DNA of 64,000 nucleotides from Mobula hypostoma (lineage: Eukaryota), in the NCBI RefSeq assembly GCF_963921235.1, contig NC_086097.1:162876001-162940000 (forward strand). Direction: 5' to 3'. This document shows, one piece after another, positions 1-64,000 of this stretch. Numbering within the stretch: the stretch's first letter is position 1; every line of letters begins with the position of its first letter. The notes under the pieces are model-generated. The model made no database searches, was not told the DNA's origin, and worked only from the letters and a program-made list of their open reading frames with translations. A program made the translations under genes and the position numbers.

Positions 1-594
1 GCAATTGGATTGTAAACATCTCCATGTGAAAAGGGTTCTCTGGAAATCTTTGCCCTTTCAAGTGCATGAATTGAGTACTTTAGAGACAAGCTTTACAGCT
101 TGGAACTAGTTAGAATCAGCATTTATTTGCTTGGGGTAATGCATGAGTACAGCAGTCCTGCCTTCCTGGAGGCAAAAAACCTGAGAGGTTTCCCCATTTC
201 CATATATACTCTCCACAGGGCTGAACTTTGTGCTGGAGTACAATATGCAGATGCATACTGTGCAAGATGAACAAGGACAAAATTTAGATATCATCGGTCA
301 TTGAAATGGCAGGCGCTATGTGAGTTCTCTTTCAGATTTTGTCTTTGATTGATATGATCCAAGGATGGACTTTGCATTTTACAACAGTCGTGTTCTGGAG
401 AGGGAGAGAGCTCCTTTTCCCAATATTTACAAAGGTTTTAAGTAGAAATATTTCTTCACAGTACAAAAACAGAACTGAAAAGATTTTGCCAATCTGACCT
501 CAATATTTTTTACAAAACTATTTAATAGAAAATGGCATGTGATTGGTGATTACCCACTGCTCTTTTGCTAAGGAAGATATTTATACAGACTGAC

Positions 595-758
595 CTGTTT
601 AACAGATCAGCAAGGTTCCTGAGTTCTTCAGCATGGTCCTCTGCCCTGTAGACAAGGCTAAGCACACTCCTTTGAGTCATCTCCATTACCAGCTTGTCAA
701 TGTGCCTCCTCATCTGGGCATTCCACAAATCCAGCTGATCAGTGTATTGCTCCAGAAT
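595..758 (-). CDS. LAMA1: LAMA1 exon, 164 nt: ILEQYTDQLDLWNAQMRRHIDKLVMEMTQRSVLSLVYRAEDHAEELRNLADLLN
   Basis: Acceptor gacgacag, donor gtcagt; phase 0 to 2; strong similarity to the LAMA1 coiled coil. Confidence 0.93.
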
Positions 759-834
759 CTGTCGTCATAGGTACAGAGGAACAATTTTTAAACAAGTACT
801 GAAAATACACAGAGGACACATAGCCAACCCTGAC

Positions 835-905
835 CTGAAATGCCAGCAGTCCATTTCCCTCCACAGATGCTGCCTGACCCACTGAATTCCTCCAGCATTT
901 TGTTT
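835..905 (+). repeat. Penelope-like terminal repeat remnant
   Basis: cacagatgctgcctgacccactgaattcctccagcattttgt matches the repeat end seen at 36390-36440 and 38140-38190. Confidence 0.6.
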
Positions 906-1964
906 CTTTGTATAGACAGCAACTGGTACCTTCTTCAGATACAGCATGGCACAAAATACAAATGAGTCATATTTCCCCATCATTGATCTCTGCCCCATTT
1001 CCCAACTCTTAGACCCAAACAATGCAGTAATCTAATCTCAACCAACACTGATGGTGGTTCAGTACCTTCCAGCTGTCCTGATTGTGAATCTGACTGAAGT
1101 GCAAGCACGTAGTGGAAAGTCATGGAAGGAATGCGATTCCGTATGTAAAGGAATTGTACATACATCACCTCATCCCAGTGAATTCTGTCACAGTTCCAGT
1201 TGCACATGCCACTGTCAGTGTTTGCATATTAAATATGGCAAAATTTAGCATCTTTCTATTTCTATGGATATCTGGGTCTTATAGGGAGAACAGCTCACAT
1301 AAAATATAAAAACTATTAAATAATTTGTTTATAATTATTTGTAAAATGCAAGTGTAATTATTTCAACTAGATTACAGCTATGTTACACTCAGTTTGGTGT
1401 CACTCCATCAAGTAACTGAGTTTTAATTACCCACACAGAATCAAATCTGCCACAATTCAAATTCTTTACAGAGTAAATATTAACTTGTCAAATGTAAAAT
1501 TAACTTTCTGACTAGCACGGCAAGCACTGATTTAAAATAAAATGATGCTTTACTTCAAATCAAATAACTGCAAATGGAAATAGTCTCTTCTCTGGTATAA
1601 TTCTTCCAACGTTAGATAGAACTAAATTTAAAATGGCTACACGTCCAGATTCAGCGGCCACTCTGGTTCCACCTGATAGAAACCATAGAAACTACAGCAC
1701 AGAAACAGGCCTTTTGGCCCTTCTTGGCTGTGCCGAACCATTTTCTGCCTAGTCCCACTGACCTGCACACGAACCATATCCCTCCATACACCTCCCATCC
1801 ATGTATCTGTCCAATGTATTCTTAAATGTTAAAAAAGAACCCGCATTTACCACCTCGTCTGGCAGCTCATCTCATACTCCCACCACTCTCTGTGTGAAGA
1901 AGCCCCCCCTAATGTTCCCTTTAAACTCTTCCCCCCTCACCCTAAACCCATGTCCTCTGGTTTT

Positions 1965-4667
1965 TTACTCCCCTTGCCTCAGTGGAAAAAGCCTGCTTGC
2001 ATTCACTCTATGTATACCCATCATAATTTTATATACCTCTATCAAATCTCCCCTCATTCTTCTACGCTCCAGGGAATAAAGTCCCAACCTATTCAATCTT
2101 TCTCTGTAACTGAGTTTCTCAAGTCCCGGCAACATCCTTGTAAACCTTCTCTGCACTCTTTCAACCTTATTTATATCCTTCCTGTAATTTGGTGACCAAA
2201 ACTGAACACAATACTCCAGATTCAGCCTCACCAATGCCTTATACAACCTCATCATAACATTCCAGCTCTTATACTCAATACTTTGATTAGTAAAGGCCAG
2301 TGTACCAAAAGCTCTCTTTACGACCCTATCTACCTGTGACGCCACTTTTAGGGAATTTTGTATCTGTATTCCCAGATCCCTCTGTCCATGGCACTCTTCA
2401 GTGCCTTACCATTAACCCTGTATGTTCTACCTTGGTTTGTCCTTCCAACGTGCAATATCTCACACTTGTCTGTATTAACCTCCATCTGCCATTTTTCAGC
2501 CCATTTTTCCAGCTGGTCCAAGTCCCTCTGCAGGCTCTGAAAACCTTCCTCACTGTCTACTACATCTCCAATCTTCGTATCATCAGCAAGCTTGCTGATC
2601 CAATTTACCACATTATCATCCAGATCATTGATATAGATGACAAATAACAATGGACCCAGCACTGATCCCTGTGGCACACCACTAGTCACAGGCCTCCACT
2701 CAGAGAAGCAATTCTCTACCACCACTCTCTGGCTTCTTCTATCGAGCCAATGTCTAATCCAATTTACCACCTCTCCATGTATACCCAGCGACTGAATTTT
2801 CCTAACTAACCTCCCATGCGGGACCTTGTGAAAGGTCTTACTGAGGTCCATGTAGACAATATCCACTGCCTTCCCTCCATCCACTTTCCTGGTAACCTCC
2901 TTGAAAAACTCCAATAGATTGGTCAAACATGACCTACCACACATAAAGCCATGTTGACTCTCCCTAATAAGTCCCAGTCTATCCAAATGCTTGTAGATTC
3001 TGTCTCTTAGTACTCCCTCCAATAACTTACCTACTACCGATGTTAAACTTACTGGCCTATAATTTCCCGGATTACTTTTCGATCCTTTTTTAAACAACGG
3101 AACAACATGAGCCACTCTCCAATCCTCCGGCACCTCACCTGTAGACAGCGACATTTTAAATATTTCAGCCAGGGCCCCTGCAATTTCAACACTAGTCTCC
3201 TTCAAGGTCCGAGGGAACACCCTGTCAGGTCCCGGGGATTTATCCACTTTAATTTTCCTCAAGACAGCAACGACCTCCTCCTTTTTGATCTGTACAGTTT
3301 CCATGATCTCACTACTTGTTTCCCTTAATTCCATAGACTTCATGCCAGTTTCCTAAGTAAACACAGACACAAAAAACCTATTTAAGGTCTTCCCCCATTT
3401 CCTTTGGTTCCGCACATAGCCGACCACTCTGATCTTCAAGAGGACCAATTTTATCCCTTACAATCCTTTTGCTCTTAATATACCTGTAAAAGCTCTTTGG
3501 ATTATCCTTCACTTTGACTGCCAAGGCAACCTCATGTCTTCTTTTAGCCCTCCTGATTTCTTTCTTAAGTATTTTCTTGCACTTCTTATACTCCTCAAGC
3601 ACCTTATTTACTCCCTGCTTCCTATACAACTCCCTCTTCTTCTTTATCAGAGTTGCAATATCCCTTGAGAACCAAGGTTCCTTATTCCTATTCACCTTGC
3701 CTTTAATCCTGACAGGAACATACAAATTCTGCACTCTCAAAATTTCTGCTTTGAAGGCTTCCCACCTACCGATCACATCCATGCCAGAGAACAACCTGTC
3801 CCAATCCACGCTTTTTATATCCTTTCTCATTTCTTCAAATTTGGCCTTCTTCCAGTTAAGAACCTCAACCCTAGGGCCAGATGTATCCTTGTCCATGATC
3901 AAGTTGAAACTAATGGTGTTATGATCACTGGAACCAAAGTGCTCCCCTACACAGACTTCTGTCACTTGTCCTAACTCGTTTCCTAACAGGGGATCCAATA
4001 TTGCATCCCCTCTAGTTGGTCCCTCTATATATTGATTTAGAAAACTTTCCTGAACACATTTTACAAACTCTAAACCATCTAGACCCCTAACAGTATGGGA
4101 GACCCAATCAACAGATGGAAAATTAAAATCCCCTACCACCACAACTTTATGTTTCCTGCAGTTGCCTGCTATCTCTCTGCATATTTGCACTTCCAATTCT
4201 CTTTGACTATTGGGTGGTCTGTAATACAATCCCACTAATGTCGCCATACCTTTCCTGTTTCTCAGCTCCACCCATAAGGACTCAGTAGACAAGCCCTCTA
4301 ATCTGTCCTGCCTGAGCACTGCTGTAATATTTTCCCTAACAAGCAATGCTACTCCCCCACCTTTCATTCCTCTGCCTCGATCACATCTGAAACATCGGAA
4401 CCCTGGAATATTAAGCTGCCAGTCCTGCCCCTCCTGTAGCCAAGTTTCACTAATTGCTACAACGTCATAATTCCACGTGTCAATCCACGCCCTCAACTCA
4501 TCCGCCTTCCCTGTGATACTCCTAGCATTGAAGTATATACACCTCAGAAGATTTTTACCACCACTCACAACCTTTCTATTAGCGGATTTGCTTGAACTTT
4601 TAACATCGTTTATTTTCACCCCAGCCACACTGTCAGATCTGGTACTGTGGTTCCCATCCCCCTGCAA
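1965..4667 (-). pseudogene. CR1 ORF2 (APE endonuclease + reverse transcriptase), frameshifted
   Basis: YFNARS, ISETW, VGDFN and SDHN in 3378..4667; NYRPVSLTS, GVPQGSVLGP and LADDTK in 2348..3343; C-terminus LEYCVQFWSP and LERRRMRGDLIE in 1965..2345. Confidence 0.92.
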
Positions 4668-4669
4668 AT

Positions 4670-5629
4670 CTAGTTTAAAGCCCCCCCAATAGCATTAACA
4701 CACCTCCCTGAAAGGATATTGGTCCCCCTGTAGTTCAAGTGTAACCCGTCTCTCTTGTACAGGTCCCACCTGCCCCAGAAGAGGTCCCAATTATCCTGAA
4801 ATCTGAAACCCTGCTCCCTACACCAGTTCCTCAGGCACTTGTTCATCCTCCAGAGCATCCTATTCCTACCCTCACTGGCACGTAGCACAAGTAGCAATCC
4901 TGAGATTACCACCCTCAAGGTCCTGCTTTTCAACTTCCTACCAAGCTCTCTATACTCACTCTCCAGGACCTCCTCACTCTTCCTTGCTATGTCATTGGTA
5001 CCGATGTGCACCACGACATCTGGCTGGTCACCCTCCCACTTCAGAATGTCAAGCAATCGATCAGAGACATCCTTGACCCTGGCACCCGGGAGGCAACAAA
5101 CCATCCTGGATTCTGTCACAACCACAGAACCTCCTATCTGCACCTCTAACTATCGAGTCCTCTATCACTACCGCTCTCCTCTTTCTACCCCCTCCCTTCT
5201 GCACTGCAGAGCCAGACTCAGTGCCAGAGATTCGGCTACTGCAGCTTGTCCCAGGTAAGTCATCCCCCAACAGTATCCAATGCGGTATACTTGTTGCTGA
5301 GGGGAATGGCCACAGGGGAACCCTGCTTTGCCTGCCCTTTCCCCTTCCCTCGCCTGACAGTGACCCAATTTCCTGTCCTCTGCTCCTTTGGCGTTAACTA
5401 CCTCCCTGTAGCTACGACCTATAATCTCCTCATTCTCCCGAATGATCCGCAGGTCATCCAGCTCCTGCTCCAGTTCCCTAACGCGGTTTGTTAGGAGCCG
5501 CAGCTGGATGCACTTCCTGCAGGTGTCGTTCTCAGGGACATCGGAGGGCTCCCTGACTTCCCACATCCTGCAAGAGGAGCATTCCAACATCCTGCCTGGC
5601 ATTCTCTCTACGCTAGACAATCTGAACAA
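4670..5629 (-). pseudogene. CR1 ORF1 (zinc finger/leucine zipper + SGNH esterase), frameshifted
   Basis: CSSCRMWEV...CRKC and RVRELEQELDDL in 5168..5629; VIEDSIVRG in 5061..5270; VCCLPGARV, VVHIGTND and DGLHLN in 4670..5143. Confidence 0.88.
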
Positions 5630-6611
5630 AAACCTTACCAGAACCTACCCTGGCCTCTACCTGTTCTCGCCTAAGCCTGTTTGAGCCAAAGCCGCCCCAC
5701 TCTGACTCAGTCCACTCCGACGATGGCTGCTGTATATGGTGGTCTGCTTTTTAAACCTTGGCGCGCTACGTCACGCGCCTGCGCAGTGCAGACCCTTCTC
5801 CCCGAGCAGTTTTTAAAAAAAAACGACTTTTTCGACCCGAATTCTTCCACTCACTTCTTCAGCTACTTGCTTCGACTGAAACAAGAACCGTTGAAATTTT
5901 CCCTTTTTTAAACCTTGGCGCGCTGATGGTGTAATTGTTCGTTGTCTTCATCTTTCTTATCGTTGCAAGCCACTGCTGGATATTAAGAACACCAAGTACT
6001 GCAAGTCTACCTCACTAGTGCATTGTTGGGTAACGGATGATCTCTGCTTATTGGGCACCATACTGTTGCCTGATACCACCGCTTGGAGGAAACACCATAG
6101 GAAGTGGTGTGCAAGGAAAGCGCACTGGCATTCGTGTGAAACTGCAGACAAAACCATTCAGGCCAGCTCTCTTGGCGATTCTGCTTTCAGATGTTCGATC
6201 GCTAACAAATAAACTAAACTGCCTGTGTCTGAGGCTGAATCAGTGTTCTCTCATTCTGACAGAAATATAGCTGCAGGATACCATTCCTGAAGCAGTCATC
6301 CAGCTAGAGGCTTTCATCTCTTTTTGGACCAACAGAATTCCTGTGATCTCTGGCAAGACCCGTGGTGGAGGTGTATTTATCTACGTTAATAAGATCTGGT
6401 GTGTGAATGATTTGGTAGTGACAACCCACTGTTTGCCTGTGGTAATGGTGAAGTGCAGGCCCTTCTACTGACCAAACAAGTTCACTACTATTGTGATTGT
6501 GACTGTATACATCCTCTCCCACCAAAACTGTGCTAATGTCAGGGAAGCAGAAAGTGAACTTTACGGCACCAGTGACTTGCCATCTACGCACCCAATGGCT
6601 CCGTAATTGTT

Positions 6612-6984
6612 CAAAGGTACACTTAATGTCAGAGAAATGGGCACAATATACATCCTGAAATGCTTTTTCTTTGCAACCATCCACAAGAACAGAGGAGTGC
6701 CCCCAAAGAATGAATGACAGTTAAATATTAGAACCCCAAAGTCCTCCAGAGCTACCCTGCCACCCACGCGTAAGCGGCAGCAAGCAACGATTCCCCCCCC
6801 CCCACCGGCAGAAAAAAAGCATCGGCACCCGCCACCGAGCACTCAAGTGTGAGCAAAGCAACAGCCAAGACACAGACTTGCAGTTACTCCAGAGACTAAT
6901 TGTTCACCCAGTATTCGGCATACCACAGGCTCTCTTCCTCACTCTCTCCCGAATAAGGGAAAAAAATGTCTCCCTTTCGCAGTC
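6612..6984 (-). mobile_element. Unclassified non-coding retroposon fragment inserted in the Rex endonuclease region
   Basis: Removing it restores ...GSVIVAxDFN. TGTT is duplicated at 6608-6611 and 6985-6988. Confidence 0.65.
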
Positions 6985-8239
6985 TGTTGCTGACGACTTC
7001 AACAATGCTAACTTAAAGAATAATCCTGCCTAAATTCTATCAGCATGTTGACTTGGATACCAGAGGTGAGAAAACAAGAGATCTGGTTTATACCAACATC
7101 TCTGATGCATGCAAAGCTGCTCCTCATCCCCACATCAGATTCTGTGACCATTTATACTAACTCCTGCATATCGACCAGTGTCAGACCAGTTCAAAGGGAC
7201 AGAAAGAGCAACCGCAGCGTTACAAGGCTGTTTTGGGAACACGGACTGGAACACGTTCAGGGAGGCAGCTAGCTATCACCATCACATTCACCTCAATCAG
7301 TATGCGAGATCTATGACTGGTTATAAAGAGAAGTGTATGACGACGTCACCATTATTAAACACATCCATGTGAGGGCAAATCTGAAGCCATGGCTGACAGC
7401 AGAGGTCTGGCCACAACTAAGAGATCAGGACGCTACCTTCAGCTCACGTGATAAGACAGCTCTCAGGTCAACAAGAGCTGCACTTTCCTGTACTAACAGG
7501 AAGGCAAAAAGGGATTATTCACTGAGAATATACAGTCATTCTGTTACACCAATGAAACATTCAGGCCATAACAGATTACATGTCAACCCTGTGTGCTAAC
7601 GATGGTGATGCTTCTCTTCCTGACGGGCCAAATATCTTTTATACTCTGTTTGATGCACAGGGTGATGTGCCAATGAGGAAAGATCCCCCTTCCTCTCAAA
7701 GAGCAGGGACTCTGTCTGGCCACAGCTGATGTGAGGATGACCCTGGCCAGAGTCAACCCATGTAAAGCTGTGGGACCTGATAACATATGTGGTCCGGTGC
7801 CGAGGAAGTGTGCAATCTAGTAAACTGAGGTTCTAACAGACATCTTTAACATCTTTCTGGAACAGTCTACTGTCAACTCAGGCTTCAAAGGCATCAACTG
7901 TTGACTCAGATTTCAAAGGCAGCCACCATCATCCCAGTGCCCAGGAGTGCGACAGCAGCCTGTCTTAATGACTACCGTCCAGTGGCTTTCACCTCAACAA
8001 TTATGAAATGCTTTGAGCGACTGGTTATGGATCGCATTAAATCTCATCTTCCTGCTACATTGGACCCTTTCCAGTTTTCTTATTGCTCAAATCGGTCCAC
8101 TAATGATGCCATAGCCTCTGCCCTCCACTCAGTCCTGACCTACCTGGAAAATGGTGTCTCATGTACCAGAATGCTGTCTATTGACTTCATCTCAGCAATT
8201 CTGCTTTTAATATAATCACCCTTCAGAAGCTGATGTGTA

Positions 8240-8847
8240 GATTAGGTTAGATTAGATTATGAGGACACACAGTCCTCTTTCACTGTTATTTAGTAATGCA
8301 TGCATTAAGAAATGATACAATTTGTTCCTCCAGGATGATATCACAGAAACACAAGACAAACCAAGACTAAAAAAAACTGACAAAAACCACATAATTATAA
8401 CATATAGTTACAACAGTGCAAAGCAATACCGTAATTTGATGAAGAACAGACCATGGGCATGGTAAAAACAAAAATCTCAAAGTCTCTCAAAAGTCCCAAC
8501 ATCTCACGCAGACGGTAGAAGGAAGAAAATCTCTCCCTGCCATGAGCTTCCAGCACCACAAACTTGCCGATGCAGCATCCTGGAAGCACTCGACCACAGT
8601 CGGACTCTGAGTCCGTCGGAAAACTTCAAACCTCCGACCAGCCCTCCGACACCAAGCACCATCTCTGCCAAGTGCTTCGACCCCGGCCCTGGCAACAGGC
8701 AATAGGCAAAGCCGAGGATTTGGGGCCTTCCCCTCCGGAGATTCTCGATCGCACAGTGGAAGCGGCCGCGAAGTAGGCATTTCAGAAGTTTCTCCAGATG
8801 TTCCTCCATGCTTCTCACATCCGTCTCAATCATATCAGGATTGTGCA
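8240..8847 (-). mobile_element. Unclassified retroposon with (TCTAA)n tail, inserted in the Rex RT
   Basis: Starts with attaggttagattagatta and has a CpG-rich body. Rex RT sequence resumes after ~8847. Confidence 0.65.
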
Positions 8848-10029
8848 CTGTCCTTTTTGGGTTTCTCTCTCTCATATGATCCGGGACTTTTTGACAGAGA
8901 AGCCACAGTCAAACCACGTTGGCAGAAAATCTCTAGCTCCGTCACATTGAGCCCTGGCACTCCTCAGTGCAGTGTGCTCAGTTCCCTGTTGTTCATGGTC
9001 TGACACGCGACCGCACTGATAGACCCAGTTCAAATGCTGATTTAACGACAATGGTTGGCCTCATCAACAATGACGATGAGACGGTGGGGTGTACTTAAAG
9101 GAGGTGGAGAGGCTGGTAGAATGGTGCGAGCACAACAACATGAACCTTAATGTGGTAAGACCAAAAAGATGATTGTGGACTTTAGGAAGGTGCAGTCTGA
9201 CCCCACTTCTCACTGCACGTACACGGCTCCTCCATGGAGAGACTTAAGAGCGCCAAGTATCCGGGAGTACACATAATGGTTGATCTTACCTGGTCCCTGA
9301 ACACCACCTCATTGGTTAAGAAAGCACAATAGCGTCTTCACTTCTTGAGGGATTGAGGTGAGTGTGGCTCCACACCTCACCACCCCCAACCCCCGCCACC
9401 AACATTTATATCAATTCTTACAGGAGCACCTTCGGGAGTGTCCTGACTAACTGCATCACCGTCTGATACAGGAACTGCAAGGCATCTGACCGCAGGTCGC
9501 TACAGAGGATTGTGAGGACTGCTCAGAGGGTCCTCGGTGTCTCTCTTCCACCAATCAGTGACACTTATCAGGTGCGCTAGGTACGCAGGGCCCTTAGCAT
9601 TGTCAGTGATCCCTCCCATACGTCCAACAATCTCTTTGACCCCCTACCATTCGACAAGAGGTACCAAAGATTCAGGTCAAGAATTGTTAGGATGGGAAAC
9701 AGCTTTGTCTACCATATGACCACTGAAATCCCTGCCACCACCCCACCCAGGTCTCAGCATGCATGAAGCACCAATAGTGTTGCACCATTTATTTTGTAAC
9801 TTCTATCATATATGCATCTTATTATTTGTGATAACATTACTTTATGTGTTATGTGTGTGAAATATATGTCCTCTGTTGAGTGAAGTGAGTGGCAGGTTCA
9901 GTTCCAAAGTATGTGAAATTTCAGAATCATTCAGCACTCTCAGAGTCTGCTCGTTACCCAGGTTGGAGCACTGATGTTATCAATTTATTCCAAATAGTTG
10001 GAGTTAATGGGATCAGACTACCAGATTCA

Positions 10030-12450
10030 GCTTAAACCGCAGCATCAAGTTCACAGACGATACAACAGTAGTTGGCTTCGTCAGCAGTAATGATGAGTCG
10101 ATATAAAAAAAGAGTTGGTAGAGAGGCTTTTCAGATGGTGTGAGAATGACAAACTGAGTCTCACTGTGGACAAAAGAGATGACACAGAACTTCAGGAAGG
10201 CACACGAGGTTGCAGATCAATGGCTCTGCCGTGGAGAGCACAAAATTCCTCGGTATACAGGTATCCCCTGCTTTTCGAACGTTTGCCTTACAAAACCTCA
10301 CTGTTACGAAAGACCTACATTAGTACCCTGTTTTCGCTAACAGAAGGTGTTTTCACTGTTACGAAAAAAGCAGCGCGCGCCCCCCCCCCCACCGAGCAGC
10401 CGCTCTCCCCCGGATTTGGAACTGCATTCTTGCCAGCATTGCTTAAACACGTGTCTGTGAGCAGCCGTTTGCAAAATGAGTACTAAGGTATTGGAAAAGC
10501 CTGAAAGAGCTCGTAAGGGTGTGACACTTAGCATAAAACTAGACATAATTAAGCATTTTGATCGTGGTGAACAAAGTAAGGACTAAGTGAGTTTGGCTTG
10601 TGGAAGTTGACGAAGATGATGTTGAAGAGGTTTTGACATCCCATGACCAAGAACTGATAGATGAAAAGCTGATGCAATTGGAAGAGGAAAGGATAATAAT
10701 CGAAACCGAATGAGTAATGATAAAGTACCACTTTAATTTTGAGAGGGTACGTCGGTTTAGGGGATTTTGCAGGATGGTTTGAGTGCTTACAAAGAACTGT
10801 ATGATAGAAAAATGCACGAGGCTCAGCAGTCAAGCAAGTCTTCCACGTTAGCCACAGCAGATGACGAACCTCGACCTTCGACATCGAGGTGGCAGTCACA
10901 GGAGAAGATGAGCCGCCTGCTCTAATGGAAACAGACAACGAGATGACACCCCAGCGTCCCACCACCCCAACACCCAGGCCGCGGACAGATACCGATCCGC
11001 GGAGAATGCAATTAGTAGCCGGGAGACACACAGCACATCTTTAAGAAAAAAGCCGAAATAAACATGCTAATTAATTAGGTGCCGCCCGAGACGTAATTGT
11101 CGGCCCAGATCAGAGGCAATGCAATCGGCAATCGGCACTGATCTGGGCTGACAATTATGTGTCGGGCGGCACCTAATTAATTAGCACGTTTATTTCGGTT
11201 TTTTTCTTAAAGGTGCACTGGATGCGTCCCGGCTACGGCTGTACCCCTGCATGCTTCGCGGCAATGTATCGAGTCGCTGCCCGGAGGGTGGGGGCCACTG
11301 CACCACCCCAACCTGCGACGACTCAGTCTAACACACCACCATCAGTGTGCTCTGCGCTTTCCCAATTCCGGTAAGTGATACTACTCTGTACACACATTAT
11401 TTCCACTTTATATCGGCTGTGTATCTTTACGTGTTATTTGGTATGATTTGGCAGCTTCATAGCTTAAAGGTTACTGGAGAGCGCTTGCGCCGTGTTTTTG
11501 CCGACGGTGCTGGCGTGAGATTTTCGCTACGGAGAACAGTTCAGGCAATGATTGTGGAAAAGTATTTCTACTTTATATAGGCTGTGTATTTATCATATCA
11601 TTCCTGCTTTTACTATATGTTACTGTTATTTTAGGTGTTATGTGTTCTTTGGCATGATTTGATAGGTTATTTTTGGGTCTGCGAACGCTCACAAAATTTT
11701 CCCATATAAATAAATGGTAATTGCTTCTTCGCTTTACGACATTCCGGCTTACAAACCGTTTCATAGGAACGCTGTACCTTTGGACGGCGGGGGAAACCTG
11801 TATATGTAACAGACGATCTAACCTGGACCCACAACACTCCTTCACTAGTCAAGAAGGCACAGCAGCGTCTACACTTTCTGATGATATTGAGGCGTGTAAC
11901 GCTCCCCTCCCCTATTCTAACAACTTTCTATGGGAGCACCACTGAGTGTGTCCTATTTGGGTGCATCATTGTGTACTACGGAAGCTGCAAAGCATCAGGC
12001 CACATGACCCTTCAGAGGATAGTAAAAAACAGAGAGAATCATTAGGGTCTCCCCCCCCACCCCTCTACTTGTGACATTTACCAGAACCGTTACAGACTGA
12101 GCGCCCAGAGATTTGTTGAGGATCCCTATCACCCAACCCACAATTTCAATGAACCATTACTGACAGGAAGGAGGTACTAAAACATCATGACTATGATTTT
12201 CAGACTGGGTAACAGCTTCTTCCCTCAGGCTGTGTGACTAATGAATACCTGCCACCACTGAGAGTTCCCAGCACAGCTATTTACCCATGCTGTGCACTGC
12301 ATGTATTTTGAATTATGTTTTATTAATTTATTTATGGTAATATTTTGGTTTATGTTCTGTGTGTGACATATGTTTTGCAGGTGCACTGCGGTCCAGAGGA
12401 ACATTGTTTCATCTGATTGTACAGCCAGATAACAATAAAATTGAACTTGA
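10030..12450 (+). mobile_element. 5'-truncated Rex1/Babar LINE split by a Tigger element
   Basis: KFTDDTTVVGFVSSNDES at ~10047; continues after 11802 (DDLTWTHNT); aataaaattgaacttgaa tail at ~12433-12451. Confidence 0.75.
10258..11800 (+). mobile_element. Tigger/pogo-family DNA transposon, internal-deletion derivative
   Basis: TA-CAGGTATCCCC...GGGGAAACCTG-TA. Transposase N-terminal HTH remnant MSTKVLEKPERARKGVTLSIKLDIIK is joined to an acidic C-terminal remnant EVDEDDVEEVLTSHDQEL. Confidence 0.88.
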
Positions 12451-12678
12451 AAGAGGTACATTATTGCAGGTATAGTGTGACAGACAACTAATTCCTCTCC
12501 TTCCCATGCTTCCTCAGCCACATTTATGCACCTCCCAAATGACTTGTAATACGTTCTCACTGGTAGAGGCTCTGCCAGTGATGATGTATTGCAAGTCACT
12601 GGGAGTCTGCACTACAAGTCAGTACCAGTGGATTGCACTGGCAAGGGAATAGAAAGTAACAGTTATAATGAAACTTAC

Positions 12679-12795
12679 AGCTGAGCTGTTCACGACATCT
12701 GCCACCATATTTGCTGCATAGTCCACCATCTCTCTTCCATCCTGGGTCAGGTTTGCTGTCAGTGTCCTCATTCTGTCCACCGTCTGCTGCTTCTC
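12679..12795 (-). CDS. LAMA1: LAMA1 exon, 117 nt: EKQQTVDRMRTLTANLTQDGREMVDYAANMVADVVNSSA
   Basis: Acceptor atccgcag, donor gtaagt; phase 0 to 0. Confidence 0.88.
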
Positions 12796-14319
12796 CTGCG
12801 GATAATGTTTGTTAGCAGTTGGCAAATTGACCAAATCATACATAAGGAGAATGGCCTATTTTAATCTTAACTAAAAGGGATTTCCCAAACCTGGAGTTAA
12901 GAACATTATAGATACTAATTTCTGCTGTTTTAAGGGAAATGGTGTAAGTTTACACAACAGCAGAGTTACTGAAGATAAGGGGACACCATGAGTTAAAGTA
13001 TGATTTATTCAAATCACATCCCTACTAGGTCCATGGTCCACAGGTATTTACCATTTGAACTTCTAATGAGCAGGAAATGTTCAGAAACTGGAATTCACTG
13101 TGTGAACCTTCAATGTTGCAGGCATTATCAGGAATCAAATGCATTTTTTAGCTATCTTTACTGGTTGATAGATCAGATCTGGGAAATATTTAATGAAGAT
13201 TCAAGTACTTTGCAGACTTCGAAACCTTGCTGTAATATCCAGGGCATGATTTGCGTTCAGGAGAACCACGTCCTCTTCAGACTATAAAAGGCAACAATAA
13301 CTGCAGGCTAATGAAATTTCAATATAACTTTCCACTCCATTGCTAAATTCCACTGACAAGTCAGATGTTTTCCTACATTCTATAGAAAATCTTTTTTTTA
13401 AACTACAGTTTAGATGGCATGAAACTCTCCAACATGTGTCATGCTCTTTGTTCATATTAGCTGACTTAAAATTCCTGATAAGGGCTCAGTCTGTGTGAAT
13501 ATGTAAAATTTGCACTTCATACTTAAAAGTTCGTCCGAAATAAAAAGTAATTGGATTTCATTGAAATAGGTCCTTCAATCTTTTCCACTCCTCAATAACA
13601 TCACTTTCTCAACCTTGATACAACTGAACTAAGATGAATAACCAATTAGAACATTTTATTTGACTGAATCACCAATCTTTAAGGGAAAGTGGTCAAAATC
13701 TCCACCAGTTTTTGCACTAGTCTGTTAAGGATTTAAGCTTGTTCACCAGTGGTGAAATTTACACTCACCTGTAAATCGACGGCAAATCATCGCATCATAT
13801 TTAACTGAAGATCTTGCTACCTGCTTATTCTTTGTTCCATCTACATTTAAAGTGAAGTTTTGGTTGGATTCCTTTATTCAATTTAATACTTCTATTTGAC
13901 GTTAACCTCTTTTTAGGGAAGGGTAACTCACTCTTTGCTCCTTTAAGTTCTATGCTTATCATTGCACCAACCAGAATCACATTTCCTCACCACACAGAGT
14001 GAGATTATTTGACCCATCTTGCCGATGCTGTTTTTCTGAAGCAGTCCTATCAACCCTGCTACCCCGTAACCCATTCTCTCTCAGATAGTAGCCTTCAACT
14101 GCCCTTGGTTTTGTACGAACCACTGTTTTCATCAACCAATTAACCTGCCATTCAGATTGAGAATTAGTCAGGTAGTGTCAATGGGTTCAAGGACCATTCA
14201 GAAACCGTGGAGGGGAAGAAGCTATTCCTAAAATGTTGAGTGCGTGTCTTCAGACTGCTGTGCCTTCTCCATGCAGCAGTAATGAGAAGAGGGCATGTCC
14301 TGGGTAAGAGGGTAAGGGG

Positions 14320-14465
14320 GACATGGGAGGCAACTGAAGCAGTCGGGGGAACCCACATTGTCACAGGGAAAATATACAAACTCCACACAGACAGGGCAGG
14401 AGGCTGAGATTGAATGTGGACCCTTGGAATGCTGTGACAGCAGCACTACCTGCTGCACCGCTGTG
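14320..14465 (-). mobile_element. V-SINE (HE1-like) fragment
   Basis: Minus strand reads tgtgtggagtttgtatattttccctgtgacaatgtgggtt (V-domain-like) after a tRNA-like head. Confidence 0.6.
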
Positions 14466-14499
14466 TTTATGTGGGGGCCATTGCAATAATCCATGAGGA

Positions 14500-17400
14500 A
14501 CAGAATCAGAATCAGGTTCATTATCACCGGCATGTGTCATGAAATCTGTTAACTTAGCAGCAGCAGTACAATGCAATACATAATACAGAAAGGACAAAAA
14601 TAATTAAATCAAATTACAGTAAGTATATACATTTATATTAACTAGATTAAAAATAGTCCAAAAATAGAAATAATATACTTATAAAAAAGCCAGGTACTGT
14701 TCATGGGTTCAATGTCCATTTAGGAATTGGATGGCAGAGGGGAAGAAGCTGTTCTTGAATCGCTGAGTGTGTGCCTTCAGGCTTCTGTACCTCCTTCCTG
14801 ATGGTAATAGTGAGAAGAGAGCATGCCCTGGGTGATGGGGGTTCTTAATAATGGACATTACCTTTCTGAGGCACAGCTCCTTTCTTAGATACTACGGAGG
14901 CTAGTACCCAAGGTGGAGCTGACTAATTTTGCAACCTTCTGTAGCTTATTTTGGTCCTGTGCAGTAAGCTTCACCCCACCCCCATTCCAGACAGTGATGA
15001 AGCCTGTCAGAATGCTCTCCACACTGCATCTATAGAAGTTTGAGTGCTTCAGGTGACAAACCAAATCTCTTCAAGATCCTAATGAAATATAGCTGCTGTC
15101 TTGCCTGCTTTATAAATGCATCAATATGCTAGGACCAGGTTAGATTCGCAGAGATCGTGACAGCCAGGAACTTGAAGTTGCACACTCTCTCCACTTCTGA
15201 TCTCTCTTTGAGCACTGGTTCATGTTGCCATTCCTGAAGTCCACAGTCTGCTCTTCTGTCTTACTGACACTGAGTCCAAAGTTATTGCTGTGACACCACT
15301 CAACTAGCTGTTTTATCTCACTCTTGTACACCTTCTCATATCCATCTACGATTCTACCAACAATGGTAGATTCAGCAAATTTATAAATGGCACTTAGGCT
15401 ATACCTAGCCACACTGTCATGGGTATAGAGAGAGTAGAGCAGTGGACTAAGCACACACCTCTAAGGAGCGCCAGTGCTGATCATCAGCAAGGAAGAGATA
15501 TTATCACCAATCCACACAGATTGTGGTCTTCTGGTTAGGAAATTGAGGATCCAGTTGCAGAGGGAGGTACAGAAGCCCAGGTTCTGTAGCTTATTGATCA
15601 GGATTGTGGGAATGATGCTGTTAAACGCTGAGCTATAGTCAACAAACAGCATCATGAAATAGGTGTTTGTATTGACCAGGTGATCCAAGGCTGTGTGAAG
15701 AGCCATTGAGACTGCATCTGCTGTTGACTTATTGTGGTATTAGGCAAATTGCAGTGGGCCCAGGTCCTTGCTGAGGCATGAGTCATTTTAGCCATGACCA
15801 ACCTCTCAAAGTATTTCACCACCACAGATGTGAGCGCTAATGGGTGATCGTCATTAAGTCAGCTCTCACAACTCTTTTTAGGCACTGCTATCATTGCCAC
15901 CTTTTTGAAACAGGTGGGAACTTCTGACTGTAGCAGTGAGAGGTTGAAAATGTCCTTAAGTACTCCTGCCAGTTGGCTGGCACAAGTTTTCAGAGCCTTA
16001 CCAGGTACCTCATCTGGGCCTCCCACCTCCCACCCTCCTTAAAGATAGCCTGACATCGGCCCCCGAAACAGAGATCACAGGATCACCATGAATCTTCACA
16101 GCTGTAGTTATATTCTCCCTTTCAAAGCAGGCATAGAAGGTGTTCAGCTCATCTGGTATATATGCGATGTGTTTGCTTTGTAGGAAGTAATGTCCTGCAA
16201 ACCCTGCCAAGTTGATGTGCATCTGATGTCGTCTCCGACCTCTCTCGGAATAGTTTCTTCGCTCTTGAAATAGCTCTCTGCAAGTCACATCTGGTTTTCT
16301 TGCACAGGCCTGAGTTGCCAGACTTAAATGCCACAGATCTAGTCCTCAGCAGATGATGAACCTCCTGATTCATCCATGGCTTTGATTTGGGAATGTACAG
16401 CAAGTTTTTGTAGGTACACACTCATCCACACAGGTTTTAATGAAGTCGGTAACAACTGCGGCATACTCATCCAGATTTGAAGATGAATCCCTGAATACAA
16501 TCCAGTCCACTGATTCAAAGCAGTCCTGTAAGTGCTCCTGTGCTTCCCTTGTCCATATCTTCTTGGTCCTCACTAATGTTGCTGCAATCTGCTTTTACTT
16601 AGGAAGTAGAAGCACAGCCAAGTGATCAGACTTACTGAAGTTTGGGCGTGGAATAGCGTGGTAGGTATTGTTGATAGTGGTCCAATGTGTTGTTTCCTCT
16701 GGTACTACGAGTGATTTGTTGATGGTAGTTACTTAGTGACTTTTTCAATCTGGCCTGGTTAATCCCATGTTGATCCCATTGCTCAGATCATCTAGAGTCT
16801 GTTTGACATTGATGTGAGGTGGAATGTAATCGCTACCAAAACAATTGCAGAAATCTCCTGCTGCGAGTAAAATGGACAGCACTGAATTGCGAGATATTCC
16901 AGGTCTGGTGAGCGGAATTGGGACAACACCGATAGATTTGTGCATCAAGAGGAGTTGATCATGAGGCATACACCTCCACCTCTGCCTTTGAGTGACTTGA
17001 TAGTCCTATCTTGACAGTGACAGTGAACCCGTCAATCTGACTTGCTGCTACGGAAGGGATTAACCAAGATTCCGTGGAACAAAGGACACAAGTGGTCCTA
17101 ATGTCCCTCTGATGCAGCTCCCTAACTCTGAGATCTTTGATTTTATTTACTAGAGACAGTAAGATAGTTGGTGTTGGGAATCGAAAAACTCATTTTCTTA
17201 AATGCACCTGTCTCCCTGACTGGCAGCCACGTTTCCTACAAGGAAGTTTCTTCCAGTGACGAGCACGGCCACAACCAGTGTTGTTTCCATTGGTTTTCAA
17301 CAGTGCTAGATTAAGACATCTTTATTATCTGTACAGACCTTGGAAGCAGTTGTGATTCTCAGCTGTATCTGGCTGAAACAGGAATATTTTAATTGTATCC
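14500..17400 (-). mobile_element. Degenerate near full-length Rex1/Babar LINE
   Basis: ORF pieces [38 protein letters not shown] and LQDCFESVDW; (TTCTGA)n tail at ~14500. Confidence 0.88.
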
Positions 17401-18069
17401 ATCCAGCTGTGCTGCTCGAGATTACTTTCAAGGTGCCCCGGAAGTAATACCCATCACACCATGTCAGCACAGCCATCGCCCTATCACTTTACCTCAAATC
17501 ACTGGCTCTTCCCTGACAGCAGATTACCCAGTATGTCACAAGTATTACCTCCCACTCTCTGCACATTTTAATTTTGCTAATAATTTTATTTGCCAGACCT
17601 TATCAGGGAAAGCATACCCTCAATTATGGGAACAAAGTCCATACAATTAGTAAACAATTATAACCAGTTCACTGGTTATTTGAACAAAGAAGTTCTAATT
17701 ATGGATGTGTTAATTGTTGGTTTCTTTCTCTTGCCTGGAAGTGATTTACAAAGGTACGTGTTTACAGATTCAATGTAGGCTGATAGTACATTGATTTAAA
17801 GGTTCCAGCAGGACAACATAAATCTGGAGTATAAGGCTTATCTGTACTTCTCAATTCTAAAATCAAAAGCATATTTCAATGCCATTTTTGTGCCCCATAC
17901 CAACTGAACTTGGGAATACAGCCATTCCTTGATTTACAAAAGAGACTGCTTCCTGTAAAATATTTAACCGATCAAATATTTGTAAATGGAATAGGCTGAG
18001 CAAAATGTATTATTGTCATTTCAGTGAAATAAGTTCCTGTGCTTGGAGACTGGGACAGTTTTTCTTAAA

Positions 18070-18310
18070 AGGAAAAGCTTTGTAAATCGTAGAGTACAGG
18101 AACAGCACCTGGACAGGCCCACTGGCCCACCAACTCTACACTGACAATGATGATAGCTAATTCTCTCCATTTACAATGATGATAACTAATTCCATCTGCC
18201 TGCACATATCCCACTATTCCCTTGCTGCCTAAATACCTCCTAAGTGTTGCTATCGTATCTGCATCGACCACCTCCCCCAGGAGAATGGTCAAGGCACTTA
18301 TCATTCACTG
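18070..18310 (-). mobile_element. Old CR1 3'-end fragment
   Basis: EVVDADTIATLRRYL remnant, plus a 3' hairpin/tail region (agagtacaggaacagcacctggacaggccc). Confidence 0.6.
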
Positions 18311-18667
18311 CCATTGACCTTGTACAGTATATCACCAACTTATTGGATAATGAAAATTAAATCGGAAATTTGCCCTCCCAAAATCCACAAATCACTACTA
18401 AATTATTTGAGATACAATTTACAAAATTTGCTCTTATGGAATTTGTGTGAGTAAAGTAGTAAATAACAATAAATATGAAGCAAAAAAAAATAGAATTACT
18501 TAACAAGGTCACTTTAGGGAAAATTGGAATATAGACAGTTTTCTAGAAATCCAACACCTCACACTTGTCTGGATTAAACTCCAGCTGCTATCTCTTCTGC
18601 CCATGTCAGAGAAACACCCCTCCACCATTACCATTTGTATTCTATGTCCAGGCTAATTTTGCACCAA

Positions 18668-19165
18668 CCAACACACACAAGATGCTGGAGGAACTCAGCA
18701 GGCCAGGCAGCATCTATGGAAAAGAGTAAACTGTCAACATTTTGGGCTGAGACCCATGTATAGGGACGAAGGTAAGTGTTTAGCTCCTTGAGATGGTTTT
18801 ACTATTCAAGATCATAACTGATCTGCACCATAACTCTATATGCCTGCCCCTTCGAGTAAAATATTATTGGCACATAAATATCTCTCAATTTTAGACATGA
18901 AATTATTGAGAAAAGCATCATTTATTTGTAGAAGAAAGTTCCACACTTCTAGTATGGGATGCAGAAACATTTCCTAATTTGAATGAGTAATAAAATGACC
19001 TGCTGGAGGAGCTCATTGGGGCGAACAGGATCTGTGGAGTAAAGGGTTAATGCAGGGGCTTGACCTGAAACATTTGACAGTCTCTCTTCCCTTCACAAAT
19101 GCTATTCAACTCACTGAGTTCCTACAGATCGACTATTGCTCCAGGTCTGCATCTGCAGAGTGATG
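18668..19165. repeat. Two degenerate Penelope-like terminal repeat remnants (18668-18755 minus; 19000-19165 inverted pair)
   Basis: acacacacaagatgctggaggaactcagcaggccaggcagcatct matches the family end. Confidence 0.6.
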
Positions 19166-19339
19166 TGCCTCCAAGTTGTAAGTTTAGACTATAGTTTCTG
19201 ATTGTAGTTCCTTTAACCTGTGCAGCATCAGCTCTGCAAGTACTGTATCTCACCAGATCATCTTGAAAACTTCTTTCCAATTATTACTTGACCCAGTAAA
19301 TCCCAGGGAATACAACTGTTATCTGTACACGTCAGAAAC

Positions 19340-21080
19340 AGAATGCAATACCCAGGTACTATTTCAGGTACAATCAGAAAACAATTCCAGCTGAGGTTAG
19401 AGATGGAATTGGATGCACATCAGCTCTGGCAGGCCATTACAAAAGCAAAATCTAACATCATGAATGACAACGTTGCTTCAATGCCTTTTATGCATGCTTT
19501 GAAAGGGAGAATAAATCTACGTCTATGTAAATCCCTGCAGTATCTGGTGACCCTGTGATCTCTGTCTCAGAGTCTAACATCAGAACATCTTTCAAGATGG
19601 TGAACCCTTGCAAGACGTCAAACTTTGATGGTGTACCTGGTAGGGATCTGAAAATCCACGCCAACCAACTGGGGGGAGTGTTTAAGGACATCTTCAATAA
19701 CTTGCTGCTGCAGTCAGAGATTCCCACCTGCTTCAAACGGGCAACAATCGTGCCCAAGAAGAGCAGGGTGAGCTGCCTCAACCACCATCACCAAGTGGCA
19801 CACATGTACTGTCATGCAGTGCTTTGAGAGGTTGGTCATGGCTAGAATGAACTCCAGCCTAAGCAAGGACCTGGACCCACTGCAAATTGCCTATCACCAC
19901 AGTAAGCCTACAGTGGATGCAATCTCACTAGCTCTCCACTTGGCCTTGGATCACCTGGACAATAGTAATACTTACATCAGACTGCTGTTTATTGACTACA
20001 GCTCAGCATTCAACATAATCATTATCATCAATTCTAATCAAAAAGTTCTAAACCTTGGGTCTCTGTACTTCCCTCTGCAACCAGACCTTTGACTTCCTTA
20101 CCGAGAGACCACAGTCTGCGCAGATAGAAAATAACGTTTCCTCGTTGCTGACGGTCAACATTGGCACACCTCAAGGATGTATGTTTAGCCCACTGCTCTA
20201 CTCTCTCTATACCCATGACTGTGTGGCTAGGCGCAGCTCAAACATCATCTATAAATTTGCAGATGACACAACTATTATTGGCAGAATTTCAGATGGTGAC
20301 GAGGAAGCTTACAGGAGTGAGATACATAAATCAGATGGTTGAGTGGTGTCGCAGCAAAGTCATTGCATTCAATGTCAGTAAAACCAAGGAAATAATTGTG
20401 GACTTCAGGAAGGGCAAGTCAAGGGAACACAGATCAGTCCTCATTGAGGGATTTGAAGTGGAAAGGGTGAGCAGTTTCAAGTTCCTGGGTGTCAGCATCT
20501 CCGAGAATCTAACCTGGGCTCAACATATTGATGCAATTACAAATAAGGCACAACAGGGGCTACATTTCATTACGAGTTTAAGGAGAATTGGTATGTCACC
20601 AAAGACACTCAAAAATTTCTACAGATGTATCATGCAGAGCATTCTAACTGGTTGCTCAGGATTGGAAATAAATGCAGAAAGTTGTACATTCAGCCAGCTC
20701 CATCATGGGCACTAGTCTCCCTAGCATCCAGGATAGTTTTGAAAGATGATGCCTCAAAAAGGCAGCATCCATCATTAAGGACCCTCATCACCCAGATCAT
20801 GCCCTCTTCTCACTTCTATCATCAAGGAGGAAATATAGGAGCCTGAAGACACACATTCAATGTTTTAGGAACAGCTTCTTCCCCTCCGCTATCAGATTTC
20901 TGAATGAACAATGAACCCGTGAACACTTCCTCAACATTTCCCTCTCTTTTTGCACTACTTATTGAATTTATATTTTTACATACATTGTTTTTACATTGTC
21001 ATTACTACGTGTTGCACTGTACTGCTGCTGCAAAACAACAAATCTCATGGCATGTGCCAGTGACATTAATCCTGATTCTG
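19340..21080 (+). mobile_element. 5'-truncated Rex1/Babar LINE (RT + 3' UTR)
   Basis: [62 protein letters not shown]; ends cctgattctga. Confidence 0.92.
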
Positions 21081-21167
21081 AGGCAGATAGTGTTGGTGAA
21101 CTACTTTAATTCCTGTGACAACATGATGGTCTATAGGTTCCTATATTTCTGAACAGTTCTCTTCTAC

Positions 21168-21378
21168 CTTGAGCTCTGCCAAGTTGCTTGAGATGCTGTG
21201 GAGAAGCCAGTTAGTTTCATTGGTGCTGTGACGTGCTTCATTCACCAGGTTCTGTGCTTCATGCAACTTCTTGCTATGCTGCATCAACACGTCCATTATT
21301 TGGTTTCTGCTTTGCCCCAATTCTTTATAAGGTTTCTGAAATTCCTTCTGCACCTGCATCAGCAGTCTTTCCGCAGCC
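21168..21378 (-). CDS. LAMA1: LAMA1 exon, 211 nt: AAERLLMQVQKEFQKPYKEL...ISSNLAELK
   Basis: Acceptor aacctag, donor gtagaa; lies within ORF 21141..21491; phase 2 to 0. Confidence 0.92.
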
Positions 21379-22009
21379 CTAGGTTCATAGGTGGGACAAA
21401 ATGATGGAAACTGATAAATGTCACGTTGGACATAATCGTCCGCAGGTATAGTATTACAGACTCTAAAACGCAGTAAACAGTCCACTATCAATAATTATTG
21501 TCCTAATGCACAAACTATATGGGGAACTATGTATTCTCATGTACTCTAAGACCAAATCTACAGGGCGTCAAGGATGCAGGGATGACTCCAGATGAAAAAT
21601 GTTCAATCAAACCACTGCAGTGTTGTGGAGAATAACCCAGAAAAAGTAATTATCATGTTTTGCTCTGGAAAAAGAAATCAATTTTCAATTCAGTAAGCCT
21701 GATTAAAAAAAGTGCCATGAGTTTTTATAGCTTGATTTGGAGGAACCCGCCCACCAGTTTGAAATCCAAAGTATTATTTGGAAGGAAGCCAGGCCTTGCT
21801 CGATATTCACTTGTCAAGCAAGATTAGAAAAGCCCACGTAGCAAAAGACTGTTATTCCGAAGCAACAGAATGCTAGAAACACAGGAGGAGTGCAGGTAGG
21901 AAAGCAAATCCCTCCTGGAATTGACATACAGCATACTATAAATTGGGGTGTCCCTGAAATAAAGCCATTGCCACTCCTTCATTTATTTATTTGTAATTGT
22001 TTGGAAATA

Positions 22010-24470
22010 CAAAGTTCAGAGTTCAAAGTAAATTTATTATCAAAATACATATATGTCACCATATACATCCCTGAGATTCATTTTCTTGCAGGCATTCACA
22101 GTAAGTACAAGAAACAATAGAATCAATGAGATACCCAACCAATGTGCAGAAGACACTAAACTGTGGAAATACAAAAACAACAACAATAATAATAATAAAA
22201 AATAATAAATAAGCAATAGGTATTGAGATAATGGGTAAAGAGTCCTAGAAAGTGAGTCTATTGGTTGTGGAAACAGCTCAGTGATAGGGTGAGCGAAATT
22301 GTGTGAAGTTATACCCTCTGTTTCAAGAGCCTGATGGTTGAGAGATCATAACTGTTCCTAAACCTGGTGGTATGGGTCATGGGTCATGAGGCTCCTGTAA
22401 CTTCTTCCTGATGGCAGTAGTGAGAAGACGGCATAGCCTGGATAGTGGAGGTCCCTGATGATGGACGTTGCTTTCCAGCGACAACACTCCATGTAGATAT
22501 GGTCAATGGCAGGGAGGGCTTTACCCGTGATGGACTGGGCCCTATTCAATAACTTTTGTATGCTTTTCCATTAGAAGGCATTGGTGTTTCCATACCAGGC
22601 CATGATGACAGCAGTCAATATACTCTCCACCACACATCTATAGAAGTTTTAGACGACATGCCGAATTGTCACAAACTTCTAAGAAAGTAGAGGTGCTTTC
22701 TTCATAATGACACTTACGTGCTGAAACCAGGACAGTTCCATTGAAAAGAATGCACCAAGGAATCCGAAGTTGGTCATCCTCTCCACCTCTGATCCCCTGA
22801 AGGACTGGCTCGTGGATCACTGGTTTCCTCCTCCTGCAGTCAATAATCAGCTCCTTGGTCTCGCTGGCACTGAGTGAAAGATTGCCCTTGTGGCACCACT
22901 CAGCAGATTTTCAATCTCCCTCCTAAGTGCAGATTCATCACCACCTTTGATTCGGCTAATGACAGTGATATCTCAGCAAACTTAAACATGGCATTGGAGC
23001 TGTGCTTAGCCACACTCATGAGCTTAACGGTAGCAGAGCAGGGGACGAAGCACACAGCCTTGTGGTGCACCTGTGCTGATGGAGATTGTGGAAGTGATTT
23101 TGTTGCCAATCCAATCTGACTGGGTTCTGCAAATGAGAAAATTGAGGATCCAATTGCACAAGGAGGTATTGAGGCCAAGGTTATGATTAGTTTTGTGGGA
23201 ATGACAGTAATGAATGCTGAGCTATAGTCGATAAAGAGCATCCTGACGTACGCATCTTTGCTGTCCAGATATTCCACGATATTGAGTGAAGCGCCTATGA
23301 AAAGGCATTCGTTGTTGATCTGTTGTGACGGTACACAAATTGGAGTGGTTCCAAATCACTTCTTAAGCAGGAGTTAGACTATAAGACATAGGAGCAGAAT
23401 TAGGCCATTCAGCCTATTCAGTCTTCTCTGACAGTTGTTATGTTTCATCACCAACCTTACATCAGTGGATGTGAGTGCTAAAGATGATAGTCTTTGAGAC
23501 GGTTTACCATGTTCTTCCTAGGCAGCAGAATATTTGAAGCCTGCTTGAAGCAGGTGTGTACCTCAGACTGGTCAAGCAAGATTTTAATGATATCAGGGAA
23601 CACTCCAGATAATTGATCAGCAGAGGCCCTTTTGGTACTTGGCCAGGCACCCCGCCTGGACTGTACGCCTTCTGTGGGTTCACCCTCCTGAAGGGTGCTC
23701 TCACGTTGGCCTCAGACTCTGAAATCTCATAGTCATTGGGGAGTGTGGGTTTTCATGAAGGTGCCCCTATGTTTTGAAGGTCAAAGCGAGCATAGAAAGC
23801 ACTGAGTTCATCTGGGAGCGAAGTCACCTGCATTGCTTGGTTTCACTTTGCAGGAGGTGCTAGCATTGAAACCCTGCCGCAGCTGTCCAGCATCCTTCAG
23901 TGATTCAAGTTTAGTCTGGAATTGCCACTTCACCTGTGAGATGGCTTTCTGGAAGATCGTACCTGTTCCTCTTGTACTTTACTTGGTCACCAGACCTGAA
24001 TGCCACTGATCTGGCCTCCAGCAGATAGTCTACGTCATGGTTCATTCAGGGCGTCTGGCTGGGGAAGACTCTGAATGATTTTGTGGGGACACTCTCGTCT
24101 ACAACTGTTTTTATAAAATCCATGACAACCATGTTGTATTCGTTCATATTTTCTGATGAGTCCTTGAACATGGCCCACTCCACTGACTCAAAGCAATCCC
24201 AGTAGCTGCTCCTCCCTACCCATGACCACCTCTTTGTTGCCCTTATCTCTGGAGCCTTGCTCTTTAGTTTCTGCCTGTACACAGGCAAGTGGAGGAGAAC
24301 CAAGTGATCAGATTTCCCAAAATGCATTCTAGGCATGGAATGGTAGGCACTCCTAATCACAGTATAGCAATGGTTGAGCGTGTTGTGTCCCCTGGTGCTA
24401 CAGGTTACATGTTGATGATAACTGGGCAGCAATTTCTTCACACAAGCCTGGCTGAAGTCCCCCGACAATG
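22010..24470 (-). mobile_element. Degenerate Rex1/Babar LINE
   Basis: [12 protein letters not shown] (22900..23277); TRGHNTLNHCY and FGKSDHL (24046..24519); repeat tail at ~22010-22030. Confidence 0.88.
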
Positions 24471-24700
24471 ATGCAGCATGGTAACAGGCCCTTCTGGCCC
24501 TTAAACCGACACCACCCAATTACACCGATGTGACCAATTAATCTACGAAACTGTATGCCTTTAGCATGCAGGTGAAAACCTGAGCACCTGGAGGAAACCA
24601 TGGGAGAATATACAAATTCCTTACAGACAATGGCGGAATTGAACCAGTTTTTCTGGTGCTGTAATAGTGTTACGCTAACAGCTAAGCTACCATGCTGCCC
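24470..24700 (-). mobile_element. V-SINE (HE1-like)
   Basis: ctgagcacctggaggaaaccatgggagaatatacaaa is the reverse complement of a V-domain; CR1-like 3' end aacaggcccttctggccc. Confidence 0.65.
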
Positions 24701-25229
24701 CGCCCTTATTTCATGTTTTCTTTGAAACACTCAGTAGGGTTCTGCTCTGAAGTGACCGATCATGATATGCATGAGACTCCTGCAGGTGGTTCAAACACAG
24801 GAACTTGCAATTCTGAGACAAGATTGCACCCAGTGGAATCGAGGCTAGCACATCAAACATAGTACATTCGAAACTCTGGAAGAGTTGAACTCTTGGTCAA
24901 TTCTCAACACACAAGGCAAATTAATCAGTCATGTGGAAGAACAAATGCACAAACTTACAATGCACACTTGGTGACCTTGCAAACCTATTCCTACATGACT
25001 ATACTGCCAAGGTTTTAGAAGTGGAATTTAATGATGAAGATAAAAAAAAACTGTGCTGAAAACGGATGTGTGGTATGCAGCACACCAGGAGCACTAGTTC
25101 TGTTGAAGCTATCTCTGCAGAGGGCTCCAAGGAGCCCTGATAAAGGTCACTGGTCAGGCAACAGGAAGGCTCAGCTCAGTCATATTAGAGTGCTGAAGTC
25201 TATGTACAAGGGAGAGGAATGTCATCAGA

Positions 25230-25475
25230 GTTCATTCTGGAGGTTAATTCCGGCACTATTCTCTAAGCATGCTCTGTACATCCTCCCTGTGGAAGCCGTG
25301 AATTTTCCTCAGTGCTCCAGTTTTTCCCACAGTCTAAATACGTACCCTGTAGGTTAACTGGTCATTGTAAATTGCCCCATTATTAGGTTTTGGTTAATTG
25401 TGATTGTGGGGTTGCTGGGGCAGTGTGGCTCAGAGGTCCGAAAAGGCCTGCTCAACACTGTATCGCTCAGTAAAA
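25230..25475 (+). mobile_element. V-SINE (HE1-like)
   Basis: tttcctcagtgctccagtttttcccacagtctaaa...ggttaactggtcattgtaaattgccc. Confidence 0.65.
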
Positions 25476-25859
25476 GAACATTCTACAAGTTAGTACAGGA
25501 TTGGTGTAAAACTGAGTAGTTGATGGCTGGTGTGAACCCTGTGAGCTAAAGAATCCATTTACAACTTACATCTTCTCTCTGACTCTTGTCCCAAATTCTA
25601 ATCTGTGTCCCATGGTCTGTGATGTATCCACCAATGGGAACAGTTTCCCTCTCTTTATCCTAATTAAACCCATTCTAATCCTATGCACCCCTACCAAATC
25701 TTTTTTAACCATTTTTTCCTCAAAGGAAAACAACCCAGTCTGACAATGTAGCTGAAATACTTGTAAACACTCCTGTGAAAGTTTATTCTTGTTTTGCCTC
25801 TTTGATTCAATGAGCTTTAATGTCAAGTCCATTCTCTCTTATGTCAGTGAACACTTGGA

Positions 25860-26010
25860 GTTCAGCTTCTCTGCTGCATCTTGATAATTGAGGTTTGGAG
25901 TGACCTTAATTCTGGAGTGGACATGATGTCGGTTGAATGGCTTTCCATTCATTCTGTATATTTGTTCAACTCCAGTGAGGAGCTTGAGACACTCATGGTG
26001 ATAAGCAAAT
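25860..26010 (-). mobile_element. RTE-clade LINE RT remnant
   Basis: QIYRMNGKPFNRHHVHSRIKV resembles the RTE motif YRxDGxLFNLRRLxAKTKV. Confidence 0.5.
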
Positions 26011-26034
26011 TTGGGAACCTTATCTTGCATAAAA

Positions 26035-27230
26035 CCACAGACCATACAGCAGAGGAGCAGAATTTCGCCATTTGGGCCACTGAGTTACTCCATCACTTCA
26101 TCATGACTGACCCATCATCATCCTCAACCCCATTTTCCTGCCTTATCCCTGATATCTTTGATGACCTGATTAGTCAAGAACCTATCAATTTTCACCTTCC
26201 AATTACTTTGCCTGCACAGCTATCAGTAGCAATGAATTTCCATAGATTCACCATCCCCTAGCTAAAGAAATTTCATCTCATCTCTGTTCTAAATGGACAT
26301 TTCACAATTCTGAGGCTGTGCCTTCTAGACTCCCCTACTACGGGAAACATCCTCTCCACACCCACTCTATCCAGACCTTTCAATATTTGATGCTTCAGTG
26401 AGATCTCCCTCATCCTTCTAAACTCCAGCAGGTACAGACCCAGAGCCATCAAACACTCCTGGGATCACTCTCATAAACCTCCTCTGGACCCTCTCCAATG
26501 CCAGCACATCTTTTCTTAGAAAAGGGGCCTAAAACTGCTCACACAATATTAAAAGTGCAGTCTGACCAATGCCTTATGAAGCCTTGGCATTATATCCTTA
26601 CTTTTGTACTCTAGTCCTCTTTAAAATGAATACTAACATTGCATTTACCTTCCCTATTGCCGACTCAACCTGCAAGTTAACCTTTAGGGCATCCAGCACG
26701 AGGACTTCCACGTCCATCTGCACCTCTGATTTTTGAATTTTCTCCCCTTTTAGAAAATAGTCCACACCTTTATTCCTTCTGTCAAAGTGCATGATCATGC
26801 ATTTCCCACATTATATTCCATCTGCATCTTCTTTCCTCATTCCCCCAATCAGTCCAAGGCCTGCTTCAGAAAACCTGCTTCCACTGCCAGCCAGCCCCTC
26901 CACCTACCTTCATATCATCTGCAAGCTTGGCCACAAAGATATCAATTCCTTCATCCAAATCATTGACATACGATGTGAAAGGAAGCAGTCCCAACACTGA
27001 CCCCTGCAGCACACCACTAGATACCGGCAGCCAACCAGTAAAGGCCCCCTTTATTTTCACTCTTTGGCTCCTGCCAGTCAGCCTATCTTCTCTCCATCCT
27101 GGCTCTCCTTTGTCTATTCTGCCTGTTATTTCCTCAAAGAAATCCATCAGATTTGTCAGGCAAGGTTCCCCTTTAGAAACCCATGTTGACTATAGCCTAT
27201 TTTATCAGTGCCTCCTTATCCATATCTGAA
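26035..27230 (-). mobile_element. CR1 3' portion
   Basis: SGVLQGSVLG and YVNDLDEG...KLADDMK (26866..27147); CR1-type 3' end at ~26035-26080. Confidence 0.85.
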
Positions 27231-27338
27231 CCCTGGAAAACTTCCACCATCCTTCTATATGAAAAGCGAATATTTCTGACTGCCTTATAAGGAAAAGCAG
27301 AGGAATTTCTTAACAATGCTGTTAGTGAACCTTTAGAT

Positions 27339-27415
27339 CAGGGGTTCACTACCTGGGTCCATGGACCTCTCAGTCAATGGTAAGGCCCCATGTAAAAAAA
27401 CATTGGGAGTCCCTG
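27339..27415. mobile_element. hAT (Charlie-like) MITE, 77 bp
   Basis: CAGGGG...CCCTG ends; perfect 8-bp TSD CTTTAGAT (27331-27338, 27416-27423). Confidence 0.85.
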
Positions 27416-27536
27416 CTTTAGATCCATTGGCCTTATCTGATACCTGCTGCTTTGCATGCAGCCTTCTGATAATCCACGTGAACAGCATCTATCACATCCC
27501 TTTCAACAATCTTCCCTAACATCTCAACTAAAAAAA

Positions 27537-27740
27537 AACGTAAACACGAGGAATTCTGCAGATAACAGGAATTCTGCAGATGCTGGAAATTCAAGCAACA
27601 CACATCAAAATTGCAGGTGAACACAGCAGGTCAGGCAGCATCTCTAGGAAGAGGTACAGTCGACATTTTGGGCCGAGACCCTTCATCAGGACCCAGATGC
27701 TGCCTGGCCTGCTGTGTTCACCAGCAACTTTAATGTGTGT
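27537..27740 (-). mobile_element. Minimal Penelope-like insertion with inverted arms
   Basis: 46-bp arms at 27598-27643 and 27695-27740 flank a decayed hammerhead motif; TSD AACTAAAAAAA (27526-27536, 27741-27751). Confidence 0.85.
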
Positions 27741-28168
27741 AACTAAAAAAATCACTTTGTCAAACACAATTAGCACCGTTAACACATCCATATTCTCTTA
27801 ATCACTTCAACCAGTTCCAATTGCCCATAAATATTAGATTCTATAACATAATCCTGTATACAATGGAATTGATTATTTACCTGGGGGCCTTTCAACCCTT
27901 CTTACAGTTACTATCAGGGATCTTAAATCTGAGTAATTAATGAAATCCAGAATAAAAAGTTTCCCTTAATAGTGGCAACTGCAAAAACACTATATTGTTG
28001 TTTAAAAAACCTCGCTATTTTCTACAAGGGAATAAAGTCTGTCTTCTGGAGAAAGCCCTGCCTTTATCTAATTGTTAGCCACTGACGAATAGTTGATTGA
28101 AATAGCCTCAGTTCAGGGACTTTGCCAATGAGATCCTTGACCTACAAATGAATTTAAAAATAACTCAC

Positions 28169-28331
28169 TTTAGTTTGGTTACTGCGGTATCTTTTGATTG
28201 ATTGAACCCTCTTTTCCTCATGGATTCCAGCATGGCCAATATCTCATGCTGAAGGTGGTGCAGACTGGTATTGTAAAAGGTCAGGTCAGTGCCCAGAGTC
28301 CCATTCAGGTGATTCGCTATGACAGCAACAG
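28169..28331 (-). CDS. LAMA1: LAMA1 exon, 163 nt: (A)VAVIANHLNGTLGTDLTFYNTSLHHLQHEILAMLESMRKRGFNQSKDTAVTKL(K)
   Basis: Acceptor tgttcttag, donor gtgagt; phase 1 to 2. Confidence 0.9.
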
Positions 28332-29319
28332 CTAAGAACAAACAACGGGAACATTAGTTCAGTCAACCTGAAGAAGAATATTGAATATTGTAACAGTTCG
28401 AGGAAGTTCAACAACAACCCAGCTACTGAACATGTTCATACTGGCAGGCAGGATGAGAATAGAACTGGTGTGACAAAAAGATGTTGGTACCCTGTCAACT
28501 TATATCCCAGCCTTGTTACTGATCTTGCAGTTCAATACAATATTAAGCAGAATCTAATTCTCATTTGGTCAGGGAGTTCAGAAACTTATAAACACATTTC
28601 CAGTTTCTCATAATCAACCACATCAAAAAGTAAGCCTTTTTCCATGAATTTAAAATAATTTCTGAAAATTTTGTAACTTAAGAGCATAAAATCTACTTAA
28701 AATTGTAATGGTATGTTGTTAATCACTGGATTTCCCATGGCAACATTCATGTGGTACTAACTGAATATTGTTTTTATCAAGTATTATGGTTTGTAACCTA
28801 GAACACTGAGTTTTCCTCCTTAGCTTCATCTACAGTTAACGGACTATGTCTAATTAGAACTATGAAACCATAAAAAAAAGGAAAAGCTCCTTTAGTTTGC
28901 TCTGTTCTGCAGAATTTTACAGATTAGAATATGCTGGTCAGTGAACATGCAGCTCATAAGTAACCATTAGACTATAAAATTTGTGCCGAAAGTCTAAAGG
29001 TGATGATTCTCATTTATGGAAAATTTCCCGGTGATGCCAAATGCACAGTTAGCAGAAGTCCAGAGTTAATTGCAGAAATCCAAAATCAACAACTTGACTG
29101 TCACCTTGTTGTCTGGCTGCCCCAGCACATGATGTGAAGCCCGATATGAATGGAACTCATCAGTGAGAGTTAAATATCCTTCACATTGGAGACTGGATAC
29201 CAATTAATTATTAATTATTGCCATCATTAACAGCACAGAGTTACATTAGATTGTAGATTTTAAGAACGTAAACTTCCGATATTAGTTTTTCTGCTTCTTT
29301 AGTTTCTCATCTACTTGTT

Positions 29320-29710
29320 GTTTTTTCTGGAGTGGTAGAGGCTGAGGGGTAACCTGACAGAAGTCTGTAAAATTATGACTGGCAGCCAATAGCTTTTTAT
29401 CAGGGTCAAAATGGCTAATACTAGAGGGCATGCATTTAAGGTGAGAGGGGCTAAGTCCCAACAGATGTGCAGGGCAGGCATTTTACGAGAGCAGTGGGTG
29501 ACCAGAAAATGCTGCTGATGTGGCAGTGTGACAAATACAACAGAGGCGTTTAAAAGTCCATTAAGTAAGCACTCAAATGTGCAGAGAAAGGAGGGATATG
29601 GACAGCGTCAGCAAAAGGGATCAGTTTAAATATTTATTTAATTACTAGTTTAATTAGTTTGACACAATGTCATGGGCCAAATTGCCTGTTCCTATTCTAT
29701 GTGCTTGTTC
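29320..29710 (+). mobile_element. CR1 3'-end fragment
   Basis: RRLRGNLTEVCKIM...NTRGHAFKVRG remnant and a tgggccaaattgcctgttcctattctat tail. Confidence 0.75.
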
Positions 29711-29949
29711 TTTCATTCTTTTATTTCCCTTCCATTACATGATATGATAATGAATCTATTCGCATTAATTTATCCTCCTTCATGGACCATACATCATGAA
29801 ATTCATTCATAATGAATTGAGAAAAACATGTTTAGCTCAAATGTTCTCTCAAGCAACACACACAAAATGCTGGAGGAACTCGGCAGGTGCGGCAGCATCT
29901 ATGGAAATAAATAAACAATCGATGTTTCGAGCTGACGGATCTCACGGTG

Positions 29950-30226
29950 ATCTCATCCATCCATTCCAGTGGAACTGACCTCGCATGCTAAGACAGGCAT
30001 GTCCCTGTCTCACTGGGGCACAAGCTCTGCTGGCTACCATCACCTGCTCTAGCCAACCTGTCGATGCCCACCTGTACTAGGATGTGATCACTGTTTCATG
30101 CAAAATGCTACTTGGAGCCACAGGTGAGAACAGAGTGTCCAGTTGGGACTAAAAGTGAGGAAGCTGCCCCAGAATGTACATGACAAGCCCCTTCACCAGA
30201 GGAGCTACTCCTCCCCAGACACCCCA
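29950..30226 (-). repeat. Possible RTE-related 5' UTR or SINE-like repeat
   Basis: Minus strand begins tggggtgtctggggaggagtagctcctctggtgaaggggcttgtc, reminiscent of RTE 5' ends. Recalled from memory only. Confidence 0.35.
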
Positions 30227-32019
30227 TATATTATTGCTACTGAACTAATAATTCAGAAGTCTAGACCAATGATGCTGGAGCAAGAGATTAAAAACATAAA
30301 TTTAATTAATGAAATAATCTGGAAATGAACAAAAGATCCAGTATTGGTAGCAGTGGGCATGAAACTACCAGAGAGCCTTAAAAACCCAGCTGTTTCAGTA
30401 GTGATCTTTAGGATGAAGCCTGGTATCGTGCTCCGGTCTGGCCCACACTTATCTCCTGACCTAAGGCATACAGTTGATTCAGAAATATATTGAAAACGGC
30501 TTAGCACAATAATCAGATTAGAGACAATCAGGTTCGGAAAGCAACACTAACCTTACCAACAATGCCCAAATCCTATAAACAAATATATATAAACAACTGG
30601 ATAGATAAGAAAGTAATCCAAGGTTCATTTGTTACTTCTTAAATGTGGCTGTAAATATTGGGGAAAAATAGGTACCTTCTTGAAAGAAAGGGGAATGATT
30701 GGAGGAGAGATAATTTAAAGTCATTTGAAAAATTTTTAATAATGATATTTAGCAGATATTCTTAAGTATATTTTTGAATCACATTTGAATCACTTTATAA
30801 ATCTGAATTTTAGCTTCCAGTGTTTCAAATACTATTCTTACACAAACGGGTCCTATATTGACATTGAGCTAAGGCAGTCGTGAATACTCCTATAATATCA
30901 CACTCAGTCTAGAATCTTCCATCAGGGAGAGATACAGAGCAATGGTAAGAGGCCCTCCAGAGAATTACAGGGAAAAAGATGGAAATTGCCTATGAAAACT
31001 GCCAGTCTCACACATCTTGGTCGCAGTAGCATGTGGTATAGGTGACTGACTTATCATCTCTCCTGACAGTTGGCCCATAGCCTGGAGCAAAATTAAAAAG
31101 GAAATCACTTTGACCAGAATTCAAGGGCATTTTCCTGCAATGTTAATGGAAAATTTTAACTGGCTTGAATACTCCCAGGCCACTTCAACCTGAGTGCTCA
31201 TTCAAGTCGGCCGTTATAACTAGAGATTAGATTTGAAAATCCTTGTGCATCATAATTACATCTGCATTCATTGGACACATTCTCTTGCAAGGATTCAATT
31301 TAAACTGTGCCTTATATCCACATAGAATCCCAAGGATTGCATTGATTATTGGGACCTAAAGTAAATATCCACATCTGTATGGATTATCAACAATTCAATC
31401 TCCAAAGCTCTAAACGCAGCATTGATTTTAAAGGCAGTCATTTGGAGTGAATGACATCGTAAATGAGAAATCTACCTTTGAAAGCTAGTTTGCAAGATTA
31501 TTACCTCCCAATTCTCCTCCCATAAACTGAACTCAATAGAACCGAATATCGGAAAGTACGAGCAGTGACTGACATGCTTTATAGATTTAGCACTTGAAGT
31601 GAAAAACAAATCTGTCTCTGTTTCCATGTCTCCTTTGAAGGAGACATCCCATTGATTTACATGCTCATATTAATGCTTTTTGCACTTCAATTCATTGTAT
31701 TGAAGACTAAATGAGATTAAGGTTGGCATTCTAAAAGTTGTAAATTTAAGACTTTTGGGTTGAAATGCTGATTATTTATCCAGATATTGATATTCACTTT
31801 ATCTGATTGATGTAACCTTTCAGATTCAATGTAATGTAAAGCAAGAGGGTACTTCAACCCCGCTATGCTGTGGAACACACAGCAGATGGCACTTTCTACC
31901 TTGTACATCTGCATAGATTTGGCAGAACCTGACATTATTTTAAGCAAACAAAAACTCTGAAACTGGTTTGAGTTTTCATTAAATCCCCAAACTATCAATG
32001 AATGATGTACAGTGCATAC

Positions 32020-32131
32020 CTTTTATAGATTTTGAAGTTTCATTTACATATGCTTCAAGCTCCAGAGTCCTGGTTAATGTTCTCCCCACAGCCTTATTCA
32101 AGGTCTGCCCATATCCAAGGTACTGAGTGAC
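32020..32131 (-). CDS. LAMA1: LAMA1 exon, 112 nt: VTQYLGYGQTLNKAVGRTLTRTLELEAYVNETSKSIK
   Basis: Acceptor ttctatgccag, donor gtatgc; phase 0 to 1 fits both neighbours. Confidence 0.85.
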
Positions 32132-32239
32132 CTGGCATAGAAAATGTGTCACATTTTACATTTCTGCTAATGCTTGTCCCATGGAGTCAAAAACAGGAGA
32201 GAACACACTTGCACGGATGTAGCAACAAAAGTAAAGACA

Positions 32240-32530
32240 TAGACTCATATGCCCTTGGAAATAAGCCCCTTGGTTCACCACGTCTGTGTGACCATCTGCC
32301 CATTTTTAAAAATCATCCCCGTACTCCTATCAACTCCTCCCAGATTCTAACCCTCACCTTGGCTTGTTTTATAGTGGCAAATTAACCCACCAATCCATAT
32401 TTCATTGGATGCAGTGCCTGGAGGGCACACGCATGGCCACCGGGTGAATGGGGAAACTCCACATAGACACCACCTAAAATCAGGAATGTCCCTGGTGGCA
32501 GCCCTACCAGCCATGCCACTATGCCATTCC
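32240..32530 (-). mobile_element. Degenerate V-SINE
   Basis: gcaaattaacccacc...gggaaactccacatagacacc matches the other copies. Confidence 0.5.
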
Positions 32531-32794
32531 TGAACGGTCCTGCTACACAAGGAAAATTAATCTGTGCCTTACACTCTGATTCTGATTAAACAAAGTCTCT
32601 TCTGCCTGTACATAACCCATATCCCACCATTCCCTGTCCATTCTTGTGTCTCATTGACACCCAATGACCACCATTGTGTCTGTTTCCATCATGATCCCTG
32701 CCGCCCATTGCAGGTACCCACCGCGCTTGTTTAAAAAATTTAACCCTCACATCTCCGTTAAACTCACTCCTTAAACGCATGTCCTCTAGTATCT

Positions 32795-35700
32795 TAAACA
32801 CGAGGAATTCTGCAGATGCTGGAAATTCAAGCAACACACATCAAAGTTGCTGGTGAACGCAGCAGGCCAGGCAGCATCTCTAGGAAGAGGTACAGTCGAT
32901 GATTCGGGCCGAGACCCTTCGTCAGGACGAACTGAAGGAAGAGCTAATAAGAGATTTGAAAGAGAGAGGGGGAGATACAAAATGATAGGAGAAGACAGGA
33001 GGGGGAGGGATGGAGCCAAGAGCTGGACAGGTGATTGGCAAAAGGGATATGAGAGGATCATGGGACAGGAGGGCCACGGAGAAAGAAAAGGGGGAGGGGG
33101 GAAAAAAACTCAGAGGATGGGCACGGGGTATAGTCAAAGGGACAGAGGGAGAAAAAGGAGAGAGAGAGAGAAAGAATGTGTGTATATAAATAACGGATGG
33201 GGTACGTGGGGGAGGTGGGGCATTAGCAGAAGTTACAGAAGTCAATGTTCATGCCATCAGGTTGGAGGCTACCCAGATGGAATATAAGGTGTTGTTCCTC
33301 CAGCCTGAGTGTGGCTTCATCTTTACAGTAGAGGAGGCCGTGGATAGACATGTCAGAATGGGAATGGGACGTGGAATTAAAATGTGTGGCCACTGGGAGA
33401 TCCTGCTTTCTCTGGCAGACACAGCATAAGTGTTCAGCAAAACGATCTCCCAGTCTGCGTTGGGTCTCGCCAATATATAGAAGGCCACATCAGGAGCACT
33501 GGACTCAGTATATCACCCCAGCCGACTCACAGGTGAAGTGTCGTCTCACCTGGAAGGACTGTCTGGGGCCCTGAATGGTGGTAAGGGAGGGAGTGTAAGG
33601 GCATGTGTAGCCCTTGTTCCACTTACAAGGATAAGTGCCAGGAGGGAGATCAGTGGGGAGGGATGGGCGCGACGAATGGACAAGGGAGTCGCGTAGGGAG
33701 CTATCCCTGCGGAAGGCAGAGAGAGGGGGGGAGGGAAAGATGTGCTTCGTGGTGGGATCCCTTTGGAGGTGGCAGAAGTTACGGAGAATAATATATTGGA
33801 CCCGGAGGCTGGTGGGGTGGTAGTTGAGAACCAGGGGAACCCTATTCCTAGTGGGGTGGCGGGAGGATGGAGTGAGAGCAGAAGTGCGTGAAATGGGGTA
33901 GATGCGTTTGAGAGCAGAGTTGATGGTGGGGGAAGGGAAGCCCCTTTCTTTAAAAAAGGACATCTCCCTCATCCTGGAATGAAAAGCCTCATCCTGAGAG
34001 CAGATGCGGCGGAGACGGAGGAATTGCGAGAAGGGGATGGCATTTTTGCAAGAGACAGGGTGAGAAGAGGAATAGTCCAGATAGCTGTGAGAGTCAGTAG
34101 GTTTATAGTAGACATCAGTGGATAAGCTGTCTCCAGAGACAGAGACAGAAAGATCTAGAAAGGGGAGGGTGGTATCGGAAATGGACCAGGTAAACTTGAG
34201 GGCAGGGTGAAAGTTGGAGGCAAAGTTAATGAAGTCAATGAGCTCAGCATGCGTGCAGGAAGCAGCGCCAATGCAGTCATCAATGTAGCGAAGGAAAAGT
34301 GGGGGACAGATACCAGAATAGGTTTGGAACATAGATTGTTCCACAAAGCTAACAAAAAGACAGGCATAGCTAGGACCCATACGGGTGCCCATAGCTACAC
34401 CTTTAGTTTGGAGGAAGTGGGAGGAGCCAAAGGAGAAATTATTAAGAGTAAGGACTAATTCCGCTAGACGGAGCAGAGAGGTGGTAGAGGGGAACTGATT
34501 AGGTCTGGAATCCAAAAAGAAGCGGAGAGCTTTGAGGCCTTCCTGATGGCGGATGGAAGTATTTAGGGATTGGACATCCATGGTGAAAATAAAGCGGTGG
34601 GGGCCAGGGAACTTAAAATCATCGAGTTTAGGAGCGTGAGAAGTGTCACGAACATAGGTAGGAAGGGATTGAACAAGGGGGAATAAAACCGTGTCGAGGT
34701 ATGCAGAAACGAGTTTGGTGGGGCAGGAGCAAGCTGAGACAATAGGTCGGCCAAGACAGGCAGGTTTGTGGATCTTGGGTAGGAGGTAGAAACGGGAAGT
34801 GCGAGGTGTGGGAACTATAAGGTTGGTAACAGTGGATGGGAGATCCCCTGAGCGGATAAAGTCAGTGATGGTTTTGGAGACAATGGCCTGGTGCTCCTTA
34901 GTGGGGTCACGATCAAGGGGTAAATAAGAGGAGGTATCCGCGAGTTGTCGCTGTGCCTTGGCAAGGTAGCGGTCAGTATGCCAGACTACAACAGCCCCCC
35001 GCTTATCGGCCAGTTAATAGTAAGGTTAGGATTAGTGCGGAGAGAGTGGAGAGCAGAGCGTTCGGAAGGAGTAAGGTTGGAATGGGAACAAGGTGCGGTG
35101 AAGTCGAGACGGTTGATGTCCCGTCGGCAGTTAGCAATAAAGAGATCCAGAGCAGGCAGAAGACCAGAGTGGGGTGTCCATGAAGAGGAGGAGGGTTGAA
35201 GATGGGAGAAGTGGTCGTTGGTGGGGGTGGAAGGGACTCGCAATTCCTCCGTCTCTGCCGCATCTGCTCTCAGGATGAGGCTTTTCATTCCAGGACGAGG
35301 GAGAGGTCCTCCTTTTTTAAAGAAAGGGACTTCCCTTCCTCCATCATCAACTCTGCTCTCAAACGCATCTACCCCATTTCACGCACTTCTGCTCTCACTC
35401 CATCCTCCCGTCACCCCACTAGGAATAGGGTTCCCCTGGTTCTCAACTACCACCCCACCAGCCTCCGGGTCCAACATATTATTCACCGTAACTTCCGCCA
35501 CCTCCAATGGGATCCCACCACTAAGCACATCTTTCTCTCCCCCCCCATCTGCTTTCCGCAGGGATCGCTCCCTACGCGACTCCCTTGTCCATTCGTCGCG
35601 CCGATCCCTCCCCACTGATCTCCCTCCTGGCACTTATCCTTGTAAGCGGAACAAGTGCTACACATGCCCTTACACTTCCTCCCTTACCACCATTCAGGGC

Positions 35701-36440
35701 CCCAGACAGTCCTTCCAGGTGAGACAACACTTCACCTGTGAGTCGGCTGGGGTGATATACTGAGTCCGGTGCTCCTGATGTGGCCTTCTATATATTGGCG
35801 AGACTCAACGCAGACTGGGAGATCGTTTTGCTGAACACCTACGCTCTGTCTGCCAGAGAAAGCAGGATCTCCCAGTGGCCACACATTTTAATTCCACATC
35901 CCATTCCCATTCTGATATGTCTATCCACGGCCTCCTCTACTGTAAAGATGAAGCCACACTCAGGTTGGAGGAACAACACCTTATATTCCATCTGGGTAGC
36001 CTCCAACCTGATAGCATGAACATTGACTTCTCTAACTTCCGCTAATGCCCCACCTCCCCCTCGTACCCCATTCGTTATTTATTTATATACACACATTCTT
36101 TCTCTCTCTCCTTTTTCTTCCTCTGTCCCTCTGACTATACCCCTTGCCCATCCTCTGAGTTTCCCCCCCTCCCCCTTTTGCTTCTCCTTGGGCCTCCTGT
36201 CCCATGATCCGCTCATATCCCTTTTGCCAATCACCTGTCCAGCTCTTGGCTCCATCCCTGCCCCTCCTGTCTTCCCCTATCATTTTGGATCCCCCCCTCC
36301 CCCTCCCACTTTCAAATCTCTTACTAGCTCTTCCTTCAGTTAGTCCTGACGAAGGGTCTCGGCCTGAAACGTCGACTGTGTCTCTTCCTAGAGATGCTGC
36401 CTGGCCTGCTGCGTTCACCAGCAACTTTGATGTGTGTTGC
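32795..36440 (-). mobile_element. Penelope-like element: minus-strand RT/GIY-YIG body plus a 1.2-kb inverted copy of its 3' part
   Basis: ORF 33505..34581 has MDVQSL, QTKGVAMGTRMGPSYA and RYIDD; GVIY...LYIGET follows. The inversion junction is at ~35237. TSD TCTAGTATCT (32785-32794, 36441-36450). Confidence 0.93.
36341..36378 (+). ncRNA. Minimal type I hammerhead ribozyme motif, core intact
   Basis: UAGUC-CUGACGA-A-GGGU(CUCG)GCCU-GAAAC-GUC/GACUG. Stem I is UAGUC:GACUG, stem III is the palindrome ACGU. Predicted cut between 36373 and 36374. Confidence 0.8.
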
Positions 36441-36870
36441 TCTAGTATCTGACATTTCTACCTTGCAAAATAGTTTCTAGCTCTCTATTTTAACTATGCC
36501 TCTCATAATTTTCAAAACTTCCATCAGGCCTCCCTTCAGTCTCCGACGCTCCAGAGAAAGCAATCTAAGTTTGTGTAAGTTTTCCTTATAGTTCATACCC
36601 CCTAAAACATGCAGCATCTTGGTAAGCTACTTCTTCACCTATATCCTCCCTGTGAAGGAGCCACCAGAATTGAACGCAAAACTCCAAGTACCACCAAAGT
36701 GAAGTTTTGTATAATTGCAATGTGATTTCCTGACTCTCACACTCAAAGCCCTAACAAATGATGCAAGCATGCCATAGCTCTTCTTTACCAGTCTGTCGAT
36801 GTGTATTTTATCACCCTTTCTGCTGTCAGTAAGCTGCAGAAGCTTGGACCCTAAGATCCCTCTGTACATC
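36441..36870 (-). mobile_element. Old CR1 3' fragment, continued at ~32590-32794; host of the Penelope insertion
   Basis: IDRLVKKSYGMLASF remnant in 36639..36995. The two halves join through the TSD. Confidence 0.72.
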
Positions 36871-37148
36871 AAATAGAGGCTGTTATTCTCATGGGATGCC
36901 CAAGTAGGAAATAAGCAGTCTAATAAATATAGACAGATTAAATTGCTTAGAAATACATCCTCATTCATCAGTATGTAGATAACTGGATCCACCAAAGTTC
37001 ACTGGATTCCGGAAACAAAACAAAACACCCAACTGCCACTATACAAAATGACAAGTTCAACTAACCAAAGGTGAATTTCTAGATGAATATCCCTTGTTCA
37101 GTGAAATTTTGCAACTTTAACTGAGAAGGAGACAAGGATTTGGCTTAC

Positions 37149-37247
37149 CTTCTGCTGTAAATGATGGATGTCCGAAGCTAATGTAGACACCTGTCCCTCT
37201 GCCTGCATGATTGCGGCACTGGTCTTTCTTTCCGGTGCCAAGGTAAT
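37149..37247 (-). CDS. LAMA1: LAMA1 exon, 99 nt: ITLAPERKTSAAIMQAEGQVSTLASDIHHLQQK
   Basis: Acceptor ttttcttgtag, donor gtaagc; open frame, phase 0 to 0, heptad character. Sequence similarity to human is weak. Confidence 0.82.
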
Positions 37248-37714
37248 CTACAAGAAAACCAGAAAACTCAATCATCTTTGGAGCTGTTTAACCCATTAAG
37301 CTATATTAATTAACTATTTAAGGTTTTGACAAATTATTCATGCTAATGAATATAATGTAAGTCCAACATTCCGCGTTCTCCACTGATGAAAGAAAATCTG
37401 TCAGGATAAACGCAACTCAAGCCTATTTTGCCTGCTAATACGATCGTGGCCAAATATAAGATTTAACTCCATATACTTAACTTTCCTTCATGCTCCTGAA
37501 TCCTTTTGTTAACAAAATGTATCAAATTAATCATTGATCCAATATCAACTGACTTCTGCGCAAAAGGACTGTAATTTTCTGCCACCTTTCACATGTTGAA
37601 ATCATTCCAATTTAATTACTAAGATGACGGGCTCAAAATTGACTCACTAATCTATGATCCAGAACTTGAGAGCCAGCAGAAATAGTTTCTTTCTACTAAT
37701 CCTAGCAGTTCACA

Positions 37715-38220
37715 ATAGCAAAGGCATGGACATTGACTTCTCTAACCTGGTAATCACTCTCCTTTGTTGCCCCCCCCCCATTTTTTTCCCTTATCCTACC
37801 CTTCTTTTTCTCCTCCCCCACCATCTCGATCTGCATATCACCCACACATTCCATGGTGCATTGTCCTCTCCTATTCCATCTTCTTCAGCCCTTTCTCACT
37901 GCTGTCTATCACCTCCAAATGTATAGACCACTTCTACTCTCCCCCTTCCTTAAAAGTCATTCCTTTTCCATCACTCCTACTTTCCTCCTTCCTCAGCTGA
38001 CTCTCGCCCCCTCCCCTCACCTGCATCTGTCACCTGCCAGCTCTTCCTCCACCCCGCCCCCCACCCCGTTATGCAGGCTATCTCTCCCCTTTCTTTCCAA
38101 TGCCGATGAAGAGTCTCATCTTGAAATGTCGACTATTTCCCTCCACAGATGCTGCCTGACCTGCTGAATTCATCCAGCATTTTGTGTGTTGCTCCAGGTT
38201 TCCAGCATTTCCAGTCTCTA
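37715..38220 (+). mobile_element. Older Penelope-like 3' fragment
   Basis: ggcatggacattgacttctctaac (ORF end), a CT-rich tract, a decayed hammerhead at ~38100-38135 and the terminal repeat. Confidence 0.75.
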
Positions 38221-39032
38221 CTATTTTAAAAATCTACATATTCTGGAAATTTGAAGCACAGAACAGTAAATATTCAACATTTCGGACAGCAACTGTAGGA
38301 CAAAAATCAATATTAGCATTCCAACTTGTCATTGCATAATTGCTATTCTAGCTGAATGTGATTTTTCTTTTACATTTATTATGGTTCTGGTTTAATATTA
38401 CTGTTATATGTAGTGAGGTACAGTGAAAAACTTTGTTTTGCATGCCATCCATATAGATCACGAGGTAGAATGTGAGATCAAGAGTGCATCTTCTGGTTCT
38501 GGGGACCATTTAATAACCTAACAGTGGTTGACAAGCTGTCCTTGAGCCTGCTGATACACAAGTTCAGTTCCACATGATTTCACTTTGCACCTTCAAGTTG
38601 CTAAGAAAAGGAAGCAGCAATCAGAGGTCTCCTTCTGCATTGCCTCACTATGAACAATGACCTGACCTCTCCCCTCCCATCCTGCAGCTAAATTTTCATA
38701 ATATCACTGAAGGGGCGGGTACTATAGTTGAATAGGTCACTACCGTTCACTGAAGATGCTGACACAAGAAGGCTAGGCACTTGATAATCGTCATGTTGAC
38801 AAATATATTCCAGCTGCCAGGAAAGCGTGGCAATATATAAAGAAGATGGAAAAGGGAAAAATACTGTTCTGTTTCAAAGGCTAAACATTAGTAGCACCAT
38901 TGTGATTTAAAACGATTTATCGAAAATGCAACATTTACCATCACATTTTCACCTAGTTACATCAGAATTCAAATCAAGAACTGGTGAGTGGGTCCTATTA
39001 TCTAAACACTAAGCTATGAGGTACATAATTAT

Positions 39033-39183
39033 AAACGCAAACAACAGGAATTCTGCAGATGCTGGAAATTCAAGCAACATACATCAAAGTTGCTGGTGAA
39101 CGCAGCAGGCCAAGCAGCATCTATAGGAAGAGGCGCAGTCGACGTTTCAGGCCGAGACCCTTCGTCAGGACTAACTGAAGGAA
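39033..39183 (-). mobile_element. Short young Penelope-like terminal-repeat insertion
   Basis: Near-identical to 32800-32940. Flanks aggtacataattat and aggtacaatattat look like a diverged TSD. Confidence 0.85.
39136..39173 (-). ncRNA. Minimal hammerhead ribozyme motif, core intact, sense to the LAMA1 pre-mRNA
   Basis: Minus strand reads tagtcctgacgaagggtctcggcctgaaacgtcgactg, identical to 36341-36378. Confidence 0.8.
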
Positions 39184-41009
39184 GGTACAATATTATCGTC
39201 AGTTAAAGTACAGCAGCTCATGTTCTCAGGGTGTGTCAAGGTGCTTTCCAGCCAGTGGAATATTTGCGGAATGCATTCACTGGGGTTGAAGGACCGTGTT
39301 TGTGTACAGTGGGGGGGGGGGCGGGGGGAAGGAGGGGAAACAAGGCTTGTTTTGCTGCTCTCGTTTTGTTACTTGTTGTATTCAGTTTTGCTCTGTGTTG
39401 TTCATTGTGGGCACGCTATGTTGGCTCTGGATTGTGCGGCAACACTTACGGGCTACCCCAGCTAATGTTAGGTTGTGTTGGTTGTTAACGCAAATGACAT
39501 CATTTCACCCTATGTTTCAATGTACATCTCATAAGTAAATGAATTCCTAAATTACAGCATTCTAACTCTGAGGTAAGAGGACTACCATTAAACAAAGCCA
39601 CTATACTCAAGTACTTTTCCTTCTACACTATTTCATGCAGCCATTGGCTTCTCTTCAAATATAAAAATTCAATTTCAGTGACTCTGTCTTCCACTGGACT
39701 CTAGTGCCCTGTGTTTCTAGAACTGTTTTCCAGTAATGCATATTTAAAGGGCTCTCAGTTACTGGTAGCAAAGTATTTTCAACTTTAGTTCACTAAACCC
39801 TGTTTACTTTACAACGCACCTTACTTTGAAAATTCTTGCCAGCGGTGCTGCACTGAAAAAAAAAATGCAACTATAAATGTTACCTCCAAGTTGAGTTCAC
39901 TTATTTCCATAACAGGTTGAAAATTTGAGTACCAAGATACAAGATGGCATTAGCAAATCTCTTGTTGTGGTCTCCTTGAGCATTCAACAAGCTCAAGACC
40001 AAGGCTGCAGCGGTTCCACATTAACTGACTTCAGCAGTTGTGGTATCGGCTCCAGGTGAAAACTGCTGCCTTTGCCAGAAAGCCTCTGTCTCATTTAACA
40101 CCAAGAGAACTGACAACTCATGGCCAAGTCTATCTATAGGACTTACCACCTATTCTACAACAGCATTGTGAGAGTCCTCTCCAGAATAAATAATTATTTA
40201 TTGCAATTCCATCATCTTTACTTTGAAAGGATGCATGTTATTAATAATTGGACACTGACAACTACTCATAGAAATATTAATAAAAATATCAATTATTTCC
40301 AAATTTCATTAATCAGTGTTTTCTAAGTGTTAATAGCTGCTGTGTCAATACTTCACAGTATGTAGTTCGGCAGATAGTCATTGAAGAAAGGTTCGTTTAT
40401 GGCATTTCACCATTGCTAGACTAGTCATGAATCTTCCCATTCTAACACCTTTCTCATGTGTGACGTGGGCACCACTGGCAGAACTGGGAAGCAAGGTCAA
40501 TTCCAATTGCCCCTATACTGAGGAGGCTGTCACAAATCTGCAACATCCATGGGTCTGGACTCACACAAAGGACCGATGGGATGAAAATGGTAGATCAGCT
40601 CTCTAACCACTTACAAACACGCAGCAGTTTTACTGGTAATAATTGTTTATCCCAGATTTATTTAAATGACCCACTCTTCAAGGTTCAAAGTCAACTTCTT
40701 CCCCAGTGCTTCATATTTTTGAACAAACCTGTATGTTTTTTTAACCAAATTATATCTAATTTATATTAGTGTGAATTTATGCTAATTATATTATGCTAAT
40801 TTGTTTGCCATGTTTCTACTGTGCTGCTGCTGTCGCAAAAAGCTCATTTTCATGGCTTTTATACCCTGGCTATGCATGGTCATGCTGACTACTTAAACTT
40901 GAACTAAATGCACTTGAATTTAATAAACTGCAAGGTAGGCCTTGAACTTAAGACTCTCCGTGTCTGTCCAGTGAAATAAGCATTAGACTATCCAGAACAC
41001 TATGCCAGC

Positions 41010-41215
41010 CCCACTACATGTTGAGTTGGTATGTTCTCCCTGTGGTCACATGAGTTTCCCCATGACGTTCTCCCAGATCCACTGTAATTGTCTGTGTGAG
41101 GAGTAGAATCTGATGAGGAATATGAAGAAAATCAAATGGGTTGGGGTGGCAGTGTAGTGGCTAGTATGGACTCCGGCTGAAGGGCCTGTTTCCATACTGT
41201 GTCTATCTATGACTA
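41010..41215 (+). mobile_element. Degenerate V-SINE
   Basis: gagttggtatgttctccctgtggtcacatgagtttcc; CR1-like tail ggctgaagggcctgtttccatactgt. Confidence 0.6.
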
Positions 41216-41619
41216 CGTTGTTAATCCCACAGCCTTTAAGTGGTCATCTGAGTATATCATTAATGTGTCTTTGTTAAAAGTAGAAAAGAAACATACAAGT
41301 TTATTTTATTTACATGTAAATTAGCCCAGAAATGTGTAAAGGCTGGCCAATTTTTAACTCATTGGCTGAACCTGTTGCATTGTTGTATAAGTCAAACAAG
41401 GAGATCTTCTGTAATTACAGGTTGCAATACTATATAAACATTAACAATTTGTGGATGTCGCTGTGCATTGCATCTAAACCAGTGGTGCACAAAATTTTGG
41501 TGAGAAGGGCCAGAGTTACAATGTAAGTGCTCATCAAGAGAAAGATGTTTTGCTTTAACCCCATGTAACCAGATATTTATATCTATAATCACATGAAACA
41601 ATTTAAATCCTATAGCTCT

Positions 41620-41886
41620 TGCTGCTCCATCTTCTACCTTCCTTCTGCTTCACTTACTTCCCCCTCCCTCCTCCCCTCAACTCACTCTCAACTCCACCAA
41701 CTCACTCCTCCTCCATTCACAGCCTCTCCCCTCTGATTCCCACTACCCTCCTCCCTCACTGCTTCACCCCTCCTTACTCCACTCACTCATCCTCCCCTCA
41801 CTCCTCCATTCACTCCCCTTTCCACATTTTCCCCTCCCCGCTCTACTCACAGTCCTTCTCCTGCAGCTCCCCCCCCCCACCCCTTC
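41620..41886. repeat. C/T-rich low-complexity tract
   Basis: Degenerate ctcactcc and cctcc units. Confidence 0.8.
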
Positions 41887-42409
41887 CAAAGAGTGAAGGT
41901 ACACACCTACGCAGATGACACCTGTGCAGGCTTGACCTGAGGAGACTCAACTTCAAGCACAACTAAGGGCAACCTACTCAGCAACACCAAAGAGGGGAAC
42001 AGAGGGGTAAGGGCAGATGCTGTTTTCAGGTCTGATCGAGGTGCACTGAAGGGCCTGTTCCTGTTCTGTACCACTCTTTGTTCACTGTGCTAAGGGTTCT
42101 ATGGCAAATGACTACACTCTACGTACACCTCATTTAGAACAGGACAATCACATTTTCAGAGAGGCACAAGTTGACCCGACGAACGTGGCATTTGCATTGC
42201 AAAAGCAAGCAAAGATTTGTGGAAATAAATTTTACATGTTGGGGATGAGGTCAGCCCATGCGTGTGGCACCATCACCAACACCTGCAGCATGTGATGTAC
42301 TTTAGAAAGTTGGGGAATTGAGGGCCATGGGAAACTAGCACAAAAGATTAGCCACAATGATACTGAGTGACAGAGTAAGTCTGAAGAAACAACTTCCCAG
42401 TTACTTACC

Positions 42410-42680
42410 TACCCCCCCCCACCCGGTTTCACCTATCACCTTGTGTTTCTCACCCCCCTCCCCCACCTTTTAATCTACTCCTCACCGTTTTTCCCTCCAG
42501 TCTTGCCGGAGGGTCCCGGCCCAAAATGTCAACTGTACTTTTTTTCTACAGCTGCTGCCCGGCCTGCTGAGGTCCTCCAGCATTTTGGGTGTGTTGCTGA
42601 AGGAACTCAGTAGGTTGAGCAGCATCTGCGGGGGAAAGGAACTGTCAACATTTTGGGTTGAGGCCCTGCATCAGGAAGAC
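42410..42680. repeat. Two opposed degenerate Penelope-like terminal repeats
   Basis: A plus copy runs to ~42598 and is followed directly by a minus copy to ~42677. Both have decayed hammerhead motifs. Confidence 0.7.
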
Positions 42681-43163
42681 GTTTGCTGATTGACCACAGC
42701 ACTGTAGTAATTTACATGAGAGAATTAAAAATAATATCTCCAAGTTTGCAAACAGCACGTAGCTGGATGGGAGTGCGAGCTGTGAGATGGAAGGAAGGGG
42801 GGATTCAAAGTCATCTGGAGAAGTTAAGTGAGGGTTCAAATGCACGGCAGTTGTGATATAATGTGGATAAATGTTTTGTTATCCAGCTTGACCAAATAAT
42901 TGGAAGATATATTATTATTTGAATAGCAACAGATTTAAAAAAAGGAAGGTTCAATGATCTGGATTTTGTTTGGCATCAATAAAAATGTCTACCAAGGCAG
43001 TTAAGGCAGCAAAACTGAATGATCAGGTATGACCACATTGAATGGTGAAAGGATTAACTGGCCTACTCCCACCCCGACTTTCAATGTTTCTATGACCTCC
43101 ATGTTAATGTGCTGCAAGCAGCTCTCGCTCAAGCCATATGGAAGTCATTTTTAAATATCTCAC

Positions 43164-43306
43164 CTTGTATTTCTCAGTGATGTTTTCAATGGCGGAGATG
43201 AGATTATAAGGAGCTAGGTCAAACCCTGTGAAGTTAATTGCCATCAAACTGGCTTCCAGGTTGTCGAGGTCAAACAGCAGAAGCCCTGTACATTCATCAT
43301 CACAAG
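43164..43306 (-). CDS. LAMA1: LAMA1 exon, 143 nt, start of coiled coil: (S)CDDECTGLLLFDLDNLEASLMAINFTGFDLAPYNLISAIENITEKYK
   Basis: Acceptor ctcctcag, donor gtgaga; CDDEC motif; phase 1 to 0. Confidence 0.94.
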
Positions 43307-44439
43307 CTGAGGAGTGAAGGATGTGAAATGTGAAAAACAAAGTGTTCTTCATTCAAGAAATTGAAAACACTATTACAATGATTTTGCTGCTTTACCAATA
43401 AAAATATTTAAGAAGAATCTTTTAACTTCCATTTGTAAAACTGCACCTGTATATTCTACTGGACCCCTCCCACCTTTGTAATCCCAGCATTCAGATACCT
43501 GCAGAATGACTAAACAATCCATGATATTCTGGAAGCAATGCTCATTATTAATCATCACAATTTCTTCCAGAACCAGGAATTTGCACCAACAATCTTTCTC
43601 TGCCCTTTCAGCACTTGTATTTTAATCAAGTCATGATTGTGGGCCCTTTACATCCTTATTCTGTGCCTTTCTGTCCATATTTTAGATGATTTTCACTGGT
43701 GAGCCCCACTTCCTTTCTAAGTATCTTCACTTGTCTTCATTTCCAGCTAAATTTTGCTTGATGTATGTGAAAGGAACAAATAGTCTTTATGTTAACTTCT
43801 AGATCCTACTCTTCTGCCTCCGTCACTACTGCAAATAAATAAGTTAATAGTACATCTGCAACTTTCTCCTCTAAAGAAAAATCTGAACACAACGCTATCT
43901 TATGTAAATTACTGTTATTTGGTGTTTCCATTTTCAGACTTAAAAGCCCTAATTTATCCAAACATGCTTTATTTGAATATGTAAAGTTTGGGATGGGCAG
44001 CTCCCTGTGCTCTTCATTAACTTCCGGGCTGAGCAGGATTGGAAATAAATAAAACCTGCAAGTTTCAAAACTGACTCATTCTCCCTAGGCAAGTTAACTC
44101 TGAGCTCATGGCCCCAATTGTTACATCCACTTAAATAACACGGAATGGTGGATTTCTTTCAAAATGCTCCCATGCAAAGGATTGAAAAGTTTCTTTGAAA
44201 GTAGACCGACTTGCCTTTCAGGCTTTGGAGTTCAATGTGCGACTCTCAGGGCAAGATTCAAACTATAATCAAACATGAGGTTACTTATGACTCTGGGTGT
44301 TAATACAAAATGCACCACATGATTAGCTAACCACTGCACATGTCTCATGATTTTCTTTTTTGTTTCAATAGAAGTGGCCTCCTCCACTCAATTATGTACT
44401 ATCTGTCTCCATAAGAAAGAGGTTGTCTACTTCCATCAA

Positions 44440-44733
44440 GTTGTTCAGCAAATCTGCACTAACCATCACTTTTATTCTCCCCACATTCTTGCCAGATTCT
44501 ACCACTCACCTAGACACTAGAGGAAATTTACAGTGGCCAATCATACATCTTTGGGATGTGGGAGGAACCAGGAACAGCCAGGGAAAACCCACAAGAAAAT
44601 GCAACATCATCACAGACAGCACCGGAGGTCGGCTTTGAACCCAGGTCTCTGAAGCTGTGAGGCAGCAGTTCTGTTAGTTGTGCCACCTCTTCAAAGAAGC
44701 CAAGTTGGCACAGCTAACAGAACCGCTGCCTCA
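44440..44733 (-). mobile_element. V-SINE with an inverted duplication of its 5' end
   Basis: ttgggatgtgggaggaaccaggaacagccagggaaaaccca (V-domain, reverse); arms at 44658-44685 and 44706-44733. Confidence 0.7.
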
Positions 44734-44899
44734 TAGAGTGATTTTCATGTCCTGCTATGGACACATAAAGAGACAAACTATCGTTAATTGACACTTCTCA
44801 GCTTGAACTGGAACTAAGCAGTTCCACAAAACAGGCATCACTGCCTGGCAGCAACCGTATAGTTGGTGCCGTACAAATGAATAGAGCCACAGTACGAAC

Positions 44900-45762
44900 T
44901 GTGACGAGAATACACATAAAATTAAGATGTTTGCTGGTCTGGGTTAGCATCAGTGACATCAGCAAGTGGTCTGCCACCTGCCCTCAGGGGAAGGAGAGAT
45001 AAGGAACAATGGAGCAGCGTCTGGAGATGTGTAATGAAGGGACGGGGGAGAGAGAGCTGTCTGGAGCGGCTCCCCCCTTTGAACCTTGAACTGTTTGAAG
45101 TGGTGGACAGGCGATGCCCCAGCAGGGGGATAAAAAGGGACCGGTTCGCTAAGGCAGGACACACACGCCACCTGAGGTAACGAGACCCTGGAAGCAGTAC
45201 GCCTCTCACGAGTTGGTGAGAAGTACCAGACAACGCACAGGGTGGAAAGGTACGATCAGCGGGAACCCGATGTGTGTCCGCCCTTGCCTGGGTGCCGGGT
45301 TCACTGCAGAGGATCGACCGCATCTGGAGGAGTGGTCACAGTCGGTGACCTCAGGTGACATCACCAAGGACCCGCCCAAAAGTTGCTTGTGAGCCATCTC
45401 GCCGGTCTGTGAGTGAAGCAGTGTCTGAATGATCAGTTGTTCCTGTTCCCTCTCTCTCTTCCCCCACGTTGTCCATCGCCATGGCAACGATTACTGCGAA
45501 CTGAACTACTAAATTGGACTGAACTTTGAGTCACTTTGAAATTTGGTCATTTACCCCTAGACAACGATAGAGCTTGATTGATGCTGTTATCTTAATTCTG
45601 TGCACATGTGTGTTTATCATCGCTGAACTGTTGCATTTATTATCCTTTCGATTACTGTGTTGCTTGTTTCTTTAATAAAACTTTCTTAGTTCTAGTACTC
45701 CAGACTCCAACTGAGTGATCCATTTCTGCTGGTTTGGCAACCCAGTTACGGGGTACGTAACA
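44900..45762 (+). mobile_element. Solo LTR, 863 bp (gypsy/ERV-like)
   Basis: TGTGACG...CGTAACA termini; 4-bp TSD GAAC (44896-44899, 45763-45766); AATAAA at ~45674; CpG-rich. Orientation inferred from the AATAAA. Confidence 0.88.
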
Positions 45763-46238
45763 GAACACTGTGGCAAAGTGTGATTGCGGTTCATTACAGA
45801 TCAATATCCCAAGTGCCTTGTTTCTCGTCACTGTCCCTTGCACACAGCCTTGAAAGTTCTGATAGCTGTAAGGATCAGGTAAGTGCTCAGATGAATCACT
45901 GAGTCAGAAGTAAACCTCCTTCATGCTCACGACAAACACACAACCATTCAGTAGAGGTAAGAAGAAAGAACATTGACCTCCTTCCTCTATCAGAGACATT
46001 GAAGCAATTGCTTCCATGGCTGAGATTAAGTATCAGAGCACTGAGAACCTCAGCCATCTGATTGGTTCAAATGCAAAGCAGGTAATTTTAGTTTTAATTT
46101 GGAAAGGCCTGTGATTAAATCCACTCTTAAAAATGTTCTGAGTTGAATCATCATTCAGAAAATCAATAAAATGCTTCCCTTTAAAATTCTGTAAAGCAAA
46201 TTATAGAGAAAGCAGGCAGTTTAAGAAGGGATACTTAC

Positions 46239-46432
46239 ATATGCATTCAGTTTCCACCAGCACATGCTTACGTTCACACTGATCACAGAGACGACCCGTA
46301 ACACCCAATTTGCAAATGCAATAGCCCAGGAGAGAATCACAGTTATTATGGATGGAACCACTTGGATTACATTCACATTTATGACACTTCCCATCTGAAG
46401 CACGTGGGTTACCATAGTGACCAGGAGCACAT
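46239..46432 (-). CDS. LAMA1: LAMA1 exon, 194 nt: CAPGHYGNPRASDGKCHKCECNPSGS...CERKHVLVETECI
   Basis: Acceptor gtctccag, donor gtaagt; lies within ORF 46201..46503; phase 2 to 1. Confidence 0.94.
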
Positions 46433-46818
46433 CTGGAGACATGGAGGGATAAGTAATTATTGAGGAAAACACAGGTATTTAATACCACTTTTCTGATTTC
46501 CAAAGTATTTTTCAGAGTTTACAAAACTTGGTAGCAGAACACCCACATATTAAAATGAGTGTATTGATGTAACCAAGACTTACCTTAGTTCCTTAATTGA
46601 ACGTAATTCTGAATGAATTTACATTTTGCATGAACATCATAAAACCAAATGTGCTGACTAGGTTCAGATCTTCTCATTAAATAATATTGCTTGTTGCTGC
46701 ACACTGATTAATACAAGCCATTTTCATCTTAAAATTGTACAGTTGATTTATACTCTTGATAAACCTGTCACCCCACAACTAAACAAGCTCCAAGCTGCAC
46801 AGTAACAGTAAAACCAAC

Positions 46819-46905
46819 CTTTCACAGTACTGTCCTTCATAGCCAGGCAGGCAGGCATTACAGCGGAAATCACTCACACCTTCTAACACGCACGTGGGGC
46901 TAAAG
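46819..46905 (-). CDS. LAMA1: LAMA1 exon, 87 nt: FSPTCVLEGVSDFRCNACLPGYEGQYCE(R)
   Basis: Acceptor tttctctccag, donor gttggt; phase 2 to 2. Confidence 0.93.
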
Positions 46906-47519
46906 CTGGAGAGAAATGGGATAGAGGAAAATTATGTTAAGGCCAAGTAGATGCCACGTGTTCATGGGAATTGAAGTCCCTTGATCAACAACTCAAATGC
47001 AAACTGAAAGTATCTTGGCTGGAAGTGGATTTGGGACGCATGGAATTCTGTTGTTCGTAATAAATATCTCAGTACTGGGACCAAGAAACTACTGGGGGGC
47101 GGGGGGAGGTTAAATTATATGATGGGATAATAATGGGTAGCACCGTTTCAGCAGCCCAAGACAAAATCATTACAATGAAGTTACTCGGCTGGAATGCTGA
47201 GTGTTCAGTTGAAAGTTGATACCACCTGTCAATATGTTTTACATTATTACCACATGTAAAATAACCACACTAAATTTACAATTAAGAGATAACTTAAAAT
47301 TGAAATCCCTTTGATTAACCAAATCAAACAGACAGTCTAACTGACTTGAGTGTTTGAGTCTGATACTGATGAACTGAAGTAACTTAATCAAGGGAAATCG
47401 GTGCAAAAACTCAGCAGGATTTAAAAAGCGAGCCGTGAAAACTCGACCAATTTGAGCTTACTTCTTTCTAAAAAGCACCACAGGTGGATGTGGATCTCAG
47501 TAAAACATTTAAAATCTCT

Positions 47520-47815
47520 GAAAGTCATGCATCAGAGAAACAGGCCCTTCAGCCTACTGAGTTTACACTACCAGCAAGCGCTCATCTACACCAATCCTAT
47601 TTTCTATTCCATCAACCCCCTGTAGATTCTTCCACTCACACAAAGAGGGGGCAATTTACTTTGGCTGATCAACCTATCGACCTACATGTCTTTGGTACAT
47701 GAGAGGAAACCAGAGCACCAGCAGGAAGCCCACAAAGTCACAGGGAGAACATGCAAATGCCTCACAGATCAGGATCAAATCCAGGGCAATGTAGCTGTGT
47801 TGCTGTGCTGCCTGT
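47520..47815 (-). mobile_element. V-SINE (HE1-like)
   Basis: gaggaaaccagagcaccagcaggaagcccacaaagtcacagggagaacatgcaaa. Confidence 0.7.
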
Positions 47816-48031
47816 TTCAATTTATTTGAAATAATGTCTTGCTTTTGACAACTTTATCTGTTAAATTCAGCACAAAGGTGCTTGTGTATATAACTTCATT
47901 AGAAAGGATTGCAAACTAGCGGGCTAGATCTGCACCCTGACTGATTCTGTTGGTGGTTCAGTCAGGACCAAACTTAATGCCTCAGCTCTTCCTTTGTACT
48001 TCCCCATCACACCCAGTTATCACAGTGTTGT

Positions 48032-48875
48032 AAACACAACAGACTCTGCAGATGCTGGAACACACCCAAAATGCTGGAGGCAGTGCCTTTGGAGGGGAAT
48101 AAACCGTCGGTGTTTTGGGCTGATACCATTCATCAGGACTGGAAAGGAAGGACAGCAGAAGCCAGAATAGGAAGGCAGAGGGAGGGGAAGGAGTACAAGC
48201 TAGCAGGTGACAAGTGAGAATAGGTGAGGGGAAAGGGTGACGGGTGGGGAGGGGGGATGAAGTAAGAAGCTGGGAGGTGGTAGGTTCAAGAGCCAAAGAA
48301 ATAAAGGGAAGTCAAATTGAAATGGGTGAGGTGGTGAGGTGACACTTCACCTGCAAATCTGTGGGGGTTATCTATTGTAGCTGGTGCTCTTGATCCAGCC
48401 TCCTCTACATTGGTGAGACCCGGCACAGGTTGGGGGACCACTCTATCAAGCACCTGCGCTTGGACTGCCACAAATAGCAAGATTTTCTGGTGGCCCCCAT
48501 TTCAATTCAGCTTCCCATTTCCATTCTGACATGTCTGCCCATGGCCTCCTCTACTGCCTCCCTCCAGTTCCCCTCCTTCCCTTTCTTCCTTGGTCTACAG
48601 TCCTCTCCTGTCAGATTCGTTATTCTTCAGCAATTTGTCTCTTCCGCCAATCCTGTCCCAGTTTCTTACCTCAAGATACTCCCTCACCACCCACCTTCCC
48701 CCTCACCTGGGTCTCACCTATCACCAGCCAGCTTACATTCCTTCTCTTTCCCCACCTTTCATCTGCCCCCTTCCTTTCCAGTCCTAAAGAGGGGTATCGG
48801 CCCTAAACATTGATTGTTTATTCACCACCATTGATGCTGCCTGACTTGCTGAGTTCCTCCAGCATTTTGTGTGGG
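48032..48875. mobile_element. Penelope-like insertion with inverted arms and a GIY-YIG remnant
   Basis: Minus terminal repeat at 48032-48300; plus HFTCKSVGVIYC...LYIGET remnant at ~48340-48420; terminal repeat to 48875; 14-bp TSD TATCACAGTGTTGT (48018-48031, 48876-48889). Confidence 0.88.
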
Positions 48876-48977
48876 TATCACAGTGTTGTGGGAGAAACAC
48901 TGTGGAAATTACTTTCCTTTTGCTCAGGAAAGGAAGTCAACCTCTGCAGCTTGCATTTGCCTGTAATCATACTTTAC

Positions 48978-49099
48978 CTGCCAAGATGGGGCCTGGGACA
49001 GGCGCAGAGTGAGCAGTCATTGATAGATCCATTTACTCTACCATAATATCCTGAAGCACACACTTCACAGTGATCTCCTGCTGTATTGTCTCGACATCC
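48978..49099 (-). CDS. LAMA1: LAMA1 exon, 122 nt: GCRDNTAGDHCEVCASGYYGRVNGSINDCSLCACPRPHLG(S)
   Basis: Acceptor aaaccag, donor gtaaag; LE repeat; phase 0 to 2. Confidence 0.93.
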
Positions 49100-49149
49100 C
49101 TGGTTTACAGAAATAGAGAATCACAAATAGATTGTTGTCACTCAGCAGG

Positions 49150-49445
49150 TTTTATTTACTTATTTATTGATTGAGATACAGTGTGGAAAAGGCCCTTCTG
49201 GCACTTTTGAGCCACGCTACCCAGCAATTCCCTGATTTAATCCTAGCCTAATCACAGGACAATTTACAATGACCAATTAACCTCCCTACTGGTACACCTT
49301 TGGACTGTGGGAGGAAACCGGGGCATCCGAAGGAAACCCATGCGGTCACGGGGAGAACGTAAAAAATTCCTTACATGCAACAGCGGGAACTGAAGCCGGG
49401 TGACCTGTACTGTAAAGCATTCTGCTAACCACTACGCCTCCGTGT
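49150..49445 (-). mobile_element. V-SINE (HE1-like), well preserved
   Basis: tttggactgtgggaggaaaccggggcatccgaaggaaacccatgcggtcacggggagaacgt is the reverse V-domain; tRNA-like head gcgtagtggttagc; (AAAT)n tail. Confidence 0.8.
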
Positions 49446-51124
49446 TGTTGTGTGGTGGGAATAATCCATGTACGTTGATTAAGTGTGGCGTAACTGAAGC
49501 AAAAAATTGTCCAAATGGGATTGACAAGATAACGCTAAAGCAATTAGGCTCTGAAGAACAACCTCTAAGTAGAAATAAAATGCTTATTTCTTCACAGCAC
49601 TGAGGATTTCCTTTGCAACATTTTTAACTGAAGTCATGTTTCTTTACTGCCTGCTGAAGCATTAAAAGTTGACTTTGTTGATTTGTTGTACATTAATCCA
49701 CTGGAGGCGGCCAATCGGACCTCTGAACCCCTGAAGTTATCCTTTATTCTTTCGCAGAATATGGGTGTCACTGGCTATGTCTCCATTTATTATCAGATCT
49801 AAATGGACTTGAGAGGCAAGCAGTGAACACCATCCTAAGTACTTCAGTCTCTTTTAGTTAGGGTGGTGATGCTGTTGCCAATAATATGCGGCAAATGGTC
49901 ACACTTAGGAACATCAACTGTGGCCAAGAATGTTTAATACTTGTAACTTAATTCAAGACCTGGCTCTGATAGAGATCGTATATCTATCTGAAGTATTATT
50001 TTCCAATCCAAGATACCTGAGCATAACTACAGACATGAAATCTTTTGGAGATAAATTAATTGTTATGACTTGAGCTATGTTCCATTCATAAATGGGAGAC
50101 ATATTAAACCAGGACTTCACCGGAGATTATTGTGTGGGTTTAACAGCAATCAATACAACACTAACAAATGGTATTTATTGTAAATAATATTAAAATAAAT
50201 CCAGCTAAAATTGATACTTTAAATCAAATAGATAAACTAGCCGTCCAAAAAGGTCAGGTTGCCATAAAATGTCTAAAGGACAAACATGTCCTTTAGATCT
50301 CATTTTGTTATAACCGGAAAATAAAACATTTTTAGTTAGTTGAGTGCAACTTACACTTGGCGGGGGTGGGGGGGGGGTCAGTTGGCAAATTAAGAAGTAT
50401 ACTCCCTTCTTTTAAAAGGGTATACATAATACCACAGGGGGTGGGATGGAGGGCGAGGTGGTTATGAAGTTCGTAAAACATAGGAGCAGAACTAAGCCCA
50501 TCGAATCTGCCCCGCCATTCCATCATGGCTAATTTATAACCCTTCTCAATCCCATTCTCTTGCCTTCTCCCCATAACCTTTGATGCTTTACCTAAGGAAG
50601 AACCTATCAATCTCCACTTCAAGTATACCCAATGGCTTCGCTTCCACAGCCATTTATGGCATATGGATTCCAATCCTCTGGTGAAAAAAATTCCTTCTCA
50701 TCTACGTTCTAAATGGATGTTGTTCTATTCTGAGGCTGTGCCTCGTAGTCCTAGACTCTCCTGTGAAGGGAAACTTCCTCCACACATCCATTTTATCCAG
50801 GCCATTCAATAATTAATAGGTTTCAATGAGATTCCCCTTCATTCTTCTGAACTCCAGCGAGTACAGGCCCAAAACCATTGAACATTTCTCATATGTTAAC
50901 CCTTTCATTCCTGGAATCATTCTTGGAAATGTCCTCTGGACACTCTCCAAGGCCAGGACATCTTTTCTTAGATATGGGAACCAACACGGCTCACAATACT
51001 CCAAGTGCAGTCTGACCAATGCCTTACAGAGCATCAGCTTTACATCATTTGTCTTATATTCTAGTCCTCTCAAAATGTATGCAAACACCATCCTCTGGTT
51101 AAAAAAATTCTTTCTCATCTAGAG

Positions 51125-51414
51125 GATCTGGGTTTTTCCCCCCCTCGCCCTTTTCCTTCTCCCTGGGCCTCCTGTCCCATGATCCTCTCATATCCCTTTT
51201 GCCAATCATCTGTCCAGCCCTTGGCTCCATCCCTCCCCCTCCTGTCTTCTCCTATCATTTTGGATCTCCCCCTCCCCTCCCACTTTCAAATCTCTTACTA
51301 GCTCTTCCTTCCATTAGCCCTGACGAAGGGTCTCAGCCCGAAACGTCGACTGTACCTCTTCCTAGAGATGCTGCCTGGCCTGCTGCGTTCACCAGCAAAT
51401 TTGATGTGTGTTGC
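51125..51414 (+). mobile_element. Penelope-like terminal repeat with hammerhead core (51315-51352)
   Basis: Closely matches 36150-36440; tagcc-ctgacga-agggtctcagccc-gaaacgtc-gactg. Confidence 0.87.
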
Positions 51415-53072
51415 TAGTATCTATCCTGCCTGTCATTTCCTCAGAATTCCAACAGATTTGACCGACAAGATTTTCGCTTAAAGAAACCATGCTGACTCGT
51501 GTGGCGCCTTGTATTCCTAAAAATCTAAATCTAAGCAGTATTTATCCAGCCTGTTATTTCCTCATAGAATTCCAAGAGATTTGTCAGGGAAGATTTTCCT
51601 GTAAAGAAACCATGCTGACTTTGGCCCATTTCCTCATGTGCTTCTATGTACAGCAAAACCTCATCTTTAATAATGGACTCCAACAACTTCCCAATCACTT
51701 AAGTCAGGCTAACTGCCCATAATTTTCTTTCTCCTGCCTCACTCCCTCCTAAGGAGTGGAGTGACATTTTCAATTTTCCAGTTCTCTGGAACTATTCCAG
51801 AATCTATTGATTCTTCAAAGATTATTACTAATGTATTCACAATCTCTTCAGCTATCTCTTTCAGAACCTTGGGGTGTAGTCCATCTGGTCCAGGTGACCT
51901 ACCTACCTTCAGACCTTTCAGCTTCTCTAGCACCTTCTCCTTAGTAGTAGCAAGTCCACTCATTTCTACCCCTTGACACTCGAATTTCTTGCACACTGCT
52001 AGTGTCTTCCATAGTGAAGACTAATGCAAAAGTCTTATCAAGTTTGTCCACCGTTTCTTATTACCCATTATCTCTCCAGTGTAATTTTCCAGTGGCCTGA
52101 CAGCTACTCTCACTTCTCTTTTACTCGTAATATGTTTGAAAAAAAAAACTTCTGACAGTCTCTTTCCTATTACTGGCTAGCTTCCCTTCATATTTTTTTT
52201 TCTCTCCTTATGGCACTTTAAGTTGCCTTCTGTAAGTTTCCCAATCCTCTATCTTCCCACTATTTTTGAGTACATTGTGTGCCCTCTTTTTTTGCTTCTC
52301 ACTAATTTTGACTACATTGTGTGCCCTCTTTTTTTGCCTTTATGCTGACTTTGACCATAAGACCATAAAATTAGGCCATTTGGCCCATTGAGTCTGCTCT
52401 GCCATTTCATCAAGGCTTATCCATTTCCCTCTCAACCTCATTCTCCTGGCTTCACTCCATAACTTTTCACACCCTGACTAATCAAAAACCTATCAACTTC
52501 TGCCTTAAATATAACCAATTACCCGGCCTCCACAGCCACATGTGGCAAAGAAATCTAGATTCACTACCCTCCGGCCAACGTAAATTCTCTTTATCTACTC
52601 ATCTTTGCCTTCCCTTGTCAGCTACAGTTGCCTCATCCTCTCCTTAGAATACTTCCTCATCTCTGGGATGTAATCTATCCTGTACTTTCTAAATAGTCCC
52701 CAGAAACTCCAGACATTGTTGTTCACCTGTCATTCTTGCTAGTGTTTCCTTCCAATCAACTTTGGTCAGCTCTTCTCACATGCCTCTGTAATTCCTTTTT
52801 GCTCTACTATGATATTGATACACCCGGCTTTAGCTTCTCTCTCTCAAACTGTAGGGTGAAATCTTTCACATTGTGATCACTACCTCCCAAAGGTTCCTTT
52901 ACCTTAAGCTCCCTAATCAAATCTGGTTCATCACGCAACACCCAATCCAGTGTTGCCTTTCCCCAAGCAGGCTCAACCACAAGATACTCTAAAAATTCAT
53001 CTCCCTCTTTTGGGATCCAGCACCTACCTGATTTTCCCAATCTACCTTTTCTACCTTCCGTTGTAATTAGTA

Positions 53073-54145
53073 CAGGTGTCCCCCGCTTTTCGAACGTTCG
53101 CTTTTCAAAACCTCACTGTTACAAAAGACCTACATTAGTTCCCTGTTTTCGCTAACAGAAAGTGTTTTCACTGTTACAAAGAAAGGCAGCACACGATAAA
53201 AGGCCGCGCGCGCCCCGAGCAGCCGCTCTCCCCCGGATTCGGAACTGCATTCTCGCCGGCATTGCTTAAACACGTGCCTGTGAGCAGCCGTTTGCAAGAT
53301 GAGCTCTAAAGTATCGGAAAAGCCTAAAAGAGCTCGTAAGGGTGTTACACTTAGCGTATAACTAGACATAATTAAGTGTTTCAATCGTGGAGAACGAAAT
53401 AAGGACAAAGTGAGTTTGCCTAGTGGAAGCTGACGAAGATGATGTTGAAGAGGTTTTGGCATCCCATGACCAAGAACTGATAGATTCACCTCTGATCCGG
53501 GCTGACATTTACGTGCTGGGCGGCACCTAATTAATTAGCATGTTTATTTCGGCTTTTTCTTAAAGATATGCCGTGTGCCTCCCAGCTACCGCTGCACCAC
53601 TGCATGCTTCACGGATCAGTATCAGTCGGCGGCCCGGAGGGTGGGGACACTGCACCACCCAAACTCCGATGACTCAGTCTAACACACCATCATCAGTGTG
53701 CTCGGTAAGCTGTCTTCCTGATTCCCATAAGTGATACTACACTGTACATACATTATTTCTACTTTATATAGGCTGTGTATTTTTATGCGTTATTTGGTAT
53801 GATTTGGCAGCTTCATAGCTTAAAGGTTACTGGAGAGTGTTTTTGCCAACAGCGCTTGCGTGAGATTTTCGCTACGGAGAACAGTGCCGGCAATGATTGT
53901 GGAAAAGTATTTCTACTTTATACAGGCTGTGCATTTATCATATCATTCCTTCTTTTACTATATGTTACTGTTAATTTAGGTTTTATGTGTTATTTGGCAT
54001 GATTTGGTAGGTTATTTTTGGGTCTGCAAATGCTCACAAAATTATCCCATATAAATAAATGGTAATTGCTTCTTTGCTTTACGACATTCCGGCTTACGAA
54101 CCGTTTCATAGGAATGCTCTACCTTCGGATGGCGGGGGAAACCTG
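53073..54145 (+). mobile_element. Second Tigger/pogo derivative, same family as 10258-11800, with a further deletion
   Basis: TA-CAGGTGTCCCCCGC...GCGGGGGAAACCTG-TA; colinear with the first copy. Confidence 0.9.
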
Positions 54146-56389
54146 TATTCCACATCCTTCCTACTATTTGGAAGTCTGTATATAAATAACTCCCTTCAGG
54201 GTCTTTTTACCCTTGCAATTTCTTAACTTTAGCCACAAGGATTCTATGTCTTCCGAATCCATGTCATCTCTAAGGATTTAATTTCCTTGTTTACCACCAG
54301 AGCCACCCCACTTCCTCTGCCTACCTGCCTGTTCTTTCAATATAACGTGTATCCTTGGATGTTATAATCCCAACTATGATCTTCTTTCATCCACAATTTG
54401 CTGATGCACACAACGACGTACCTTCTAATTTGTAACTGCGCTATAATATCATCTACCTTATCTTGTATACTATGGCCATTCAAGTATATCACCTTCAGTC
54501 TTGTATCCATTACCCTTTGTGATTTTGCTCATATGTTGCATTTCAACTCATCACACTGACTGAAATTTTAGTCAGGCCTTCATCACAGTTTCACTACACA
54601 CTTAACCTACTTGTTTACCAACTGCCCCATCCTCAGCCCTATTACTCCAGTTCCCATCCCCCTGCCAGTTTGATTTAAACCCTCCCTAACTGCTCTAGCA
54701 AACCTGCCCACAAGGTTATTGATCCCCTTCAGGTTCAGGTGTAACCCATCCTTTTTCTATAGTTCATAACTCTCCCAGAAGAGATCCCAATGATCCAGAA
54801 ATCTGAAATCCTGCCCACTGCACCAATTCCTCAGCCATCCACTCACTTGCCCAATCATTCTATTATTACCCTCACTGGCATGTTACACAGGCAGCAATTC
54901 AGAGATTACTACCTTGGAGGCCCTGCTTTTCAGCTTTCTACCCAAATCACTATATTCTCTATTCAGGAGCTCCTCCCAATTCCTACTTATGTAGTTGGTA
55001 CTAGTATGCACCACAACTTCTGGCTTCAACTTCTCCTGATGGACCTGATCTGAGAGATCCCTGACCCTGGCACCTGGGAGGCAAATTACCATCCGGGTTT
55101 CTTTTTCATATCCACAAAATCTCCTCTCTGCTCCTCTAAGTGTGGAATCCCCTATCAGTACTATACTGCTCTTCGCACTCCCTCTCTTCTGAGCCACAGA
55201 GCCAGACTCAATGTCAGAGACTTGCTCACTGTGGCTTCTCCCTGGTAGGTTGCTACCTCATCCCCCATCTTCCCCCCACCCCTCAACAGTATCCAAAGAG
55301 GTACACCCATTCCCCTGCGAAATGAGTAAAGCTGCAGCTCGATGCACTTCGTGTAGATGTAGTTATCAGGGTGATTGGAGGTGTCCCAAAGTTCCTACAT
55401 CTCATACAAAAAACCTACCACTAGCTTTGGACCCATTCTCAATGCACTAGCTATGTAGTAGTAGACAAAGAAAGAGAAATAAATAAAGAAAAAACTTAAT
55501 AGAAACTTAATTGGAACCTTTGCCTGCGCTTGCCTAATCTTGTCGCGCCAAAGCCTCCCACTCTAACATTTGCCCACTCACACCCATCTTCTTTTTATTG
55601 GCTCAAATAAAACTCACTCCTGACGAGACTTGTTCTTTTCAAATGGCTCCAGCCTTGCAACAATCTCTCTCTCTCTCTCCCTCCGCCCCCTCCCCTCCAC
55701 TCACTACTTCAAATCATGACAGTGATGTGATGTAAGATCATTGGGGAGAGACTTTGATGGCCTGGTGCCAGAAGCTTGGTGGGTGTGAGGAGAAAGGGAG
55801 AAACCTGGCGTGATGCAGTGATGGATAGTTCAGTGCAGGTCTGGGGAGGTCAACAGAAATATATCAAAGGACTGAAGTGATAGATGGTTGGGAAGAAAGA
55901 CATCAGGGCTTGACAAGACGAATCATCAGAAGTTGAGTGAGCTATAAAGTGAAGGGGAATCTATTTGCAGTGCCTGGGGTAGGGGACACAAGAAGTGCAA
56001 AATTATGGAAGGGGCCTATCTGATTTAGCTTCCAGTTTGGCCTTGTATTAGGAAGACTAGATTGTTATGGAAGTGTCTAAAGACAGTCACTTCATGATGA
56101 ATACAGTTCCTGTATCCTTTAATGCTCCAATTTCTGGGCACTGAGGCATTTTGTCAAAACAGAGGTCTCCTATCCAATGACTCATTAGGAAGGGTGTAAT
56201 GTCGTTTGCTATGGCAAACAAAATTGAACTTGGATTTGATATTTCTTATGATGGCACCCTCTGGCCATTCCCATTGCCTAGGCTCCCAAATGGCTATTGG
56301 AGAATGGGACCAGGGTCCTTCCCTCTGTGTAATTCAGAAATGCGGACAAATATCCTGGTCAGTAATACCTGGAATAGACGCAAGGGAGT

Positions 56390-56565
56390 GCAGATGCAAA
56401 AAAACAAGGTGCTGGAGTAACTCTTTGGGGTCAGGCAGCACCTATGGAGGGAAATAAACACTTGATGGTTCATGGAGCCCTCATGAAGAATCTCGTCCTG
56501 AAACATCGACTGTTCGTTTCCTTCCACAGATGCTGTCTGATTTAATAAGGTCTGGAATATTGTGT
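56390..56565. repeat. Degenerate inverted Penelope-like terminal repeat pair
   Basis: gtcaggcagcacctatggagggaaataaaca ... tgttcgtttccttccacagatgctgtctga around tcatgaagaatctcgtcctgaaacatcgact. Confidence 0.6.
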
Positions 56566-57318
56566 TCACTCCTGGGCACCAACGTTTCAGAAAGGCAAAT
56601 AACCTTTGAATTGGTTAAAGTATGAGGCAAAATTACAAAAATGAGAGGTGGAAAAGAATTATATGAATGAAGCTTTCAAGATATTTGAAGGGAATACATT
56701 GGGTACAAAGGGGGAAATGATTTTGAATGGGTGATGGGTTTACTTCTATGTTCCTACATAACATTCCTCAGTGTTACTCAGCTCCTAGAGCATCTTCAGT
56801 GTTAGCATCTTCCAGGGAGAAAAATAAAGGGAAGTGGTCCAGTAACCCACGGCAGTTACTTTTTTGCTATTTGACTTGTAATAGAAAGCAACTACCCTAA
56901 AACAGAAGAAGCACAGAGTATTCCAGCTCTGATCAGCATCAATACACTTTGGCCAGACGTAGATATAATCACCAACCGCCTAAGAAATTGGGAACAGGAA
57001 AGAAATATCAAGAGGGGAGACAGCCAATGATAATAAAGAATTTCACTGCATCACTAACTGCAAGAATGATATTTGGGAAAACAGCTTGCATAACCACTGA
57101 GCATCAGTTCTACTTCCTGTTAAAAGAGTAATGTAGCCTGAATAAATACTCAAAATGCCTACATTTGAGAATTGTGTAAATCCTGCCTTTCCTCAGTAAC
57201 AAAGGTTAAATAAACTGTTTATTAACAAACTGGAAGGGATTTCCAAAATCATATTTGCTTTAGGGCTAACTTTTCACACTCATCACAATGAATGCATCCA
57301 TCTCTAAAAGCCACCTAC

Positions 57319-57438
57319 TTGACATTTGCCTGTATCAAGGTCACAGGCAGAACTGTGGTTGTGACACTGGCATGGGACACACAGAGGAGGGTGAGGGCCA
57401 TTTGTCATCTTCTGTCTGTAAAATCCTGGAGCACATTC
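57319..57438 (-). CDS. LAMA1: LAMA1 exon, 120 nt: ECAPGFYRQKMTNGPHPPLCVPCQCHNHSSACDLDTGKCQ
   Basis: Polypyrimidine tract plus gaag acceptor, donor gtaggt; LE cysteine pattern; phase 0 to 0. Confidence 0.93.
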
Positions 57439-57944
57439 CTTCGAGAGAGAAAAAAAGAGAAACCATTATATACAGATTTACTAACAAGTGACAGGATATG
57501 ATTTAAACTCATTCTATCTAGCTGGGGAAATTGAGGGGATGGATTGTTTGCTTTACACTAACTTCACTAGAGGGTTGCTTAAGTGTATCACAAAGGCAAA
57601 ATACTGAGAATGCTGTAAATACGCTGCGTCAGTAGAAACCTTAGGTCACAATATGAAAGTTGCAGAAAATTAGCAAATAATGAGCTGTTACTTTTTATTG
57701 TTCATAACTCTAACAAGGTAGCCCATTACCACTCTAGCTGCAGTACCATTAGAATTATGATAAATAAACCACCATCAATTTAATGGCATAAAATTAACAC
57801 TTCATCTTTCTAATGGCAATAAAGAGCTGACACCCATTTCTTTGTAAGCAGAGCTCCATTCATTTCCTGTCTACTACCTACATCCTTGGTATGATCAGAG
57901 AATGCTGAAGAACTGGAGGAACTAAATTATACTGCCAGTTATAC

Positions 57945-58545
57945 AGAGTCATACAGCACAGAAACAGACCCTTCAGCTTAAATCGTCCATGCCGACCAAC
58001 ATGCCAGTCCATGCTAATTCCACTTGCATGCATGATCCCTCAACTTCTCCTGTTCACATACCTGTCCAGATGTTTTTTGAATATTGTATTTGTACATGTC
58101 TCTTCCACCTCCTCTAGCATCCCATTCCACATGCCCAATACTCTCTGTGTAAAAAAACTTGTTCTTTCGATCACCTTTAAAGCTTCCTTTCATGCCACAG
58201 ATCTACGCCTTCTATTTTTAAACTCTCTCCAACCCTGGGAAAAAGTGACTATATAGCCTGTCCATGCCACTCATAATTTTATTACCCTTAAGAACAGGGG
58301 TTCACAATCTTTTTTATGCCATGGATCAATACCACTAAGCAAGGAGTCTGTGGAACTCAGGTTGGGAGCCCCTGCTCTAGAAGGTCACGCATCACCCCAC
58401 TTCATTCCAGGAAAACAGACTCAACCAATCCAGTCTCTCCTTAGAACTCAGTCCCTGTAGTCCAAAGAACATTCTTCTGAATCTTTTTAGCATCCTTTCT
58501 GGGTTAATCACATCTTTCCTGTACTGTGGCACCCAGAATTGCACT
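57945..58545 (-). mobile_element. Old CR1 3' fragment
   Basis: agagtcatacagcacagaaacagacccttcagc tail; parallels 1680-2210. Confidence 0.75.
58295..58374. mobile_element. hAT MITE, same family as 27339-27415, opposite orientation
   Basis: CAGGGGTT...AGCCCCTG; flanks CTTAAGAA and CTCTAGAA (6/8 match). Confidence 0.75.
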
Positions 58546-58549
58546 CATT

Positions 58550-59830
58550 GCAGTTGTTGAGGATAAAAATAGAACCTATTATTAAGGAGGTGGCAACAGG
58601 ACATTTGGATAATAAAGAGAGTATTGGGCAGAGCCAATGTGGAATTATGGAAGAGAGGCTATGTTTGACAGATTTCTTTTTCTTAGGTTAAATCAAGTTC
58701 AAGTTCAAGATTATTGTCATTCAACCGTACACATGCATACAGCTAAACAAAACCATGTTCCTTAGGGGCCAAGGTGCAAACCACAGTACATATATCACAT
58801 GCAGAACATAAAATAATATTAACAGAATAATATTAACAGATAAAAAGGTACTCTGTAGATGTACAAGCTGATGTAAAGTGCACATACGACACAGTTAAAA
58901 CATACAGCAGTTTAACGCTTCTAGTGCTGTCATAAATAATGTGTACTGGGTGGCAGCAGTGTGTTCAAATGTCTCACAGCCTAACAGAGCTCGTTGTTAT
59001 ACTGAGGTACCTTCTGCCTGATGGTAGGAGCCCAAAGAGATTGTGGGATGGATGGGAGAGGTCCTTGACATTGCTGAGAGCAAAATCTGTTGCAAGGTCT
59101 TGTAGTCAGATGCCTTGCAATTCCGTTACCAGATGAAAGAGAATAGATGAGGATGAACCATGGATGTGACGTAGCTTACCTTTCGCTTTCAATGAGTGGC
59201 ACAGAAGAGAATATTAAACAAAATCAGAGCACGTAGGATTGTGGGGTAACAGACTGGTGTGGATTGAGGGTTGACTAATGGACTGAATGTAAATTAATAT
59301 GTATTTACTTTTGGTCTGGGGCGGGAGAAGACAAGCATAATGTATCTAACTTTGCTGGTGAAACAAAGCAAAATGGCAACATGGGCTGAGAAGAGGATGC
59401 AAATCGGGTTCAGGTAGGTGGAGACAAGTGAATAGGCAGATGGAATTTAATGTAGAAAACTGTGAAATCATCCACTTCAACAATAAAGATAGAAAAGCAG
59501 AGCATTTTCCAAATAGCAGGAGATTGGAAGATATTAAGTGTTCAGAGGAATGTGAATAGCCTCTTATACTAATCACTGAAAATTAACATACACATACAGA
59601 AAGCATCATGAAGGCAAATGGGATGTCAGTCTTTAACTGCACAATGATTTGTGCACAAGAGCAAAGATGGCTAGCTGTCATTATATCTGCTCTGGTGAGA
59701 AAGCACCTGGAAAGTGTGTACTGGTCTTGTCTGTCAACCCAAGGAAAGACATGCTCATAATAGAAGAAGCATGGAGGTTCATCAGATTAATTTGTGGGAT
59801 AGAGCTGATTGTCCACTTAGCAGAGATTAA
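58550..59830 (+). mobile_element. Highly decayed CR1 RT fragments interrupted by a minus-strand Rex-type 3' fragment (~58690-59080)
   Basis: cagagccaatgtggaattatggaagagaggctatgtttgac and ggcagatggaatttaatgtagaaaactgtgaa; aagttcaagttcaag tail at ~58695. Confidence 0.6.
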
Positions 59831-59968
59831 GCAGACTGAGCTTATACTTTTGCAGTATGGACAAGCCATTGAAAGTGTCATTGGTCTAATTGAATATCAG
59901 CTGGGCCAAATGGCTTATTTCTACTTCTAATCCTTATATTCATATATAAAGTGCAGAGTGATCGATAC

Positions 59969-60089
59969 CTGGCACGAGAGACCTGCATATCCTGAAGGAC
60001 AGTCACAGATCTCAATCTGACTTGCATTTTCCCTAACAGCAAAAGTTTCATCTTTCTCCATTGCAATGTCCATTGAGATATTAGAAATT
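59969..60089 (-). CDS. LAMA1: LAMA1 exon, 121 nt: ISNISMDIAMEKDETFAVRENASQIEICDCPSGYAGLSCQ
   Basis: Acceptor cattttcccag, donor gtatcg; phase 2 to 0; L4b/LE junction. Confidence 0.93.
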
Positions 60090-60857
60090 CTGGGAAAATG
60101 AAAAAAAAAACATATTTTAACTAAGTTTACTTCCACTCATATGATATTACAAGGTAATGCTCATTGCTTTATTAAATAAAGATACCAAATTCTTCGAATG
60201 GTTTTGAGTGAACATTATAGTGGAGATGCCCAGGTAAGGTTTATCTACAAGATGCACAAGACACAAGAACTACAAAAGAAATGTGTGTATTCTGCAAGAG
60301 TTTCTAATATCTGAGCTTTTGTCATATCATATCATTATTTTCAATAACCGTATTATAATCTACCTTATTATGGCCTTGAACTTCTTGGTCTACCTGCACT
60401 ACATTTTCTTTGTAACTGTAACACTTTATTCTACATTTTGTTATTGTTTTACCTTGTACTACCTCAATGCACTGTTGTAACAAAATAATCTGTGTGGATG
60501 GCCTGCAAGGCAGGGTTTTCATCATACCTTGATATGAGTGAACATATTAAATGAATAAACTAATAATAAGCCAGTTCTGAATTATGAAGCCCATTTCTCC
60601 AGGTAATTGATAATAAGTATTAAGCAGACTGGAATTGATTTGGCTGTTGTTGATCAAACAGTAACAGTAATTGCTGCTGCCTTGAGACCTTCCTATCTGC
60701 TGCACCCATAAACGCACCACCCCATATCCTGGTGAACTTACCTTGTTGGCCGGATGGTTGTCCCAGTTTCCTGTACCAAGCGATGTGCTTGATAACGAAC
60801 AGCTCACCTGCCAATATTGCCAGGAGTTGTCTGGAGGGGCTCCAGCTGATCAATATA

Positions 60858-61011
60858 CAGGTCGACCTTCACTAATCTGACTACCTGTAATCCGGTTCCT
60901 TCGATAATCTGGCACTGATTATGCTTAATGTGATCCTTCTGTAATTCGGCATTTTCACGAATCCGGCACTCCTCAGGTCCCAATGGTGCCAGATTAGTGA
61001 AGGTTGACCTG
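60858..61011. mobile_element. Tc1/mariner-superfamily MITE, 154 bp
   Basis: 22-bp TIRs CAGGTCGACCTTCACTAATCTG and CAGATTAGTGAAGGTTGACCTG (1 mismatch); TA TSD. Confidence 0.88.
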
Positions 61012-61149
61012 TATATACTTCTCATCGATAGAGATGAGGAATCTGGGCAATCTCCTTACCATTGCAGCAGGAAAGACATAGATAACAAGTAGAAAATCAA
61101 CTGTCCTGAATTCCCAGGACTGCAAGCATGATTTTGAAGCTGAAATCTC

Positions 61150-61830
61150 TTTGTTTACATGATATTGGGTTTTGCTTTGTAGGATGTCTTGCTAACTCTG
61201 CCAGAATTGACATCCAACCTCTCCCGGAATTGTTTCTTGGGTCTTGAAATAGCCCTTCGCAAGTCATACCTGGTTTTCTTATACAGACCTGGATCACCAG
61301 ACTTAAATGCCACAGACCTAACCCTCAGCAGACTATGAACCTCCTGGTATATCCACAGCTTTTGGTTTGGGAATGTACAGTAAGTCATCCCCACAGGATT
61401 CAATAAAGTTCATGACAAGTGTGGCATACTTATTCAGGCTCGAAGATGACTCCCTGAACACAGTCCAGTCCATTGATTCAAAGCAGTCCTATAAGTGCTC
61501 CTGCCTCCCTGGTCCACCCCTTCTTGGTCCTCACTACTGGTGCTGCAGTCTTCAGTCTCCTCTCATACTCAGGGAGTAGAAGTACAGCCAGGTGATCAGA
61601 CTTACCAAAGGCTGGGCATCTAATGGCACGGTAGGCACTCTTGAACTTAGTGTAACAGCGGTCCAGTGTGTTATTTCCTCTGGCACTACAGGTGATTCGT
61701 TGATAATAATTAATTAGTGACTTTATCAAGCTGGCCTGGTTAAAATCCCCTAAAATGATGGGGAAGTCGTCAGGATGTGCTGTTTCATGCCTCCTGAAGG
61801 ACACAGCTGGATGCACACTAAGTGTTCCTT
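61150..61830 (-). mobile_element. Rex1/Babar endonuclease-region fragment
   Basis: HPDDFPIILGDFNQA...ARGNNTLDRCY...FGKSDHL (61478..61855). Confidence 0.85.
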
Positions 61831-61889
61831 CATAGTCTTCTGCTGCTGTAACCAATCCACTTCAAGGTTTGATGTGTAGTGCATTCTGA

Positions 61890-62320
61890 GCTTCTTTTCA
61901 AAGTTCAAAGTTTGTATACCATACGCAACCTTGAGATTAGGCTCCTTACAGGCAGTCACAAAACGAAGAAACCCAATAAAATCCATTAAAAATAGAGGCT
62001 GTCATACATCTAATATGCAGGAAAAAAACCAAATCATATCAACAATAAAAGCAAGCAAATAACATTCAGACATGAAGTTCACAAAAGTGACTCTACAGCC
62101 ACGAAGCCAGTCACAGCAGGTCCAGGAGTCCATTTGTTGCAGGCCACAGCTTCAATTCAGCGCAGGGATAAGTAAACCTCATGGAGCAATGAGCTGAACA
62201 TCTCCTCCGGCCCTGACACCCCGACCTTTGCAATCAGGCCCGGCACTTAAAATGGCCAAACAGCGGGTCTTTCCTTGCTCTCAGACCTGGACCTGCCACT
62301 TCGATAAACTCTCATTCGAT
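61890..62320 (-). repeat. Unclassified retroposon 3' fragment with (TTTGAAC)-type tail
   Basis: ttcaaagttcaaagttt start; resembles the 3' UTR at 22010-22200. Confidence 0.5.
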
Positions 62321-62744
62321 GTATTCAGCTCAGTTTGATGTATGCATTTGTTATGAAATATCAACGCCACCAAAGGTTTCGAACTGGCCATTTGTCCTGG
62401 CCAAAATGGTAGAATTAGTGAACATTGTTATTATTTTACAACAAGTCCAACACTGTGATCTGCAAGCAGTGGTAATTGCTGCTCCCTTGGTCTTATTCAA
62501 GTCATGCAATTCGAATTTCAAATCCTTTCTCTGTGACTTTTGATCCAGCTGTTGGAATGACAAATTAATGTTTAATTGATTCTCTTCCTTGGTGACACAG
62601 AGGGAAGAAAGAGTTCCAGATGATGCACATAATCACCTTTTTTATAAAGACATGTGATGCTTCTACTTTTCTAAGAACAATAATCACCTTGGCAAAAACC
62701 ATTAAATCCCCACACTTATAATCGACTCTGGCTCCACTGCTCAC

Positions 62745-62872
62745 CTGCTTTGCTGGAGTCCATTGCCGTAGGAAGCCTTAACCAGGAGGTATTCAATGTT
62801 GCTGAGCACAGACATGAAGTCAGTGCGTGAGACATGTTTGTCAGATGATGAATTGAAATATTTCCATTCATG
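62745..62872 (-). CDS. LAMA1: LAMA1 exon, 128 nt, L4b domain: HEWKYFNSSSDKHVSRTDFMSVLSNIEYLLVKASYGNGLQQS(R)
   Basis: Acceptor ttttggcag, donor gtgagc; phase 0 to 2. This frame is not in the ORF track. Confidence 0.93.
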
Positions 62873-63039
62873 CTGCCAAAATAAAAAAGAGATTGCAGTT
62901 GATCAAAACTGTTAGCAAAAGGGAACTGGGTAGTGTTTAGCTGGTTGCATTTTGGTTTGTGAGGCAGGTGGTTCAAATAGCTGAGTTCTGGTGATACATT
63001 GATGTAGCTCTTCGAGGTGCAACCTCAAAGCACCTGAAA

Positions 63040-63230
63040 ACAGTGTTCAATCCTGACCTCAAGTGCCAACTGTGTGGAGTTTCCATGTTCTCCCTATGAC
63101 CACAAGTCTCCTCTGGATGAGCCAGCTTCCTCTCACATTGCAAAGACTTGCGGGTTTGCAAGTTAATTGGCTTTGGCTGACGGAAAATTGCCCTGGTATG
63201 AGGTAGTCAATGAGAATGTGGGGACTCGAG
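63040..63230 (+). mobile_element. V-SINE fragment
   Basis: tgtgtggagtttccatgttctccctatgaccacaagtctcctctggatgagccagcttcctctcaca. Confidence 0.7.
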
Positions 63231-63254
63231 AAATCTTGGTTGATGACACAAAGA

Positions 63255-63545
63255 TCATCAGAGCTTCTGTCATTCAGATGAAGGCAGAATCCAAGTCTCA
63301 TCTGTCCTCTGAGGTGGAGAAAAGACCCAGAGCACTCTTTCAATAAAAGGCAAGCAATGGATACCTCATAACCTGGCCATTTCATATCGCTCAGTTAACA
63401 CCACTAAAATACCGATACTATCATGCTGCTGTTGGTGAGAGTTTGCCACGTGCAAATTAGCTGAACGTTAGAACTGAGGCGGTACAACACAAAGCAACTT
63501 GGGATGTTCAGATAGGGATGTGATTGGTGCTACTTAAATACAATA
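63255..63545 (+). mobile_element. Possible ancient DeuSINE (SacSINE1/AmnSINE1-like) remnant
   Basis: gctgttggtgagagtttgccacgtgcaaattagctg and aaagcaacttgggatgttc resemble the Deu-domain and its tail as I recall them. Confidence 0.4.
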
Positions 63546-63864
63546 TTAAGCATGATCCAACCAATTTCTGAAGAGCTTTAATTTGAAAGAGGCAGCCTAT
63601 ATTTTTGAAGATTGCCCTGTTGGGATCATCTTTGACCCACTGACTTCACCTATTTTCAGGAGCTTGACGTTTTTGAAAACTGCCTTATAAAGCTGAGTTT
63701 TACATTTCTTGCTTTGGGCAAGGTGGTGGAAGGAGGGGTGGGGAGATATCATGCACCTCATGGTTTTCCTCACCATTATAACAGTGCCATCATGGCAACC
63801 CCAATCAAAGGTTATTTCTCATTCAAATTGAAGGCCAAACATGTCATAATTCAGAAGAGTGAGG

Positions 63865-64000
63865 GGGAGGGGATCTCATTGAAATCTATCCAATGGTGTA
63901 AGGCCATAAATAGAGTTGATTTGTAGAGGATGTTTCCCATGGTGAGGAAGTCTAAGACCATAGGACACAGCCTCAAAATAGAGAGGTGTCCAGTTAGAAT
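63865..64000 (+). mobile_element. CR1 ORF2 C-terminal fragment running off the window
   Basis: RGDLIEIY...SKTIGHSLKIE remnant. Confidence 0.7.

What the first reader, a model, noticed from the sequence alone, without database searches (positions are those of the whole stretch)
36341..36378. Minimal hammerhead ribozyme in the terminal repeat of a Penelope-like family, dispersed through the LAMA1 introns
Seen: the motif stem I-CUGACGA-A-stem II(GGGU/GCCY)-GAAA-CG-UC-stem I'. The core is intact at 36341 (+), 39136 (-) and 51315 (+). It is decayed at about 27657, 32893, 38100, 42500, 42645, 48105, 48780 and 56480. Known: Penelope-like elements carry minimal hammerheads whose palindromic stem III is thought to require dimerisation. 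Inference: this lineage has a very high density of ribozyme-bearing repeats (about 10 in 64 kb), often without the ORF, so they behave like retrozyme- or SINE-type units. I do not know whether this family has been described.
Basis: partly seen in the sequence, partly recalled or inferred. Interest (0 to 1): 0.7.

Follow-up and report, generated by a model that had tools for sequence, protein, structure and literature searches.

The report
Shark/ray Penelope retrotransposon's minimal hammerhead
The motif is a real minimal hammerhead (predicted self-cutting RNA) in the end repeat of a very abundant Penelope-type jumping gene, a pairing already known from other animals; the short gene-less copies are likely dead-end by-products of that element, and many begin just in front of the motif rather than at its predicted cut site.

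Summary
In detail: all 11 listed copies exist (17 family hits in the window), and the host gene is LAMA1. The 36341 copy is not a stand-alone unit. It ends the + arm of one 3.65-kb head-to-head insertion (32795-36441, 11-bp target duplication) of a Neptune-type Penelope-like element (RT plus GIY-YIG). The intact 34-mer occurs 45,139 times genome-wide (control 0); the window's density (266/Mb) is ordinary for the genome (230/Mb). Related elements from marine metagenomes keep the core and a palindromic stem III with different stem sequences, which supports function in the lineage. Minimal hammerheads in such repeats are published (2014). The retrozyme/SINE inference is not supported: no hammerhead tandem arrays were found, long copies are raggedly truncated, and short copies share variants with long ones. 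One feature is worth following: copies start preferentially 3-4 bases before the core (about 15-18% at each of the two positions, against about 1% at the cut site), likely an RNA end. This scan noted the family and this start bias before, in this and other genomes. Cleavage is untested; the monomer is predicted to fold inactive. New member of a known kind.

The parts
36341..36378 (+). Minimal type I hammerhead motif (C3 at 36346; stem I 36341-45/36374-78; stem II 36354-57/36362-65 closed by G.U at pair 10.1-11.1; palindrome ACGT 36369-72; predicted cut 36373/74)
32795..36441 (.). One head-to-head (inverted) Penelope-like insertion; the two arms meet at about 35233-35237
32784..32794 (+). Left copy of the 11-bp target-site duplication
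36440..36450 (+). Right copy of the 11-bp target-site duplication (first two bases shared with the element end)
32795..35233 (-). Long arm: 5'-truncated copy with RT, linker, broken GIY-YIG, pLTR, decayed hammerhead (C3 at 32925) and the extra ~33-nt tail; 92% identical to a full-length copy
33505..35013 (-). 502-aa open stretch: reverse transcriptase to the start of the endonuclease, ended by a premature stop
35237..36441 (+). Short arm: end of the ORF (stop at 36043-45), 300-nt pyrimidine-rich 3' region, intact hammerhead, ends at +95 without the tail
36300..36343 (+). Polypyrimidine tract ending in CAG and TAG just before stem I; resembles a 3' splice site and an initiator (consensus recalled, untested); its 3' part is predicted to pair with the hammerhead core
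   Evidence: fold
39031..39184 (-). Young stub (99% to a full-length copy) with intact hammerhead 39136-39173 and tail; same sense as LAMA1
51133..51415 (+). 5'-truncated pLTR copy; core intact at 51320, one stem I mismatch
27537..27740 (.). Short head-to-head insertion with an 11-bp target duplication; decayed hammerhead, C3 at 27689 (-)
48033..48876 (.). Older head-to-head insertion with an endonuclease remnant; decayed hammerheads at about 48136 (-) and 48784 (+); 14-bp flanking duplication read from the sequence
38103..38214 (+). Older decayed copy
42499..42676 (.). Two older decayed copies facing each other (42503 +, about 42675 -)
56403..56565 (.). Older short head-to-head pair; decayed core at 56480 (+)
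46240..46434 (-). Laminin EGF exon of the host gene LAMA1 (other exons near 46800, 49000, 57400, 60000)

Best explanation
The motif is the minimal hammerhead of a Neptune-type Penelope-like retrotransposon's terminal repeat, copied passively into tens of thousands of truncated insertions, and it likely cuts only in the parent element's RNA (as a pair or with the element's protein), not in dispersed copies such as this one. Shown: full-length copies read pLTR(hammerhead)-1016-aa RT/GIY-YIG ORF-pLTR(hammerhead) with a 3.5-kb period; copies end at two 3' positions, about +95 and +128 from the core; head-to-head pairs carry one target duplication and usually the tail on one arm only. Inferred, by analogy with the anole element: the protein nicks both target strands and starts reverse transcription inside the RNA at those two sites, downstream of the ribozyme. 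Any copy that contains the core was therefore copied from RNA that was uncut at that site (uncleaved, or cut and religated into a circle). Inferred: the RT often stops 3-4 bases before the core, likely at an RNA 5' end, which gives the 95-130-bp stubs and the short fold-backs. The 36341 copy lies antisense to LAMA1, has no same-strand partner with an intact core nearer than 15 kb, and is predicted to fold into an inactive rod, so it is most likely inert.
For: Architecture: 8 of 20 loci picked for long open frames have a full upstream hammerhead block directly before the ORF; Pfam RVT_1 and GIY-YIG; CX4CxxC linker; nearest named protein from a bamboo shark, 72% identical. 3' ends of 40 young copies: 21 at +86..+102 and 17 at +122..+134. 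Target duplications of 8-16 bp in 9 of 15 head-to-head pairs, at most 7 bp in 14 shifted controls. The two window arms share 13 private changes absent from 45 other long copies, including two stops in the endonuclease: one defective donor moved in trans, or later conversion. Functional constraint across lineages: in 80 metagenome loci of related RTs a hammerhead descriptor hits the sense strand 21 times, the antisense 3 times and shuffles 0-1 times; across 14 families stem I and II pairs take 2-5 different forms, and the stem III segment, whose symmetry was not demanded, is palindromic in 14 of 14. Starts: normalised genome-wide counts are about 1,450 (-8), 4,200 (-4), 5,050 (-3), 1,470 (-2), 260 (+12) and 1,100 (+28, the cut site). 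Of 30 loci starting at -3, 15 are solo, 13 with a candidate duplication of 5 bp or more; of 30 at +28, 21 are inverted joints (mostly on short homologies), 5 deletions or duplications and 4 solo. Literature: PMC4209133, PMC11167929, PMC8557442.
Against: No cleavage or RNA data were obtained. Within this genome the stems barely covary, so constraint is shown only across distant lineages, and stem pairing there was required by the descriptor. The youngest subfamily has G.U instead of the conserved G-C at 10.1-11.1 (24 of 38 young copies have T), and 9 of 48 older copies have C at A6; both may mean weak or lost activity. The predicted two-strand minimum-energy fold is an extended duplex, not a double hammerhead. 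The start shares rest on small denominators (8-27 matches per Mb) and assume random flanks, although half of the -3 loci are inverted joints; part of the -4 count is -3 starts followed by a chance A.
Confidence: 0.8

Rival explanations
1. The short copies are a self-propagating retrozyme or SINE-like family: stubs are transcribed from an internal promoter and re-copied by the element's protein.
For: Thousands of stubs have a preferred first base and their own target duplications. They retain both inferred RT start sites. Drosophila Penelope has an internal promoter (PMC2377424, passages). Pieces of pLTRs give rise to retrozymes in frogs (bioRxiv 2026.07.22.740005).
Against: No tandem arrays with the motif (0 of 32). 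Stubs share haplotypes with long copies across several subfamilies; only one haplotype with more than one copy (3 copies) was seen in stubs alone. Two alternative 3' ends and frequent fold-backs match by-products of insertion. No tRNA-like head was seen in the stubs I read.
Confidence: 0.1
2. The pile-up of 5' ends at -3/-4 is an RT pause or a splice-related stop, not a transcription start: the RT stalls at the foot of stem I, in the loop of the upstream hairpin, or at a spliced junction (YAG ends at -3).
For: A pyrimidine tract and YAG precede stem I in young and old subfamilies. In D. virilis the intron's 3' end maps to the 5' end of helix I (PMC4209133). A predicted upstream hairpin has its loop at -3..0. 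No excess of G before -4 starts, as cap copying might leave (about 35 of 100 listed, counted by eye, 42 expected).
Against: No shared upstream exon sequence appears in -3 copies; target duplications abut the start directly in many solos. Extra bases before -3 often repeat the element's own +3..+9, as expected from run-off and re-priming. Old subfamilies with different upstream sequence also show starts at -3/-4.
Confidence: 0.35
3. The hammerhead is a vestige in this lineage: it no longer cleaves and persists only because it overlaps signals for RT initiation, promoter or splicing.
For: G.U at 10.1-11.1 in the youngest masters; N7 = C lets GACG pair with CGUC and lock the core (open form probability 0.0006); almost no copies start at the cut site. 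In the anole element, cleavage was not needed for insertion in vitro and no RNA ends were seen at the site (PMC11167929).
Against: The core, GAAA and the CG palindrome are the majority state in both young and old groups, and the motif is kept with different stems across related animal elements. The anole ribozyme cleaved once protein was added.
Confidence: 0.25

Closest known systems
Minimal hammerheads (min-HHR) in pLTRs of metazoan Penelope-like elements (Cervera and De la Pena 2014, PMC4209133)
   Same: Type I, short stem I, extra base between 9 and 10.1, palindromic 15.2-16.2 and no real helix III, located in pLTRs, mostly dispersed single copies; reported there for fish Neptune, Poseidon and Xena elements.
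   Different: Cartilaginous fishes are not named in the parts I read. Copy number is higher (45,139 exact intact 34-mers; about 97,000 intact cores extrapolated from 28 per Mb) than their 4,000 (coelacanth) and 9,000 (Xenopus). The youngest subfamily has G.U at 10.1-11.1.
Neptune-clade EN+ Penelope-like elements (description in Craig et al. 2021, PMC8557442)
   Same: Single ORF with RT, Zn-finger-like linker and C-terminal GIY-YIG; partial tandems; inverted 5'-truncated copies; 30-40-bp tail at one end.
   Different: The linker is shared with Nematis and I built no tree with named references, so the clade rests on the motif. A preferred 5' stop at the hammerhead is not mentioned in the passages read.
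Poseidon element of Anolis carolinensis, PAc (Frangieh et al. 2024, PMC11167929)
   Same: Two internal RT start sites that bound the tail; both target strands extended; uncleaved RNA as the dominant template.
   Different: In PAc the ORF starts inside stem II; here the conserved Met is about 166 nt downstream of C3. Different clade. Nothing was tested biochemically here.
Non-LTR retrozymes of animals (Cervera and De la Pena 2020, PMC7229834; Li et al. bioRxiv 2026.07.22.740005)
   Same: ORF-less, type I hammerhead, related to PLE pLTRs; one chondrichthyan is reported to have retrozymes and PLEs.
   Different: Retrozymes are tandem repeats of 150-450-bp units, mostly with canonical hammerheads, expressed as circles; these copies are single or head-to-head and minimal.
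Drosophila virilis Penelope (Schostak et al. 2008, PMC2377424)
   Same: Partial tandem flanked by inverted repeats, a 34-37-bp tail, copies without pLTR pairs flanked by target duplications, splice-acceptor-like sequence at helix I.
   Different: Its transcription start lies 46 bp before a 75-bp intron, well upstream of the ribozyme; no intron or start site is demonstrated here.

Membership tests
PLE minimal type I hammerhead | CUGANGA and GAAA..UH core with stems I and II | tested here: met
PLE minimal type I hammerhead | Palindromic, near-absent helix III | tested here: met
   ACGU; self-duplex -3.1 kcal/mol; palindromic in 14 of 14 families
PLE minimal type I hammerhead | Extra nucleotide between 9 and 10.1 | tested here: met
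   A at 36353
PLE minimal type I hammerhead | Conserved G10.1-C11.1 pair | tested here: inconclusive
   G.U in the focal copy and in 24 of 38 young copies; C is the majority in older copies, 28 of 48
PLE minimal type I hammerhead | Self-cleavage as dimer or with protein | not testable with these tools
   Monomer predicted inactive
EN+ Penelope-like element | Single ORF with RT and C-terminal GIY-YIG | tested here: met
   1016-aa ORF in a full-length copy; Pfam RVT_1 E 3.6e-5 (below its cut-off), GIY-YIG E 8e-5 (above its cut-off); broken in the window copy
EN+ Penelope-like element | pLTRs in partial tandem or inverted, tail on one end | tested here: met
Neptune clade | CX2-5CxxC linker between RT and EN | tested here: met
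   CKRNKCYTC in alignment A1; also a Nematis feature per PMC8557442
Neptune clade | RT phylogeny with named Neptune references | not tested
   No named references among the hits
Non-LTR retrozyme | Tandem repeats with a hammerhead in each unit | tested here: not met
   0 of 32 arrays in 1.06 Mb; rare arrays elsewhere in the genome are not excluded
Non-LTR retrozyme | Expression as small circular RNA | not testable with these tools
   Needs raw RNA reads
SINE-like non-autonomous family | Own lineage with diagnostic mutations | tested here: not met
   Haplotypes shared with long copies (20 short, 48 long, a small sample)
SINE-like non-autonomous family | Defined 5' end and own target duplications | tested here: inconclusive
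   Peak at -3/-4 with duplications, but starts spread on both sides

The most novel reading that the evidence does not exclude
In this lineage the element makes an RNA whose 5' end is the foot of hammerhead stem I. Removing the upstream pyrimidine tract is what lets stems I and II form, so RNA start (or splicing) gates the ribozyme. The RT starts 95 or 128 nt inside this RNA on both cut target strands and runs off its end. The roughly 800,000 genomic fragments would then be a fossil map of the Penelope RNA's 5' end and show that the template is uncut.
Probability: 0.4. Interest if true: 0.55.

Novelty: new member of a known kind. Interest (0 to 1): 0.27.

Why it matters
As a class the finding is known. 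Its value is as material: one of the densest hammerhead-bearing Penelope expansions I could compare (about 230 fragments per Mb; 149,746 first-look candidates for the RT, many with long open frames), in a lineage not named in the hammerhead papers I read. What PLE hammerheads do is still open. The sharp start 3-4 bases before the core and the near absence of starts at the cut site give a cheap test of whether the ribozyme defines the RNA end, and say that the copied RNA is uncut. Nothing points to an effect on LAMA1.

Tried and rejected
Rfam scan: no hammerhead family hit; I take this as a limit of the models for helix-III-less motifs. Folding z-scores for five copies were not significant (-0.2 to -1.4). 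Two-strand folding did not return a double hammerhead. Sequencing runs: no RNA holder listed; eight runs laid, all contigs, which show no starts, strand or level; no GT..AG joint to the acceptor-like site was among the joints shown (248 not shown); loose ends at -5..-3 appear in 5 of the 8 runs but can come from older subfamilies with other upstream sequence, so I do not count them. An apparent cluster of 5' ends 540-610 nt upstream (7 of 40) is not one nucleotide; rejected as a start site. Genomic trace of cleavage at +28: rejected. Cap-derived extra G: not seen at -4; G is common before -3 but is often explained by the target duplication or by re-priming. A MAFFT alignment of 12 motifs misaligned the stems and one reference was mis-addressed, so it was not used; pairs were tabulated by anchor instead. 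The LAMA1 check by exon search was limited to proteins under 2,000 aa and gave alpha-4; the ESM Atlas gave only generic laminin EGF; the PDB test settled it. LAMA1-specific enrichment and strand bias (9 plus, 8 minus) rejected. Lunse et al. 2017 was not held; I know it only through PMC6765202. Dfam and Repbase are not available, so whether the family already has a name is open.

Full report
Numbering. Positions are given relative to C3 of the hammerhead core (0; window 36346 for the focal copy). The predicted cut lies between +27 and +28.

Observation. The motif is present as described, and the same 38-mer lies at 39136-39173 on the minus strand. The 51315 copy has an intact core and a mismatch in stem I. 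The eight decayed sites are all family members. A profile trained on 72 copies from elsewhere in the genome finds 17 hits in the window and none in 5 shuffles. The host gene lies on the minus strand: laminin EGF exons in the window, and three downstream exons whose best laminin match in the PDB is alpha-1 (E 1e-27, 5e-40, 3e-15; alpha-2 is weaker or absent; for one exon a multi-domain neurexin chain ranked first on summed score). So the focal copy is antisense to LAMA1; the intact 39136 copy is sense.

What the focal copy belongs to. Window 35237-36441 (+) and 32830-34030 (-) are 93.6% identical inverted arms. The minus arm continues to 35233 and holds a 502-aa RT frame. One 11-bp duplication flanks the whole 32795-36441 block, so it is a single insertion. 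The minus arm ends at +128, the plus arm at +95. The arms share 13 private changes not found in 45 other long copies, against 18 and 38 private to one arm; two of the shared ones are stops in the endonuclease (2 of 30 copies examined carry them, both being these arms). Either one defective donor templated both arms and was moved in trans, or the arms were homogenised later.

The family. The RT stretch gave 149,746 first-look candidates in the 3.48-Gb genome; 85 were scored, at 92-93% identity for other copies. I fetched 20 of these, chosen for long open frames: 8 have a full hammerhead block directly upstream of the ORF and another 3.5 kb downstream; inverted and partial-tandem arrangements are common. 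The ORF is 1016 aa with RT, a CX4CxxC linker and GIY-YIG. The nearest named relative is a Chiloscyllium punctatum protein at 72%, which points to a cartilaginous fish host. These are the features given for Neptune/Nematis-type elements in PMC8557442 (passages).

Abundance. An intact 34-mer matches 45,139 times; the reversed control 0. In 100 evenly spaced 10-kb stretches (1 Mb) there are 28 intact cores with the CG palindrome, 158 BLAST hits to the hammerhead block and 221 profile hits in the 96 stretches scanned (the profile was trained on this sample). The window is average. The core and palindrome are intact in 23 of 38 young and 5 of 48 older copies; most changes fall on CpG sites, as expected for neutral decay after insertion.

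Is it a functional ribozyme motif? Within the genome the stems hardly vary, so covariation cannot be shown. Across 80 metagenome loci encoding related RTs, a hammerhead descriptor hits 21 times on the element's strand, 3 times on the other and 0-1 times in 5 shuffles. I took one motif per family (13, plus the window's; duplicates and three doubtful hits dropped). Each stem position shows 2-5 pair types; the descriptor demanded pairing, but not the palindrome, which is present in 14 of 14. This matches the min-HHR of PMC4209133 (parts 1-2 of 4 read), where monomers did not cleave and dimers cleaved weakly. Against strong activity here: the youngest subfamily has G.U at 10.1-11.1; the monomer's predicted fold pairs core GACG with CGUC (-11.0 kcal/mol; open form -7.0, probability 0.0006); and 13 or more upstream bases capture the core in another hairpin, lowering stems I and II to 0.2 or less (0.01 with 30 bases, on a full-length copy).

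Retrozyme or SINE? Of 40 young copies in the sample, 23 have no ORF sequence, 17 reach into it and 1 spans it. Longer copies are raggedly truncated. No tandem array contains the motif (0 of 32). Divergent pairs under 100 bp apart are common: 21 of 50 divergent pairs, against 3 of 27 convergent and 3 of 47 same-strand. Short copies share haplotypes with long ones. 3' ends cluster at two sites about 33 nt apart, as for the two internal RT starts shown in vitro for the anole element, which also extends both target strands and uses uncleaved RNA (PMC11167929, parts 1-2 of 4 read). The ORF-less copies are best read as insertion by-products. Retrozymes as defined in PMC7229834 (passages) and bioRxiv 2026.07.22.740005 (parts 1-3 of 5; supplements not seen) are tandem units.

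Where copies begin. 16 of the 40 young copies start between -17 and +11. After earlier notes of this scan pointed to the same bias, I counted genome-wide matches with three non-matching bases before a chosen start: 284 (-8), 834 (-4), 892 (-3), 412 (-2), 114 (+12) and 486 (+28). Corrected for flank probability and for how often each 32-mer survives, the shares are about 4, 15, 18, 5, 0.6 and 1.2%. The denominators are small (8-27 per Mb), flanks of inverted joints are not random, and part of -4 is -3 plus a chance A, so these are rough; the order is the robust part. Of the first 30 loci at -3, 15 are solo stubs, 13 with a candidate duplication of 5-16 bp; of the first 30 at +28, 26 are inverted joints, deletions or duplications. 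An RNA end at the foot of stem I is the simplest reading; an RT pause or a splice-related stop (YAG ends at -3; compare D. virilis in PMC4209133 and PMC2377424, passages) is not excluded. The splice-site and initiator consensus sequences are recalled, not from a call.

Literature and prior notes. Six searches found no paper describing hammerheads in shark or ray Penelope elements; the one paper holding 'Penelope', 'shark' and 'hammerhead ribozyme' uses 'shark' as a simile. The 2026 preprint includes one unnamed chondrichthyan with retrozymes and PLEs. PMC6765202 and PMC6155905 were read as passages. Dfam, Repbase and most subscription journals were not searchable. This scan has 67 findings with these words in at least 23 genomes and several on this family in this genome; they are AI notes and add no independent support.

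Verdict. Real, correctly located, and a new member of a known kind. The SINE/retrozyme inference is not supported. The start bias is the one lead of mechanistic interest, already noted elsewhere in the scan. Interest 0.27.

Noticed in passing
window 32795-36441: Both arms of the inverted insertion share 13 private changes, including two endonuclease stops: likely one defective RNA copied twice and moved in trans.
   Followed up: partly
window 42503; L096:598, L116:7712, L140:9536, L060:8807: An older subfamily has C at core position A6 (CUGCYGA) in 9 of 48 older copies; effect on cleavage unknown.
   Followed up: no
window 36365 and most young copies: A CpG-type C-to-T change appears fixed in the youngest masters, turning the conserved G10.1-C11.1 pair into G.U.
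   Followed up: partly
L295, L312, L314 (G000 C1): Extra bases before -3 starts often repeat the element's own +3..+9 sequence, suggesting RT run-off and re-priming at the second GUC.
   Followed up: partly
window 1965-5644 (-): A long, fairly intact APE-type LINE (endonuclease 3378-4694, RT 2348-3352, upstream ORF pieces), CR1-like by recall; a diverged piece lies near 54650-55250.
   Followed up: no
window 14166-16762, 19484-20931, 22389-24519, 61213-61861: Fragments of another LINE family with the ALKBH8_N-like C-terminal motif (Pfam hit at 20152-20715).
   Followed up: no
window 44650-44741: A near-perfect ~85-bp hairpin that draws weak microRNA-family hits far below their cut-offs; not part of the Penelope family by my searches.
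   Followed up: no
window 10256-11803 and 53071-54148: Two 87%-identical copies of an unclassified ~1.1-1.5-kb repeat with an internal inversion.
   Followed up: no
L182, L186, L188, L233, L244, L254 and other metagenome loci: Penelope-like elements in marine metagenome contigs carry minimal hammerheads with CG, GC, AT, CGCG, AATT, AGCT or CTATAG palindromes.
   Followed up: partly
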